Below are positions 1 through 64,000 of a stretch of DNA of 64,000 bases, piece by piece. The DNA lies in contig CAWFUO010000006.1 in the NCBI GenBank assembly GCA_963819095.1, positions 1,280,002-1,344,001 of the forward strand. The letters are read 5' to 3'. This DNA is from Candidatus Dormiibacterota bacterium. GTDB lineage: Bacteria; Chloroflexota; Dormibacteria; Aeolococcales; Aeolococcaceae. The position numbers and the translations under genes were made by a program. How positions within the stretch are numbered: the stretch's first letter is position 1; each line of letters starts with the position of its first letter. The notes beneath the pieces are model-generated. The model was not told where the DNA came from. It worked only from the letters and a program-made list of their open reading frames with translations, and searched no databases.

Positions 1-402
1 GCCGGCCTCGGGCACCGCGGACCGGAGCGCGGCAAGCGTGCCTCGACCGCGCGAGGCGCGTTTGCCATCCGCGAGGTCGTACTCGACATCGACGTATCCC
101 GACGCGGCGATCAGCGCTTCGCGTGCCGCCTCGGAGAGCGGCGCCCGGCCGAGATTGGTGTGCAGCACCGCCCCCGTGGCATTGATGACCGGTCTGAGAC
201 TGGTTGCGCGCGAAGGCAGGTCGCGAAGCACGTCATCGATGAGCTGATCAGCCGCCAGTGACCCGTCGCGCACCCGTCCCTGCGATGCATGGACTGCATC
301 CCGCACACGCGGCCTCCCGAGCCGGCGTTGTGCGTCGGCAAGCCTCAGGTCGGCCAGCAGCGCGTCGGTCTGCGGGATGGTTCGGCGAGGATCCATGTTC
401 AT
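1..402 (-). CDS. selA: L-seryl-tRNA(Sec) selenium transferase, N-terminal part; the gene continues beyond the left edge
   Basis: Reverse translation from ATG at 402 (or 396) reads MNMDPRRTIPQTDALLADL...RPVINATGAVLHTNLGRAPLSEAAREAL, the conserved SelA N-terminal region. It is absent from the ORF track because no stop lies inside the window. Confidence 0.85.
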   Translation of the reverse strand, partial: MNMDPRRTIPQTDALLADLRLADAQRRLGRPRVRDAVHASQGRVRDGSLAADQLIDDVLRDLPSRATSLRPVINATGAVLHTNLGRAPLSEAAREALIAASGYVDVEYDLADGKRASRGRGTLAALRSAVPEAG

Positions 403-461
403 GTCGCACGACCTCACGTGCGCAGGCAGATGGTGGGCACGAGCACCTGGGGCATCACACG

Positions 462-555
462 GCGGAGGCGGACGGGAATCGAACCCGCTTGACCGGGATA
501 CTCGGTCACACTGATTTTGAAGATCAGGAGGCCCACCAGGTGCCCAGACGCCTCC
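462..555 (-). tRNA. selC: tRNA-Sec (anticodon UCA)
   Basis: Reverse strand reads GGAGGCGTC...CCTGAT-CTTCAAA-ATCAG...GACCG-AGTATCC-CGGTC...GCGGGTTCGATTCCCGT-CCGCCTCC-G. About 94 nt with a TCA anticodon loop, a long extra arm and a T-loop TTCGATT. Lies between selA and selD. CCA is not encoded. Confidence 0.85.
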
Positions 556-622
556 GCTGCCAAGGGTAGGGCACCGGCCGGTGCCGGCGTGACGCGGCGC
601 GGCAACCTGCGAACATCGCTGC

Positions 623-1609
623 ATGCGACTCACCGGGTATGCGCACGGCGGCGGCTGCGCGTGCAAGATCCCGCCCGGCGAGCTCGAGGAGATGGTTGCG
701 GGGTTGGTAGGCGTCCCCAGCGACAGCCTGGTCGTCGGCCTTGACGACGGGGACGACGCAGCAGCGGTGCGAGTATCGGCCGACGGAAGCGTGGTGCTCA
801 GCACCGTGGACTTCTTCACGCCGGTGGTCGACGACGCGTACGACTGGGGCCGCATCGCCGCAGCCAATGCGCTCTCGGACATCTACGCGATGGGAGGCAG
901 ACCGATCCTCGCCGTGAATCTGCTGTGCTGGCCGCGCGATCTGCTCCCCATGGCGCTCGCTACCGAGGTGCTCCGGGGCGGGCTCGCGGTCGCCACCGAC
1001 GCCGGCTGTCCGGTCGCCGGAGGGCACAGCGTCGACGACCCCGAGCCGAAGTACGGCATGGCGGTCACGGGCATCGCAACAGCCGATCGATTGCTCCGTA
1101 CCGACGCGGGAGTGCCAGGCCTGCCGCTGTCGCTCACCAAGCCGCTCGGCATCGGCGTGCTCAACAGCCGCCACAAGCAGACCGGCGAGGTGTTTCCACA
1201 GGCCGTTTCCACGATGGTGGCGCTCAACCGTGCCGCTGCAGAGGCGGCGCTCGACGGCGGCGCCCGCTGCGCCACCGACATCACGGGCTTCGGCCTCCTC
1301 GGTCACCTGTACAAGCTGGCTCGGGCGAGCAACCTCACCGCGATCGTGAACGCCGACGCTGTGCCGTATCTCGACGGAGCGCGTGATGCCCTCAATGCCG
1401 GGTACGTGAGCGGAGGGACGCGGCGCAACCTCGAATGGGTCTCACCACACATTGGATGGGGCGGAAGGACTGCCACCGACGAGGGAGAACGTCTGCTGCT
1501 CGCCGACGCGCAAACGAGTGGCGGCCTCCTGGTCGCGGGAGAGATTCCCGGGTCGCCCGTCATCGGCGAGCTCGTGCCGCGCGGTGCGCACGTGATCGAG
1601 GTGCGCTGA
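623..1609 (+). CDS. selD: selenide, water dikinase (selenophosphate synthetase), Cys-type
   Basis: N-terminus MRLTGYAHGGGCACKIPPGELEE carries the SelD glycine-rich Cys/Sec-Lys active-site motif, here with Cys. The PurM-like body follows (DDAAV..., DFFTPVVDD, ...TDITGFGLLGH). Confidence 0.9.
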   Translation: MRLTGYAHGGGCACKIPPGELEEMVAGLVGVPSDSLVVGLDDGDDAAAVRVSADGSVVLSTVDFFTPVVDDAYDWGRIAAANALSDIYAMGGRPILAVNLLCWPRDLLPMALATEVLRGGLAVATDAGCPVAGGHSVDDPEPKYGMAVTGIATADRLLRTDAGVPGLPLSLTKPLGIGVLNSRHKQTGEVFPQAVSTMVALNRAAAEAALDGGARCATDITGFGLLGHLYKLARASNLTAIVNADAVPYLDGARDALNAGYVSGGTRRNLEWVSPHIGWGGRTATDEGERLLLADAQTSGGLLVAGEIPGSPVIGELVPRGAHVIEVR

Positions 1610-1621
1610 GGTTCTGGCCGG

Positions 1622-2347
1622 CTATGCCGGAAACTCGCGCTCCAGGAAGGCCGTCGTCTCTTTCCACGCGACTGCGGCAGCTTCGGGGTGGTGGAACATC
1701 GCGGCGTTGTGATTGTCGAAGGCATGATTCGGGCCGTGATGAAGATGAAACTCGGTGTGGGGCCGTCCCTTGAACGCCGCCTCGACCGCCGCGCGCTGCT
1801 CCGCGGTGATGTACTCGTCGGCGTCGCCGAACTCGAAGAGCACCGGGCAGTGGACGTCCGACGCTTTGTCGAGATTGCCGGGAATTGCCGAGCCGTAATA
1901 GCAGACCGCGACATCGGGGTCGGAGGCGGCAGCCACGAGATATGCCAGGCCCCCTCCCAGACAGAACCCGATGATGCCTGCGCGCCCGTCGCGCACGCCG
2001 GCAACGGTGCGTAAATGCTCGAGAGAGCTCGCCGAATCGCGTGCTGCCAGCGCCATATCCAGCTTCTGCATCGACGCGAACGCGCGAGGCAAAGCGTTTT
2101 CCGAGCGCTCGTCGATGACGGTTTCACCGTCGATCCGTGAGTACAGTTCGGGGGCGAGGGCGACGTAGCCCAGGGCGTTGAGCCGCGAACAGACCCCCTT
2201 GATGTAGTCGGTCACGCCGAAGATCTCCTGGATCACCACCATGCCGGGCCCTGACCCCAACTCGGGGAGTGAGAGGTATCCCGTGAATTCATGACCGTCG
2301 TCGCCATGGATGTGCTCTTCGCGAGGATTTGGCATAGCCGGGAGCAT
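1622..2347 (-). CDS. dienelactone hydrolase family protein
   Basis: 241-aa ORF with GMVVIQEIFGVTDYIKGVCSRLNALGYVALAPELY and the nucleophile region GIIGFCLGGGLA, typical of the DLH family. Convergent with selD. Confidence 0.8.
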   Translation of the reverse strand: MLPAMPNPREEHIHGDDGHEFTGYLSLPELGSGPGMVVIQEIFGVTDYIKGVCSRLNALGYVALAPELYSRIDGETVIDERSENALPRAFASMQKLDMALAARDSASSLEHLRTVAGVRDGRAGIIGFCLGGGLAYLVAAASDPDVAVCYYGSAIPGNLDKASDVHCPVLFEFGDADEYITAEQRAAVEAAFKGRPHTEFHLHHGPNHAFDNHNAAMFHHPEAAAVAWKETTAFLEREFPA

Positions 2348-2517
2348 AGCCGTAGCAAGGGAGGTGGGTCTCGAGGGTCCGCGCGCCCCGGCCGACGTGA
2401 GGTCTTGACCACCTTGACCATACCGGCGCTGGTAGCTTTTGTGATACCCTCGCTATCAAATCAACAACCGAGACGCGGCGGCCATCAGGCACGTCGCGCC
2501 CTGCGCATGGAGGTAGC

Positions 2518-2712
2518 GTGGTGTCTGGAGAAGCAGATCAGGTCGCCGGCAAGGTGAAGGAACTTCAGGGGAAGGTCACGGATGACGAGGAACTGGAGTC
2601 CGAAGGCAAGACGCAACACGCGGCAGGACAGGTCGAGCACGCCATCGGTGATGCCGGCGACAAGCTGAAAGGCGCCGGCGAGGCGCTGAAGGACAAGGCG
2701 GACGGTCGCTGA
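2518..2712 (+). CDS. CsbD family stress-response protein
   Basis: 64 aa: GEADQVAGKVKELQGKVTDDEELESEGKTQHAAGQVEHAIGDAGDKLKGAGEALKD, the CsbD repeat signature. GGAGG lies upstream of the GTG start. Confidence 0.85.
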   Translation: MVSGEADQVAGKVKELQGKVTDDEELESEGKTQHAAGQVEHAIGDAGDKLKGAGEALKDKADGR

Positions 2713-2755
2713 CCCTGTCGGCTCCAGTTGGATCGCGCGTCAAGGAGGTGTACGG

Positions 2756-2929
2756 GTGAGAGGTGCTTCGCTCCTCACAGTGGCCTGGATCGTCATCGGC
2801 ATCGTCGTGGCGGCGACCCACCATTTCTTTGAGCACGTCAGCACGATCGGCGGCATCCTGTCGGCGATCATCGCCGTGATCGTCTGGCCGCTCATCCTTC
2901 TCGGCGTCAAGATCGCCATCGTCATCTGA
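2756..2929 (+). CDS. small hydrophobic membrane protein (57 aa), function unknown
   Basis: GTG start 6 nt after AAGGAGG. VRGASLLTVAWIVIGIVVAATHHFFEHVSTIGGILSAIIAVIVWPLILLGVKIAIVI shows two predicted TM helices. Below the ORF-track length cutoff. Confidence 0.55.
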   Translation: MRGASLLTVAWIVIGIVVAATHHFFEHVSTIGGILSAIIAVIVWPLILLGVKIAIVI

Positions 2930-3208
2930 CCTCACACGGGCACGAGAGCGCGCGGCGTTTGGCTCGCCGCTCTCGGCGCTCGTGCGAGAAGCCCGGCGTA
3001 TTTCCGCAACGAACTTGCCGTGAGATGTTTCGCGATCGCCTAACGTGTTCGCACCGCGAAACCATTGCCACGGAAGGGGAATCGGCTCCAGCCGGGGTCG
3101 CGATCGTCCGGCTTATACTCGGTACGCTGAACCGCAAACCTCGTGGGTTTCGAGAGGGCCCACGAGGATGCGGTCCGGCTGCAGTCGGGATAACCGGATA
3201 ATCCCGCG

Positions 3209-4066
3209 ATGCGCTTCGGGATCTTTCTGCCGCCGTTTGCAGAATTTGCCGAACCCCGTCGCGTCGCCGCGTTGTCGACCCTGGCGGAGACATCAGGCTG
3301 GGACGGGTTCTTCCTCTGGGACCACATGCTCTCAATGCCCGGCATGGCGGTCGCCGATCCGTGGGTGACCATGGCCGCGATCGCGATGGCGACGCGGGAC
3401 ATCCGCATCGGGGCCCTGGTCACACCGCTGCCAAGGCGGCGACCGTGGGTGCTCAGCCGTGAGATGGCGACGCTCGATCAGCTTTCTGACGGCCGTCTCA
3501 TCGGCGGCATCGGGCTCGGAGGTGATGGCTGGACGGAATTCAGCTCGTTCGGCGAAGCCGTGGATCCCGTCGTTCGCGGAGAGAAGCTCGACGAGGCACT
3601 CGGGCTGCTGCAGCGCTTTCTGACTGGCGAGCCGGTCAGCTTCCATGGTCGCCACTACGGAGTCGACGCCCCGCCGCTCCTGCCGAAGCCGCGGCAGGAT
3701 CCACTGCCGCTCTGGGGCGCGGTGCGGTGGCCGAACCGCCGGCCGCTCGCCCGGATGGCGAAGCTCCAGGGCTGCTTCCCGATCTTCGGCGCCTCAGATG
3801 GTCCACCTCCGCCTGATCCGGCCGATATCGCCGCACTCCGCGGGCTCCTCATCGAGCGCGGCGCGCGCCCCAACATCGACATCGCCGTGGAGTGCGCGCT
3901 CTCCGCGGAGGACCCGGTTACTGTGCCGGAAACGGTCGCCGCGCTCGAGCAAGCCGGCGCCACCTGGATGCTGGAGGCGTTCCGACCCGGTGCTTCGCCG
4001 GACCGCGTGACCACGGTGGTGGGCCAGGGGCCACCAAGGCCAGCCACGCCGCTCACTCCCCGGTAA
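3209..4066 (+). CDS. LLM-class (luciferase-like) flavin/F420-dependent oxidoreductase
   Basis: MRFGIFLPPF...GWDGFFLWDH...ATLDQLSDGRLIGGIGLGG, a luciferase-like monooxygenase fold signature. Confidence 0.75.
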   Translation: MRFGIFLPPFAEFAEPRRVAALSTLAETSGWDGFFLWDHMLSMPGMAVADPWVTMAAIAMATRDIRIGALVTPLPRRRPWVLSREMATLDQLSDGRLIGGIGLGGDGWTEFSSFGEAVDPVVRGEKLDEALGLLQRFLTGEPVSFHGRHYGVDAPPLLPKPRQDPLPLWGAVRWPNRRPLARMAKLQGCFPIFGASDGPPPPDPADIAALRGLLIERGARPNIDIAVECALSAEDPVTVPETVAALEQAGATWMLEAFRPGASPDRVTTVVGQGPPRPATPLTPR

Positions 4067-4120
4067 GGCCGTCATGGCGTTGGCCCTTGGCATCGGCGTG
4101 GGCCGTGGCAGAGTCGGCAT

Positions 4121-4624
4121 GTGGCGCACATGCGGACCCCGGGCGTGACCATACGCCACGCCGGCATCAGCGACGCCCCTGCACTCGCGAGGCTGCGATG
4201 GCTCTGGAGAACGGCCGAGCGAGGAGAGCATGGGCTTTCGCAGTCAGCGTTCGAGGCCACCTTTGAGGAGTGGTGGGGACGTCGCCAGGACAGCCACATG
4301 GCCTACATCGCCGAGCTCCGTGGCGAAGCTGTCGGCATGGCTTGGCTGGCCGTTTTCGATCGAATCCCTCAGCCCCGCGATCTCGTCCGCCTTGCCGGCA
4401 ACCTGCAGAGCGTGTACGTGCTCGACGATCTGCGCAATCGCGGGATCGGCAGAGCACTCGTCGAGGCGGTGATCGAGGAAGCACGCGCGCGCACCGTCGG
4501 CTATCTCATCGTGCATCCAAGTCAACGTGCCTACCCACTCTATGAGCGCCTCGGTTTCACCCGGAGCGACACGCTCCTGCACCTGGACCTCGATGAGGGA
4601 GCGGCAACCGCGCCGCCCGAGTGA
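4121..4624 (+). CDS. GNAT family N-acetyltransferase
   Basis: VYVLDDLRNRGIGRALVEAVIEEAR (acetyl-CoA binding motif A) and a C-terminal YERLGF. Confidence 0.8.
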   Translation: MAHMRTPGVTIRHAGISDAPALARLRWLWRTAERGEHGLSQSAFEATFEEWWGRRQDSHMAYIAELRGEAVGMAWLAVFDRIPQPRDLVRLAGNLQSVYVLDDLRNRGIGRALVEAVIEEARARTVGYLIVHPSQRAYPLYERLGFTRSDTLLHLDLDEGAATAPPE

Positions 4625-4673
4625 CCGGCCGCATGGCCAGAGAAGCGGGCGTCCATAATGGGCACGAGTAGCT

Positions 4674-6395
4674 GTGCTCCGGAGGAATGACTCGATGGCG
4701 CTCGAGGCCGCCGAGAAGGTCGCCGCCAGCCATGACGGCGTCGACGCTGTGTCCTTCGCGACCAGTCCGGAGCGATACGTGCACTGGCAGCTGAGCATCG
4801 AGGGCACGGTCGCCACTCTCGCGATGGACGTCGACGAGCAGGGCGGTCTGCGTCCCGGGTATGCGATGAAGCTGAACTCGTACGACCTTGGTGTTGATAT
4901 CGAGCTCCACGATGCCGTGCAACGGTTGCGGTTCGAGCATCCGGAGGTCGGCTGCGTGATCGTCACGTCAGCAAAGGACCGCTGCTTCTCGGCGGGAGCC
5001 AACATCGGCATGCTCGCGCAGGCGTCTCACTCCTGGAAGGTCAACTTCTGCAAGTTCACCAATGAGACCCGGTTGGAGATTGAGGACGCAAGCGCCAACT
5101 CCGGGCAGACGTACCTCGCGGCAGTCAACGGTGCCGCTGCCGGAGGTGGGTATGAGCTCGCGCTTGCGTGCGACGAGATCGTGCTCATCGATGATGGGTC
5201 TGCTGCGGTCTCCCTCCCCGAGCTGCCGCTGCTGGCAGTTCTGCCGGCGACCGGCGGGCTCACCCGCCTTGGCGATAAGCGGCATGTGCGCCGGGATCTC
5301 GCCGACGTCTTCGTGACCAAGAGCGAAGGCGTCAAAGCGCCGACCGCTGTGCGCTGGGGACTCGTCGACGCTGCAATCGCGGGAGGGCAGTTCGATGAGT
5401 CGGTACGCGAGCGGGCCAGGGCAATCGCGTCGCGCTCATCCCGGCCGCACGCAGCACAGGCTGTCGTGCTCGAGCCGCTCGCCGCGTCATCGGGGGGCGG
5501 CCGCGTTGCCTACGAGCATGTGACTGCCGCAATCGACCGTGGTGCCGGGATCGTGACGATCACCGTCGCAGGTCCCGACCACTCGCCGCCCGCGGATGCG
5601 AATGGCGCGCGGGAGCTGGGGAGCAGGTTCTGGCCGCTGAGCCTCGCGCGAGAGGTCGACGATCTCATCCTGCACTTGCGCACCAACGAGCCCACGCTGG
5701 GAACGTGGGTCGTGAAGACGGTCGGCGACATGGATCTGCTCCTCGAGCACGACGCTTTTCTGCTCCAACACCACGCATCCGACTGGTTCGTCAACGAGGT
5801 GGTGCTGTTTCTCAAGCGCATGTTCAAGCGTCTCGACGTGACCAGTCGCAGCCTCGTGGCGTTCATCGAGCCCGCGAGCTGTTTTGGCGGAGTGCTCCTG
5901 GAGCTCGCGCTGGCATGCGACGAGCAATTCATGCTCGACGGCACGCTCGACTCGGACGAGCCTTCTGCGGTGATCGTGATCACCAAGTCCAATTTGGGCC
6001 GGTACACGATGGGCAACGGCCTCTCACGCCTCGGGTCCCGGTTCTTCGGACGGGCGCAGGAGCTGGACGCAGCACGAGCAGTTGCGGGCCGAGCGCTCGA
6101 CGCAGCCGCGGCCTCGGAGCTTGGCCTGCTGACATTCGCGCCCGATGCGATCGACTGGGAGGACGAGGTGCGCATCGCGCTGGAACAGCGCAGCGCGTTC
6201 AGTCCCGACGCGCTCACCGCCATGGAGGCGAACCTTCGCTTCGTCGGCCCAGAGACCATGGAGACGAAGATTTTCGGGCGCCTGACTGCCTGGCAGAACT
6301 GGGTCTTCAGCCGACCCAACGCGATCGGTCCCGCAGGCGCCCTCCAGCGCTACGGGAGCGGTCAGCGCCCCTCGCTCGACAAGGAACGGGTGTGA
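4674..6395 (+). CDS. boxC: benzoyl-CoA-dihydrodiol lyase (2,3-epoxybenzoyl-CoA dihydrolase)
   Basis: 573-aa double crotonase-fold protein (KLNSYDLGVDIELHDAV..., SAKDRCFSAGANI, AAVNGAAAGGGYELALACDEI). Sits immediately upstream of boxB with a 1-nt gap. The true start may be a few codons downstream. Confidence 0.8.
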   Translation: MLRRNDSMALEAAEKVAASHDGVDAVSFATSPERYVHWQLSIEGTVATLAMDVDEQGGLRPGYAMKLNSYDLGVDIELHDAVQRLRFEHPEVGCVIVTSAKDRCFSAGANIGMLAQASHSWKVNFCKFTNETRLEIEDASANSGQTYLAAVNGAAAGGGYELALACDEIVLIDDGSAAVSLPELPLLAVLPATGGLTRLGDKRHVRRDLADVFVTKSEGVKAPTAVRWGLVDAAIAGGQFDESVRERARAIASRSSRPHAAQAVVLEPLAASSGGGRVAYEHVTAAIDRGAGIVTITVAGPDHSPPADANGARELGSRFWPLSLAREVDDLILHLRTNEPTLGTWVVKTVGDMDLLLEHDAFLLQHHASDWFVNEVVLFLKRMFKRLDVTSRSLVAFIEPASCFGGVLLELALACDEQFMLDGTLDSDEPSAVIVITKSNLGRYTMGNGLSRLGSRFFGRAQELDAARAVAGRALDAAAASELGLLTFAPDAIDWEDEVRIALEQRSAFSPDALTAMEANLRFVGPETMETKIFGRLTAWQNWVFSRPNAIGPAGALQRYGSGQRPSLDKERV

Positions 6396-6396
6396 C

Positions 6397-7815
6397 ATGA
6401 TTCTCAATGCCGACTACAGCGACCGCATCCCCAACAACGTCGACCTGCGCAGCGACCGTCGCTTGCAACGAGCGCTCGAGGCCTGGCAACCCCGCTTCAT
6501 GCAGTGGTGGCGCGACCTCGGCCCCGATCTCATCGCCCGCGATGTCTACCTGCGCACCGCGATGAGCGCGGATCGCGATGGCTGGGCGCACTTCGGTCAC
6601 CTCCCGCTCGAGGAATACCGATGGGGAATCTTCCTGGCGGACCGAGAACCCGACCGTCGCGTCCCCTTTGGCGAACACATGGGCGCTGAGGCATGGCAGC
6701 AGGTGCCTGGCGAATATCGCGCCGACCTGCAGCGCTTGCTGGTGGTCCAGGGAGATACCGAGCCGGCATCGGTGGAGCAACAGCGCTTGCTGGGGTTCAC
6801 GGCGCCAAGCCTGTACGACCTGCGCAATCTCTTCCAGGTCAACGTCGAAGAGGGCCGCCACCTCTGGGCGATGGTCTATCTGCTCCATGCGTTCTTCGGA
6901 CGTGAAGGGCGCGAGCAAGCCGAGGAGCTGTTGATGCGCCACTCCGGGAGCGTGGATGCGCCGCGCATCCTCGGTGCCTTCAACGAACCGACCAGGGACT
7001 GGCTCGCGTTCTTCATGTTCACGTATTTCACTGATCGCGATGGGAAGTTTCAGCTCGGCACGCTCGCCGAAAGTGGGTTTGACCCGCTGTCACGAACGTG
7101 CCGATTCATGCTCCGCGAGGAAGCGCATCACATGATGGTCGGGACCACCGGCATCGATCGGGTGGTCAAGCGCACGGCGCAGCTGATGCGTGACCACGAC
7201 ACCGATGACATCAAGCGATACGGCGGCATCCCGCTCGACATCGTGCAGCGCTATTTGAACTTTCACTACAGCGTGTCGCTCGATCTCTTCGGTGGTGAGC
7301 GATCCACCAACGTTGCCAACTACTTCACCGCGGGCCTCAAGGGACGCTGGCAGGAGGAGCGTCGGAGCGACGACCACCGGCTCACGGATGTCACCTCGGT
7401 CGTCGATGTGGTGGTGGACGGGCGCATCGAGCACGTGACGGTCCCTGCGCTCACGGCCCTGAACCAGGATCTCCGATCCGAGTACTTCAGCGACTGCAAC
7501 AACGGCGTGAAACGCTGGAACCGGATCCTCGAAGAGGCCGGCATCGACGAGACGCTCTCATTGCCCCATCACGGATTCAATCGTCGCGTTGGAGCCTTCG
7601 CGGGGTCGTGGGTGACACCGGGCGGCCGGCTCATCGACGCCGACGCGTGGGCTTGCGAGGAAGCGAACTGGCTTCCGACCTCTGATGATTTCGACTACAT
7701 CCAGTCGCTCATGAAGCCGGTCTTCGAGCCCGGAAAGATGGCCGCGTGGATCGCGCCGCCGTCAACCGGCATCAACGGGCAGCCGGTTGACTACGAGTAC
7801 GTCCACCTGACGTAG
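6397..7815 (+). CDS. boxB: benzoyl-CoA 2,3-epoxidase (oxygenase) subunit B
   Basis: RIPNNVDLRSDRRLQRALEAWQPRFMQWW and GDTEPASVEQQRLLGFTAPSLYDLRNLFQVNVEEGRHLWAMVYLLH closely match the di-iron BoxB family as I recall it from Azoarcus. Confidence 0.9.
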   Translation: MILNADYSDRIPNNVDLRSDRRLQRALEAWQPRFMQWWRDLGPDLIARDVYLRTAMSADRDGWAHFGHLPLEEYRWGIFLADREPDRRVPFGEHMGAEAWQQVPGEYRADLQRLLVVQGDTEPASVEQQRLLGFTAPSLYDLRNLFQVNVEEGRHLWAMVYLLHAFFGREGREQAEELLMRHSGSVDAPRILGAFNEPTRDWLAFFMFTYFTDRDGKFQLGTLAESGFDPLSRTCRFMLREEAHHMMVGTTGIDRVVKRTAQLMRDHDTDDIKRYGGIPLDIVQRYLNFHYSVSLDLFGGERSTNVANYFTAGLKGRWQEERRSDDHRLTDVTSVVDVVVDGRIEHVTVPALTALNQDLRSEYFSDCNNGVKRWNRILEEAGIDETLSLPHHGFNRRVGAFAGSWVTPGGRLIDADAWACEEANWLPTSDDFDYIQSLMKPVFEPGKMAAWIAPPSTGINGQPVDYEYVHLT

Positions 7816-7821
7816 CCGGGC

Positions 7822-9372
7822 TCAGTCGCCCTCGGCGAGCACCCGTGCCGCTTCACGCCGAAGCTCGCCGCGGATGACCTTGCCAGTCGCGGTCTTCGGG
7901 AGCGTCTCAACCACGATGAGGCGCCGGGGTCGCTTGTACCCGGCGAGCTCGGCGCGGCATCGGGCGAGGACGGACTCCTCGTCAAAGGCGATCCCGGCCC
8001 GCGGAACCGCGAACGCCACCGCTCGGGTCAGCCCATCGCCTGCGGCGGCACCGACAACAGCTGCCTCGGCGACGCACTCGTGGCCGAGGAGGACGCTCTC
8101 CACCTCCGTCGGCGACACCCACTCTCCGCCGACCTTGAGCATGTCGTCGCGCCGGCCGAGATGGCGATAGATGCCCTGCGCGTCGACCGAATAGAGGTCT
8201 CCGGTTCCGACCCAGTTGCCGACGAATGTGATTCTCGTCTCCTCGGTGCGACACCAGTAACCGGTCGCGGCCGCGGCGCCGGACACCCAGAGCTGACCCG
8301 GCGTGCCGGGGGGCACGGCCATCCCTTCGTCATCGAGGATGCGCACTTGGTGGCCGGCGACTGGAGTTCCCGACGCCCCCGGCGCCGCCCGCCCCGCCCG
8401 ATTGGAGATGAAGATATGGGTGAGCTCGGTGGATCCGATGCCGTCGAGGATTTCCACGCCGAAGCGGTCGCGAAAGCGCACGAAGAGCTCGGCAGGCAAT
8501 GCCTCGCCGGCGGAGACGGCGTGGCGGAGTGACGCGAAGGTCGTGTCCGGGATGTCAGCCGCTACCAGCGCGGCATAGAAGGTCGGCACAGCAAAGAAGA
8601 GGGTCGGCCGGTGCCGGGCCATCAGCCCCGCCACCAGTGCCGCGGTGGGCGGACGGGTCGGCTCCAGGATCGATTGCCCGCCTGCTGCCAGTGGGAACGT
8701 GAGGGAGTTGCCGAAGCCATACGCGTGGAACATGGGCGCCACCGACAGGTGTCGATCCGTCGCCTGGACATCGAGCACCTCACGTGCGTAGCCCTCGCAC
8801 GTGATCCTCACGTCGGCATGACGATGCATCGCCAGCTTGGGGCGTCCAGTGGTGCCCGACGTGCAGAGCCAGAAGCAGGGCGATTCGGCGCTGGTTGCGT
8901 CGGCGAAGCCACCGCCGCCGCCGGCGATGACCTCGGACCAGAGCGGCCCCGTGGCCTCGCTGGCGTCGCCCACGCGCACCAACGCGGTCAGATCGGGCGC
9001 ATCCGCCGACAGCGCGGCGATGAGCGGCGCGGCGTCGGCGCCGACGATCGCGAAGCGAGCCCGCGAGTCGCGGGCGATCGCCACCAGGTCGCGCGCTGGA
9101 AGCAGGGGGTTGACCGGCAGCGCGACAGCTCCAATGCGGATCGCGGCCAGGAGCGCCACGGCAAGCTCAGGCCCGTCGCGAAGGATGATCAGCACGCGTT
9201 CCTCGGGTCGGACGCCGAGCCGGCGCAGTCCGCCGGCGGCCGCCACGACCGCGTCGAGCAACTCCGCGTAGGTGACCGCCGAATCGCCGCTCAAGAACGC
9301 CACTCGGGCACCGTTGCCGCCCTCGACGTGGCGATCCACGAGCCACTCGCTGCAGTTGAAGTGCTCAGCCAT
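7822..9372 (-). CDS. benzoate-CoA ligase family (AMP-forming acyl-CoA synthetase)
   Basis: Start set at MAEHFNCSEWLVDRH, which overlaps the upstream gene stop by 8 nt. AMP-binding motif WLCTSGTTGRPK, ...GDLYSVDAQGIYRHLGRRDDMLKVGGEWV. The 46-codon extension in the ORF track is rejected. Confidence 0.85.
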   Translation of the reverse strand: MAEHFNCSEWLVDRHVEGGNGARVAFLSGDSAVTYAELLDAVVAAAGGLRRLGVRPEERVLIILRDGPELAVALLAAIRIGAVALPVNPLLPARDLVAIARDSRARFAIVGADAAPLIAALSADAPDLTALVRVGDASEATGPLWSEVIAGGGGGFADATSAESPCFWLCTSGTTGRPKLAMHRHADVRITCEGYAREVLDVQATDRHLSVAPMFHAYGFGNSLTFPLAAGGQSILEPTRPPTAALVAGLMARHRPTLFFAVPTFYAALVAADIPDTTFASLRHAVSAGEALPAELFVRFRDRFGVEILDGIGSTELTHIFISNRAGRAAPGASGTPVAGHQVRILDDEGMAVPPGTPGQLWVSGAAAATGYWCRTEETRITFVGNWVGTGDLYSVDAQGIYRHLGRRDDMLKVGGEWVSPTEVESVLLGHECVAEAAVVGAAAGDGLTRAVAFAVPRAGIAFDEESVLARCRAELAGYKRPRRLIVVETLPKTATGKVIRGELRREAARVLAEGD

Positions 9373-10093
9373 GTGTGCCCTCGGCGTCGCGCCAGAGGGA
9401 TCGCATCTCGGCGGCGAACAACTCCGGCTGATCCCGGTGGGGGTCATGCGTGGATGCCTTGACCCATGTGATTCGGGCTCCCGGTACGGCGTCGCGAATC
9501 GCCTCGGCATGGAGCGGTGGCGACAGGTCGTCGTGCAGCGAGTGCATGACGTAGACCGGAATCGTCAGGCAGTGCAGTTCGTCGACGATGCTCCAGTGCT
9601 CCCACGCGGCTGATGTCCAGAGGGAGTGCCAGCGGCCGGCCACGGTGGCCCAGTCATCGCCGTGCGCACGCCGGAGGCTGCGCCGCATCGGCTCAGGCCA
9701 GTGGTCTGGCGGACCCATGCGGCGGAGTGTAGCCACGGTGCTGGCGTCACCGCGAACGTGCACGGCCACGACGCCAACACTCAGCACCAACTCCGGCGCC
9801 CGCGCGGCGAGCAGGAGGGCGACCGTGCCGCCGTCGCTGTGTCCGATCAGATGGACGGGCTCGCCGCCTCGTGCGGTGAGCATCGTTCGAAGGTCCGCCT
9901 CGTCATCGTCGAACATCGACGTGGTGAGGCGGCGATCGTGCGTCGAGCGTCCGAAGCCGCGCCGGTCATAGACGATCGCCCGACGACCATCAGCCGCGGC
10001 TGGAAGGAATCGATCCCAGGCACGGGTTGAGCCGACCCCGTGGTGTAGCCACACGGTCGCGGGGTCATGACCCTGATGTTCCTCGACGTACAT
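9365..10093 (-). CDS. alpha/beta-fold hydrolase
   Basis: VWLHHGVGS..., nucleophile elbow IGHSDGG, C-terminal ...THDPHRDQPELF. Translationally coupled to the ligase gene. Confidence 0.8.
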   Translation of the reverse strand: MYVEEHQGHDPATVWLHHGVGSTRAWDRFLPAAADGRRAIVYDRRGFGRSTHDRRLTTSMFDDDEADLRTMLTARGGEPVHLIGHSDGGTVALLLAARAPELVLSVGVVAVHVRGDASTVATLRRMGPPDHWPEPMRRSLRRAHGDDWATVAGRWHSLWTSAAWEHWSIVDELHCLTIPVYVMHSLHDDLSPPLHAEAIRDAVPGARITWVKASTHDPHRDQPELFAAEMRSLWRDAEGTHG

Positions 10094-10126
10094 TGACGGC
10101 GACCCGCAGTCTACGGTCGCCGTCCA

Positions 10127-10883
10127 TCACCAGACCGCGACGCCCATGCCACCGAAGGTCGCGATTGCCGAGGTGAATTGCGCGGTCGAGATCGTCCTAC
10201 GCACGCCGGCGCCGACGTCGATGACGGTCACGGTCCGAGCCACCGAGTTGAATCCGACAACGGTGACCGCATGTTCCTGCGTGGTGTAAGGAACCACGCG
10301 GCCGTCCCACGCGTGCCAGGTGCTCGTTCCCGAGTACGCGAGGGTGAAGTTCACCCAGACGACGACGGGATGTCCCAGGACAATCTGGTACTCGATCTGC
10401 GCTGTTGTCCACCCGGTGTGCGCAAGGACGGTCGCGCCGCCGGCCTCAGCGGCCGCGGCGATCGGCGGGTAGTACACACCGTAGCCCGTGTACTTCGTCT
10501 CCGAACCGTCGACATTGCCGACGAACGCCGCGTACGGATCGCCCCACGCCGCCGGTCGTGCGCCGGACAGGACGGGCTTCTGGGGCTGCTTGGGCAGTTC
10601 GGAGAAGACCCACGCCTGCGTCAGGCTGAATCCCTTGGTCTGGAGCGCGACAGCCAGCGCCGCCGACTCGCAGTCGAGCGGCATGCTCTGGTGGATGGCT
10701 GGGGCATTCAGGTACGCGGCCGTGGCGAGATGGCAGACGTTCTCGTGTCCGGCGCCCGCTGTCGCGGCGCAGGTGAGGCCCCTGCCATCCGGCCAGTGCC
10801 ACGAGCGGGCCGCCCGAAAGGGTGGCAAGGCTGACAGTCAGGCTCGCCAAGCCTGTCGCGATGAGAACCTTCCGTGACTGCAC
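10127..10883 (-). CDS. secreted C39-like (peptidase_C39_2 type) cysteine peptidase domain protein; apparent single frameshift near 10.79-10.83 kb
   Basis: Signal-peptide-like VQSRKVLIATGLASLTVSLATLSGG is in one frame. The body (LNAPAIHQSMPLDCESAALAVALQTKG...HAVTVVGF) is in another. Total length is 3n+1. Confidence 0.6.
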
Positions 10884-11019
10884 GCCTTCGCCTCATATCC
10901 AGAGCACGCGCATGCTCGACGAAGGTCACCGTAGGAGCGCCGGCGAGACGGCATTGTGATGGCCGGCGATCCGTGAGCCAGCCGTTACAGGATTGTGCGG
11001 GCCGCTCCGACGAGTCCGG

Positions 11020-11716
11020 CTATCCGAGCGTCGGAACGGGCCCGGTCGGCGCAGCGTCGCCAACGAGGATTGTCTGGATCGCGCGCTCGCTGTCGACCAT
11101 TGCGAGCACGATGACCTCGTCCCCGGCGTAGAGCACTGTTTCCGGATCCGGGATGATCATGTGCTCGCGACGGACGATCGCAACGATCGCTGATTCTCTG
11201 GGCAGCCCGAGCTCGGCGATCGATACGCCACACGCCGGCGACTTCGTCGGCGAGCGTCACCTCGAGCAGGTGTGCCGAGGCGCCCTCGAAGCTCATCAGA
11301 TGAACGAGCGACCCGATCGAGACCGCCTCCTCGACAAGTGCCGTATAGAGCTGCGGTGTGGAGACTGGGACATCGACGCCCCAACTTTCGGTGAACAGCC
11401 ACTGATTGCTTGCGTTGTTCACCCGGGCGATGACACGCGGCACCGCGAACTCCTGCTTGGAGAGCAGTGAGATGACCAGGTTGTCCTCGTCGTCACCGGT
11501 CGCCGCGACCATCACATCCACCTCGGCCATGCCGGCGGCTTTGAGCGACGACACCTCGCACGCGTCTGCCACCAGCCAGCGAACGTCAACATGCGCCTGG
11601 AACCGAGCCACCTGTTCGGGGTCCACCTCGAGGATGAACACGTCATGGCCGTGCGCCTTGAGGTCCGCGGCGACGGCCATACCCACGCTGCCACCGCCGG
11701 CCACGGCGACCTTCAT
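11020..11716 (-). CDS. trkA: Trk system potassium uptake protein TrkA (RCK_N + RCK_C); apparent single frameshift near 11.22 kb
   Basis: MKVAVAGGGSVGMAVAADL (Rossmann). The C-terminal RCK_C (SIAELGLPRESAIVAIVRREHMIIPDPETVLYAGDEVIVLA) is readable only after a 1-nt shift. Length is 3n+1. Confidence 0.8.
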
Positions 11717-12402
11717 GGCTGCGCCTTGGCGGTGGAGGCGAGAACAAGCGGCGCCGGAGGCGTCAGGAGGGCTGCCAGCTCCTCGAGGCAATCCTTCATG
11801 ACCACGAAATGGAGCAGGTCGCCGTCCTGGCCGACCAGGCCGCCGGCGTCGAGGCGCGGGACGCCGGCCCGGGTGACAGCCACGAGGCGCACCTTGCCGC
11901 TTATCTCCAAGGTCGACAATTTCTGCCCGGCAAGATGTTCCGGCAGCACCCGGTCCATGAGGAGGAGCTCACCGGTGGCGTCGCGCCAGTGGGGTGTCAG
12001 CTCCTCGGGCAGCAACCAGCTGCGCACCTGGTCAACGGTCCACGTCACGGTGGCGACCGTGGGGATCCCGAGTCGCTGATAGACCTGGGCCCGTTGCGGG
12101 TCGTAGATGCGCGCGACAACCCGCTCCACGCCAAAGGTTTCGCGTGCGATCCGGGCCGCGAGAATGTTGGAGTTATCGCCTGAGGTAACGGCGGCGAATG
12201 CATCCGCGTCGGCGATCTTCGCGTCGTTGAGCGCGTTCCTGTCGAACCCTGATCCCTCGACCGCGAGCCCTTTGAAATCCGCGGGCAACCGCCGGAACGA
12301 CTTGCGATTGCGATCGATGATTGCTACAGAGTGTCCCTCCGCCTCGAGGGCGCGGGCCAGGCCGGAGCCGACCCTTCCGCAGCCGACGATGACGATGTGC
12401 AC
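11713..12402 (-). CDS. trkA: Trk system potassium uptake protein TrkA, second paralogue
   Basis: VHIVIVGCGRVGSGLARALEAEGHSV...VTSGDNSNILAA. Has an ATGA stop/start overlap with the downstream trkA. The GTG start at 12402 was chosen over longer ORF-track starts. Confidence 0.8.
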   Translation of the reverse strand: MHIVIVGCGRVGSGLARALEAEGHSVAIIDRNRKSFRRLPADFKGLAVEGSGFDRNALNDAKIADADAFAAVTSGDNSNILAARIARETFGVERVVARIYDPQRAQVYQRLGIPTVATVTWTVDQVRSWLLPEELTPHWRDATGELLLMDRVLPEHLAGQKLSTLEISGKVRLVAVTRAGVPRLDAGGLVGQDGDLLHFVVMKDCLEELAALLTPPAPLVLASTAKAQP

Positions 12403-12457
12403 GGCTCCATTCAAGCAGGTCGTTCGCGCCTCCGGGCGTATCGGCGCGATCTCCGGC

Positions 12458-14824
12458 ATGGGGCATACTGCGGCCGTGGAAGAGCCCCAGGGTCTGCCGG
12501 TGGTGCCGGTCCGCCCGCTCGCGCCCGACCAGCCCACCGCGACGGGGACGGCCACATATCCCGAATCCCTCGCCTACCGGCTGAAGAACCGGATCCTCGG
12601 TCCGCCCAAGGTCTCGGAGCAGCTCACCCAGGAACGGCTCGCCAACCCGGTCGCCATCGGCGTCCTCGCCCCGGACATGATTTCGTCCTCGGCTTACGGC
12701 ACCGAGGAAATGCTCCGCATCATGGTCCCGATCATCGGGATCGGCGCGTTCAGCATGGTCATCCCCATCACGCTGGCGATCCTCGCCGTGATGTTCTTTG
12801 TCATGTTCTCGTATCTGCAGGTCATCGGCGTGTACACGCGAATCGGCGGATCGTACGTGGTGGCCCGCGACAATTTCGGTCCCAAGGTTGCGCAGGTTGC
12901 GGCGGTGGCACTGCTCATCGACTACACGGTGACCGTCGCGGTTCAGACGTCCGCAGGCACCGCGGCGATCACGTCCGTCTATCGGAGTCTCATCCCTTAC
13001 ACCGTGGCGATCACCGTCGGTGTGACGCTGCTCATGCTGTTCGCCAATCTGCGCGGCATCCGTGAGGCCGGCTCGTTCTTCGCAATCCCCACGTATTTCT
13101 ACGTGGGGTCGCTCTCGCTGGTGATCGTCACCGGATTGGTCAAGGCGATCCTCGGCGGTCTGCAGGCGCATGGCCTTCCGACTGCGTCGGCGCTGGGCTA
13201 TCCAATCGGCCACCCCACCCAGAACTGGCTCATGGGCCTCGGTGTTTTCTACTGCTTGAAAGCGTTCGCAAACGGCGGCGTCTCGCTAACCGGGCTGGAA
13301 GCCGTCTCAGACGGCATCTCGAGCTTCCGCGTTCCGGTCGCGCGAAACGGACGCAAGGCGCTCGTGACCATGTGCTTGATCCTCGGGTTTCTCGTTCTCG
13401 GAACCTCAATCCTCGCGCATCTGACGCACGCCGTCCCCTATGCGGCTGGAACCCCGACGGTGGTCTCGCAAGAGGTTCGCTATGTGCTCGGTTCGAGCTG
13501 GGTCGGCACAGCACTCTTCTATGTGGTGCAGGCGGCCACCGTCCTGATCCTGTTCACCGGTGGGAACACGAGCTTCAACGGTTTCCCTTACCTGGCGAGC
13601 TTCGTCGCCGGAGACTCGTTCCTGCCCCGGCAGCTGACCAAGCGGGGCCATCGTCTGGCGTTCTCCAACGGCATCTTTGTGCTTGCAGTGGTGGCGATTG
13701 CCCTGATCATCGCGTTCAAAGCGCAGCTCAACGCCCTGGTTGGCCTGTATGCGGTTGGCGTCTTCACGGGGTTCACCTTTGCCGGCTTCGGCATGGTGAA
13801 ACACAATCTCCGTCTCCGCGAGCGAAGGTGGAAGCTCGGCGTTGTCGTCAACGCGTTCTCGGGAACGCTGTCACTCGCGGTCGTGGGCATCCTGCTGGTC
13901 ACCAAGTTCACCGAGGGCGCCTGGATCGTGGCGGTGGTCGGACCACCGATGTATTTCGGATTGATCCGCTTGCATCGCCAGTACGAGGCGGAGGAGAAGC
14001 AGCTGGAGACCGGCGCGGCTGCCGCCGCCGAAGCCCCGGTGCTGCAGCGTCATGTCGTCCTGGTGCTCATCGGCCAGCTCGACATGGCCGCGGCCCGCGC
14101 GGTGCAATACGCGCGCACGCTGCGACCGGATGAGCTGCGCGCGGTGCACTTCAACATCGATGCGGCAGCCACGGAAGCGCTCAAGGAGGAGTGGAGCCGT
14201 CTCGGTCTCGCCCATCTGCCGCTCGACATCATCGAGTGCCGCGACCGGCGCCTCGAGCGCGCCGCGCTGGAATATGTTGCGGATCTCGTCGCTGACGGCA
14301 AGACCGAGTGCACCGTGCTGCTTCCCCGTCGGGCGTTCAACTCGCGGCTGGCACGAGTGCTCCACGACCGCACCGCGGATCGCATCGCCGATGCCGTCGG
14401 GACAGTGGCGCACGTTGCGGCCACAATCGTCCCATTCAACCTCGAGTCGGCGCAGCAGCGCCGCGTGCGTCCCCATACCCACCGTGGGGAGGTCGCTCGC
14501 CGCAAGCCGGTCCGCACCGCCGGCGTCGACCGGGAGCTCGCCAGACGCGCAACCGGGACCATCCCCATCAGTGACGTGAAATGGCGTACCCGCGTCCGTG
14601 TTGCCGGACGCATTCGCTCCTTGCGTGTGCAGACAGCCAAGGGGACCGCGAACCTCGAGTGTGAGATCACCGACGACACAGGCATCCTGCTGCTCGTGTT
14701 CCAGGGACGTCCGAAGATCCCCGGCATCGAGCCCGGTGCGCGCTTGATCGTCGAGGGCATGGTCGGGTCATGGCAGCGCCGGCTGGCGATCCTCAATCCC
14801 GACTACGAGCTGGTCAGCGAGTAG
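12458..14824 (+). CDS. APC-superfamily permease with cytoplasmic C-terminal region fused to an OB-fold domain
   Basis: About 12 TM helices (AIGVLAPDMISSSAYGTEE..., LLIDYTVTVAV...). A soluble region follows, ending in RVAGRIRSLRVQTAKGTANLECEITDDTGILLLVFQGRPKIPGIEPGARLIVEG...NPDYEL (OB-fold family). The start is uncertain: ATG 12458 or GTG 12475. Confidence 0.75.
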   Translation: MGHTAAVEEPQGLPVVPVRPLAPDQPTATGTATYPESLAYRLKNRILGPPKVSEQLTQERLANPVAIGVLAPDMISSSAYGTEEMLRIMVPIIGIGAFSMVIPITLAILAVMFFVMFSYLQVIGVYTRIGGSYVVARDNFGPKVAQVAAVALLIDYTVTVAVQTSAGTAAITSVYRSLIPYTVAITVGVTLLMLFANLRGIREAGSFFAIPTYFYVGSLSLVIVTGLVKAILGGLQAHGLPTASALGYPIGHPTQNWLMGLGVFYCLKAFANGGVSLTGLEAVSDGISSFRVPVARNGRKALVTMCLILGFLVLGTSILAHLTHAVPYAAGTPTVVSQEVRYVLGSSWVGTALFYVVQAATVLILFTGGNTSFNGFPYLASFVAGDSFLPRQLTKRGHRLAFSNGIFVLAVVAIALIIAFKAQLNALVGLYAVGVFTGFTFAGFGMVKHNLRLRERRWKLGVVVNAFSGTLSLAVVGILLVTKFTEGAWIVAVVGPPMYFGLIRLHRQYEAEEKQLETGAAAAAEAPVLQRHVVLVLIGQLDMAAARAVQYARTLRPDELRAVHFNIDAAATEALKEEWSRLGLAHLPLDIIECRDRRLERAALEYVADLVADGKTECTVLLPRRAFNSRLARVLHDRTADRIADAVGTVAHVAATIVPFNLESAQQRRVRPHTHRGEVARRKPVRTAGVDRELARRATGTIPISDVKWRTRVRVAGRIRSLRVQTAKGTANLECEITDDTGILLLVFQGRPKIPGIEPGARLIVEGMVGSWQRRLAILNPDYELVSE

Positions 14825-14830
14825 CACGTC

Positions 14831-15820
14831 ATGTCGAGCAGCGAGCCGCCGATCGATCTCTGGACGCTGAGTGATCTCTGCACCCCCTGGTGCCTCCGTG
14901 TCGTCGCCACCCTGCGCATCGCGGATCACATCGAATCCGGGAGCAGCGACATCGACGCACTGGCCGCGGTGACATCTTCGAATGTGCATGCGTTGCACAG
15001 CGTGCTCTCGTACCTGGTCACACGCGGCGTGTTCGTCGAGGAACCGCTCGGGCGATTCGGGTTGAACGACGCCGCACGAAGCCTGCTCGATGCAGGCGCG
15101 TTCCTGAGCCTCGACGGGATCGGCGGGCGGATGAGCAACGCATGGAGCACGCTGCCCACCTACGTGCGCACCGGCAAGCCCGGATATGCCGACATGTTCG
15201 GTGCGCCGTTCTGGGATGACCTCGACGCGAACCCGGACATCGCCGCCGACTTCGACGCGTTGATGAGCTATGCGGGCCATGGGACCCCCGATGCGTCGTT
15301 GCAGCTCACCGCAGGCTGGGACAACGTGCGCAGCCTGGTCGATGTCGGCGGCGGGACGGGAGCGATGCTTGTCGAGCTGCTGCGCGCGCATCCCGACATG
15401 CACGGCGTGCTCGTGGATCTGCCGGGTCCGGTTGAGCGCGCCGCGGACCTGCTCATCTCAGCCGGTGTCGGAGACCGCGTCACCGTTTCGGCCCAGAGCT
15501 TCTTCGACCCGCTGCCAGGTGGCGCCGACGTCTATCTGTTGAGGAAGGTGCTCAACGACTGGCCCGACGAGGAGACCGTCGCGATCCTGCGTCGGTGTGC
15601 GGAAGCGGCGCGGCCGTCGGCAACCGTCGTGATCCTGGGCGGAGTTGTCCCCGATGGGACACCCCGGCCGCTGATGATCGAGACGCTCTTGCTGGGAGGC
15701 CGGACCAACACCGTCAGCGAGTTCCGCGAGCTTGCGGGCGCCGCGGGCCTTGCTGTGGTCGCGGCCGAGGACCAGCCACCGTGGTTCGTCGTCGAGTGCC
15801 GCCCGCGGACGACCGGATGA
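14831..15820 (+). CDS. SAM-dependent O-methyltransferase (class with N-terminal dimerisation/winged-helix domain)
   Basis: LRVVATLRIADHI (dimerisation domain) and VDVGGGTGAMLVELLRAHP (SAM motif I). Confidence 0.8.
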   Translation: MSSSEPPIDLWTLSDLCTPWCLRVVATLRIADHIESGSSDIDALAAVTSSNVHALHSVLSYLVTRGVFVEEPLGRFGLNDAARSLLDAGAFLSLDGIGGRMSNAWSTLPTYVRTGKPGYADMFGAPFWDDLDANPDIAADFDALMSYAGHGTPDASLQLTAGWDNVRSLVDVGGGTGAMLVELLRAHPDMHGVLVDLPGPVERAADLLISAGVGDRVTVSAQSFFDPLPGGADVYLLRKVLNDWPDEETVAILRRCAEAARPSATVVILGGVVPDGTPRPLMIETLLLGGRTNTVSEFRELAGAAGLAVVAAEDQPPWFVVECRPRTTG

Positions 15821-15829
15821 TGACCGGCG

Positions 15830-16252
15830 TCAGCCGGGGACGCTGAGGAGCCACGGGAGCGCCTCTGCCATCGGGCGGACGAGCGTCTCCAGGTGCGCGT
15901 GGTCAAGATGCCCGTCGGCATGGAGCGCGAGCGCGGCACCGAGTGCGGCGGCTTCCGCGTGATGACCGGTCTGGCCGTGCTCGACCTTCCATGAGACGAG
16001 CGAGGCGCGACCCTCGGTGAGATCGAGGATCTGGCGCTGAAGCACCTCCCAGTCCGCGTTACTGTGCGCCGTTTCGATCGCGGCAAGTGCAGCCGCTTCC
16101 GCGGCGCGGTAGCGGTCGATGTTGTTGAGCGCGTGCTTGTCCCATCCCTGTGCGGCGCGCTCGATTCCAGACGGGGAGAAGGTCCGCAGGTCCTCGAGGA
16201 GCCTGGATGCACTGCGGTCGTCGGAGCTGTAGCCGTAGCCGTCACTGTCCAT
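15830..16252 (-). CDS. hypothetical protein (140 aa)
   Basis: Start set at MDSDGYGYSSDD. The longer ORF-track version overlaps the SDR gene and is rejected. No family recognised. Confidence 0.45.
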   Translation of the reverse strand: MDSDGYGYSSDDRSASRLLEDLRTFSPSGIERAAQGWDKHALNNIDRYRAAEAAALAAIETAHSNADWEVLQRQILDLTEGRASLVSWKVEHGQTGHHAEAAALGAALALHADGHLDHAHLETLVRPMAEALPWLLSVPG

Positions 16253-16295
16253 GCCGCAACTCTGACACGCAGGACCGTGGCAATACACTGACCCG

Positions 16296-17066
16296 ATGGC
16301 GGCTGCGGATCGCTCGCTTGACCACACCGTTGCGCTCGTCACCGGTGCCTCGAGCGGCATCGGCGCGGCGACCGCCGTGTCGCTCGCCACGTTGGGCGCG
16401 CACGTCGCTCTGGTTGCGCGCAGGTCCGACCGGCTGCAGGAACTGGCCGTCCGGATCACGGCGGACGGCGGCACGGCCACGGTGATCACCGCCGACGTCA
16501 CCAAGCGCGCCGAGGCTGAGCGCGCGGTCGAGCAGACCGTCAGCGAGCTCGGCCGCCTTGACGTCCTGGTGAACAACGCCGGGGTCATGCTCCTCGGGCC
16601 GGTTGTCGGCGCGCCGGTTGAGGAGTGGGAGCAGATGGTGCAGATCAATCTGCTTGGACTGCTCTATTGCACGAACGCCGCGCTGCCCCACCTGCTGCAG
16701 GCCGCCGAGGACAGCCCCCGCCGGATCGCCGACCTTGTGAACATCAGCTCCGTGGCCGGGCGCGAGACCCGCGAGGGGAGTGGCGTCTACAACGCGACGA
16801 AGCACGGGGTGGGGGCGTTCAGCGATGCGCTGCGCAAGGAGATCACCACCCGCCATGTTCGGGTGTCCCTGGTCGAGCCTGGCGCGACCGCCACGGAGCT
16901 CGCCTCGCACAACCGCCCCGAGATCCGCGCCGGGATGCAGCAGCGCTTCGCCGGGATCGAGCGTCTCACCGCCGAGGATATCGCCGACGCCATCGCCTAC
17001 ATCGTCACCCGGCCCAGCCATGTCGCGGTCAATGAGGTGCTGATCCGGCCCACCGATCAGGTGTAG
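16296..17066 (+). CDS. SDR family oxidoreductase
   Basis: VTGASSGIGAATA (TGxxxGxG), NNAG, and YNATK catalytic Tyr-Lys. Confidence 0.85.
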   Translation: MAAADRSLDHTVALVTGASSGIGAATAVSLATLGAHVALVARRSDRLQELAVRITADGGTATVITADVTKRAEAERAVEQTVSELGRLDVLVNNAGVMLLGPVVGAPVEEWEQMVQINLLGLLYCTNAALPHLLQAAEDSPRRIADLVNISSVAGRETREGSGVYNATKHGVGAFSDALRKEITTRHVRVSLVEPGATATELASHNRPEIRAGMQQRFAGIERLTAEDIADAIAYIVTRPSHVAVNEVLIRPTDQV

Positions 17067-17151
17067 CCGGCGGGCTCCGACTGAGCCGGTGTCACGAACA
17101 CCGACGACCGCCGGCAATGGCTCGGAACTGCGCGCAATGGGCGCCTACCAT

Positions 17152-17179
17152 GAAAAATCCCCCGATAGGGTGATTTTTC
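17152..17179. promoter_or_regulatory. AT-rich 28-nt palindrome upstream of the sugar-binding-protein gene; candidate ROK/XylR operator
   Basis: GAAAAATCCCCC-GATA-GGGTGATTTTTC pairs 11 of 12 positions. A TTGACA hexamer lies 11 nt downstream (17190-17195). Confidence 0.35.
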
Positions 17180-17317
17180 GTTCGAGGAGTTGACAAACCC
17201 TCATCGCTTGTCCAACCATCCGGACGCTGCCTCACAGAAGTAGGGTGGCGACGCTCGTCGCTACCGGAGCGGATGGCGTCGCAGACGGTGGGTTTCCGGT
17301 TGGAGGGCAAAGCTCTG

Positions 17318-18606
17318 ATGCGTTTGCAAGATGGTGTCAGGGGCCGGGGGTCCCAAAGTATCTCGAAGGCAAGCAAGGTGACCTTGGTCGGCACCGCTGC
17401 CCTCCTGGCCGCGGCCTGCGGCAGCACCACAACGTCGGGGGGCAATTCCCTCTCGAACCCCGGCGTCCCGTCGGGCGTCACCGTCAGCGCCTTCAGCACC
17501 GACATCGCCGCGACGATGAGCCAGCTGCAGCCGTTGACCAAGTACGCCACGCAGGGCACCAACAGCCTCCTCATCGGGGTGATCCTCCCCGACACCACCT
17601 CGTCGGTTCGCTGGGTTGACTTCGATCAGCCGTACCTCAACGACGCGCTCGCGGACGCCGGGTTCACCCAGTCCCAGTACCGCATCGACAATGCCCAGGG
17701 CAGTGACGCAACCGAGCTCGATGATGCCAACGCGGATATCAACCTCGGCGCCAAGGTCTTGATCATGTGCCCCCTCGATGGACCCACGGGAGTGGCCATC
17801 GCGCAGCTCGCCAGCTCCAAGGGCGTCACCTTGATCAGCTATGACCGCGCGACCTTCCAGGGCAGCAAGACCTACTACGTCAGCTTCGACAACGAGGCTG
17901 TCGGAACGTTGATCGGCAACGGCTTCGTGCAGTGCGTCAGCGATTGGAAGGTCTCGAACCCACAGGTGTTCGTGCTCAACGGCGGTGAGGACACCGACCC
18001 GAACGCGATCTCCTTCGCAAGCGGATATAACAAGGTCGTCTGGAGCCAGGAGGCCAAGACGGTCACCGCAGGCGCCACCAACAGTCAGGGCATGAAGCTC
18101 GTCGGTGAGAACTTCTCCCCGGGTGGTCCAACACCGAAGGCGGCACGATCTTCCAGCAGGAGTTCACGAGCCATCCATCGATCAACGCGACCATCGAGGC
18201 CAACGACGGCCTCGCCAACGCGGTGATCACCGACCTCAAGAATGATGGCGTGCCCGCCAAGAAGATCCCGACCACCGGCCAGGACGCGACCGCCCAGGGC
18301 ATGGCGTGGATCCTCGAGGGCTACCAGTGCGGCTCCGTGTACAAGCCGGTCTACAAGGAGGCCCAGGACGCGGTCGCGATGGCCGTCATCCTCCTCTCCA
18401 AGAACACCGTCCCCCCCGCACTGCTCAACGGCAAGACCACCGATCCGGCGAACTCCAGCATCACCGAGCCTGCGTCGCTCCTATCGGCAACGTGGGTCAA
18501 CGCGGCGAACATGGAGGCCACCGTGGTCAAGGACGGCTTCGACCAGGCATCTGCCATCTGCGCCATCGCGGGCGCGGCGCTCTGCACCGCGAACAACATC
18601 TCGTAA
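17318..18606 (+). CDS. sugar (xylose-type, CUT2) ABC transporter substrate-binding lipoprotein; apparent single frameshift at ~18.12 kb
   Basis: Lipobox LLAAAC. The periplasmic-binding fold aligns by eye with E. coli XylF (..GWSNTEGG..NDGLANAVITDL..TTGQDATAQG..SVYKPV). The frames join if one base is added at CCGGG|TGG. Length is 3n+2. Confidence 0.8.
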
Positions 18607-18618
18607 TCGTCTGAGCGA

Positions 18619-18678
18619 GCGTCCACCGCGGACGCCTCCTCAGTGGAGCAGCCGGGTCGCCCTTCGGGGCGGCCCGGC
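18619..18678 (+). terminator. two consecutive GC-rich stem-loops after the binding-protein gene (attenuator/mRNA stabiliser or terminator)
   Basis: GCGTCC-ACCGC-GGACGC (18619-18635) and GCCGGGTCGCCC-TTCG-GGGCGGCCCGGC (18651-18678). No U-tract follows. Confidence 0.45.
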
Positions 18679-18820
18679 CTGCCCTCATCTCAGGTGGTCG
18701 GCATCACCGGGAGAGTGAGGGAGGGTGATTCGGAACGCGCGGCGGCTCCACGGGCCGCCAGTCCGGATCGCGTCGATCGCGAAAATGCCATCCACAACTC
18801 ATCGATCTGAGGCGACTGAG

Positions 18821-19651
18821 ATGAATTCCGACCCCGGAGCAGGGGTGAGTGGCGAGGCGGCGGCCGGGGCGGAGCCGTCGTTGAAGCTGCGGGGCATCGA
18901 CAAGCACTTCGGTGCGGTCCAGGCGCTCTACCAGGTGAACCTGGATCTGCCCGCGGGGCAGGTCACCGGGCTGTGCGGCGACAACGGCGCGGGCAAGTCG
19001 GTGCTCACCCGCTGCATCGCCGGGGTCCATCAGATCGACCACGGGCAGATCTTCTTCGAGGGCCGGCCGGTGCACATCCGCACCACCCGCGACGCCGCCG
19101 GGCTGGGCATCGAGACCGTGTACCAGGACCTGGCCCTGGCCGACAACCTGGACATCGTCCAGAACATGTTCCTGGGACGGGAGCGGCTCAGCCATGGACT
19201 GCTCGACGAGGATTCCATGGAGCGGGCGGCGGCGGAGACGCTGAGCAGCCTGCGGGTGACCACGGTACGTTCCATCCGCCAGCCGGTGGCCTCGCTCTCG
19301 GGAGGTCAGCGCCAGTCGGTGGCGGTCGCCAAGGCGGTGATGTGGAACTCCAAGGTGGTCCTGCTCGACGAGCCCACCGCGGCGCTCGGGGTGGTTCAGA
19401 CCCGGATGGTCCTCGACCTGGTGCGCCGGCTGCGTGACCACGGCCTGGCGGTGATGGTGATCTCCCACAACCTCAACGACGTCTTCGAGGTGGCCGACCG
19501 GATCGCGGTGCTCCACCTCGGCAGGATGGTGGCGGAGGGACCGGCGTCGGGCTTCGACCGGCAGAGCGTGATCGAGTACATGACCACCGGCGGCAAGAAC
19601 GGGCGATCCACGGTGCCGATGGGCGCCACCACCGTCAAGGAGACCGCCTGA
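18821..19651 (+). CDS. sugar ABC transporter ATP-binding protein (single NBD), copy 1
   Basis: Walker A GDNGAGKS, signature LSGGQRQ, Walker B VVLLDEPTAALG, H-loop ISHN. Confidence 0.9.
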   Translation: MNSDPGAGVSGEAAAGAEPSLKLRGIDKHFGAVQALYQVNLDLPAGQVTGLCGDNGAGKSVLTRCIAGVHQIDHGQIFFEGRPVHIRTTRDAAGLGIETVYQDLALADNLDIVQNMFLGRERLSHGLLDEDSMERAAAETLSSLRVTTVRSIRQPVASLSGGQRQSVAVAKAVMWNSKVVLLDEPTAALGVVQTRMVLDLVRRLRDHGLAVMVISHNLNDVFEVADRIAVLHLGRMVAEGPASGFDRQSVIEYMTTGGKNGRSTVPMGATTVKETA

Positions 19652-19840
19652 GCCATGGCCGGGAGAGAGAACGACTCGCCGATCGCCGCCGCTGAGCCGG
19701 TGGTGGACCTGACCGCGGCGAGCACCGGAGCCGCGGCCGCCGAGGTCCCCCCGGAGCTGCTCGCCCAATCCCTGGGTCAGTACCTGCGCGCCTGGCTGCA
19801 ACGCATCCGCAGCGGCGACAGCGGCGTGCTTCCGGTGCTC
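18827..19840 (+). repeat. direct repeat copy A (~1014 bp, 1 mismatch) covering the ATPase gene plus the first ~62 codons of the permease
   Basis: Offset to copy B is exactly 2199 nt. ORF-track translations are identical in several frames and both strands (e.g. 18973-19437 vs 21172-21636; 19030-19275 vs 21229-21474). The only difference I saw is G19812 vs A22011. Confidence 0.9.
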
Positions 19841-21003
19841 TTCGGCATCATCGTCGTCGCCATTGCCTTCGAGATCATCAGCCCGGAGAATGCGTATCTG
19901 CGGGCGAGCAACCTCGTCTACATCTTCGCGCTGAGCACCGTCTACGTGGTCCTCGCCACGGCCGAGATCGTGGTGCTGCTCCTCGGTGAGATCGACCTGT
20001 CGATCGGGTCGGTTGCGCTGCTCGGCGGGACCATCGCCTTCAAGCTGGTGCAGCAGAACCCGGGCCCAAACTGGCCTTGGTGGGCGGCGATCCTGATGAC
20101 GCTGCTCTGCTGCGGTTTCATCGGAGCGATCCAGGGGACGCTCGCCGCGCGCTTGCGCATCCCGTCGTTCATCGTCACGCTCGCCGGCTTCCTGTTCTTC
20201 CAGGGCGTCATCGTGATCATCCTGGGCGGAGCCGACGGCACGCTCTCGGTGAGCGGGCAGATTCCCAATCAGAGCGTGATCTTCAACCTGGTGCAGGGGG
20301 TCATCGACCCAACGGCCGGCTGGATCGTCCTGGTTGTTCTGGTCGTCATCGCTGCGGCTGCACTGCTGTCCCGGGCAGCAGCCCCCGGCGCAACGGGCTG
20401 GTGGCGCCGCCGATGTCCCTGGTTGTGATCCGTATCGTCTTCATGGCCGCGGTCGGAGCCGGGGTCGTGGCCATCTGCGGAGCCAACCTTCCCTCGGGAG
20501 TACCCGAGGTGATCCCGATCGTCCTCGGCATCGTCGGGTTCTGGACGCTGCTGCTCGGGCGCACCAGGTACGGCCGCTACGTCTATGCGATCGGCGGCAA
20601 CCCGGAAGCGGCCCGCCGCGCAGGCGTCAACCTCGCGCTGGTTCGCACTGCTTCGTTCGCGCTGTGCTCGGCCACCGCCGGCTTCGGCGGGATCCTGCTG
20701 GGATCCTTCTTCTTCGGCCAGTACAGCACCAATGACGCCGATCCCGGGCAGCTCATCCTGTACTCGGTGGCAGCTGCGGTCATCGGCGGCACCAGTCTGT
20801 TCGGTGGGAGAGGCAAGCCGATCCACGGGCTCCTCGGTGGCCTGATGATCGGCGGCATCGCCTACGGCGTGTCGCTGCTGACCCTCGGCGAGCTGTCCAC
20901 GCCCCTCGAGTACATCCTTCCGGGTGCGGTGCTGCTGATCGCGGTCATGGTCGACGTCCTGTCGCGGCGCGGCGCCAGGACCGGGAGCGTCTCCCGTGTC
21001 TGA
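19655..21003 (+). CDS. sugar ABC transporter permease (XylH/RbsC-like), copy 1; apparent single frameshift at ~20.38 kb
   Basis: ORFs 19655-20428 and 20077-21003 together give a full permease (..GEIDLSIGS.., ..RYGRYVYAIGGNPEAARRAGV..). They join if the C5 run at ~20382 is C6. Length is 3n+2. Confidence 0.8.
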
Positions 21004-21850
21004 GCAGCCGGTACCGACTTCGTCGTCCGACCCCGGAGCAGGGGTGAGTGGCGAGGCGGCGGCCGGGGCGGAGCCGTCGTTGAAGCTGCGGGGCATCGAC
21101 AAGCACTTCGGTGCGGTCCAGGCGCTCTACCAGGTGAACCTGGATCTGCCCGCGGGGCAGGTCACCGGGCTGTGCGGCGACAACGGCGCGGGCAAGTCGG
21201 TGCTCACCCGCTGCATCGCCGGGGTCCATCAGATCGACCACGGGCAGATCTTCTTCGAGGGCCGGCCGGTGCACATCCGCACCACCCGCGACGCCGCCGG
21301 GCTGGGCATCGAGACCGTGTACCAGGACCTGGCCCTGGCCGACAACCTGGACATCGTCCAGAACATGTTCCTGGGACGGGAGCGGCTCAGCCATGGACTG
21401 CTCGACGAGGATTCCATGGAGCGGGCGGCGGCGGAGACGCTGAGCAGCCTGCGGGTGACCACGGTACGTTCCATCCGCCAGCCGGTGGCCTCGCTCTCGG
21501 GAGGTCAGCGCCAGTCGGTGGCGGTCGCCAAGGCGGTGATGTGGAACTCCAAGGTGGTCCTGCTCGACGAGCCCACCGCGGCGCTCGGGGTGGTTCAGAC
21601 CCGGATGGTCCTCGACCTGGTGCGCCGGCTGCGTGACCACGGCCTGGCGGTGATGGTGATCTCCCACAACCTCAACGACGTCTTCGAGGTGGCCGACCGG
21701 ATCGCGGTGCTCCACCTCGGCAGGATGGTGGCGGAGGGACCGGCGTCGGGCTTCGACCGGCAGAGCGTGATCGAGTACATGACCACCGGCGGCAAGAACG
21801 GGCGATCCACGGTGCCGATGGGCGCCACCACCGTCAAGGAGACCGCCTGA
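20996..21850 (+). CDS. sugar ABC transporter ATP-binding protein, copy 2 (identical to copy 1 from residue ~12)
   Basis: Same Walker A, signature and Walker B motifs as copy 1. The GTG start overlaps the stop of permease 1. Confidence 0.9.
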   Translation: MSEQPVPTSSSDPGAGVSGEAAAGAEPSLKLRGIDKHFGAVQALYQVNLDLPAGQVTGLCGDNGAGKSVLTRCIAGVHQIDHGQIFFEGRPVHIRTTRDAAGLGIETVYQDLALADNLDIVQNMFLGRERLSHGLLDEDSMERAAAETLSSLRVTTVRSIRQPVASLSGGQRQSVAVAKAVMWNSKVVLLDEPTAALGVVQTRMVLDLVRRLRDHGLAVMVISHNLNDVFEVADRIAVLHLGRMVAEGPASGFDRQSVIEYMTTGGKNGRSTVPMGATTVKETA

Positions 21851-22039
21851 GCCATGGCCGGGAGAGAGAACGACTCGCCGATCGCCGCCGCTGAGCCGGT
21901 GGTGGACCTGACCGCGGCGAGCACCGGAGCCGCGGCCGCCGAGGTCCCCCCGGAGCTGCTCGCCCAATCCCTGGGTCAGTACCTGCGCGCCTGGCTGCAA
22001 CGCATCCGCAACGGCGACAGCGGCGTGCTTCCGGTGCTC
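21026..22039 (+). repeat. direct repeat copy B
   Basis: See copy A. Confidence 0.9.
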
Positions 22040-23185
22040 CTCGGGATCGTTATCGTCGCTATCGCTTTCCAGATCGCCAACGGCAAGTTCCTTACGCCGC
22101 AGAACCTGGTCAACCTCTTCGAACAGAGCACCATCTACATGCTCCTGGCGATGGCCGAGATCTTCGCGCTCCTCCTTGGCGAGATCGACCTCTCGGTCGG
22201 GCTGGTCATGGGCCTGGGCGCCGTGCTGGTCGCCGAGATGATCCAACCCGATGGGCTGGGGTTGCCCTGGTGGGTGGCGATCATCGTGACACTGCTGCTC
22301 TGCTCCTTCGTCGGGTTGGTCCAGGGGAGCATGGTCGCCCGGCTCAAGATGCCGTCGTTCATCGTCACCCTGGGCGGTCTGCTGATTCTCGAGGGGGTGT
22401 GCATCATCGTGCTCGGGGGCAGCCTCGTCGGGATCGGCAACTCGCACTTCAACAACGAGGTGGTCATCTACGACCTCTTCTATGGAAAATTCTCGCCGCT
22501 GATCAGCTGGATTCTCCTGGCCGTCGTGGTGGTCGGGGCGGGCGGCTGGACCTGGTTCCGCGACTCGCAGCGGCGCCGGTCCGGCCTGGTGGCGCCGCCG
22601 GCGAGCCTCACCGCCCTGAAGATCCTGGTCGCGGCGGCCGCCGGGGTTGTCGTGGTCGCGGTCTGCAACGTCAACCGGGCGCATTTCGGAACCATCGTCG
22701 GCCTGCCCTACCTCATTCCGATCGTTCTCGTGGTGATGGTCGGCTGGACGATGCTGCTCCAGCGAACGCGTTTCGGGCGCTACGTGTACGCCATCGGCGG
22801 TAACCCTGAAGCCGCTCGTCGGGCCGGAATCAGCCTGCCCAAGATCCGCACGTGGGGCTTCGTCCTCGCGTCGCTGACGGCCGGCATTGCGGGCGTGCTC
22901 TTCGCGTCATGGCAGGTGTCGATCACGACCAATGTGATCAAGGATGCCAACACCTATGTCCTCCTCGCTGTGGCTGCCGCTGTCATCGGCGGGACCAGCC
23001 TCTTCGGCGGTCGGGGCAAGACGCTCCACGGGGTGCTCGGCGGTCTGGTCATCGGCAGCATCTACAACGGGCTCTTCCTGCTCGGAGTGTCGGCGGATTG
23101 GATCGACATCGTGGTCGCGTTGGTGCTGCTCGCCGCAGGAACCATCGACGTCCTCTCACGCCGCGGCGCGCAGCCTCGGGCCTGA
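21854..23185 (+). CDS. sugar ABC transporter permease, copy 2 (intact)
   Basis: 443 aa. The first ~62 residues are identical to permease 1 apart from one S/N substitution; the rest is only ~50% identical by eye (..GEIDLSVGL.., ..RFGRYVYAIGGNPEAARRAGI..). Confidence 0.9.
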   Translation: MAGRENDSPIAAAEPVVDLTAASTGAAAAEVPPELLAQSLGQYLRAWLQRIRNGDSGVLPVLLGIVIVAIAFQIANGKFLTPQNLVNLFEQSTIYMLLAMAEIFALLLGEIDLSVGLVMGLGAVLVAEMIQPDGLGLPWWVAIIVTLLLCSFVGLVQGSMVARLKMPSFIVTLGGLLILEGVCIIVLGGSLVGIGNSHFNNEVVIYDLFYGKFSPLISWILLAVVVVGAGGWTWFRDSQRRRSGLVAPPASLTALKILVAAAAGVVVVAVCNVNRAHFGTIVGLPYLIPIVLVVMVGWTMLLQRTRFGRYVYAIGGNPEAARRAGISLPKIRTWGFVLASLTAGIAGVLFASWQVSITTNVIKDANTYVLLAVAAAVIGGTSLFGGRGKTLHGVLGGLVIGSIYNGLFLLGVSADWIDIVVALVLLAAGTIDVLSRRGAQPRA

Positions 23186-23196
23186 TCCGTCTCCGC

Positions 23197-24414
23197 ATGA
23201 GCCCCATGGCCTCGCCGGAGTCGGTCCGGCGTCACAACCTGAGCCTCTTGCTCCGCCATCTCCATCAATCGGGGGCGCTCTCCCGGTCGGAGATCGGCGG
23301 CGCGCTGGGGATGACGCGCAGCACCATCGGCGAACTGGTGGCCGATCTGCGTGCGCGAGGTTTGGTGGAGGAAGGCGACCCCGCGCGGCTGGGAGCGCCG
23401 GGGCGCCCGTCGCTGGTCGCCCGCCCCAATCCGGAAGGCGCCGCCGCGATCACCGCCGAGATCGCGGTCAACTCGCTCTCCGCCGCGGTGGTCGGGCTCG
23501 GAGGTCGAATCCTGCATCGCGCGCGGGTGCCCCACCAGCCGCGCCGCCTCGCCGTCGATCAGACGATCGAAGACATCGGCAAGCTCATCCTCACCGCTCA
23601 GGCGTCGATCCCACCCGGCTGCTGGGTCTCCGGCCTCGGGATCGCGGTCGCCGGGGTGGTCCGGCGCGCCGACGGCTTCGTCCACTTCGCGCCGAACCTC
23701 GGCTGGCGCGATGTTCCCTTCGGCAGGCTCGTCGCCGACCGCCTCGGATCCAGCCTTCCCGTGACCATCGCCAACGAGGCGGACCTCGGGGCCCTCGCCG
23801 AGCACACATGGGGGGCCGGCGTCGGAGTCCATCACCTCGTGTATGTCTCCAGCGAGGTCGGCGTGGGCGGTGGCCTGGTGATCGATGGCCGGCCGCTCGT
23901 GGGCGCGGCCGGCTGCGCCGGCGAGGTCGGCCACTTTCAGGTGAATCCACTCGGCGAGCGCTGCCGTTGCGGCGCCATCGGGTGCTGGGAGATGGAGATC
24001 GGAGGGCCTGCGATCCTCCGCCGCATCGGCATCGCCGAGAAGAACTACAAGCCCGAGGCGGTCAGCCGGCTCCTCCGCGAGGCGGCATGGGGTGACCCGG
24101 TCGCGCTGGCCGCGGTGGAGGACGTTGGACGGTGGTTGGGCATCGGGCTCGCCGGCCTCGTCAACGTCTTCAACCCGCAGCGCGTTGTTCTCGGCGGCTG
24201 GCTCGCCACCATGTGGCCGATGGTCGAGCAGACCGTCGATGCTGAGTTGCGCGCGCGGGTCATGGCGCCATCCCAGGAGCTCGACGAGCTCATCAGGCCG
24301 ACGCAGCTCGGTGCCGATGGGCCCCTGCTCGGTGCCGCGGAGCTCGCGTTGACCAGAGTGCTCGACGAGCCGACCCTGGTGCCGCCCCGTTCGGCCGAGC
24401 GCCAGTCGGCCTGA
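23197..24414 (+). CDS. ROK family transcriptional regulator (XylR-like)
   Basis: N-terminal wHTH (RRHNLSLLLRHLHQSGALSRSEIGGALGMTRSTIGELV). ROK sugar-kinase fold with zinc motif GHFQVNPLGERCRCGAIGCWE. Start set at ATG 23197. Confidence 0.85.
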   Translation: MSPMASPESVRRHNLSLLLRHLHQSGALSRSEIGGALGMTRSTIGELVADLRARGLVEEGDPARLGAPGRPSLVARPNPEGAAAITAEIAVNSLSAAVVGLGGRILHRARVPHQPRRLAVDQTIEDIGKLILTAQASIPPGCWVSGLGIAVAGVVRRADGFVHFAPNLGWRDVPFGRLVADRLGSSLPVTIANEADLGALAEHTWGAGVGVHHLVYVSSEVGVGGGLVIDGRPLVGAAGCAGEVGHFQVNPLGERCRCGAIGCWEMEIGGPAILRRIGIAEKNYKPEAVSRLLREAAWGDPVALAAVEDVGRWLGIGLAGLVNVFNPQRVVLGGWLATMWPMVEQTVDAELRARVMAPSQELDELIRPTQLGADGPLLGAAELALTRVLDEPTLVPPRSAERQSA

Positions 24415-24426
24415 GCGCCGCGCCGT

Positions 24427-25872
24427 CTACCTGACGGCGCGGAGCGCGGGGTAGTAGTCGTGAAAGCGGTGCCGCGCCTCGCGGTAGGGTTCGATCCAGG
24501 CGGCGACCGGATCGACGACCTCGGTCACCCGGACGCACGCATGGATCGCCTGGTCGAGGTCGCGGTAGACACCGGAGGCGACGCCACCGAGGAGCGCGGC
24601 ACCGAACGCCGAGCCCTGGTCGGTGGCCATGATCTCGAGAGGCACCTCGAGCGCGCTGGCAACGATCTGCAGCCAGAGCCGGCTTCTGGACCCGCCTCCC
24701 GACACGCGTCCGCGCACCGCTTCCGCGCCGACACCGCGAACGGTGTCGAGGCAGTCGCGCAGCGCGAAGGCCACGCCTTCGAGGACCGCCCGGGTGAGGG
24801 CGCCGCGCTCGTGGGTGATCGAGAGACCGCAGAACGCGCCCCGTGCATCGGGGTCGGCGTACGGAGTCCGCTCGCCGGCGAGATAGGGGAGAAACGTCAG
24901 CCCGTCTGACCCGGGCGCGACCCGCTCCGCCTCATCGAGCATCGGGGCATAGGCCACGTCGGGAAGGAGCGTGTCGTGATACCAGGCCAGCGACCCGGCG
25001 GCCGACAACATCACGCCCATCACCATCCACCGATCCGGGACCGCATGGCAGAAGGCGTGGACGCGCCCTTCGCGATCCGGCAGGTAGTCTTTGGTCCCGG
25101 CGAGCACCACGCCCGAGGTGCCGAGCACCACTGAGAGCGGCCCCGGACCAGTGATGCCCGCGCCGACCGCGGCCGCCGCCTGATCCCCGGCGCCCGCGGC
25201 GACCGGAACGCCCTCGAAGCTGCCCACCAAATCGGTGCTCTCGGCAAGCTCCGGCAGCCACCACGGCGGGATGTCAAGCCAGGACAGCAACTCGCTGCTC
25301 CAGAGACGTGCCGCGACATCGAGGAGCAGCGTCCCCGACGCATCGGCCACGTCCATGCGGTGCACACCGGTCAGGTGGTCGCGCACGAAGTCCTTGGGCA
25401 GGCAGATCCGGCGGATGCGCTCGTAGGCGTCAGGCTCGTTGTCGCGCATCCAGAGCAGCTTCGGCGCGGTGAAACCCGGCAGCGCGCGGTTACCGGTGAG
25501 GCGCAGCAGGCGCTCCAATCCCTGGCCGGACTCGAGGAGTGCGCACTGTGGCGCCGAGCGCTGGTCGTTCCAGAGGATGGCGGGACGGATGGCGGCGCCG
25601 TCGGCGTCAAGGCAGACGAGCCCGTGCATTTGTCCTGAGAAGCCGATGCCGAGGATCTCCGATGTCTCGGCCCTGAGACGTGCGAGCACGTCCCGGGTGG
25701 CTGCCAACCATGCGTCCGGCTGCTGCTCCATCCAGCCGGCCTGCGGTGAGCTCACCGGATATTCGTGCTCCGCGGTGGCCAGCACGGTTCCCGACTCCGG
25801 GTCGATGGCGATGCCTTTGGCGGACGACGTCCCGACGTCGATGCCGACGAGCGCGCCAGAGGTCTGCGCCAC
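24427..25872 (-). CDS. xylB: xylulokinase
   Basis: LVGIDVGTSSAKGIAID, ..GFSGQMHGLV..ILWNDQR.., FGGY-family kinase. The GTG start lies 4 nt after the xylA stop. Confidence 0.9.
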   Translation of the reverse strand: MAQTSGALVGIDVGTSSAKGIAIDPESGTVLATAEHEYPVSSPQAGWMEQQPDAWLAATRDVLARLRAETSEILGIGFSGQMHGLVCLDADGAAIRPAILWNDQRSAPQCALLESGQGLERLLRLTGNRALPGFTAPKLLWMRDNEPDAYERIRRICLPKDFVRDHLTGVHRMDVADASGTLLLDVAARLWSSELLSWLDIPPWWLPELAESTDLVGSFEGVPVAAGAGDQAAAAVGAGITGPGPLSVVLGTSGVVLAGTKDYLPDREGRVHAFCHAVPDRWMVMGVMLSAAGSLAWYHDTLLPDVAYAPMLDEAERVAPGSDGLTFLPYLAGERTPYADPDARGAFCGLSITHERGALTRAVLEGVAFALRDCLDTVRGVGAEAVRGRVSGGGSRSRLWLQIVASALEVPLEIMATDQGSAFGAALLGGVASGVYRDLDQAIHACVRVTEVVDPVAAWIEPYREARHRFHDYYPALRAVR

Positions 25873-25876
25873 TGGG

Positions 25877-27030
25877 CTAGGAGCGAATGCCGAAGAGGTA
25901 GTCGAGCGCGAGCTGGTCGAGTCGCTCGAACGCCATGCCGCGCTCTGCAGATGCCTCGGCGTCAAAGCCTTGCGTCCGGATCGACGCGAGTGTCTCGCCG
26001 GGAGCGAGTGTTGTCTGCGCGAGCTGGTCGAGACGCGCCGCCACCCGTGCTGCCTGCACTTCGGGGTCGGCTCGAAACGCCTGGGTTCGGCTGCGCAGCA
26101 GGAGGTAGTTGCGCATGCACGCCGCCGCGCTTTCCCACACTCCGTCGATGTCCTCCGTCCGGGGCGGTTTGAAGTCGAAATGCCGCGGACCCTGATAGCC
26201 ACCGGACTCGAGGATGTCCACTGTCCAGAACGCGCCGCGCGCATTGCCGGCCCCGAACCGCAGATCCTGGTCATAGCGCGGGCCGTTCTGACCGTTCAGG
26301 TCGACGTGAAACAGCTTGCCGTGCCAGAGCGCCTGAGCAAGGCCGTGGGCGAAGTTCAGGCTCGCCATCTCCTCGTGACCCACCTCGGGGTTGAGGCCAA
26401 CCATCTCCGAATGCTCGAGCTCATTGATGAAGGCCAGCGCATGCCCGATGGTGGGAGGAAGATGTCGCCGCGTGGTTCGTTCGGCTTGGGCTCGATGGCG
26501 AAACGCATGTCGTAGCCCTGTTCGATGACATAGCCGGTGAGGATGTCGAAGGCTTCCTTGTAACGGTCGAGCGCGGCACGAACATCCTTTGCGGCGCCCG
26601 ACTCCGCACCCTCGCGGCCGCCCCAGAAAACGACGATTCCCGCACCCAGCTCTGCGGCGAGGTCGAGGTTATCCGCCACCTTACGGAGCGCAAAGCGCCG
26701 CACATCGCGATCGTTTGCCGTAAAGGCGCCATCGCGAAACACCGGATGCGAAAACAGATTGGTCGTCACCATCGGCACGACCAGACCGGCAGCGTCGACC
26801 GCACGCCGGAGACGGTCGATTGCGCTGCTCTTTTCAGCTGCCGTGGCATTGAAGGGAAAGACGTCGTTGTCGTGGAAGCTGACCCCATACGCGCCGAGTT
26901 CCGCCAGCTTTGCGACCGCCACCTCCGGGTCGAGTGGAGGACGGATTGCGGTGCCGAAAACGTCGACCCCCTGCCATCCGACGGTCCAGAGTCCGAATGA
27001 GAAACGATCGGCATGACTCGCTTGCAGCAC
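25877..27030 (-). CDS. xylA: xylose isomerase; apparent single frameshift at ~26.45 kb
   Basis: [14 protein letters not shown]...FHDND...[15 protein letters not shown] | (T)[28 protein letters not shown]. The halves join if one base is added after CTCCC. GAGGAGGA lies before the GTG start. Length is 3n+2. Confidence 0.9.
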
Positions 27031-27178
27031 AAGGTCCTCCTCGCGCCCACAGGGATCCTCGGAGCGTGCAAATGTGCCGCTCAGTGATCGCAATTGGCCT
27101 GGGCTCGGCGCAATTATACCGTGAGTTGAGAGAGGCTCCGGGAACTCAGCAAGAAGACTGCAAATCCGGGCGCGACGA

Positions 27179-29127
27179 TTACAAGAGAATCGTCACGGTG
27201 AACGTGCCAACGCCTGAAACACCGTCGTTATCGGTGACTGTGACTGTGATCCTGCTTGTGCCAAGGAGCGCGTTATACGTGTGCTTCAGCTTGAATGTCG
27301 CGCGCGTGAGCTTCAGCGCCATGGTGGGAGTGCCGTCGCCATAATTCACCGTTGCGGTGAAGGTGTGGCCGGCGAAGTCCGCGTCCGTGAAGCTACCCGA
27401 TCCGGTGAAGTTTCCTACCAGGGCAATGCCTCCAGTGACGGTGACCACCGGAGGCTCGTCCGGAGGCGGGGTGGGAGCCAGCGTTGGCGAAGGCGTGGGG
27501 GATGGAGGTGAGCTCGATGGAGCCGGGCTTGGGGTTGAGGCAGGCGGCGACGTGACGGGAATTGGAGTGGCGCCGGCGCCGCCCCCAGGATTCGTCGAGC
27601 CGTTGGTTCCGGTCGGTCCAGTTCCGGGGGCGGTCGAGGTGGTTTGTCCTGAGCTCGTTTGTCCCGAGGCGGTTTGCCGCGCGGCTTCGTTTGCCCGGGC
27701 GTCGAACCCCCGGTCGAGGCGCTCGGTCCACCAGGGCCCGATGCGCTGCCGGTCGCTGCACCAGGAACGCCGTCTGCGGAGACCACCGAGATGCCGGTGG
27801 TGGGCGTTGGGAGCGGCGCCGGTCGCGGCAGGACGTTGGGCGCGGTCACGGCGATGGCGGTGGTCCCGGCCATGACCGCGGCCCCCCAGTTCCATCCGAG
27901 CCGGTCCACCCAGCCGATCACCGGGAGCTGCGCAATCCACGACCCCATCCCGACGACACGCCAGAGCCGGCCCACCGAGATGTTGAGAAAGGCCCTGACG
28001 ACCACCGGGTCGAACTGCGCTCCCGAGCACTTGACCAATTCCTGGCGGGCCGCCGTTACGCCGATCGGCTTGCTGTACGGGCGCATCGCGGTCATGACTT
28101 CATACGAGTCCGCGACGGCGACGATGCGGCCGGCGAGGGAGATCTGGTCGCCGGCGAGCCCCCGCGGATAGCCACGTCCATCGAAGCGCTCATGATGGTG
28201 CGGCACGGCGCCCGCCCACTCGCCGAGCCACGCCGCCAGCGGTCCGATCAGGCGCGCCCCCTCGTCGGGGTGCCTGCGTACGCTGTTCATCTCCGCGCTT
28301 GTCAACTTCGCGGGCTTCGAGAGGATCTCCGACGGCACCACCAGCTTGCCGATGTCGTGCAGCAACGCGGCCCAGCGCAATCGGGCGCAATCGCCGGGTG
28401 CCAGCTTCATCTCGTCAGCGATGAGGTCCGAGAAGACGCGAACGCGCTCGGAGTGACCGCGCGTCTGACGGTCGTGCACGCTGAGCGCGGCCACCAGTTC
28501 GAGCACCGTCTGCATGTGCGCGACCTCTCCGCCGGTGATGCCCTTGTCGCGCGCCTCCTGAAGTTGACGCTGCAGATCTTTGGGCTTGCCGACGCGACGG
28601 GCGACAGCGAATCGCTTGGGCGCCTGGTCGGGGAACAGGAGTGACACGTTCAGGAGCGCCGCCAGCGGCAGAAGGCGGCGAGCTGCGCGTTCCAGCACGA
28701 TGATGGTCACGAGCATCACAAGGCTGACCATCGCGAAGGAGAGCGCGGCGGCAGCAAACCCGGTCGGTTGGGGGAGGACACGGGTCAGCAGGGTTCCCAC
28801 GGCGATACCGGCGACGGCCGGAACGATGACCACCGAGGCGCGCACGAGCAGGCTCAGGACGGGGCGACGCTGCCACTGATGGCCCGCTGGTGCAGCGTCC
28901 AGGGCAGGCGGCCGGGTGCCCTCAGTGATGTGTCGAACCCCCACGGGACCCCTACCCGCGAATGACCGAAGCGCTGGCCCGGGGAAGAGCCTTGGTAAAG
29001 ATTCGCGCGCCGAAGACGCTGTTACAGCAGTATTCGGAGTTCTGTGGCGTCTGAGTGACCCGCTCGTCGCAATCGCCCCTTCACACCGATCGATTGACTC
29101 GGGATCATGCGCGTCCCTACAGTGCAC
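27179..29127 (-). CDS. membrane HD-GYP phosphodiesterase with Pro/Ser/Thr-rich linker and C-terminal PKD-like domain; apparent frameshift in the linker (~27.65-27.73 kb)
   Basis: HD-GYP core: HSERV...LLHDIGK...[16 protein letters not shown] segments lie on both sides. The tail in a second frame reads [11 protein letters not shown]...[25 protein letters not shown] (PKD signature). The N-terminal start is uncertain. Confidence 0.7.
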
Positions 29128-29163
29128 TGCAATCGCGTCTGACCACGTCCGGAGGGGTGTGCC

Positions 29164-30117
29164 ATGGGCAAGCAGGGCAGGATCCTCGGTGTCGCCGGAA
29201 CGCTCGTGGCGATGGTGCTGGCGACGGCCACAGGCGTCAGTGCTCACTCATGGGCGCCATCGGCGGGGGTGACAGCCGTTCGCGTTGCGGACTCGACCCG
29301 GGGCGCGGCCGCGATGAGGAGCAGCGCGATTGACGCACGCCCCGCCGTGGTGGTCGCCAAGCCGGGCGGTTACACCCTGGTCGAGTTGGTGGCGATAAAC
29401 CTGAGCGCGAACAGCCAGACGTTCGCGTTCCTCAGCTGCCCCAAGAAGAAAGGTGTGCAGACGGTTCCGCTCAATGGTGGCGCCGAGATCAGCTCGAGCG
29501 ACCTCGCGGCCAACATCAACTCCTCGTATCCATATTTCGACGGCAAGAGCTGGGCGGTTGATGCCAACAACGGCAGCAGCTCAGCGACCTCCTTCAACGT
29601 GTTCGTGGTGTGCGCGAAGAAGATCAAGGGCTACGTCGAGCTGCACAGCGCCTCTGAGCCCAACCCTGCAGGTACCGAGAATGCTTATGGGGGCGTGTGC
29701 CCGAGTGGCGACCGTGTTTTCGGCGGCGGTGCCCTCAGCAGTTCGACCGCCACATCGGTGAACCTCACCGGCACTATTCCGAATGGCACCAACGATTGGG
29801 CCATCTACATCAACAACGCTTCGACGGCGAGCGCGGGCGTTACCCTCTACGTGATCTGCGCAAAGCCGCCGGCGACGATGCATTACTCGATCTACTCAAC
29901 GTCCGGGGTCAACGACGCAGCCGGGACTGAAACTGGGGTCAGCCAGTTCTGCCCGAGCGGATACTCCGTCCTCGGCGGGGGCATCCAGCAGAGCACAGGC
30001 CTGCTGTCGGTCAACATCAACAGCACGTTCCCGCTCACAGGCGAGTGGCGTGCGTATGAGAACAATGCCAGCACGTTCAACGTGAGCCTGACCATCTTCG
30101 CCATCTGCGGCGTCTAG
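29164..30117 (+). CDS. secreted protein with three ~55-aa Cys-bracketed repeats, function unknown
   Basis: Signal peptide MGKQGRILGVAGTLVAMVLATATGVSA. Three modules each start CPxx/CPSG...GGG, contain W and NN(A)S, and end V(V/I)CAK or AICG. Looks less G+C-rich than its neighbours by eye. Confidence 0.7.
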   Translation: MGKQGRILGVAGTLVAMVLATATGVSAHSWAPSAGVTAVRVADSTRGAAAMRSSAIDARPAVVVAKPGGYTLVELVAINLSANSQTFAFLSCPKKKGVQTVPLNGGAEISSSDLAANINSSYPYFDGKSWAVDANNGSSSATSFNVFVVCAKKIKGYVELHSASEPNPAGTENAYGGVCPSGDRVFGGGALSSSTATSVNLTGTIPNGTNDWAIYINNASTASAGVTLYVICAKPPATMHYSIYSTSGVNDAAGTETGVSQFCPSGYSVLGGGIQQSTGLLSVNINSTFPLTGEWRAYENNASTFNVSLTIFAICGV

Positions 30118-30140
30118 TGGCAACAAGCTTCGGGTAGGAT

Positions 30141-30303
30141 CTGCGACGGTCGTCTCAGCCGCCGTCATGGGTGCCTTCGCAACGCGACGGCTTGGCGCGG
30201 TCCGCTTGGGCGTGGCGAGGAATATCCTCGTGGCCTGGGCGCTCACCATCCGGCGACTGCAGTCATGGCCGCCGTTTGCGCGCTCGTTGTCTGGGCGCTC
30301 TAA
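30141..30303 (+). pseudogene. C-terminal remnant of a PiT-family inorganic phosphate transporter
   Basis: ATVVSAAVMGAFATRRLGAVRLGVARNILVAWALTI then, after a 1-nt shift, PATAVMAAVCALVVWAL-stop. This is only the last ~55 residues of a PitA-like protein, starting right after the previous gene. Confidence 0.5.
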
Positions 30304-30732
30304 CCCAACAGAGTTCCACGCGTTGTCAGGCGACCGGGTTGGTCTGAGCCTCGGCCGGCACCGCAGGTGCAGTGACTGACGCCGTCGCTTCCATGATCGC
30401 CAGGAGCTGCACGAGCACGCGCGGAGGTCCGGGCGGATGCGTAGATGGCGTCGGGCTCCTGGCCGTTCATGACGAGGACGCCTGTCGACTGGAAACGGTC
30501 GAGCTGGTGGAGGACCTCGAAGGCTCGACAGCTTCGTGCTCGAGCGGCCAGCTCGGCGAGCTTGCGAGGGCGGTCGAGCAAGTTGGGTGATGATCCGGAG
30601 CCGGTCGGCATCGCCGAGGGCGTGGAGCAGATCGCCGGTCTGCGCTGAACTCGTCGTCGGGCCGGGTGACGAGCGGACCGCACGGCCTCGAGCGCTGCGC
30701 GCGGCTGCAGCGGCAGCGCCGACGCCGCTCAC
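30300..30732 (-). pseudogene. ArsR/SmtB-like winged-helix regulator, frame-disrupted
   Basis: GDLLHALGDADRLRIITQL | LDRPRKLAELA...LHQLDRFQSTGVLVMNGQEPDAIY spans two frames. A possible GTGA overlap with the upstream gene lies at 30729-30732. Weak call. Confidence 0.35.
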
Positions 30733-31571
30733 GTAGCTGGTCTGCAGCAGGACCTCGCCGGCGGTGGCCCCGGCGCTTCGCCGGGCGACGATCACGTAGA
30801 ACGCCCCGACCACGAGGAGCACCACGACCGCGTCGACCCACCCGCTCCCGAACCCGACGCCGAGCAGCCGGCCGAGGGCGAGAAGTCCCGTGACGATGCT
30901 CGCCACGACACCGATGTCCACGCCGGCGGCGAGGAGGACGCGCACCCAGCGCGGCACCCGCACGAGGCCCGCTCCCGACGAGGCGGGGGTCTTGCGCACG
31001 GCGAGATAACAGCCGACACCCATCACGATGAGAATCGCGCCCTGCACCGCGAGCTTCTGGATCTGGTCGAGGAAGTGCTCGACGGGAACGCCGATCAGGA
31101 TGCCGAGCGCGACATAGACGCCGACCCAGACGATGGTGGAGGAGACCATCGCGAGGATGAAGGAGCGGCGGGGCGCGCGCACCGCGCCTGCCACAAGCGT
31201 CGTGTAGATGCGCAGCCCGGGGATCAGCCGGCTGATCGCGATGCCTCGCCATCCGGCGGAGCGAAGCCGGTCCTCGACGCGCTCGAGGTTGCGCTGCTGG
31301 CGCAGGCGCCGCGCCAGTCCCATGAGCGCCGCGATCGCCGACGGCGCGTGCCCAGCTGTAGCCGACGAGTGAGCCGGCAATGCAGGCGATCGAGGGCGAG
31401 CGGGATGAACGCGTAGGGGTTGAGGCCGCCCGATGCGATCAGCAGGCCGGCGACCAGCAGGGTCAGCTCCCCAGGCGCGAAGGGGAGCGGGACCCCGGCC
31501 TCCTCGGCGAAGAGAAGGGCCGGCAGCAGCGCGAGTGCGACCGCTCCATGCAGGCCCTGGAGGAAGTTCAC
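30729..31571 (-). pseudogene. DedA (SNARE-associated) family membrane protein with RDD-like C-terminal extension, at least 3 frame disruptions
   Basis: MNFLQGLHGAVALALLPALLFAEEAGVPLPFAPGELTLLVAG.. | CIAGSLVGYSWARAVGDRG | ..RVEDRLRSAGWRGIAISRLIPGLRIYTTLVAGA.. lie in three frames within 31.34-31.39 kb. The 3' end is uncertain. Confidence 0.5.
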
Positions 31572-31643
31572 CGACCCATCATGCCCCCGCGTTCCGCGTG
31601 ATGCTGCAGGTTGTCGAGACCGTTGCCTGGTTGTTCTGCGACA

Positions 31644-32835
31644 GTGCGGGCCGTGGTGGAGACGGATGTCGCAGTCGTCGGGGGAGGTCCGAGTGGCGCG
31701 ACGACGGCGCTGCTCCTGGCCGGCCGGGACTTCGGGTGGTGCTCCTCGACCGCGCCCGCTTCCCGCGCGACAAGGCCTGCGGCGAGGGGCTCATGCCGCC
31801 AGGGGTGGACGTGCTCCGGCGTCTCGGCCTGTACGACCAGGTGCTCGCGACAGGAGCAAGGCCACTGCACGACGTCACCTATCAGCACGAGGGCGGGCGT
31901 CCCGAAGCCTCCGCGAGATTCCCGAACGATCCGTCCCGGGGGGTACAGCGCCAGGCCTCGGGATCCGCCGGACCACATTCGATGCGGTGCTGGTGGACGC
32001 GCTGCGCAGCGAGGCGACCGCGACGGTGCGCGAGAGTGCGCTCGTGACCGGTCTCCCGCGGGACGGGGCGGCGGTCACGGGCGTCCATGCCGGCGACGAC
32101 GACGATCGAGGCCACCTTCGTGGTCGGCGCTGACGGACTGCACTCGGGCGTGCGACGCTGGGCAGGGTCTGGCGATTCCGCCGCGCACGGCGGCCGGTAC
32201 GGGCTCGCCGGTCACTGGCGCGTCGACGTGCGCGACCGCACCGGCATCCGCATCACGTTCTGCGACGGACACGAGTGGTACGAGGCGCCCGTCGGACCGG
32301 ACACGCTGCTCGTGTCCGTGACTCACCGGACGGGCACGTCAGCCGATCAACGCGCGCACCTACGCGGACGCTGCACGTGCCGCGGTCCCCGTCCATCCGC
32401 GAGACCCTGCTCGTGGCCGAACCACTTGGTGCCGCGCAGTTCCGGCAACGCGCCCGCGCTCTCTCGGATGGACGCGTCTTCCTCGTCGGCGACGCAGCGG
32501 GTTACGACGACCCCACCACCGGGGACGGGCTGGCCATCGGGATGCTCCTCAGCGAACGGCTGGCACAGCACATCGCCGATGCCCTCTCCGGCCGGATCTC
32601 GAATACGGAGGCCGCTCGACGCTACGCGGCCGACCACAGACGTCTGCTCCGCGAGCGTCGCCGGCTCACGCGACTGGCGTTGGTCATGGCGGGGACACCG
32701 TGGCTGAGCCGCCGGGCCATCGCACGTGCCGCTGTCGACCCGACCGCGCTCGGCAAGCTGCTCGGGATCAACTGCGGCTATCGGACGTTCGCGTCGCTCA
32801 CCCCGAGAGACTGGCTCTCGCTCGGGGGGATCTGA
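31644..32835 (+). pseudogene. FAD-dependent oxidoreductase/hydroxylase (geranylgeranyl-reductase/SrsC-like), at least 4 frame disruptions
   Basis: Pieces lie in all three frames: DVAVVGGGPSGATTALLLAGR | LRVVLLDRARFPRDKACGEGLMPPG | GIRRTTFDAVLVDAL | FVVGADGLHSGVRRWAG | GRVFLVGDAAGYDDPTTGDGLAIG. Confidence 0.7.
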
Positions 32836-33400
32836 CGGCTGCGCCTGCCGGTGCGCGGGATGAACCGGGGAACGTCTCGAAACGCCTCGCGATAGCCGGG
32901 GACGCCATCGAGGAGGCGCTCCTCCGCGCGAATGCGCGGCACGAGCACGGCGGCGTTTGCTGCTGAGAGCACCACCGCCTCGGGCAGCGCCCCGACGGCG
33001 ATCGGGAGGCAGGCGAACTCCATGGCCACCGCGAGGTAGTTCGGGTGCCGGATGTAGCGATACGGCCCGCCCGTCTCGATGCGGATCCCCCGGCGCACAT
33101 GCCCGGTCACGTTCCAGTCGTCTCCGAGCGTCCGGATCACCCAAAGCCGGAGACCCGTTGCCGCGCCGAGGCCGAACAGTGCGGCAACCTCGACGACCTT
33201 TGGAATCCGGCGAGCCGGGGCGCGGCCACGCGCTCACCGCGAACAGGGCGACGTTGGCGGCGACCATGAGGGGATAGGTCGACGGCGATGCCTGATCGGC
33301 CGAGCCCGGCTGCGGTCCGGTTCCGAGCCGAGATGCGGAGCTCCACGAGCCGCTGCGCCCCCAGGGCGAGGGCAAGGACCGTGCGAGCCCGTGACCTCAT
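32778..33400 (-). pseudogene. isoprenylcysteine carboxyl methyltransferase (ICMT) family methyltransferase, frame-disrupted
   Basis: MRSRARTVLALALGAQRLVELRISARN | YPLMVAANVALF | WVIRTLGDDWNV...GGPYRYIRHPNYLAVAMEF lie in different frames. The ATGA overlaps the PKS stop. Confidence 0.7.
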
Positions 33401-34420
33401 GCTGCCCAGAGCAACTCGAGGAGCTCGACCATGAGCCCGGGACCGAACGCCGCAGCCATGCCGCGACCGGCCGGAACCGGAAGGTTCGCAGCGAGCTCTT
33501 CGAGCACGAAGAGGATCCCTGCAGACGAGGTGTTGCCGGTCGCCGGAGCACCCGACGCGTCGCGGCGAGCTGGTCTTCCTCGAGATCGAGACAGCGCACG
33601 ACCGAGTCGACGATCGCCTGGCCGCCGGGATGCGCCGCGACGGCATCGAGATCGGCCGCGCTGCCCATGAAGGCGTCGACGAGCGCAGGGAGGTTCGCCT
33701 CCAGCAGGCGAGGCAGCTGGCGTGAGACGACCACCCGGAAGCCATCATCCGCGCGCTCGAATCCGAGCGCCCCGGTGCTCGATGCGACGAGGCGCGACGC
33801 GGTCCGCCGATGCCGATGCGCCCGGGGGCGGCGCCGCCGCGGAGCAGGGCGGCACCGGCGCCGTCACCGAAGACGAGGACGCTCAGCAGGTTGTCGGCGG
33901 ACGTGTCCGCGGGCCGAAACGTCAGCGACGGCACCTCCACGGCGACGACCAGCGCGGCTTGGCCGGGGTGCGACCGCACCCAGTCCACGCCCACGCCAGC
34001 GAGCCGCCCCGCCTGCACACCCGAAATTCATGAAGGGCATTCGGCGGACGTCGCGGCGCAGGCCGAGATGGTTGACGAGTTGCACGTCGATGCCCGGGAG
34101 CACGAAACCGGTGCACGAGCAGAAGAACGAGGAGGCCGATGTCGTCGATGGCGGCGGCCGCGTCGTCGAGCGCGCGCTCGGCCGCGGCAATGGCAAGTGG
34201 TGTCGCTGCGGCGGCATAGCGGACGCCTGCTCAGCCGGGCGAAGCGGCAGGAGCGCCTCCTCGACCGGGCGGACGAGGAAAGCGGTGGGTCGCCGCGAGC
34301 TCGTCGGCGAACAGGCTCACGCGTCGCTCCAGTCGCGGCCAGAGCTTGGTGATCAGGCGGAGGACATCGTCCCCGTTGACGCGATGTGGCCGGCACAGCG
34401 GTTCCCAGCCCGTCGATCAC
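33397..34420 (-). pseudogene. type III polyketide synthase (chalcone-synthase fold), at least 5 frame disruptions
   Basis: VIDGLGTAVPA | CTGFVLPGIDVQLVNHLGLRRDVRRMPFMNFGCAGGA (active-site Cys region) | ALVVAVEVPSLTF..VFGDGAGAALL | AAHPGGQAIVDSV | GNTSSAGILFVLEEL..AFGPGLMVE are scattered over three frames. Confidence 0.75.
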
Positions 34421-34575
34421 GACCGGCGGGAGCAGCGGCCACTCCCCGTCCGATCGGGCAGCGCCGCTGAGCGGAGCGCCGCCTCAACAACCATGTCGGT
34501 CGGATCATGACACCGAGGATCTGCGAGGCCGCGACGAGTGGCGTGAATTCGAGATGCGAGGAATATGCCCGCGGG

Positions 34576-35277
34576 TTACAGCGGGTCCCGTCGTCGGCGT
34601 ACGAGGTCGAGGAACTCACCGAAGAGCGCCATCGCCCATGGCTCCTCGGTGAACAACTCCTCCGGATGACACTGCACGGCAATGACCATGCCATCCGACG
34701 ACTCGACGCCCTCGACGATGGCGTCCGGACTGAGTGCGGTGACATGGAGGCCGGGGGCGAGGTCCTTTACCGACTGGTGGTGGAGACTGTTCACCATGAC
34801 GCGGTCGCGCTTCATCGCCTTCGACAGCGCCGATCCAGGCAGGACGTCAATCGAGTGAACGAGTTCGTTGCGTGGATGGCCGTGGTTGTCATGACCCTCT
34901 ATGTGCTGCAGCAGAGTCCCGCCGAGCGCGACATTGATGACCTGCTGCCCGCGGCAGATGCCAAAAACGGGCACGCCTCCACCCACGGCCGTGCGCACCA
35001 AGGCGATCTCGGTGAGATCCAAGGGGTGATCGACGTCCGAAGTCTCTTGGCGGCGCGTCTCGCCGTAGGCCGGTGGATCGACGTCCCATCCACCCGGGAT
35101 GAGCAGCCCATCGACGTCGTGCAGCGTGGATCGCGACGCCTCCGGTGCCAGCCCATGCGGCTCTGGAGTGAGGGTGACAGGATCGCCGCCGGCGGCTTCT
35201 ATGGCGTCTCGATAACGTGAGTAGTACGCAAATCCGCGTCGCGGACTGGATGTCACGCCGATCCTTGGTCTGGACAT
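34576..35277 (-). CDS. class I glutamine amidotransferase / gamma-glutamyl-GABA hydrolase-like (peptidase C26)
   Basis: GLLIPGGWDVDP, FGICRGQQVINVALGGTL, VQCHPE catalytic triad context. Start set at MSRPRIGV. Confidence 0.8.
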   Translation of the reverse strand: MSRPRIGVTSSPRRGFAYYSRYRDAIEAAGGDPVTLTPEPHGLAPEASRSTLHDVDGLLIPGGWDVDPPAYGETRRQETSDVDHPLDLTEIALVRTAVGGGVPVFGICRGQQVINVALGGTLLQHIEGHDNHGHPRNELVHSIDVLPGSALSKAMKRDRVMVNSLHHQSVKDLAPGLHVTALSPDAIVEGVESSDGMVIAVQCHPEELFTEEPWAMALFGEFLDLVRRRRDPL

Positions 35278-35392
35278 CACATCATTCTCTGTTGAATCCA
35301 GCCTCGCGGGCACGGCGAGCACTCATCGCCTGCAGCTCGGTACGCCGTGGCCGTCGCGCGGGGGCCCCTGAGCACGAAGTACATTCCAGGGC

Positions 35393-36007
35393 GTGATCGG
35401 TGAACGGCTCGAGCTCGCCGACTGGCGGCGTCGGGTCAGCGAGCTGTATGCGACGATCCGCGCGGAACCAGATCCAGCGGCTGCCTGGATGCACTGGCGC
35501 GAGGTTCGGGATCGGCTCTTCAGAACGCACCCGCAGAGCCCGGTTCCAGCAGGGGAGCGCGGCGACGCGACTGCCCCCGCGTATTACCGGTACGATCCCG
35601 CGCTGCGCACGGTCGGGGATGTCGACGCTGCCGACGGCGCCACATTCGAGCTGCCCGGCTCGACCAGCGGCCATGTCACCGCTGAACGCGCGGGCACGGT
35701 GCACTTTGCATTGGGCGGTGAGCCCATCAGCCTGTCGATGTTCTGGCTGCTCGACTATGCCGGGGGATTCTTCCTGTCGTTTCGCGACGCCACCAGCGGA
35801 GCGGCGACGTACGGCGCCGGCCGGTATCTCCTCGACACCGCCAAAGGTGCCGACCTTGGTGTCAACCCTGACGGAAAGTTCATCCTCGATTTCAACTTCG
35901 CCTACCAGCCATCGTGCAGCTACGACCCGCAGTGGAGCTGTCCGCTCCCCCCACGGGAGAACTGGCTGACGGTCCCGATCAACGGGGGCGAGCGCTTGCG
36001 GTCCTGA
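35393..36007 (+). CDS. DUF1684 domain-containing protein
   Basis: YYRYDPALR..., GAGRYLLD..., DFNFAYQPSCSYDPQWSCPLPP, the DUF1684 C-terminal signature. Confidence 0.75.
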   Translation: MIGERLELADWRRRVSELYATIRAEPDPAAAWMHWREVRDRLFRTHPQSPVPAGERGDATAPAYYRYDPALRTVGDVDAADGATFELPGSTSGHVTAERAGTVHFALGGEPISLSMFWLLDYAGGFFLSFRDATSGAATYGAGRYLLDTAKGADLGVNPDGKFILDFNFAYQPSCSYDPQWSCPLPPRENWLTVPINGGERLRS

Positions 36008-37564
36008 TCAGAACAGCGAGGGGATCACCGCTTCGATGAGATGCGGTCCGGGTTCGGCGAACGCTCGTTCCAGATCGGCGGCGAATGTCTCGGCCGTCTC
36101 CGGCCGCGTGGCCGGAACGCCGAAACCCCGTGCCAACGAGACGAAATCGATGTCGGGTGGTGCGATGTCGAGCATCTCGAGCGCGCGCTGTCCCGACGCT
36201 GTCGCGCCCACGCGAGCGAGCTCCATGCGCAGGATTGCGTAGCGTCGATTGCTGAAGATGACCGTGGTGACGTCGAGCTGCTCACGCGCCATGGTCCACA
36301 GCGCCTGCAGCGTGTAGAGCGCGGACCCGTCTGCCTCCAACGCGAGCACCGGGCGGTCCGGACACGCGATCGCCGCGCCGAGCGCCACCGGGAGGCCTTG
36401 GCCGATCGAGCCGCCGGTGAGGCTGAGCCAGTCGTGTCGGGGCGCGCCCGCCGTGAAGATTGGCAGGAACGTGCCACTGGTGTTGGCCTCGTCGGAGACG
36501 ATCGCCCCTTCCGGCAGAAGCGCGCCGATCGCTCGGGCAATCGATTCGGCGCCGAGCTCTCCGGTCGGCCTGTCCGGCCTGGGCGGCGGTTCGTCGGTGG
36601 GTGCATCGCCGGAACCGAGCTCGCCGGCGAGCAGCTCCAGCGCGGCGATGGCGTCGTCGCCGCCGCCCGCGAGCACCGTCACGTCGCATCCCTCGGGAAC
36701 GAGATCGCTCGGCTTGCCGGGGTACGCGAAGAACGAGACCGGCGACGCGGTGTCGACGAGGATGAGGTGGCTCAGCCCTTCGAGCTGGCCGGCAGCCATC
36801 TCCGCAAGGTACGCGACGCGCTGGACCGCCTGAATGCCGGCGCCTCGCTCGGCCCGAGCCGAGAACGTCTCCGCGAGCACCTCCGCCCCCGTGGCGGTCG
36901 CAATACGCGCCGCCGCCTTGAGGCCGCGCTCGCGCAGTGCACTGCCACCGAGCAGCATGGCCGCACGTGTCTTGGAGCGGAGCGCTGCAGCAACCGAATC
37001 GATTGTCGCGGCGGGTACTGCGGCTCGAAGCGTGCGCGGCTCCGGCGGGGCCACCGAACCACCCTCCGACCAGGAGACGTCGGCCGGAAGGATCAATGTC
37101 GCGACCTTCCCGGGAGGCCCGCAGGCGGCGGCGACGGCTGCAGCCGCGTTGGTGCCCACGTCCTCAGGCCGAGCGCTCCGGCGGATCCACGTCGAGACGT
37201 TCCGGGCGACGGTGTCGATATCGGACTCCAGGGGAGCGTCGTATCCGCTTGTGATAGGTCGCGTGATCGCCGACGATCGCAACCACAGGCGCATGGCTGC
37301 GCCTCGCGTTGTGGAGATTCGCGAGACCGTTGCCGAGGCCCGGGCCCGAGATGGAGCAGGACTGCCGCCGGGGACTCGCGCATGCGCGCGTAGCCGTCGG
37401 CGGCGCCGGTCGCTGACGCCCTCGAAGAGCGCCAGCACGCCGCGCATCTCGGGCACCGCGTCGAGGGTCGCGACGAAGTGCATCTCCGACGTGCCGGGGT
37501 TGGCGAAAACCACATCGACATTCGAGGCCACGAGGCTGCGCAGCAGCGCCTCGGCACCGATCAT
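36008..37564 (-). pseudogene. thiamine-diphosphate-dependent enzyme (acetolactate-synthase large-subunit-like), at least 4 frame disruptions in 37.2-37.42 kb
   Basis: MIGAEALLRSLVASNVDVVFANPGTSEMHF.. | ATGAADGYARMRESPAAVLLHLGPG | LGNGLANLHNARRSHAPVVAIVGDHA lie in three frames. The C-terminal TPP motif GGSIGQGLPVALGAA...ALEADGSALY is intact. Confidence 0.7.
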
Positions 37565-38970
37565 CCGGCGGCCACGCTGATGCAGCTCCGCTGGCTTCTC
37601 GAGCATCGCTCCCGGGTTGAGGATGCCGTCGGGATCGAACGCCGCCTTGATCCTGCGCATGAGTGCGAGCTTCGCCGGATTCTCGAGCGCGAGGAAGTGG
37701 TTGCGCTTGTCGGTGCCGATGCCGTGCTCGCCGGACACCGCGCCACCGAGCGCGACACCCGCTTCGAACACGCGTCGCAAGACGCGCTCGAGGTGCTGCC
37801 GGATCGGGCTGAAACACCGAGAGGTGCACGTTGCCGTCGCCGGCGTGACCACAGCCCAGGATCATCGAGCCGGTGTCCTCCGCAATTGCTGACACGTCTG
37901 CCAGAAACTCCGGGATCTGAGCGCGCGGCACCACGGTGTCGATGATCTCGTTGGCACCCGCCGCTTTGGCGGCGAAGAATGCGCGCTCCCGTGCGGCGAT
38001 CAGCTCTGCGGCCGCACCGGCGGGGAGCACAAAGACGTCGAGGGCGCCGAGCGAGGTGATGAGGTCGCCCAGCGACTCGATGTCTTCGTCGAGCCGCGCC
38101 GGGTCGCGCGACTCCAGGACCACAACAAGGTATGCGAACGCCGCTTCCTTGACCGCCGTCCCGATCCCCAGCTCGAGCCCGCGCGCTGCGGTAATCGCTG
38201 CCATCGTCATCATGTCGATGTACTCGAGGATCATCGGTGCTGCGCCACTCTGGACGATCCGCGGCACTGCACTCGCGATCTCCGCCACGGTTCGGAACGG
38301 CGCGAGCACCGTCGCGGCGTGGGGCTGGCGCGGGTACAGGCGCAGGATCGCCTCGGTGACGATTGCGAGCGTGCCCTCTGATCCGACGATGAGCTGGGTG
38401 AGGTCATAGCCGGACGTCGCCTTCACGAACCTGCCCCCAGTCCGGATGATCTCGCCGGTACCGAGCACGGCTTCGAGACCAAGCACCTGGTGGCGGGTGA
38501 CGCCGTATTTGACCGCGCGCATCCCGCCCGCGTTGGTGGCGACGCTGCCGCCGAGCGCTCGCGCTGCTCTCGCCGGGAAAGACCGGGTAGACGAGCCCGT
38601 GTCGCACCAGGGCTTCGTCGAGATCGCGCAGGCTCACACCAGGTTGCACGACGGCGATCTGATTGTCGACGTCGATCTCGATGATCGCAGCCATCTCGCG
38701 AAACGCGATGAGGATCCCGCCTTCGCGGGGCACGCACGCGCCTGCAAGCCCTGTCCCCGAGCCGCGCGCCGTGACCGGCATCGCGAACTCGCGAGCGATG
38801 GTGATCACCTCGGCAATCTCGGCGGCGGAGTGGGGGAGGACGACCACGTCCGGCGCATGCCAGTGCGCCACCAGCGACTCATCGTGCCAGTCGTCCTCGC
38901 TGACGTCGGCGCCCGTCAGGACCCGTACGGGACCGAGCAGCGCGGTGAGCTTGTCGACAACAGCAAGCAT
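37561..38970 (-). pseudogene. FAD-linked oxidase (GlcD-like), at least 2 frame disruptions (~38.54 and ~37.81 kb)
   Basis: VTARGSGTGLAGACVP.. | MRAVKYGVTRHQVLGLEAVL..GSEGTLAIVTEA.. | ..SGEHGIGTDKRNHF...DPDGILNPG. The present tail frame runs without a stop into the TPP-enzyme gene. Confidence 0.7.
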
Positions 38971-38978
38971 CGAACCGC

Positions 38979-39788
38979 CTACGAGCCGGTGAAGGTCGCT
39001 CGGCGCTTTTCAAGAAACGCGCTCACGCCCTCGACGAAATCGCTCGTCGTAGTCGCCTCCGTCTGCAGGCGTTCCTCGACCGCGAGCTGTGCCTCCAGGT
39101 CGTTCTCGTGCGATCCCTCGAGCGCGCGCTTGGTGAGGCTGATCGAGCGTGGTCCCCGGGCAAGGCGGCCAGCAAGCTCGGCCGCCGTGCCGGCAAGCTC
39201 GGTGTCGGGCACCACCCAGTTGACGATGCCGAGCTCGAGCGCCCGTGTGGCATCCACCGTCTCACCGAGCATCATCAGCTCAGCCGCACGGGCGGGTCCG
39301 ATGAGCCGAGGCAGGAAGTACGTACCGGCCAGGTCGGGGATGAGCCCGATGCGCACGAACGCCTGGACGAAGGTCGCCGACGCGGCGGCGATGCGCAGGT
39401 CACACGCGAGCGCAAGCGAGAAACCGGCGCCGGCGGCGACGCCGTTGACCGCCGCGATGACCGGCTGGTCCATCGAGCGGATCGCCCGGATCACCGGCGT
39501 GTAGTGGTCCCTCAGGATCGCGCCGACGTTCAGACCGCCGTCGTCGGCTGCGGCGCGCAAATCCTGTCCGCTGCAGAAGCCCCGTCCCGCGCCGGTGATG
39601 ATCACGGCCCGGACCGTCGCTCCCGATGCCGCCTCGCGCAGCGAGTCGGTGACCTCGTCGAGGAGCGCCGGGGTGATCGCGTTCAGCACCTCCGGACGGT
39701 TGAGGGTGAGGGTCATGACTCCGTCCGCGACGGTGGTGAGGAGCTGCGGAGCGGTCGCCGGCGTTGCGTCTGCGGACTCTGCGTTCAT
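38979..39788 (-). CDS. enoyl-CoA hydratase/isomerase family protein
   Basis: ITGAGRGFCSGQDL, AAVNGVAAGAGFSLALACD, crotonase fold. Confidence 0.85.
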   Translation of the reverse strand: MNAESADATPATAPQLLTTVADGVMTLTLNRPEVLNAITPALLDEVTDSLREAASGATVRAVIITGAGRGFCSGQDLRAAADDGGLNVGAILRDHYTPVIRAIRSMDQPVIAAVNGVAAGAGFSLALACDLRIAAASATFVQAFVRIGLIPDLAGTYFLPRLIGPARAAELMMLGETVDATRALELGIVNWVVPDTELAGTAAELAGRLARGPRSISLTKRALEGSHENDLEAQLAVEERLQTEATTTSDFVEGVSAFLEKRRATFTGS

Positions 39789-39799
39789 CGCGGCGAACT

Positions 39800-40117
39800 C
39801 TACGCCGACGCCTCGCCGAGCTCGCGGAGGCGCTGATACGTATAGATCCCGGTGTTGTGCCCGTCGGCCCAGACGGTGTTCAGACCATAGGCGCCGACCA
39901 GCGAGATGTCGGCCAGCTCGTCCTCACCGGGGTGGAGCTCCGGGTCCGAGCTGAAGCGACCGCGATAGCCGGGTTCGCCCTTGCAGGCTGCGCAAGGACA
40001 GGCCCGACGGAGCACCGCGAACGGGATGTGCTGCGCGGCGCCGTCCGACCACTCGACGAGAAGCGACCGGTGCTTCTCGTCGTAGTCGAAGCGCACGGGT
40101 CGGAGGTCCACGGCCAC
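39800..40117 (-). CDS. DUF971 domain-containing protein
   Basis: LLVEWSDGAAQHIPFAVLRRACPCAAC...YGLNTVWADGHNTGIYTY, typical DUF971. Confidence 0.75.
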   Translation of the reverse strand: MAVDLRPVRFDYDEKHRSLLVEWSDGAAQHIPFAVLRRACPCAACKGEPGYRGRFSSDPELHPGEDELADISLVGAYGLNTVWADGHNTGIYTYQRLRELGEASA

Positions 40118-40137
40118 CGTGCGCGAACCGACGCCGC

Positions 40138-40464
40138 TTAGCGGAGCACCGACTGGAGCTTCATCGCCAGCCCCATGTCGCCCTTGATCTTGATCTTGCC
40201 GCTCATGAACGCCATGGTCCCGTCGAGCTTGCCGGTGGCCAGATCGACGAAATCCTCGGACTTCATGTTGATGGTGATGTTCGGGTTCTCGGGGGCACCC
40301 TCGCCGACATCAGCGCTGCCGTCCTTGATCGAGATGTGGTACTGACCGGGCGCCTCTCCGCTGAGGTCGAAGGCGTAGATGGCATTCATCCCAGCCGTCT
40401 TGGCGGGATCTGCGGCAATGCGGGAATTGATCTCGCTGAAGATTTCGGCCGGAGTGGACGGCAT
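40138..40464 (-). CDS. SCP2 sterol-binding domain protein
   Basis: ..KSEDFVDLATGKLDGTMAFMSGKIKIKGDMGLAMKLQ, the SCP2 C-terminal signature. Start set at MPSTPAE. Confidence 0.8.
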   Translation of the reverse strand: MPSTPAEIFSEINSRIAADPAKTAGMNAIYAFDLSGEAPGQYHISIKDGSADVGEGAPENPNITINMKSEDFVDLATGKLDGTMAFMSGKIKIKGDMGLAMKLQSVLR

Positions 40465-40656
40465 CGTTGGTACTCCCTTGCAATTGATCTGCGAATAGGC
40501 TGCTGCGCGTACGCCTCGATCCCAGTCTACCGACTGCAACAAGCCTGGACGCGACGCGCGTTTGACGCATGCGACCCTGAGAGTTGCCTGAGACGCCGCA
40601 GGGAATGCCCCATTCCCAGGTGAATTCTCAGGTCAGCTGCCGAGACTCGGCTGGCG

Positions 40657-42105
40657 ATGGGCAGCGCCAACGTCAAGCTCAACCGCCGGCAGGTCCTCGG
40701 CATCGCGGCCGGGGGCGTGGCCGGCGCCGTGGGTTTCCGGTACCTCACGCTGCAGATTCCCGGGGCGTCGCAACAGGTCGCATCCGCTGCCGGATCGGCC
40801 GGGGCATGGGCGAGCCCACTCTCGACATCGAGCGGAAGAGCCGCGCACCTGCTGCGCCGGGCGACCTTCGGCTACACCGCGGCTCAGCTGGACGCCGCCG
40901 CCGGGATGGCATACCCGGACCTCGTCGACATGGTCATCAACCAGGCACCCGCGGCGTTGCCGGCTATCGACACACCGACCGATCACCAGGCGGTGGTTCG
41001 TACCTGGTATCGGCACATGGCGACGACGCCGGCGCAGTTCCCGGAGCGGATGGTTCTCTTCTGGCACGGGCTGCTCACGAGCGACTATCGGAAAGCCGCG
41101 CGCCTGCCCTTCGTGCTTCAGCAGAACGAGCTGTACCGCACGATCGGGCGAAGCGATTTCCGCACGCTGATCAATGCGGTCACGTACGACCCGTTGATGA
41201 TTCGCTACCTCGACCTCGAGGAGAGCACCGCAGCCGCCCCCAACGAGAACTACAGCCGCGAGCTCATGGAGCTGTTCACCCTCGGCGTCGGGACGTACAC
41301 CGAGACCGACGTGCGCGAGGGCGCCCGCGCGTTCTCCGGGATTCGCACCGTGCTCGTCGACGCGAACGGCCGGCGCATGCAACCACCCAAGCTCAAGGGC
41401 TCGACGCCCGCGGCGTACGCGCAGGCGGTCGACCAACTGCTCGCCCAGGGCGCGACCTTCAAAGGAGTGCTCGCGCCGAACCAGCACGACAGCGGGAGCA
41501 AAACGTTCCTCGGCCACACGGGCAACCTGGATCCAACCCAGGCTCTCGACATCATCCTGTCGCGACCGTCATGCGCGCCGCACATCGCCCGCAGCGCGCT
41601 GGTGCAGTTCTGCACGCCGAATCCGCCCGCCTCGCTGATCGACAGCGTGGCAACCGACTTCCGCGCCAGCAATTTTGACATCAAGACGCTGATGCGATCC
41701 ATCTTCACCAGTGACGCGTTCACATCCGCCGGCGCATACCGCTCATTGGTGCGCGGTCCCGCCGAGTTCATGGTCGCCACCATGCGCGCGCTGAACAGGC
41801 CCGACCTCGCGGCGACGTGCGAGCAGTCCGGGGCGGGCATGGATCAAATCCTCTACGACATGCCGACGGTTGCAGGCTGGCCGTCCAACCAGGGCTGGGT
41901 CTCGTCGGGAGGTTGGCTGGCGCGTCTGAACTTCGTGGCAACAACCGTCGCCACGCAACGCAGCTTCCCGGATCCGGTCGACGCCGTACACCTGCATCTC
42001 GACGGAGTCGTGGGGCCCGACACGGCCGCCGTCTTCAACGCGACCCAGGGAAACGGCGATCGTTGGTATGCGCTGCTCGCAAGCCCGGAATTCCAGCTCA
42101 AGTGA
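40657..42105 (+). CDS. DUF1800 domain-containing protein
   Basis: HLLRRATFGYTAAQLD.., LFWHGLLTS.., ENYSRELMELFTLGVG.YTE.DV. Paired with a DUF1501 gene downstream. Confidence 0.8.
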   Translation: MGSANVKLNRRQVLGIAAGGVAGAVGFRYLTLQIPGASQQVASAAGSAGAWASPLSTSSGRAAHLLRRATFGYTAAQLDAAAGMAYPDLVDMVINQAPAALPAIDTPTDHQAVVRTWYRHMATTPAQFPERMVLFWHGLLTSDYRKAARLPFVLQQNELYRTIGRSDFRTLINAVTYDPLMIRYLDLEESTAAAPNENYSRELMELFTLGVGTYTETDVREGARAFSGIRTVLVDANGRRMQPPKLKGSTPAAYAQAVDQLLAQGATFKGVLAPNQHDSGSKTFLGHTGNLDPTQALDIILSRPSCAPHIARSALVQFCTPNPPASLIDSVATDFRASNFDIKTLMRSIFTSDAFTSAGAYRSLVRGPAEFMVATMRALNRPDLAATCEQSGAGMDQILYDMPTVAGWPSNQGWVSSGGWLARLNFVATTVATQRSFPDPVDAVHLHLDGVVGPDTAAVFNATQGNGDRWYALLASPEFQLK

Positions 42106-42115
42106 GCCAGACGAG

Positions 42116-43352
42116 ATGATCACCCGACGCGACTTCATGGTGAGCGGCATCACCGCAACCGGTGTCGGCATCATCGTGCCGCCGGTCTTCGCCCAATCCG
42201 TGTTCGCGGCGACGATGGACGACATCCACAACGACCATGTGCTGGTCATCCTTCAGCTCGGCGGTGGCAACGACGGGCTCAACACCGTCGTGCCGTACAC
42301 CGACCCGGCCTACCTTCAGGCTCGCCCGACGATCGGGATCCCGGCTGACAAGGTGCTCCCGCTCACTGCAGAGATCGGCCTCAACCCGGTGATGCCCGGC
42401 ATCAAGAAGCTCTTCGACGCCGGCGAGGTGGCGCTGGTGCAGGGCGTCGGATACCCAAACCCCGTGTACTCGCACTTCGAAGGTCTGTACATCTGGGAAC
42501 ACGCGGATCCCACCATGGAGCAGACCGACGGATGGCTCGGCAAGCTGCTTGCGAGTCCAGCTCGACGGACAGGGTCATCCACTCACCGGATGCGCTCTTG
42601 GACAGACGAGCACTCCACCCGAGTTGATTGCCCCGAACGCAACAGTGAGTGTCATCGAATCGATCCCCTCCTACCAGGTGGACGGCGGCGACGGCCGCCG
42701 CGTCGCAGCACCCGCGCTCTACAAACGGACGCCCGGCATCTACGGCGCGCTGTTCGACGAAGCGCTGACGACTGCGGAATATGGGATCGCCGCCCTGGCG
42801 GACTCGCAAACCCGATACACGCCGTCGGTCACGTACACGCCGGAGAGCACCGTCCACGGCAGCAAGAACAGCCTGGCCACATCGTTGCAGCTGACAGCGG
42901 AGATGATCGTCACCCAGCCGAGCGTCAAGATCTGCCACGTCGTGCTGGGCGGCTTCGACACCCACCAGGATGAGGACACGCGCCAGAACGCACTGCTCGC
43001 CTATGTCGACAACGCGGTGAGCGCATTCATGCAGGACATCTCCAACCACGGGATGGCCGACCGCGTGGTGCTCATGACGTGGTCGGAGTTCGGCCGGCGC
43101 GTCGTCGAGAACGGCGGCAATGGCACCGACCACGGTGCTGCCGCGCCGATCTTCGTTGTGGGCACGCCGGTCAGGGGCGGCGTCTTCGGCGAGCAACCGT
43201 CACTCACCAGCACCGTCGACTCCGGAAACCTCAAGTACAACGTCGACTTTCGCAGCGTCTATCAGACGCTCATCCGGGACTGGCTGCAGGCCGATCCGAC
43301 CTCCGTGCTCGGCGCGTCATTCCCCGAGCTGCCGATCATTCAGACGGCGTAA
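42116..43352 (+). CDS. DUF1501 (sulfatase-like) domain protein with Tat signal; apparent single frameshift at ~42.55 kb
   Basis: MITRRDFMVSG (twin-Arg), LVILQLGGGNDGLNTVVP.., then in a second frame GGFDTHQDE.., WSEFGRR..ENGGNGTDHG. Length is 3n+1. Confidence 0.8.
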
Positions 43353-43541
43353 TCGTGCCCTCAGCAATCACACCCTCAAGCTCGCCGGCGGGATCGGCGC
43401 CGTCGCGGTGTGCGGCATGAGTGGCCCACTGATGGCCGATCCTGGGCGGCCGGCGGCGCTCGCGTTACTTCGGCTCGCAGGCGGACGGATCACCTGCGAA
43501 CCGCCTGTGTAGTCCTTTCTTAAGGCGGGTACACTCGCTGC

Positions 43542-44000
43542 ATGTTGACGTGGATGTGGGTCATCTGGTTGCTTGCGGGCCTGGTGCTCGTGGGCCTCGA
43601 GGTTCACACTCAGGCGTTCTACTCGCTCTTCCTTGCGCTGGGTGCATTCGCCGCGACGGTCGTGGCCCTGTTCCCAACTGAGGTGTGGGTGCAGGCAGTC
43701 GTCGGGGCCGCGGTCGCGATCGTCGGCACGCTGGCCGTCCGGCCGACGCTCGCCCGACTCTCGGCGCGCCATCTCGGCCCGAAGTTGGCCATGCCCGGTG
43801 CGTCTGACAACCTGGTTGGTCAGGCCGCCCTGACGCTCGAAGCGGTCGGCGACGAAAATCACCCCGGGCACGCCCGGCTGTTCAATGAAAAGTGGCTGGC
43901 GTTCACCACCAACCCGGGTGGCGTGCCGGCGCATCAGCAGGTTACCGTCGTCGAAGTGCGCGGCACCACCCTTGTGGTCGCGCCCCCCAAGGGAGGCTGA
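43542..44000 (+). CDS. NfeD family membrane protein
   Basis: Two or three N-terminal TM helices plus a C-terminal OB-like domain (GQAALTLEAVGDENHPGHARLFNEKW). Immediately upstream of an SPFH gene. Confidence 0.75.
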   Translation: MLTWMWVIWLLAGLVLVGLEVHTQAFYSLFLALGAFAATVVALFPTEVWVQAVVGAAVAIVGTLAVRPTLARLSARHLGPKLAMPGASDNLVGQAALTLEAVGDENHPGHARLFNEKWLAFTTNPGGVPAHQQVTVVEVRGTTLVVAPPKGG

Positions 44001-44004
44001 CTCA

Positions 44005-44970
44005 GTGGATAACACCGGTCTGGTCACGGCGATCATCGTCGTCGTCCTGCTCGTCGTGGTCGCGATTCTCATCGGCGGCGCCGTGCGCGTCGTGCCGCAG
44101 GGATTCGCCGGAGTGGTCACCCGTTTTGGACGTTTTCGTCGGGAATCACAAGCCGGTTTGACCATCATCACCCCATTCATCGACAAGCTCCTCCGTGTCG
44201 ACATGCGCGAGACGCCGCGTACCGGCGACCGCCAGGACGTGATCACTCGCGACAACGTGGCCGTCGCGGTCAACGCGACGATCTTCAGCCAGGTCATCGA
44301 GCCGCGGGCGGCGCTGTTCAACGTTTCGGACTATCTTGTCGCGATCGATCAGCAGGCCCGAACCACGCTCCGTAATGCCTTCGGCAATGTGAGCCTCGAC
44401 GAGGCGCTGTCCTCCCGCGAGCAGATCAACGCCGCGATGCAGCAGCAGATGGAGCAGGTGACGGACAAGTGGGGCATCCGGATCAACCGCATCGAGATCG
44501 TTGACATCTCGCCGCCGGTGCAGATCCTCCAGGCCATGGCCCTGCAGAAGCAGGCGGACCAGGAGAAGCGTGCGCGAATCCTCCAATCGGAAGGGCAGCA
44601 GCAGTCGGCGGTCAACATCGCCGACGGCAACCGGCAGGCAGCGATCAAGCAGGCGGAAGGCGAGCGGCAGGCAGCCATCCTTCGAGCCGAAGGCAACCGG
44701 CAGGCGGCGATCCTCGAGGCAGAGGGCCGCGCCCAGGCCATCTCCACCGTGTACGGATCGATCAAGGCGGCGCAGCCTGATCCGACGCTGGTCGCGATCC
44801 TCCAGCTCGACACGCTGACGAAGTTCGCCGAGAGCCCCAACGCCAAGCTGGTGGTTCCGGCAGAGACCTCCGGCCTGCTCGGTGCGGCGCAGGTGCTCCG
44901 CAGCGTGCTCGGTGATGCGCCTGGGCTCGAGCCCCCGACGGTCGTCACCGTGCCGCCGTCCACCAGCTGA
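44005..44970 (+). CDS. SPFH/Band 7 (stomatin-like) protein
   Basis: GTG start after GGGAGG. VRVVPQGFAGVVTRFGRF..., ..TRDNVAVAVNA.., and a coiled A/Q-rich tail (QAAIKQAEGERQAAILRAEGNRQAAILEAEG). Confidence 0.85.
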   Translation: MDNTGLVTAIIVVVLLVVVAILIGGAVRVVPQGFAGVVTRFGRFRRESQAGLTIITPFIDKLLRVDMRETPRTGDRQDVITRDNVAVAVNATIFSQVIEPRAALFNVSDYLVAIDQQARTTLRNAFGNVSLDEALSSREQINAAMQQQMEQVTDKWGIRINRIEIVDISPPVQILQAMALQKQADQEKRARILQSEGQQQSAVNIADGNRQAAIKQAEGERQAAILRAEGNRQAAILEAEGRAQAISTVYGSIKAAQPDPTLVAILQLDTLTKFAESPNAKLVVPAETSGLLGAAQVLRSVLGDAPGLEPPTVVTVPPSTS

Positions 44971-45075
44971 GCGGACCTCCTCCGGTGGCCGGGCAGAGCT
45001 CACTCTTCGGCGTCGACCCGGTCGGCCCCGCAGAAGTCATCCGGCGCGGGTTCGCACGCGCCGCTGGCGACGCGG

Positions 45076-46353
45076 ATGCGTCCCCGAACGTTTGACGAGT
45101 TCGTCGGCCAGCATCGCGCCATCGGTGCGGGAACAGTCCTGCGCAGGGCTATCGATGCGGGCGAGGTGCCGTCGCTCATCCTCTGGGGTCCACCTGGCAG
45201 CGGCAAGACAACCCTCGCCGCGCTGATCGCCGGCGCGAGCAACGCGACCTTCGAAGCGGTCAGTGCCACGAGCGCCGGGGTAGCCGATCTGCGCAAGGTG
45301 GTGGAGCGTGCGCACGAGCGTCTGCGTACAGGAAGACGGACCGTGCTCTTCATCGATGAGATCCACCGTTTCAACAAGGGTCAGCAGGACGCGGTGCTCC
45401 CGCACGTCGAGAACGCGACGGTCACCCTCCTCGGCGCGACCACCGAGAACCCATCGTTCGAGGTGAACGCGGCGCTGCTGTCGAGAAGTCGCGTGATCCG
45501 GCTCGAGGCGCTCGAAGCCGGCGACCTGCGCAACCTCCTCGAACGCGCGCTCACGGATACCGAACGTGGCCTCGGCAATCAGCATGTCGCCGTCGACGCC
45601 GAAGCGATCGAGCGGGTCGTGGCCCTCTGCGGCGGCGACGCGCGCATCGCGCTCAACTCTCTCGAGCTCGCCGTGCAGGCAGCCGCGCCGGATGCATCCG
45701 GCGCGGTGTGCGTCACGGTCGCGGACATCGAGGGCGCGCTGCAGAATCCTGCGTTGCTCTATGACCGCGCCGGCGATCAGCACTACTGGCTGATCTCCGC
45801 GTTCATCAAGTCGGTACGCGGCAGCGATCCCGACGCTGCCGTGTACTGGCTCGCCCGCATGCTCGAGGCCGGTGAGGATCCGCTCTTCGTCGCCAGGCGG
45901 ATGGTGATCCTGGCCGCCGAGGACATCGGGCTCGCCGATCCGTACGCGCTGAGCGTCGCAGTCGCGGCGCAGCAGGCGGCGCACTTCATCGGCATGCCCG
46001 AAGGCTTCCTTCCGCTCACCGAGGCGGCGCTCTACCTCGCCGCCGCTCCGAAGAGCAACAGCGTGCTGCGCGCCTACGTTGCGGCGTCGGCCGAGGTGGC
46101 CGAGACGCTCCACCAGCCGGTGCCGCTGCATCTGCGCAATGCCTCGAGCGGCCTTGGCCGTGCGATGGGCTTTGGCACCGGCTATCGGTATGCCCACGAC
46201 CACGAGGGCGGGGTGGTGGAGCAGGAGCACCTGCCGGAGGCTCTCGCCGGGCATCGGTACTACGACCCTTCGGACCACGGCGCTGAGAAAGAGGTCGCGC
46301 AACGCCTCGGCTCGAATCGGGAAAGCCTCGAGGAGCGCCGGAAGGGGTCTTAA
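45076..46353 (+). CDS. rarA: replication-associated recombination protein A (AAA+ ATPase)
   Basis: MRPRTFDEFVGQ, Walker A GPPGSGKTT, FIDEIHRFNK, ...MLEAGEDPLF. A plausible N-terminal extension (GTG 44985, ..SSLFGVDP..) is only reachable through one more frameshift. Confidence 0.9.
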   Translation: MRPRTFDEFVGQHRAIGAGTVLRRAIDAGEVPSLILWGPPGSGKTTLAALIAGASNATFEAVSATSAGVADLRKVVERAHERLRTGRRTVLFIDEIHRFNKGQQDAVLPHVENATVTLLGATTENPSFEVNAALLSRSRVIRLEALEAGDLRNLLERALTDTERGLGNQHVAVDAEAIERVVALCGGDARIALNSLELAVQAAAPDASGAVCVTVADIEGALQNPALLYDRAGDQHYWLISAFIKSVRGSDPDAAVYWLARMLEAGEDPLFVARRMVILAAEDIGLADPYALSVAVAAQQAAHFIGMPEGFLPLTEAALYLAAAPKSNSVLRAYVAASAEVAETLHQPVPLHLRNASSGLGRAMGFGTGYRYAHDHEGGVVEQEHLPEALAGHRYYDPSDHGAEKEVAQRLGSNRESLEERRKGS

Positions 46354-46591
46354 GACGATCGGCCTAGCGGCACCGAGACGCCCGCGGGCTGACTATCGTC
46401 GCGACGGGAATTCACCTCTTTCGAAACGCAAGTCCCCCTGATAGGCGGGCGGGCGCCGACCCAGTTCAGTGGTTTACCCTCGCGGGCTCCCCCTCCCCGC
46501 GGCACCGGGTGTATCGCGGTTCTGCTGGGTCGGTGCCACCGCCGACTTCTTTCTCCAATACGCGAGATATCGGTTAGGCTGGGCTACGACT

Positions 46592-47233
46592 GTGGACGCT
46601 ACGCATCCCACTCCCATACGAGTGCTCATTGTCGATGACCACCCGTTGGTGAGACGAGGGCTGACGTCCCTCCTCAACGGGACCACCGACATCAAGGTTG
46701 TCGGCGCCGCCTCGGACGGCGAGGAGGCGGTTGCCTATGCCGTCGAGGAGCATCCGGACATCGTGCTCATGGACATCTCCATGCCCGGGATGAACGGTTT
46801 CGAGGCGCTCCGCCGCATGCTCAAGGCGGTGGCCGGCACCAAGGTGGTGATGCTCACCTCGTATTCCGAGCACGACATGGTGGTCGAAGCCATCGACAAC
46901 GGTGCGGTCGGCTTTCTGCTCAAGGACACCGAGCCGCAGGAGCTCCTCAACGGCATTCGCTCGGCGGCGAAGGGAGACACGCCGCTCTCACCCAAGGCCG
47001 CGAAGGAGTTGCTGCGCGACCGCATCAAGCGCCGTCCGCTCGACGACCTGACCCAGCGTGAGCTCGACGTCCTCACCCTGGTCGGGCGCGGCATGAGCAA
47101 CAAGCAGATCGCCTGGCGATTGGGAATCAGCGAGAAGACGGTCAAGGCGCACCTCGGCTCGGTCTTCGATCGGCTCGGCGTCGAGGATCGCGTGCAGGCG
47201 GCGCTCTGGGCGCAGCGCCACGGGATCATCTAG
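46592..47233 (+). CDS. NarL/FixJ-type response regulator (REC + LuxR HTH); no adjacent histidine kinase
   Basis: RVLIVDDHPLVR..., DIVLMDISMPGMNG, LTQRELDVLTLVGRGMSNKQIAWRLGISEKTVKAH. The GTG start at 46592 is preferred over 46469. Confidence 0.85.
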   Translation: MDATHPTPIRVLIVDDHPLVRRGLTSLLNGTTDIKVVGAASDGEEAVAYAVEEHPDIVLMDISMPGMNGFEALRRMLKAVAGTKVVMLTSYSEHDMVVEAIDNGAVGFLLKDTEPQELLNGIRSAAKGDTPLSPKAAKELLRDRIKRRPLDDLTQRELDVLTLVGRGMSNKQIAWRLGISEKTVKAHLGSVFDRLGVEDRVQAALWAQRHGII

Positions 47234-47261
47234 GCGGGATTTCGCCGTTCGGGCGGGTGAC

Positions 47262-48494
47262 CTAATCCGGGGTCGCGGCGACCACGATGGCGCGGCTGAA
47301 CGCAGCAACCGTCTGCTCGAGGTCGGCGATCGTGTGCACAGACGAGCAGAACGCGCTCGTGTTGAGGATGTCGACTCCCTCGGCGCGCATGGCATTGGCG
47401 AAGCGCGCGTGCGCTCGAGGATCGCCGAGAAAGATGTGCAGGATGCTCGACAGCCGCCGGATGCTGCCGGGGATGCCGGCCGCGTCGAGCGCAGCGGTCC
47501 ACTCGCCGGCGAGGGTCATCGCGTACTCCTCAGCCGTACGCCCGGGAGCGCCGTCGGCCACCAGGCGGAGGGTCGCGATACCTGCGGCGGCGCTGAGCGG
47601 GTTGGCGTTGAACGTGCCCGGATGGGCGATGGTGGTCGCCAGCAGCTCGAGCAGATCGGTCCGCCCCGCGACGGCACCCGACGGCAGGCCCCCCGCCATC
47701 ACCTTGCCGAGCACGCTGACGTCGGGCGTGATGCCGAGCACCGCCTGCATGCCGCCGGGGGAGACGCGGAAGCCGGTCACCACCTCGTCGAAGATCAGCA
47801 CCGTGCCCGCCGCCGTGCATGCCGCGCGGGCGGCGGCGATGAACGAGGGGTCGAGTGGCAGCTGACCGTAGTGGGCCCCTGAAGCCTCCAGGATCACGGC
47901 GGCCACGTCACCGCGGGCGACGGTTGCCACGAGGTCTGCCGGATCGTCGGTACGGACAACGATGGTGAGCAGACCGAGCGCTTCGGGGACGCCGATCGGC
48001 GTCCGCGTATTGCCTTCGGCGTCCAGATACGGGCTCACGGCGTCGGACCACCCGTGGAAGTGATCCTGGAGCTTGACGATGCGATCGCGTCCCGTCGCCG
48101 CCCGGGCCACCCGGATGGCGAGCATCACCGCCTCGGTACCGGATGCCGTGAATCGAACCTTCTCGGCCGACGGGATGAGCGACACGATCCGCTCCGCCCA
48201 CTCGACCTCGAGCGGATGGGCCGCGCCGTAATGGGTCCCGCGTGCCACCTGCTCCTGCACCGCCGCTACCACGGCAGGGTGCGCGTGCCCGAGGAGCAGT
48301 GCACCGTGACCCATCGTGTAGTCGATCAGCTCCGTACCGTCGATGAGCCACTTCCTCGACCCGCTCGACCGCGCCACGTAGATGCGCGGATCGTAGGTGC
48401 GCGATGCATGCGTGGCGCCGCCGGGGAGGACCTGACGCGCCCGCTCCGCCAGATCGGCATGAGCGCGCGTGTGGACAGCGTCGGTCACGGACAC
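47262..48494 (-). CDS. class III aminotransferase (glutamate-1-semialdehyde aminomutase-like)
   Basis: LIDYTMGHGALLLGHAHP.., RFTASGTEAVMLAIRVAR.., IFDEVVTGFR. Confidence 0.8.
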   Translation of the reverse strand: MSVTDAVHTRAHADLAERARQVLPGGATHASRTYDPRIYVARSSGSRKWLIDGTELIDYTMGHGALLLGHAHPAVVAAVQEQVARGTHYGAAHPLEVEWAERIVSLIPSAEKVRFTASGTEAVMLAIRVARAATGRDRIVKLQDHFHGWSDAVSPYLDAEGNTRTPIGVPEALGLLTIVVRTDDPADLVATVARGDVAAVILEASGAHYGQLPLDPSFIAAARAACTAAGTVLIFDEVVTGFRVSPGGMQAVLGITPDVSVLGKVMAGGLPSGAVAGRTDLLELLATTIAHPGTFNANPLSAAAGIATLRLVADGAPGRTAEEYAMTLAGEWTAALDAAGIPGSIRRLSSILHIFLGDPRAHARFANAMRAEGVDILNTSAFCSSVHTIADLEQTVAAFSRAIVVAATPD

Positions 48495-48513
48495 GCCGAG
48501 AGCTTACCCGGCA

Positions 48514-48587
48514 TGGAGGCGACGGTGGGAATCGAACCCACGGTCAGGGTTTTGCAGACCCGTGCCTTACCACTTGGCTACGTCGCC
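48514..48587 (-). tRNA. tRNA-Cys (anticodon GCA)
   Basis: Reverse strand: GGCGACGTAGCCAAGTGGTAAGGCACGGGTCTGCAAAACCCTGACCGTGGGTTCGATTCCCACCGTCGCCTCCA. Cloverleaf foldable, anticodon loop CTGCAAA, encoded CCA. Confidence 0.85.
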
Positions 48588-49326
48588 TCGTAACCTGGAA
48601 TTCGACATTGTGGCCGAAGCGCCCACGCACGCAGTCACCGCGCACGAGCCGGCCGGGCGGAATACTCGCCCCGATCGCCCGTACCTCCGACGTGTCTCGA
48701 TATCCGGAGCACGAAGAGCGATTGCTCCATCCTGGTGCATACGCGTCCGACGTGGCGGGATCAGCCCCCGTGCAGTAGATGTCGTCCACGAGGAGCGCCC
48801 CGGTGCCGGTTGCGGTGACGACAAGATCGGTCATAAAGGTGTTCGGCCCTGCAGTGAGCAGCACATGCAAGACGCCCCCGGCAACCGAGGGATCAGCGCT
48901 GATCGACTCGGAATCGTACTCGGGATCCTGGCCACCACCCACCTGGTCAGGGCAACTGGGCACAACGCAGTCTGCCTTCAACTGGCTCGTGAGACGTGTT
49001 GTAAACGGACAGAGGCTGTACTGATCGCTGCTGCTCGGCGTGCTCCCCGTCATCCCGCCATCGCACGTCGTGTATCTGTTGTCATGAGCGGTGCAAATCG
49101 CGTCGTTGCAGGGCGGGAAGACCGCTGCGCCAACCGCTTGGAGTTGAGCAGCCGTTGCCGAAGGCGTGGGTGTGGCGGTCGACGCCGCGGTGGCCGATGG
49201 GGCGCTCGAGGTCGACACCGTCGATGTGACGGCGCTTGCCGCCCCGCACGCGGACGTGACAAGGGCAACCGCGACGATGGCAGCGGACGGCCACCCGACT
49301 CGCCGTGGCCACGTCATGGCGGTCAC
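48544..49326 (-). CDS. Cys-rich lipoprotein, function unknown; the 3' end as drawn overlaps tRNA-Cys
   Basis: Lipobox LVTSAC, a Ser/Thr/Ala-rich linker, then a Cys-rich domain. The last ~15 codons overlap the tRNA, so the true stop is doubtful. Confidence 0.5.
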   Translation of the reverse strand: MTAMTWPRRVGWPSAAIVAVALVTSACGAASAVTSTVSTSSAPSATAASTATPTPSATAAQLQAVGAAVFPPCNDAICTAHDNRYTTCDGGMTGSTPSSSDQYSLCPFTTRLTSQLKADCVVPSCPDQVGGGQDPEYDSESISADPSVAGGVLHVLLTAGPNTFMTDLVVTATGTGALLVDDIYCTGADPATSDAYAPGWSNRSSCSGYRDTSEVRAIGASIPPGRLVRGDCVRGRFGHNVEFQVTRRRSQVVRHGSAKP

Positions 49327-49400
49327 GGGGGACGAAAGTATCCCCGACTGGTGCGTGCTGTCAAAGAACCGTCGACTAAACTCGATGTGATGCGGAGACA

Positions 49401-50399
<999 letters not shown>

Positions 50400-50515
50400 A
50401 CCCGGTCGTGCGGCTCATTCCTTTTCCTGTCGGCCATCGTATGTGGGTCAACGCGCTCGCAGCGCGTCTCACCGTGGGTACGATTCGCTCCGCGGGGTTT
50501 TGACAGGAGGCGGCT

Positions 50516-53500
50516 GTGGTTTGTTCGAACTGCGGCGAGAACAACGGTCCGGATCGCAAGTTCTGCGGAGAGTGCGGGGCGGCGCTGGCTCGCGTCTGCG
50601 CAGCATGCGGTGCGACCAATCCGGTCACAGTCAAGTTCTGTGGCGAGTGCGGTGCGCCCATTGGCACAGCCACCCTCAATGTCGCCTCCGCCTCACCCGG
50701 GGTCTTCCCACGCAATCACGAGTTCCACGGCGGTCCTGGCCGAGATCCGTCTCGTCTCGGTCCTTTTCGCGGACTTGGTCGGATTCACGGCACTCTCCGA
50801 GCAACGGGATCCCGAAGAGGTCCGCGAACTCTTGTCGCGGTACTTCGATGTCTGCCGGGGTCTGATCGAGCGCTACGGCGGGACGGTCGAGAAGTTCATC
50901 GGAGACGCGGTCATGGCCGTATGGGGCGCGCCGGTTGCGACCGAGGATGATGCCGAGCGAGCCGTTCGAACTGGGCTGGAACTGGTGGCCGCCGTCAGTG
51001 CGCTCGGTGCCGACCTCGGCGCTCCGAACCTTCGCGCTCGAGCCGGGGTGCTGACGGGCGATGCCGCGGTGACCCTGGGCGCGACGGGCCAGGGGATGGT
51101 CGCCGGGGATCTGGTGAACACGGCGTCCCGGCTCCAGTCGGCAGCCGCGCCCGGAACCGTGCTGGTCGGCGACGCAACGATGCGCGCGGCCAGCCAGGCG
51201 ATCGCGTTCACACCGCTCGATCCCCTCACCCTCAAGGGAAAGGAGGCGCCGGTGCCCGTCTGGCGGGCAGAGCGGGTCGTCGCCCAGCGACGTGGGGTGG
51301 GGCGATCGGAACGAGCCGAACCGCCGTTTGTAGGACGAGGGGAGGAGCTCCGCCTTCTCAAAGAGCTGCTCCAGGCGACCATCCGCGAACAGCGGAGTCG
51401 CGTGGTCTCGGTCACCGGGGTAGCCGGCATCGGCAAGAGCCGTCTGGCCTGGGAGTTTCTCAAATACGTCGACGGTCTGGCCGCGACCGTGTACTGGCAA
51501 CAGGGACGCTCACCGTCATATGGCGAGGGAATCACCTTCTGGGCCCTGGGCGAGATGGTTCGCATGCGCGCCGGGATCGCCGAGGGTGAGGATCCGATCG
51601 AAGCGCGATCGAAGCTGGCTGCCTCGGTCGCGGAGTTCGTCGCCGAGGACGAGGAACGGCGCTGGGTCGAGCAGGCGCTCGCCTACCTGCTCGGGCTTGC
51701 AGACGCACCAGGAGGCGACCGCGAGGAGCTCTATTCCGCATGGCGCACATTCTTCGAGCGCGTTGCTGACCAAGGCCCCACCGTTCTCGTCTTTGAAGAC
51801 ATGCAGTGGGCGGATCCGGGACTCATCGACTTCATCGAGTCGATCGTTGAGTGGTCGCGCAATCGAGCCATCTTCATGCTCACGCTCTCGCGTCCGGAGC
51901 TCCTCCAGCGGCGACCGACGTGGGGAGCCGGCCAGCGTTCCTTCACCGCGCTCCATCTCGAACCCCTTGACCAGGAGTCGATGGCCACGTTGCTTCGCGG
52001 CTTCGTTGCCGGCATTCCGGAGCCACTTGTGGAGCAGGTGCTGCACCGCGCGGAGGGGGTTCCCCTCTATGCGGTCGAGACCATCCGCATGCTCGTCGAC
52101 CGGGGCCAGTTGACTGAACGGGACGGCGTGCTGACGGTCACCGGAACGCTGGGGAGGCTGGAGATCCCCGACACCCTTCATGCGCTGATCGCCTCACGGC
52201 TTGATGGAATTTCTGCGCGAGAACGCGCGCTGCTTCAGGACGCCGCGGTGCTCGGCCAGACCTTCTCGGTCGCCGCCCTGGCTGCGGTTTCGGGCCGGGA
52301 GCCGGACGGTCTGGCCGCCCCACTTCGAGACCTGGTGCGCAAGGAACTGCTGGGGCTCGACACCGATCCGCGCTCGCCCGAAAGGGGCCATTACGGATTC
52401 GTCCAGGGACTGATCCGGGAGGTCGCGTACGGGACACTCGCCAAGCCGGAACGCCGGACCAAACACGTCGCTGCCGCCGGCTATTTCGAGGGCTTGGAGG
52501 ACGAGGAGCTGGTCGGCCTTGTGGCAAGCCACTATGCCGAGGCACACCGCGCCACCGGCGAGGGCCCCGAGAGAGACGCCCTCGGCGCACGAGCGCGGGA
52601 GTGGCTCACCCTCGCAGGTCGGCGAGCCCTTGCACTCGGATCCTCGGATCAGGCGCTCGCCTATTTGGAGCAGGCGCTGGCCCTCACGCAGAATCCCATC
52701 GAGCGTGCGGAACTCCTCGATGTCACGGGTGACGCCGCCTACCGAGCCGATGCGTTTGAACGGTCGCTCGAGCTATACGAGGCGGCGATCACCAGCCACA
52801 CGGATGCAGGGGACCTCGATACGGCGGGACGGAGCACCGCCCGGCTCGTCGAAGTGCTCAGCAATGGCTTGCAGCGGATTGCTGAAGCAGTTGTTCGGGC
52901 CGAATCCGCCTTGTCACAGCTCGGCGATCATGGAAGTGAGCGGACGCGCGCCGAGCTCGCATCCACGCTCGCATTCGTGCACTCGGTCAGCGGCGACTCC
53001 GCAGCATCCCTTGAATGGGCGGAGCTGTCGTGCAAGCTGGCGGAACGGCTCGATGACGTCGAACTGCTCGGTCGAGCGATCGGTGCGAAGTCAGCGGCAA
53101 TGTACCGGCTCGGAAGGCACCGCGAGGCCCTGATGCTCGCCCGCGGCCGGATGGCCCTGGCACACGAGGCCGGGTCACTGCTCGAGCAGGCGTCGGCGAC
53201 TCTCTACGTTTCTGTCTTCGCGCTCGACGAGGACCCTCACGAGGCGATTCGCATCCAGCTCGAGGCTGCTGAACTGGCTCGGCGCGCAGGGGCTCGCGGC
53301 CAGGAAACGATCAGCCTCCTGAACGCCGCGGAGGGGGCGATCGGCTTGGGTCATTGGGAGGAAGCCCGGGCGGCGCTCGCCGCGCTCCGCCAGCGTGACA
53401 TGCCCTCCCCGCGACAGGTCCAGCTTGCCCTCTGCGAGGCGATCCTCGCTGCGCTCAGTGGCGACGCCGCATTTGCCTTCGAGCAGCTCGAGGCCACTGC

Positions 53501-54029
53501 GGAGACAGCTCAGAGCGAGAACCTGGTGGCTCGATCCAACTTCTTTCTCATGCGAGCCACCGTGGAGCTGGCCTCCGGCAACCTCGAGAACGCGTACCAG
53601 AGCGCGGCCGCTGCTCTTACAGCCGAGCTCTCAGGGATCAACAGCCCAGGAGCGCTGGTGATCCAGATGCGAGCAGCGCTCTGGCTCGGCGATCCGGCCC
53701 GGGCGCGGGAGGCGCTCACCGGCATGCAGGGTTTCCGCGGGCGCTGGATGGCGGCGGCCCGGCTCACCGCGGAGGCGGGACTTGCCGCCCTTGACGGCAA
53801 GCACGATGACTCAGCCGCGGCGTACGCACGCGCGCTCGACGCGTGGCGCGCGCTCGACTCGCCGCTTGATCTAGGCCTGTGCGCCCTCGACCGCGCAGTG
53901 CTCCGTGCGCCGCATGTGGAGCCGGGCACGGAGGACGACGAGGCGCGCGAGATCTTCACGAAGCTCGGCGCTCTTCCACTCCTGGCCCGACTGGATCGCG
54001 CGAGTTCAGCCGCGAGCAAGGCCGGTTGA
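50516..54029 (+). CDS. double zinc-ribbon / class III adenylate-guanylate cyclase / AAA(STAND) ATPase / TPR-like repeat protein; apparent single frameshift at ~50.70 kb
   Basis: VVCSNCGENNGPDRKFCGECGAAL..CAACGATNPVTVKFCGECG is in one frame. VSVLFADLVGFT...KFIGDAVMAVWG (cyclase), GVAGIGKSRL (P-loop) and long helical repeats are in the next. They join if the G4 run at ~50698 is G3. Length is 3n+1. Confidence 0.8.
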
Positions 54030-54031
54030 GC

Positions 54032-54056
54032 CGCAAGCCCGCTGCTTGCGCCTTTT
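54032..54056 (+). terminator. intrinsic terminator candidate
   Basis: CGCAAGC-CCGCT-GCTTGCG followed by CCTTTT, 3 nt after the cyclase gene stop. Confidence 0.5.
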
Positions 54057-54129
54057 GACGCGATCGGCAATACTGTCAACAGGTGGCGCGGGGGCGCCGG
54101 AAGGGGTTTGATTCAATCGGGGGATTGAG

Positions 54130-54294
54130 ATGTCGACCATGTCGACCAATTGGCGACGTCAGCGTCGTCTTCGTGCCGTTGCGCACTACGGGGTCACGCT
54201 CGTGACGCTCGCGCTGGTTGTGGCCTTGGCGCAGATCGTCGGCCACGATGCCGGCAACATCTTCGCGAACGTCAGTCAGGGGCTGTCGTACTGA
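54130..54294 (+). CDS. small single-TM protein (54 aa), speculative
   Basis: MSTMSTNWRRQRRLRAVAHYGVTLVTLALVVALAQIVGHDAGNIFANVSQGLSY. Basic N-terminus plus one TM helix. A purine-rich stretch lies upstream. Below the ORF-track cutoff. Confidence 0.3.
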   Translation: MSTMSTNWRRQRRLRAVAHYGVTLVTLALVVALAQIVGHDAGNIFANVSQGLSY

Positions 54295-54655
54295 CGACGT
54301 GCGCCAGGCTTTCGGGATCCGTCCCGATGTACCTGGCGAGGCTCACCGGCTCATGGCCGGTGAGCGTGCACACATCGCCGCTCACAGGTGAGAGGGCGTT
54401 CGCGGCGATGCCCGCGTTCGTCGTGACCCACCCGTCGATCACCGAGTCGGGCGCGCCGTACCTCGCGCGTGATGCGTACGCCTCGTCCATGGGCTCGTTG
54501 TGAAAGCGAGGTACCTTCCCGGAGACCCGGGGCACGACCTCGGCTGCCTTGGTGAATGTAAGTGCTTCAGGGCAGGTGAGGTCGTCCGTCTTTCCAAGGT
54601 GGCCGTCTCCGAGCAGGCTCGCAACGGCGCTCTCCTCGACATCATCGCGGAGCAC
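54272..54655 (-). pseudogene. C-terminal fragment of an NmrA-like / NAD(P)H-binding (atypical SDR) protein
   Basis: ..DLTCPEALTFTKAAEVVPRVSGKVPRFHNEPMDEAY...VCTLTGHEPVSLARYI resembles the C-terminal third of NmrA-family proteins. No Rossmann N-terminus lies upstream. Confidence 0.45.
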
Positions 54656-54685
54656 CGCGGCGACAAACCGCCGCTGCGCGACGTG

Positions 54686-55324
54686 TCAGGCGGCTGACGT
54701 CTGCGCTGCGCCGGCGGCGCCGGGTTCCGGCGGCATCACGAAGCCGACCTCGAGCGCTGCGGCCAAGGCGCGAAGCCGCGCGTAGAAGCCCGCAGTATGC
54801 GGCGAGCGGGGGAGTCGCAGTCCGGCGAAATCGTGGTGATGCTCCCACTCGTGGAGCAGCGTGTTGAGAAACACCTTGGTGGTGATCACCTGCTGACGCA
54901 CTGCGGTCTTGTGGTAGATGCGGATGCGGGCCGTTTTCACGGCGCCGTCGGCAAAGGTGCACCGGTAGAACCCGTAGGTCTTGCTCTGAAGCCGCTGTCC
55001 GTTGTGCGAATGCACCTGGGCTCGATCGGCCACCACCAGGTCGCAATGGGGGAGGCCGGCAAGCGTATCGAGCTCATCAATGAGGAGCTGGCCGAGCCGC
55101 TTGCGTTCCACCGGATCTTCTGAGGAATCGATGATGCGGAGCGCCAGCCCGCGCGCGATCGCGCTCGGTTGGACCGGCAGCCCGATGGCGCTCTGGCTCC
55201 GGCGATAGGTGGCGTCGGGACGTCGACCGAACATCTGCTCCGGGAGTATACGGCCGCCCCGGAGCCGAAAGCCCGGACAGTGCCGCTCCGGGCCAGGGCG
55301 CGCGCTGACCCATAGAATCCGCAT
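54686..55324 (-). CDS. hypothetical protein with HExxH (SprT/WLM-like) metallopeptidase-type motif
   Basis: ..YGFYRCTFADGAVKTARIRIYHKT...TLLHEWEHHHDF. The longest start abuts tRNA-Leu; the true start is probably internal (e.g. M at 55234). Confidence 0.45.
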   Translation of the reverse strand: MRILWVSARPGPERHCPGFRLRGGRILPEQMFGRRPDATYRRSQSAIGLPVQPSAIARGLALRIIDSSEDPVERKRLGQLLIDELDTLAGLPHCDLVVADRAQVHSHNGQRLQSKTYGFYRCTFADGAVKTARIRIYHKTAVRQQVITTKVFLNTLLHEWEHHHDFAGLRLPRSPHTAGFYARLRALAAALEVGFVMPPEPGAAGAAQTSAA

Positions 55325-55409
55325 GCCGGGCTGGCGAAATGGCAGACGCGGCGGTCTTAAAAACCGCTGGGGGGAAACCCTCGTCCGGGTTCAATTCCCG
55401 GGCCCGGTA
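55325..55409 (+). tRNA. tRNA-Leu (anticodon TAA)
   Basis: GCCGGGCTGGCGAAATGGCAGACGCGGCGGTCTTAAAAACCGCTGGGGGGAAACCCTCGTCCGGGTTCAATTCCCGGGCCCGGTA. Anticodon loop CTTAAAA, long variable arm, T-loop TTCAATT. Confidence 0.85.
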
Positions 55410-55411
55410 GT

Positions 55412-55431
55412 CTCATTTGAGTTCAAATGAG
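55412..55431. promoter_or_regulatory. perfect AT-rich palindrome immediately 3' of tRNA-Leu (tRNA terminator hairpin or element-end site)
   Basis: CTCATTTGA-GT-TCAAATGAG, with 9-nt arms that are exact reverse complements. Confidence 0.4.
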
Positions 55432-55482
55432 GCCGCGGTGGGCCGCTGAGAGTGAGCTGCTTGGTTGACGCCAGCATGCCAA

Positions 55483-55519
55483 TACCCCTAATGTACCCCT
55501 ACAGGACCCCTACAGATTC
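55483..55519 (+). repeat. three direct copies of (T)ACCCCTA(C/A)AG upstream of int-1
   Basis: TACCCCTAATG / TACCCCTACAG / ACCCCTACAGATTC, ending 12 nt before the int RBS. Two copies occupy the equivalent position before int-2 (58087-58112). Confidence 0.7.
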
Positions 55520-55531
55520 AGGGAGGACAGG

Positions 55532-56699
55532 GTGACGAGCAGGCGCCGAGGCCTTGGCGAAGGGACGATCCGGGAGCGACGCCCGGGCCAGTGGGAGGCG
55601 CGCGTCACGGTCGGCTTCGACGCGAGAGGTCGCCAGGTCCGGCGCAGCCTCTATGGCAAGAGCCGCGCCGACGCGGTCGCGAAGATGAATGCGGCAATCC
55701 GCGGGCTCGCTCTCGGGGTGGCACCGGCCTCCGACCGGCAGACGGTGGGTGACTTTCTCGGCACCTGGATCGAGGGACAGACCAGCATCCGCCCGACCAC
55801 CATGCGGCGGTACCGCAGCCTCATCAAGTACCAGCTGATTCCTCTCTTGGGGAGGGTCAAGCTGGCGCAGCTGACCCCGCAGCAGGTGAACCTCGCGATG
55901 CGGCAGGCGCTCGCCGGCGGCCTGGCGCCGCAAACCGTCAACCATGCCCGCGCGGTCCTGCGTTCGGCCCTGGCTGACGCGCAGCGATGGGGCACGGTGG
56001 CTCGCAACGCCGCAGCCCTCGCCGAGCCGCTCGAGGTGTCCGCGACGAGGGCGGCCGCAATGCGCCCCGAGGAAGCGCGAGCGATCCTCGACGCCTTTCG
56101 CGATACCGAGCTGGAGGCGGTCGTGGGCACGGCCCTGTATCTCGGCATGCGTCAGGGCGAGATCCTCGGACTGCGCTGGGACGATGTCGACCTCGAGCGC
56201 AAGGTGCTGCGAGTGACCGGCGCGCTGCACCGCATCCCTCGTGACCAGCGATCCGACCCGGAGGTGCTCTTCAAGATCCTCGAGCCAAAGACGAAGCGGT
56301 CTCGGCGGACGTTGCGGATTCCCGATCCCCTGGTCGACGCTGCTCACAGTTCAGCGGCAGCGGCAGCGCGAGGCTCGCCTCCGCATCGGATCGGCATGGC
56401 ACGAGCCGATCGCCGGGCTTGTGTTCACGCGCCCCACCGGTGATCCCGTGGAGGCGACGGGGATGACTCATCGCTTCGAGAACGGCCTTTGCCGAGCCGG
56501 CCTGACCGTGCGTCGCTTCCACGATTTGCGCCACGCCGCCGCGACCCTGATGCTGGCGAGCGGGACGGAGCTGAAGGTGGTCAGCACTGTGCTCGGACAC
56601 TCCACGATCGGCATCACGGCCGACACGTACGCAGACGTCCTCCAGGAGATGTACGACGACGCGGCCGACCGGCTCACCCGCCTGATCACCACGGGTTGA
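55532..56699 (+). CDS. int: tyrosine-type site-specific integrase, copy 1; frame break at 56.32-56.345 kb
   Basis: N-terminal SAM-like/core-binding part plus LYLGMRQGEILGLRWDDV (Arg I) in frame 1. AWHEP..VFTRPTG..RRFHDLRHAAATLML..LGHSTIGITADTYAD (HxxR, catalytic Tyr) in frame 3. Length is 3n+1. A C4 run lies at 56327-56330. Confidence 0.85.
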
Positions 56700-56700
56700 C

Positions 56701-56970
56701 GTGCCGCGGATCAGCGCCTTCTACGGCATCGTCATCACCATGTACTGGGAGACCGGCGGGCAACACCATGCGGCCCACTTTCACGCGACCTATGGGGAGC
56801 ATGAGGCCTCGATCGGAATCGAGCCGCTGGTGGTGCTTGACGGTTCGCTGCCGGTTCGGGCGCTTGGGCATGTCATGGAATGGGCGGCCCTGCACGAGCA
56901 GGAGCTGCGAGACAACTGGCAACGTGTGATCGAACGCACGGCGCTGGCGTCCATCGAGCCGCTCGCATAG
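56701..56970 (+). CDS. DUF4160 domain-containing protein, copy 1
   Basis: PRISAFYGIVITMYWETGGQHHAAHFHATYGEHEASIGI...LPVRALGHVMEWAALHEQELRDNW. The GTG start lies 1 nt after the int stop. Confidence 0.8.
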   Translation: MPRISAFYGIVITMYWETGGQHHAAHFHATYGEHEASIGIEPLVVLDGSLPVRALGHVMEWAALHEQELRDNWQRVIERTALASIEPLA

Positions 56971-56979
56971 GATTGGGAG

Positions 56980-57231
56980 ATGGTCAAGGTCACGCGCGTG
57001 GAACGCCTCGGCGAGTACCGGCTCCGTCTCACGTTCAGCGACGGGGTCGTCGGCGACATCGACCTGGCCGACGAGCTCTGGGGTGAGATGTTCGAGCCGC
57101 TCCGTGATATTGCTCAGTTCAACAGGGTCAGCGTGGATCCAGAGCTGGGCACGCTGGTGTGGGCGAACGGTGCAGACCTCGATCCGGAGGGGCTTCACGA
57201 CGCGGTGCGACCGGTACAACCGGCGAGCTGA
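56980..57231 (+). CDS. DUF2442 domain-containing protein, copy 1
   Basis: VTRVERLGEYRLRLTFSDGVVGDIDLADELWGEMFEPLRDIAQFNRVSVDPELGTLVWANGADLDPEGL. Confidence 0.8.
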   Translation: MVKVTRVERLGEYRLRLTFSDGVVGDIDLADELWGEMFEPLRDIAQFNRVSVDPELGTLVWANGADLDPEGLHDAVRPVQPAS

Positions 57232-57250
57232 CGCGGCTCGAACCCGAGGG

Positions 57251-57412
57251 TCACGCGGTCTGCTCGTCGACCCAGCGGCGCAGCGCATCGCGCGGTACGC
57301 GGAGTGCGCGTCCGACGCGGATAACGGGGATGGAGCCCGACCGCAACAGCTCGTAGGTGCGTGTGCGACCGAGTTGCAGTTCAGCTTCAACGTCACGAAC
57401 GGTGAGCAGCAT
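57251..57412 (-). CDS. xis: excisionase-family helix-turn-helix protein, copy 1
   Basis: MLLTVRDVEAELQLGRTRTYELLRSGSIPVIRVGRALRVPRDALRRWVDEQTA (MerR-like excisionase HTH). Convergent with the int operon. Confidence 0.8.
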   Translation of the reverse strand: MLLTVRDVEAELQLGRTRTYELLRSGSIPVIRVGRALRVPRDALRRWVDEQTA

Positions 57413-58058
57413 CGGAGTGCGCGTCGATGCAGGCGCAATGCCAACAGTTGGCGTCGTGGCCGACTTGCGCTAGTGGCGCTGGGCGTGGTGGGCGTTCCGC
57501 GTCGGCCTCGTACACCCGCGTCAGCGTGGACTATGGTGTGTGCCTTGAAGCGACGTCAACTCATTGGAACTCCAGGGGAGATTCGCCTGCTGCACGCGGG
57601 GCATGGTACTGCGCATTTCGCCGGCATCCGGCGACACATCCGCAATAGCCATGGCACGAGCATGCCACGTATTCGCCTACGCAGCGCTTACATTCTTGAG
57701 CTTCCATGTAGCTGTGAAAGTCCGGCAGGTACTTGGCTCCGCGGGTCCAGCCTCACGTCGATACCATTCGGCGTGTCCGTCGGATGTTGGACCACGCCCC
57801 ACTGGTGGTCGTGGTACGACCGATGCAACGAGGCCGAGGAGGCCGAGTTGTCTTCCGGCCTCAGCAGCACCGCCGCGCGGGGAGGCGCGCAGCGCGTGCC
57901 GCGCGGGGTGGGGGGACCCGGCCTCCACGAGCCCCGCACCGGCAATCCGGCGCATCGCGCGCCGCTTCCCCGCATCACAGCCGGCACCACGACGAACTCC
58001 CCACAGACACAGCTCCACCGGCCTCACAGACACCGCTCCCACCCCCGCATTCATCACA

Positions 58059-58088
58059 CTTTTTTTTTTTTTTTTATAAAAAAATATA
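58059..58088 (+). other. 30-nt pure A/T tract (T17-A-T-A7-T-A-T-A) at the module A / module B junction
   Basis: Read directly: cac-TTTTTTTTTTTTTTTTT-ATAAAAAAATATA-cccc. Nothing comparable occurs elsewhere in the window. Confidence 0.95.
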
Positions 58089-58130
58089 CCCCTACAGTAC
58101 CCCTACAGATTCCGATGTTTGGAGGAAAGG

Positions 58131-59298
58131 GTGACGAGCAGGCGCCGAGGGCTTGGCGAAGGGACGATCCGGGAGCGACGCCCGGGACAGTGGGAGGCGC
58201 GCGTCACGGTCGGCTTCGACACGAGAGGCCGCCAGGTCCGGCGCAGCCTCTATGGCAAGAGCCGCGCCGATGCGGTCGCGAAGATGAACGCGGCCATCCG
58301 CGGGCTCGCTCTCGGGGTGGCACCGGCCTCCGACCGGCAGACGGTGGGCGACTTTCTCGGCACCTGGATCGAGGGGCAGACCAGCATCCGCCCGACCACC
58401 ATGCGGCGGTACCGCAGCCTCATCAAGTACCAGCTGATTCCTCTCTTGGGGAGGGTCAAGCTGGCGCAGCTGACCCCGCAGCAGGTGAACGTCGCCATGC
58501 GCCAGGCGGTCGCCGGCGGCCTGGCGCCTCGAACCGTCAACCATGCCCGCGCGGTCCTGCGTTCGGCCCTGGCTGACGCGCAGCGATGGGGCACGGTGGC
58601 TCGCAACGCCGCAGCCCTGGCCGAGCCGCTCGAGGTGTCCGCGACGAGGGCGGCCTCGGTGCGCCCCGAGGAAGCGCGAGCGATCCTCGACGCCTTTCGC
58701 GGTACCGAGCTCGAGGCGGTCGTGGGCACGGCCCTGTATCTCGGCATGCGTCAGGGCGAGATCCTCGGACTGCGCTGGGACGATGTCGACCTGGAGCGCA
58801 AGGTGCTGCGCGTCACCGGCGCACTGCACCGCATCCCTCGTGACCAGCGATCCGACCCGGAGGTGCTCTTCAAAATCCTCGAGCCCAAGACGAAGCGGTC
58901 TCGGCGGACGTTGCGGATTCCCGATCCCCTGGTCGACGCTGCTCGCAGTCCAGCGACAGCGGCAGCGCGAGGCTCGCCTCCACATCGGATCGGCATGGCA
59001 CGAGCCGATCGCCGGGCTGGTGTTCACGCGCCCCACCGGTCATCCGGTGGAGCCGACGGGGATGACCCATCGGTTCGAGAAGGGCCTTCGCCGAGCCGGC
59101 CTGACCGTGCGTCGCTTCCACGATTTGCGCCACGCCGCCGCGACCCTGATGCTGGCGAGCGGGACGGAGCTGAAGGTGGTCAGCACTGTGCTCGGACACT
59201 CCACGATCGGCATCACGGCCGACACGTACGCAGACGTCCTCCAGGAGTTGCACGACGACGCGGCCGACCGGCTCACCCGCCTGATCACCACGGGTTGA
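58131..59298 (+). CDS. int: tyrosine-type site-specific integrase, copy 2; same frame break (58.92-58.945 kb)
   Basis: Co-linear with copy 1 with scattered substitutions (e.g. DARG/DTRG, NLAMRQAL/NVAMRQAV). The C4 run at 58926-58929 is in the same context. GGAGGAAAGG precedes the GTG start. Confidence 0.85.
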
Positions 59299-59299
59299 C

Positions 59300-59569
59300 G
59301 TGCCGCGGATCAGCGCCTTCTACGGCATCGTCATCACCATGTACTGGGAGACCGGCGGGCAACACCATGCGGCCCACTTTCACGCGACCTACGGGGAGCA
59401 TGAGGCGTCGATCGGAATCGAGCCGCTGGTGGTGCTTGACGGTTCGCTACCGGTGAGGGCGCTCGGGCATGTCATGGAATGGGCGGCCCTGCACGAGCAG
59501 GAGCTGCGAGACAACTGGCAACGTGTGATCGAGCGCACGGCGCTGGCGTCCATCGAGCCACTCGCATAG
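59300..59569 (+). CDS. DUF4160 domain-containing protein, copy 2
   Basis: Protein identical to copy 1 in the ORF track. Confidence 0.8.
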   Translation: MPRISAFYGIVITMYWETGGQHHAAHFHATYGEHEASIGIEPLVVLDGSLPVRALGHVMEWAALHEQELRDNWQRVIERTALASIEPLA

Positions 59570-59578
59570 GATTGGGAG

Positions 59579-59830
59579 ATGGTCAAGGTCACGCGCGTGG
59601 AGCGCCTCGGTGAGTACAGCCTCCGGCTCACGTTCAGCGACGGGGTCGTCGGCGACATCGACCTGGCCGACGAGCTCTGGGGCGAGATGTTCGAGCCGCT
59701 CCGTGACATTGCTCAGTTCAACAGCGTCAGCGTGGATCCAGAGCTGGGCACGCTGGTGTGGCCGAACGGTGCAGACCTCGATCCGGAGGGGCTTCACGAC
59801 GCGGTGCGACCGGTACAACGGGCGAGCTGA
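59579..59830 (+). CDS. DUF2442 domain-containing protein, copy 2
   Basis: Four substitutions relative to copy 1 (R/S, R/S, A/P, P/R). Confidence 0.8.
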   Translation: MVKVTRVERLGEYSLRLTFSDGVVGDIDLADELWGEMFEPLRDIAQFNSVSVDPELGTLVWPNGADLDPEGLHDAVRPVQRAS

Positions 59831-59848
59831 CGCGGCTCGAACCCGGGG

Positions 59849-60010
59849 TCACGCGGTCTGCTCGTCGACCCAGCGGCGCAGCGCATCGCGCGGTACGCGG
59901 AGTGCGCGTCCGACGCGGATAACGGGGATGGAGCCCGAGCGCAACAGCTCGTAGGTGCGCGTGCGACCGAGTTGCAGTTCAGCTTCCACGTCGCGAACGG
60001 TGAGCAGCAT
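59849..60010 (-). CDS. xis: excisionase-family helix-turn-helix protein, copy 2
   Basis: Same 53-aa sequence as copy 1 from MLLTVRDV. A 20-codon upstream extension is possible (ORF track 59849-60070). Confidence 0.8.
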   Translation of the reverse strand: MLLTVRDVEAELQLGRTRTYELLRSGSIPVIRVGRALRVPRDALRRWVDEQTA

Positions 60011-60589
60011 CGGAGCGCGTGTCGATGCAGGCGGAATGTCAACAGGTGTCGGCGCGGCCGACTCGAGCAATGGCGCTGGCGTGGTGGGCGTTCCTCGTCG
60101 GCCTCGTGCATCCGTGTCAGCGTGGACCCCGTGTGTGCCTTGAAGCGAGTCAACTCATTGGAAATCCACGGGAGATTCGCCTGCTGCACGCGGGGCATGG
60201 TGCGCGGATCGCCGGCGTCCGGCGACACGTCCGCAAAAAAAATATCACCATCTCATCGGAACCCCAAGGGAGTTTCGTCTGATGCGCGCGAGGCTTCCCG
60301 CGCACATAGCCGGTACCCGGCGACACGTCGGCGATAGCCATGGCACGAGCATGCCATGTATTTGCTTACGTAGCGCCTACATTTTTCCAGCAAAGCACAC
60401 CAGCAAGCTGCTCGGTAAGTCCGGAGTTCCTTGACACCGCGGTTCCAGGACATGGTTGACAGATAGCTCAGGACGCATCCGCCCGGCGAGCATACGCACT
60501 ACGTTGACACGCTTCCTACGGTGAAAGCTGCTTAGCGGCCTTCGCGCCTTCCACGTGATCATGCGAATGGAGCGGATCGCGCGAATTGC

Positions 60590-60762
60590 GCGCACATCGC
60601 GTTTCCGGCGCACATCGCGTTTCCGGCGCACATCGCGTCTTCCGGCGCACGTCGCGCGTCCAGCGCACTTCGCGAGGTTCGCGCACGTCGCGCGGTTCGC
60701 GCACGTCGCGATTCGCGCACGTTGCGTCGCTCGAGCGCACCGCGCTATTCGCGAACGTCGCG
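60590..60762 (+). repeat. iteron array: 8 good plus 2 degenerate copies of GCGCAC(A/G)TCGCG at ~18-bp spacing
   Basis: Copies start at 60590, 60608, 60626, 60645, 60663, 60681, 60699 and 60715, with degenerate copies at 60735 and 60751. Spacers are TTTCCG / (C)GGTTC / ATTC. No ORF is credible here. Confidence 0.9.
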
Positions 60763-61150
60763 TCCGCTCGTGCTAGTGAACTCGCCTTGCGGTCAGCGCC
60801 CGTGTCGGTCGCTGCGCGAATTCGGTCCGCGCTGCTGGCACCGCGACAGTAGGGGCAGCCGCGTCGGCGGGTAGTCTGCGCGGTCGGACGCGTCGGCAGC
60901 GCCTCGTGCTCCTCGGCATCACCTCTCGGTCCTCCGCCCGCCGGCCATCTCCTCTCACCTTCGACAGACGCACACCTGCTTCACGCCGTCCGTTCGTCAC
61001 CGCCTTCACCGCCTCGCGCACACGCATCGACGACCCTGAAACGCACACAGTTGCATCGCTGATTTCTTCCAGATCAAACGTTCCGAAAAAGTAAGCGCTC
61101 TGTAGGCGTTTTCTCCCTACGCTGAAGCCCGTGCAGGACGGGTTTCCGCG

Positions 61151-64000
61151 ATGATCTCGATCGGCAAGCTCACCAGCGTCGAGCAGGCGGTGCGGTACCT
61201 GCGCGAGGCGGTTGCGCAGCAGCAGCTCGAGTACTACACCGCCCGCGGTGAGTCGCCAGGACGATGGAGAGGACCCGGTGCGGAAGTGCTGGGTCTGCGC
61301 GGCGAGGTGACCGACACCGACTTCGCCGCGGTGCTCGCCGGCACACATCCGCGGACGGGTGAGGAGCTCGGCAAACACTGGCGGAGGCAGACGGTCGTCG
61401 CCTTCGACGTGACCGTGTCCGCACCCAAGGACGTGAGCATCCTCTACGCGCTCGGTGACGAGCGCACGCGGTCCACCATCCTGCGCATCCACGGCGAGGG
61501 AGTCCAGGCCGCCGCCGAGTATCTCCAGGCCAACGCCGGCTGGGCGCGCCAGTACAACGCGGACACCAAGACCACCGAGGCGGTGCGCGCCAAGCTGGTC
61601 ATGCCCGAGTTCGTGCATCGCACCGCCCGGCCGGTGACCGATCCGAGCCACCGGCACGGTCACCGTCGACCCGCAGCTGCACACGCACATCACCGTCCCG
61701 ACCTGGGTGCAGCGGCCCGACGGGAGCTGGAGCCAGCTGCACAGCGAGCCCCTGTACCAGCACGCCGCGGCGGCCGGCGCCATCGCCCAGGCGGAGTGGC
61801 GCGACCGTCTGGTCCGCGAGCTGGGCATCTCCACCGTGGTCGACGGCAAGGGCTGCTTCTCGATCGTCGGCATCACCGATGCCCAGCGGCGCGAGTTCTC
61901 GCGCAGGTCGCTCCAGATCGACGCCGCGGCGGCCGCGTATGACGTGACCACACGCTCCGGGCGCGAGGTGGCCACCCTCGACACCCGCGAGGGCAAGCAC
62001 GAGGTCGCGGCCACCGAGGATCTCTTCGCCCGATGGCACGAGCGTGCCGCGAGCGTCGGGCTCGACGGCGAGACGGTGCAGGCGCGTGCTCGGCCGTGAG
62101 CCCGGTGCGCTGGAGCCGCGGCGTCTCGACGTGCAGCGCTCGGTGGACATCCTCGGCGTGCACGGGCTCACCGCCCGGCAGGCGACCTTCACCCGCCGCG
62201 ACCTCATCCGCGCCGTCGCCTCGCACGCGCCCCTGGGCATGAGCCGCGCGCAGCTCGAGGCGACCGTCGACTGGATCCTCGCCGACCGTGATCGGTGCAG
62301 CCCCTGCCACCCCGGCTGCGCGAGGGCGAGACCGAGCCCGAGGCGATGCTGCGCTGGACCGAGACCGGCCATGACCTCCGATACACCACGCCGGAGATGC
62401 TCGCCCTGGAACGGGGCATGGTGGCGACTGCCCAGGCGCGTGCCGGCGCGGGCGTCGGGATGGCCCGCGCCGACACGGTCGCGGCGGCGATGGCTACGCG
62501 TCGGACGCTCACCGCTGACCAGAAGGCCATGATCCAGGAGGTCTGCCTCAGCCCCGCCGGCGTGCTGGTGATCGAGGGGGACGCCGGGGTGGGCAAGACG
62601 TACGCGCTGGAGGTCTGCCGCGAAGCCTTCGATGCCTCCGGGGTCGAGGTGGTCGGCTGCGCCCTGGCCGGACGCGCCGCCGAGCTCCTCGAGGAGGGCT
62701 CGGACATCGCCTCGACCACGGTGGCGGCGACGCTCCACCAGCTCCAGGTCGAGCGCCTGCCCTACGGCGGTGTGCTCGTGGTCGACGAGGCGGGCATGCT
62801 CGGTGACCGCCAGCTCGCCGAGCTGGTCTCCCTGGCGGCGCGCGACGAGGCCAAGCTGGTGGTGGTCGGCGATCCCTTCCAGCTCCAGCCCATCGAGGCG
62901 GGAGCACCGATGCGCACCCTGAGCGATCACATCGGCAGGGTGGAGCTGCACGAGAACATCCGCCAGCACTACGACTGGGAGCGGGCGACCCTGCAGCTGC
63001 TCCGCGACGGTGAGGCGCGCGAGGCGTACCGCGAGTACGAGCGCTACGACCGCATCCACGACGCCCACTCGGTGGCCGAGCGGCGGGTCCAGGTGATCGA
63101 GGATCACGCCCGGCTCGAGGCCGGCGGTCTCGACACGGTCATCCTCGCCCGGCGCCGTGACGAGGTGGCCGCACTCAACGAGCTGGCCCACGCCCGGTCG
63201 GTGGCCGAGGGGAGAGTCCACGGTCCGGCGCTGACCGTCGGTGACAAGGAGTACCAGGTGGGCGACCGGGTGATCTGTCTCGCCAACGAGCGCAGCGGTG
63301 CGGTCAGCAACGGCACCCGTGGCGTGGTCACCGCGGTCGACGTCGAGCGCCAGACGCTCACCCTGGAGCGTCCCGACAAGCGCCAGCTGACCCTCGACAC
63401 CACTCACTACGACGCCATCGACCGCGGCTACGCGCTGACGGTGCACAAGGCGCAGGGGATGACCGCCGACATCGCCCTGGTGGTGGGATCCGAGGGCGCC
63501 ACCCGGGAATGGGCGTACACCGCGATGTCACGCGCCACCCTGGCCACCCACTACTACGAGGTGTTCAAGCCGCCGGAGCGGGACACCCTCGGCGTCGAGC
63601 ACTGGAGAGAAACGAGCCGATCCGCCGAGGAGCGGACCGTGCAGGCGTGGACCCGCAGCGAGTTGAAGGAGTCGGCGCTCGACTACCCGGAGCGCTACGA
63701 GACGACCCGAGCGGATCACCGTCGAGGACGACCTCCGGGAGCTGGCCACCGATCGACAGCGTGCCCTGGTCGAGATACTCGGCGGATCCGAGCTGGCCCA
63801 GGAGGCGACCCGGGTGGAGGCCGGGGAGGAGATTGACCGCCTGGTGGCTCAGCGTGCCTACGACCAGGCGGAAGGTTGGCTGCGTGAGAGGGGCATGTCC
63901 GAGGAGGCGGCGCACGAGCGGCTTGCCCGCGCGGTGGACCGCATCAAGGCGGAGGACGCCGCCGGCGGGCCGCACAACCACCCCGGGGGCAAGGCCGTCG
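61151..64000 (+). pseudogene. MobF/TrwC-type relaxase fused to RecD-like helicase, at least 4 frame disruptions; continues beyond the window
   Basis: MISIGKLTSVEQAVRYLREAV..YYT..GESPGRWRG (TrwC N-terminus), VDPQLHTHITVP (His motif), Walker A GDAGVGKTY, VVDEAGML, YALTVHKAQGMT. Pieces lie in ORFs 61151-, 61707-, 62044-, 62295- and a further frame after ~63.71 kb. Confidence 0.8.

Follow-up and report, generated by a model that had tools for sequence, protein, structure and literature searches.

Organisation of the locus

The last part of the window, which is the whole stretch of 64,000 nucleotides that we analysed, carries a tRNA gene, two integrase modules and a relaxase gene. The following genes and sequence motifs were assigned:

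55324–55410, plus strand: tRNA-Leu(TAA) gene (ARAGORN, Rfam)
55356–55409, plus strand: attL core, the 3' part of tRNA-Leu(TAA), which matches the 54-nt attL/attR repeat of relatives (att repeat mapping)
55484–55515, plus strand: three 11-nt ACCCCTA(C/A)(A/T)G units, the int-proximal arm-type boxes of module 1 (TRF, period 11)
55532–56699, plus strand: int copy 1, tyrosine recombinase (Pfam), in two frames with one extra base at about 56338
56701–56970, plus strand: DUF4160 copy 1, DhiT-like putative toxin (Pfam, 3.9e-20)
56980–57231, plus strand: DUF2442 copy 1, DhiA-like putative antitoxin (Pfam, 1.2e-12; NCBIfam)
57251–57412, minus strand: HTH_17 excisionase gene (xis) copy 1 (Pfam; TIGR01764, 35.7 bits, cut-off 28.8)
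58087–58108, plus strand: two ACCCCTACAG boxes of module 2, in the form of the tRNA-Leu(CAA) lineage
58131–59298, plus strand: int copy 2, with an extra base identical to that of copy 1 at about 58937
59300–59569, plus strand: DUF4160 copy 2, same protein as copy 1 with 8 synonymous differences
59579–59830, plus strand: DUF2442 copy 2
59849–60010, minus strand: excisionase copy 2, same protein as copy 1 with 4 synonymous differences
60589–60762: array of about 7–10 iterons of 18 nt, kept in relatives with varying copy number
61083–61125, plus strand: conserved motif AAAAAGTAAGCGCTCTGTAGGCG and, behind it, a short hairpin; the relaxase start lies about 50 nt downstream
61151–64000, plus strand, running past the window end: MobF relaxase-helicase, TrwC and AAA_30 (Pfam)

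Alignment and Pfam bore out the sequence-only reading that two int–DUF4160–DUF2442 modules with convergent xis genes follow tRNA-Leu(TAA), and the iteron array of period 18 and the relaxase-helicase that it had placed behind the second module were recovered as well. Both integrases carry the domains Phage_int_SAM_3 and Phage_integrase (Pfam), and their extra base was located by alignment with intact 388-aa relatives, where it occupies one gap column. The int genes as written in the window are frameshifted, but when the extra base is removed both translations contain the segments LGMRQGE, FHDLRHAA, LGHSTI and ADTYADV, which provide the catalytic pattern of tyrosine recombinases (R...HxxR...H/W...Y) in the Phage_integrase domain. 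Judged by sequence similarity, the DUF4160/DUF2442 pair belongs to the DhiT/DhiA superfamily, since both Pfam families were matched, but not to the equivalogs, for which NCBIfam scores of 75 bits (DhiT, cut-off 100) and 38 bits (DhiA, cut-off 200) were obtained.

The window encodes its own relaxase (TrwC plus AAA_30), as expected of an integrative mobilisable element (IME). An intact 972-aa relative of this protein scored 208 bits with the NCBIfam model for MobF (NF041492, cut-off 100), the AAA_30 helicase domain was matched at 5e-52 (Pfam) and the alignment to the TraI/TrwC structures includes DPQLHTH with the histidine motif LHTH, as in MobF relaxases with their fused SF1B helicase. Compared with intact 972-aa relatives, the relaxase gene of the window has 1-nt indels at about 61647, 62085, 62291 and 63706. 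Neither these four indels nor the identical 1-nt insertion that splits both int genes had been noticed before. The AAAAAGTAAGCGCTCTGTAGGCG motif precedes every relaxase copy and, on the minus strand (57674–57694), the xis operon as well; the region of this motif and the hairpin is a candidate for a promoter/operator or for oriT.

A family of mobilisable elements in Candidatus Dormibacterota

Relatives of the element in metagenome-assembled genomes (MAGs) of Candidatus Dormibacterota are integrative mobilisable elements of 5.8–14 kb. Six of them (L001, L006, L007, L024, L025, L042) are bounded by direct repeats of 54–55 nt, which extend from the anticodon loop to the 3' end of tRNA-Leu, and ACCCCTACAG arm boxes are present on both sides of the relatives' elements. 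In five relatives the arm-type box of module 1 is repeated 112–122 nt before attR. Across genomes the elements are 93–96% identical, whereas the flanking chromosome is merely 76–86% identical. The att-bounded relatives L024, L025 and L042 contain only int, the toxin-antitoxin genes, xis, the relaxase gene and cargo (ABC transporter/MauE/FtsX, an ECF sigma factor and proteins of unknown function), and they encode neither a coupling protein nor a T4SS. The repeats, the identity values and this gene content support the earlier assignment to an integrative mobilisable element at tRNA-Leu, and by its sequence the element of the window is one member of a tRNA-Leu-integrated mobilisable family that is common in Candidatus Dormibacterota.

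The relatives' elements are mosaic and occur in multiple copies within genomes. A relaxase-bearing element at tRNA-Leu(TAA) exists in L026, and the relaxase module is also paired with unrelated integrases at tRNA-Ser, tRNA-Ala and tRNA-Thr genes. The underlying biology is real and modestly interesting: a multi-copy family in an uncultured soil phylum combines one MobF relaxase module with swapped integrase modules for different tRNA genes. For such an element, the integrase and the HTH_17 excisionase would recombine the 54-nt core between the anticodon loop and the 3' end of tRNA-Leu, and the ACCCCTACAG boxes, which are observed on both sides of the core, may serve as arm sites. Homology and an experiment with a Thermus plasmid suggest that the DhiTA-like pair stabilises the element. 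The MobF relaxase-helicase would nick oriT, which probably lies upstream of the relaxase gene in the region of the iterons and the hairpin, and the mating apparatus of a helper would then transfer the element, which encodes none.

The two modules belong to different lineages

The modules can be aligned at 55490–57645 and 58083–60236 with 95.2% identity over 2162 nt and 10 gap openings. The value of about 97% proposed by eye applies to the first 300 nt only, and the offset of exactly 2599 nt holds in int but amounts to 2598 nt around xis. As sequence, this repeat is far beyond chance. The ends of module 1 match tRNA-Leu(TAA) elements and those of module 2 match tRNA-Leu(CAA) elements: the two copies differ in their match to the external lineages at the flanks (96–97% vs 89–92%) and at the right end (91% vs 68–74%). 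Moreover, module 2 is nearer to L003/L004 (95.9%) than to module 1 (95.2%). The relaxase and module 2 are of the tRNA-Leu(CAA) lineage and module 1 is of the tRNA-Leu(TAA) lineage, and these assignments contradict the proposed duplication of the recombination module. Between the copies, pN/pS was 0.21 for int, whereas DUF4160 and xis both gave 0; the module genes are under purifying selection and do not look like decaying pseudogenes.

The contig can be divided into three pieces (P1, P2, P3), which meet at two joints (J1, J2):

57700–58059, plus strand: segment specific to relaxase-less tRNA-Leu(TAA) elements, end of P1, 97.5% identical to L001 10993–11350
58060–58085: J1, a 26-nt AT-only filler, T16-AT-A7-T(AT), found in neither parental-type relative
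60151–60234: first version of a hypervariable ~90-nt block, end of P2, 97% to L026 and 96% to L005/L007
60235–60245: J2, the filler A8TAT between two allelic versions of the ~90-nt block
60249–60332: second version of the block, start of P3, 93–94% to L003/L008

L001 runs on past the matching segment to its attR at 14411, and element 1 (P1) is cut inside the cargo region, 3 kb before the right end of its relatives. Before J1 neither an att core nor a right-arm box was found. Module 2 begins at its arm boxes and lacks the ~85-nt spacer and the core that precede these boxes in every relative. Nor is module 2 a clean copy, since J2 lies inside it, where the conserved anchors GCCTTGAAGCGA and ATAGCCATGGCACGAG exactly bracket the two block versions. 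J1 and J2 are the sole AT-only runs of at least 10 nt in the window and have the 10-mer AAAAAAATAT in common, and no such run was detected in 641 kb of related loci. Neither joint is present in any relative. The internal position of J2 and the AT-only filler of J1 had escaped the earlier reading. With a GC content of 67%, this is a sequence in which an AT-only filler is very unusual.

The sequence-only reading was correct that the 64-kb window holds no second copy of the tRNA 3' end, even when up to 3 mismatches were allowed. Outside the tRNA itself, the window was found to lack an att core of either type (TAA or CAA) as well as a right-arm segment; it contains attL alone and stops before the expected position of attR.

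Frameshifts represent alternative alleles in series

The insertions that shift the frame, one in each int gene and three in the relaxase gene, all consist of two alleles of a known SNP in series, which amounts to four SNP sites and to five insertions when both int copies are counted. The int insertion reads GTCGA[CG]CTG, and relatives carry either GTCGACCTG (14 relatives) or GTCGAGCTG (6 relatives); the extra base falls in a codon with three alleles (GAG/GAC/GCG) and equals two of them in series. The allele pairs of the relaxase gene are G/A (61647), G/C (62085) and A/C (63706). A random 1-nt insertion would mimic an allele pair in 13% (relaxase) and in 6% (int) of cases, which gives a joint probability of about 1e-4. 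Among 18 private 1-nt insertions in other Flye-style long-read contigs of the element, 14 were alleles in series, and eight contigs whose naming style alone suggests short-read assembly contained none. Taken together with the J2 block, known alternatives stand in series within one contig both at SNP sites and at the level of a block. The 55 kb of flanking chromosome hold intact long ORFs.

Origin of the tandem arrangement

We consider it probable, on sequence evidence, that the tandem modules are co-existing variants of the element that were concatenated during long-read metagenome assembly and do not represent the structure of one genome. The contig would be a consensus of at least two variants, one relaxase-less and of the tRNA-Leu(TAA) type and one relaxase-bearing, and the assembler would have put alternatives in series at three scales, namely single SNPs, the ~90-nt block (J2) and the 2.6-kb module (J1). 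At the SNP scale, this would have caused the frameshifts in both int genes and in the relaxase gene, and both structural joints would have been padded with AT-only filler. Concatenation is suggested since all insertion frameshifts are SNP allele pairs and since errors of this kind recur in other long-read contigs only. It also agrees with the structure of the joints: the J2 filler parts two allelic versions of one block between conserved anchors, J1 lacks an att site and connects an element cut short to a module of a different lineage, and the only AT-only runs of at least 10 nt are these two joints, which share a 10-mer. Furthermore, no module-bearing related locus has two copies (0 of about 20 related loci), the module genes show purifying selection and the 55-kb flank holds intact long ORFs.

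The source contig exceeds 1 Mb. Closest to it are Nanopore MAGs of Microflora Danica, for whose assembly Flye --meta and one round of Medaka had been used (PMC12313526). Judged by its size and its relatives, the contig of the window may likewise be of Flye/Medaka origin. Assemblers of this kind are documented to join subpopulation-specific variable regions end to end, to duplicate sequence falsely and to write phantom sequence as well as indels that no read supports (bioRxiv 10.1101/2025.04.22.649783). However, several points count against concatenation. Alleles-in-series errors are also seen in single-module loci, where they prove that reads were mixed but not that the structure was misjoined. 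Tandem islands and truncated ones are a common natural occurrence at tRNA genes, and a repeat of 2.6 kb should normally pose no problem to a long-read assembler. AT fillers were found in none of the family's other long-read loci, and we know of no documented mechanism for these particular fillers. On balance, the evidence appears to favour the case that the sequence-only reading had named as its own refutation, a single module and an assembly duplication. The existence of the tandem repeat inside a cell is doubtful, and no accretion, module duplication or decay of the element should be deduced from the tandem modules or from the 'pseudogenised' int and relaxase genes.

In a real composite island, the right part of a relaxase-less tRNA-Leu(TAA) element would have been lost, and what remained would have been joined to a relaxase-bearing relative from the tRNA-Leu(CAA) lineage. 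The joining would have been illegitimate and independent of att sites, with AT filler added at the break, J2 would mark a second event and the frameshifts alone would be artefactual. We regard this scenario as rather unlikely, although the arrangement stands in a contig of more than 1 Mb, tRNA genes often hold arrays of whole and decayed elements (PMC5704250), the mosaic, multi-copy elements make recombination between elements plausible and the genes of both modules look intact once the single extra base is removed. Two non-homologous joints would have to form independently, both padded with the same unusual filler that contains AAAAAAATAT, and one of them would have to set two block versions exactly between conserved anchors; neither joint is seen in any relative. 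That a relaxase-bearing IME of the tRNA-Leu(CAA) lineage was captured beside a truncated tRNA-Leu(TAA) relative by non-att joining, which left such a filler at each joint, is quite improbable; if true, Dormibacterota would build composite islands by a route not recognised so far, with untemplated or reverse-transcriptase-like synthesis possibly involved. A chimera between loci, in which the contig starts at the tRNA-Leu(TAA) locus and continues, right of 58086, in the element at the tRNA-Leu(CAA) locus of the same or another genome, appears highly unlikely. The left end and the relaxase region do assign P2 and P3 to the CAA lineage, and the long-read contigs L020, L021, L031 and L039 end in or beside the element, so assemblers do break here. 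However, P2 is TAA/L026-like at its right end, the relaxase-bearing element of L026 at tRNA-Leu(TAA) makes a same-locus variant equally possible and the window stops before the right flank.

The two origins proposed by the sequence-only reading fared worse. Site-specific accretion at one att site is the usual origin of tandem IMEs (PMC5704250), the integrases of both modules fall into the same specificity class and attR of this family rebuilds a target site. Nevertheless, we find accretion barely credible here, since the internal att core (attI) is absent in both its TAA and CAA forms, no right-arm segment or box precedes J1, element 1 is cut inside its cargo region and module 2 starts without spacer and core. 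Duplication in situ by unequal crossing-over or slippage, with later divergence and a shared int frameshift inherited from the parent copy, would account for the head-to-tail copies at a constant 2599-nt offset and for the identical extra base. We consider its probability close to negligible: the copy ends match different external lineages, module 2 is closer to L003/L004 than to module 1, and the shared extra base lies at a three-allele codon and equals two alleles in series. In addition, the part of int beyond the frameshift still has fewer non-synonymous than synonymous changes per site between the copies (0.48, small numbers).

Comparison with known systems

Tyrosine-integrase IMEs at tRNA genes (Guedon et al. 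2017, PMC5704250) resemble the present family in being small, in carrying int, xis and their own relaxase, an addiction module and variable cargo, in being flanked by direct repeats of the tRNA 3' part and in lacking a coupling protein and a T4SS. In contrast, the relaxase is of the MobF type here, and this matters since no canonical IME with MobF or MobH was known to that review. The host is an uncultured phylum, Dormibacterota, mobilisation is predicted and unrelated integrases, at tRNA-Ser, tRNA-Ala and tRNA-Thr, accompany one and the same relaxase module. With the relaxase-helicases TrwC of R388, TraI of F/pKM101 and actinobacterial plasmid MobF, the protein shares the N-terminal TrwC domain, the LHTH motif aligned to TraI and the RecD-like AAA_30 helicase domain. 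The nearest plasmid MobF proteins (Rhodococcus, Streptomyces, Methylobacterium) are just 27–31% identical to it, and unlike plasmid MobF it is located on an integrated element without a cognate coupling protein.

The adjacent genes for DUF4160 (~89 aa) and DUF2442 (83 aa), in this order on a mobile element, recall DhiTA of Dickeya dadantii and the pair of Thermus, but they score below the equivalog cut-offs, and the toxin is a putative one. On a Thermus plasmid, this 'persistence-enhancing module' makes the plasmid more persistent, and its first ORF is neutralised by the second (PMC12724237). Tandem accretions of ICEs, IMEs and CIMEs (ICESt1/ICESt3, IME_Sag2603_tRNAlys, SGI1 arrays) likewise place two related integration modules head to tail beside one tRNA gene, whereas the window has no internal att, no right end of the first element and a joint with AT filler. 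In the haplotype concatenations described by Trigodet et al. (bioRxiv 10.1101/2025.04.22.649783), subpopulation-specific variable regions also stand serially between conserved flanks, with direct repeats absent from relatives, sequence without counterpart and indels that break ORFs. Those cases were diagnosed by read clipping, ours from the assembled sequence, and the SNP alleles in series and the AT fillers are observations of the present analysis that are not described in that text. Where both alleles of a SNP stand in series, regions of concatenated variants can be diagnosed simply and without reads; here, this pattern told long-read from short-read assemblies of the element.

Gene content of the island

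The island that follows tRNA-Leu(TAA) in the window carries the following features.

55324-55410: tRNA-Leu(TAA), upstream of both modules
55490-57645 and 58083-60236: aligned copies of module 1 and module 2, about 2.2 kb each
each module: tyrosine integrase gene int (Phage_int_SAM_3 and Phage_integrase, Pfam)
each module: DUF4160 gene (Pfam)
each module: DUF2442 gene (Pfam)
each module: convergent xis gene for a 53-aa HTH_17 protein that passes the TIGR01764 excisionase model
60589-60762: array of 18-nt iterons, behind the second module only
after the iterons, running past the window end: relaxase-helicase gene (TrwC and AAA_30, Pfam)

Alignment of the two copies yielded 95.2% identity over 2162 nt with 10 gap openings, and the gene starts of the two modules are shifted by 2599 nt. 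The sequence-only reading had correctly described two modules with iterons and a relaxase gene behind the second one only; its identity estimate of about 97% holds for the first 300 nt but not for the copies as a whole. An Rfam search of the intergenic regions gave no RNA elements other than tRNA.

A tRNA-SeC gene at 461-555 (-) makes selenocysteine use by the organism probable. In the related loci L001 and L002, an NmrA-family gene is placed between the guanylate-cyclase/AAA_16 gene and the tRNA-proximal ORF (182-212 aa), and the window has no intact counterpart of it. At its position (54029-54686, corresponding to 7062-7946 in L001), there is only a 137-aa ORF without Pfam match, about 76% identical to L001.

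The element family in related genomes

The exact DUF4160 protein is present on many public contigs. When genomes were scanned with the helicase portion of the relaxase, 23 loci were obtained (21 titled as Candidatus Dormibacterota-type MAGs, two as Acidimicrobiales MAGs), among them Microflora Danica long-read MAGs as well as MAGs from Stordalen palsa. The int module is carried by two lineages. Type A (L001, L002, L006) occupies tRNA-Leu(TAA), with the chromosomal context that the window also shows, and lacks the relaxase. Type B (L003/L024, L004, L008, L009, L010, L022, L025, L042) sits at tRNA-Leu(CAA) and shows the gene order int-DUF4160-DUF2442-xis-iterons-relaxase-cargo. The elements of the relatives are bounded by direct repeats of 54-55 nt that extend from the anticodon loop to the 3' end of the tRNA (att core).

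Att-bounded elements in related loci
L001: att repeats at 8657 and 14411, element of 5.75 kb
L006: element of 9.3 kb
L007: element of 10.3 kb
L024: att repeats at 5728 and 19868, element of 14.1 kb
L025: element of 8.6 kb
L042: element of 7.9 kb

The right repeat (attR) of the TAA type reads CTTAAAAACCGCTGGGGGG...CCCGGTA. Boxes of the sequence ACCCCTACAG flank the core on both sides, two of them about 85-95 nt past the core of the left repeat (attL) and one or two 112-122 nt ahead of the attR core. Judged from the sequence, this layout is as expected for arm-type integrase sites around attP. Between genomes the elements are 93-96% identical, whereas the flanking chromosome of the same genomes reaches only 76-86%, and neither a coupling protein nor a T4SS was found inside the att-bounded elements of the relatives. 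Because of these observations and of the MobF relaxase, we consider this a mobile element unable to transfer itself; the att-bounded relatives, the identity contrast with the flanks and the relaxase bear out the earlier proposal of an integrative mobilisable element (IME) at tRNA-Leu.

Pfam searches of the cargo ORFs of relaxase-less elements gave no informative match. The cargo of a relaxase-less tRNA-Leu(CAA) element in L005 (11979-13442 (-)) includes a gene for an RVT_1 reverse transcriptase and a transposase of the IS110 family. L007 (18986-20270) and L024 (19923-21413) have the tRNA-Leu(CAA) left flank in common, but their sequences past attR are unrelated, so that more islands, or rearrangements, may lie to the right of the element.

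Frameshifts in the island genes

Both int copies are split over two frames by an identical extra base (GGTCGA[C]GCTGCTC at about 56338 and 58937), which is the only indel of the window copies against ten intact relatives of 388 aa. The relaxase gene contains four 1-nt indels (at about 61647, 62085, 62291 and 63706) when compared with intact 972-aa relatives. Here, we found that each frameshifting insertion represents both alleles of a SNP segregating among the relatives, written one after the other.

Alleles in series and their counts in relatives
int GTCGA[CG]CTG: ...GAC CTG (14) or ...GAG CTG (6), with GCG as third allele at this codon
relaxase 61647 [AG]: A (7) or G (11)
relaxase 62085 [GC]: G (15) or C (5)
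relaxase 63706 [AC]: A (11) or C (13)

Random 1-nt insertions would resemble alleles in series in 13% (relaxase) and 6% (int) of cases, and the chance of three relaxase events plus one int event is about 1e-4. Such insertions also occur in long-read contigs with Flye-style names (L013, L014, L021, L038). With the window and L041 counted, the alleles-in-series pattern applies to 14 of the 18 private 1-nt insertions, the single insertion of L041 not being among these 14. Eight contigs of short-read naming style contain no private 1-nt insertions, the classification as long-read or short-read being based on naming style. In L013/L004, L014/L008, L021 and L038, private insertions cause the relaxase to be called as two or three genes.

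Random Nanopore indel noise was rejected as origin of the frameshifts, since the window's 55 kb of chromosome hold intact long genes (and no joints of the type described below) and the indels are located at SNP sites, not in homopolymers. The island genes do not resemble decayed ones. When the two copies are compared, DUF4160 differs by 8 synonymous and 0 non-synonymous changes and xis by 4 and 0, and pN/pS is 0.21 for int and 0.13 for DUF2442; for the int part past the frameshift it is 0.48, on only 14 changes. Single-module loci contain such errors too; taken alone, alleles in series are evidence of mixed reads, not of a structural misjoin.

Two AT-only joints

The island is divided by two AT-only joints into the pieces P1 (to 58059), P2 (58086-60234) and P3 (right of the second joint). 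Joint J1 is TTTTTTTTTTTTTTTTATAAAAAAAT (58060-58085), set in sequence of 67% GC, and joint J2 is AAAAAAAATAT (60235-60245), within module 2. They are the only AT-only runs of at least 10 nt in the window and have AAAAAAATAT in common; no such run was found in 641 kb of related loci. To our knowledge, these fillers match no adapter. When J1 and J2 were searched with flexible filler in JGI metagenome contigs, 0 matches were obtained for each, a weak negative as the nearest relatives come from ENA samples.

P1 tracks type A, its last 360 nt being 97.5% identical to L001, and it ends where L001 runs 3 kb further to attR. P2 begins with arm boxes of the type B form and lacks the spacer of about 85 nt and the att core that precede these boxes in every relative. 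J2 sits between the conserved anchors ...GCCTTGAAGCGA and ATAGCCATGGCACGAG..., where a first version of a hypervariable block of about 90 nt, A8TAT and a second version of this block follow each other. The first version is 97% identical to L026 and the second 93-94% to L003/L008, and every relative has one version only. On sequence grounds, J2 is the alleles-in-series phenomenon at block scale. A template/variable repeat of the DGR type was rejected for the two 84-nt blocks, since the mismatches are not specific to adenines and either version occurs as the normal allele in some relative.

A putative small minus-strand ORF (MAIADVSP...; 57521-57652 (-) and 60150-60341 (-)) starts at the conserved GCCATGGC and spans the hypervariable block upstream of xis. 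Gene calls in some type B contigs (L016-L019) join it in frame to xis, giving an HTH_17 protein of 131 aa.

Origin of the tandem arrangement

Most probably, neither the tandem modules nor the broken genes are of biological origin, and the assembler appears to have written co-existing variants of one island in series. The case for a structural misjoin is based on J1 and J2 and on the lack of this arrangement in relatives: none of the related loci holding the module has two copies. The closest relatives are Nanopore MAGs from Flye --meta with one Medaka round (PMC12313526). Long-read metagenome assemblers are documented to concatenate variable regions specific to subpopulations and to produce false duplications, sequence that does not exist and indels without any read support (bioRxiv 10.1101/2025.04.22.649783). 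The source contig exceeds 1 Mb and the DUF2442 protein of module 2 is indexed there; exact-protein look-up of the 513-aa relaxase ORF and of both frameshifted int ORFs found none on record.

The sequence-only reading had seen here either accretion of two related elements at one att site or duplication of the recombination module, and neither is supported. Where elements accrete site-specifically, an internal att site remains (PMC5704250), and this defining feature is absent here: as noted before, the window contains no second tRNA 3' end, now searched for in its TAA and CAA forms, nor did we find the conserved right-arm segment. In-situ duplication conflicts with the lineages of the modules, as both ends of module 1 match type A and both ends of module 2 match type B; with 95.9% identity to L003/L004, the second module is closer to these loci than to the first. 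A real composite island, in which illegitimate joining would have united the type A and type B pieces, is unlikely. The two lineages occupy different tRNA-Leu genes in the relatives, and an assembly jump between two tRNA-Leu loci is a very improbable source of the tandem. Under the preferred reading of variants written in series, the main value of this locus is to flag the artefact and its read-free signature, and SNP alleles in series might be of general use as a read-free flag for consensus errors in mixed populations.

Proposed mechanism of the real element

In the relatives, the element holds its own copy of the 54-nt tRNA-Leu 3' half, and thus the tRNA gene is rebuilt on integration. Int would bind the arm boxes and the core and, together with Xis, excise a circle. 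The relaxase may nick a putative oriT in the 0.9-kb region between xis and the relaxase gene, where the iterons lie together with a hairpin-bearing conserved motif, GTAAGCGCT...GTAGGCG, and would then pilot the strand through the mating channel of a helper. On Thermus plasmids, a DUF4160/DUF2442 pair boosts plasmid persistence and the first ORF is neutralised by the second (PMC12724237); by homology, the island pair may penalise element loss.

The motif aa(a/t)GTAAGCGCTnnGTAGGC lies ahead of three operons: that of the relaxase gene, the one on the minus strand that leads to xis, and the one with the cargo of relaxase-less elements (61083-61125 (+), 57674-57694 (-) and 60363-60383 in the window; 11425 (+) in L001). 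A GTAGG...CCTAC hairpin follows the relaxase-proximal copy. The motif looks like a shared promoter or operator, and for GTAAGCGCT...GTAGGCG this role is at least as likely as that of a candidate oriT, since it is also found ahead of the xis operon and of the relaxase-less cargo operon.

Apparent integrase swapping and comparison with known systems

The relaxase module (at least 91% nucleotide identity to the window) is also found about 2 kb downstream of other tRNA genes, behind other tyrosine integrases, and several copies occur per MAG.

Relaxase modules at other tRNA genes
tRNA-Ser(TGA) (L032, L033, L037, L041): int 49% identical to the tRNA-Leu integrase
tRNA-Ala(CGC) (L036, L038): int 22% identical to the tRNA-Leu integrase
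tRNA-Thr(GGT) (L023): another tyrosine integrase ahead of the relaxase module

This looks like a modular IME family that exchanges its integration modules. The relaxase passes the NCBIfam MobF model (208 bits, cut-off 100) and aligns with TraI/TrwC relaxase structures, including the LHTH motif. Among plasmid MobF proteins, the nearest ones (from actinobacterial and Methylobacterium plasmids) are 27-31% identical to the island relaxase. The DUF4160 and DUF2442 proteins are similar to the DhiT/DhiA toxin-antitoxin pair but score under the equivalog cut-offs. Compared with other IMEs, the MobF relaxase, the Dormibacterota hosts and the modular integrase swapping are less usual features.
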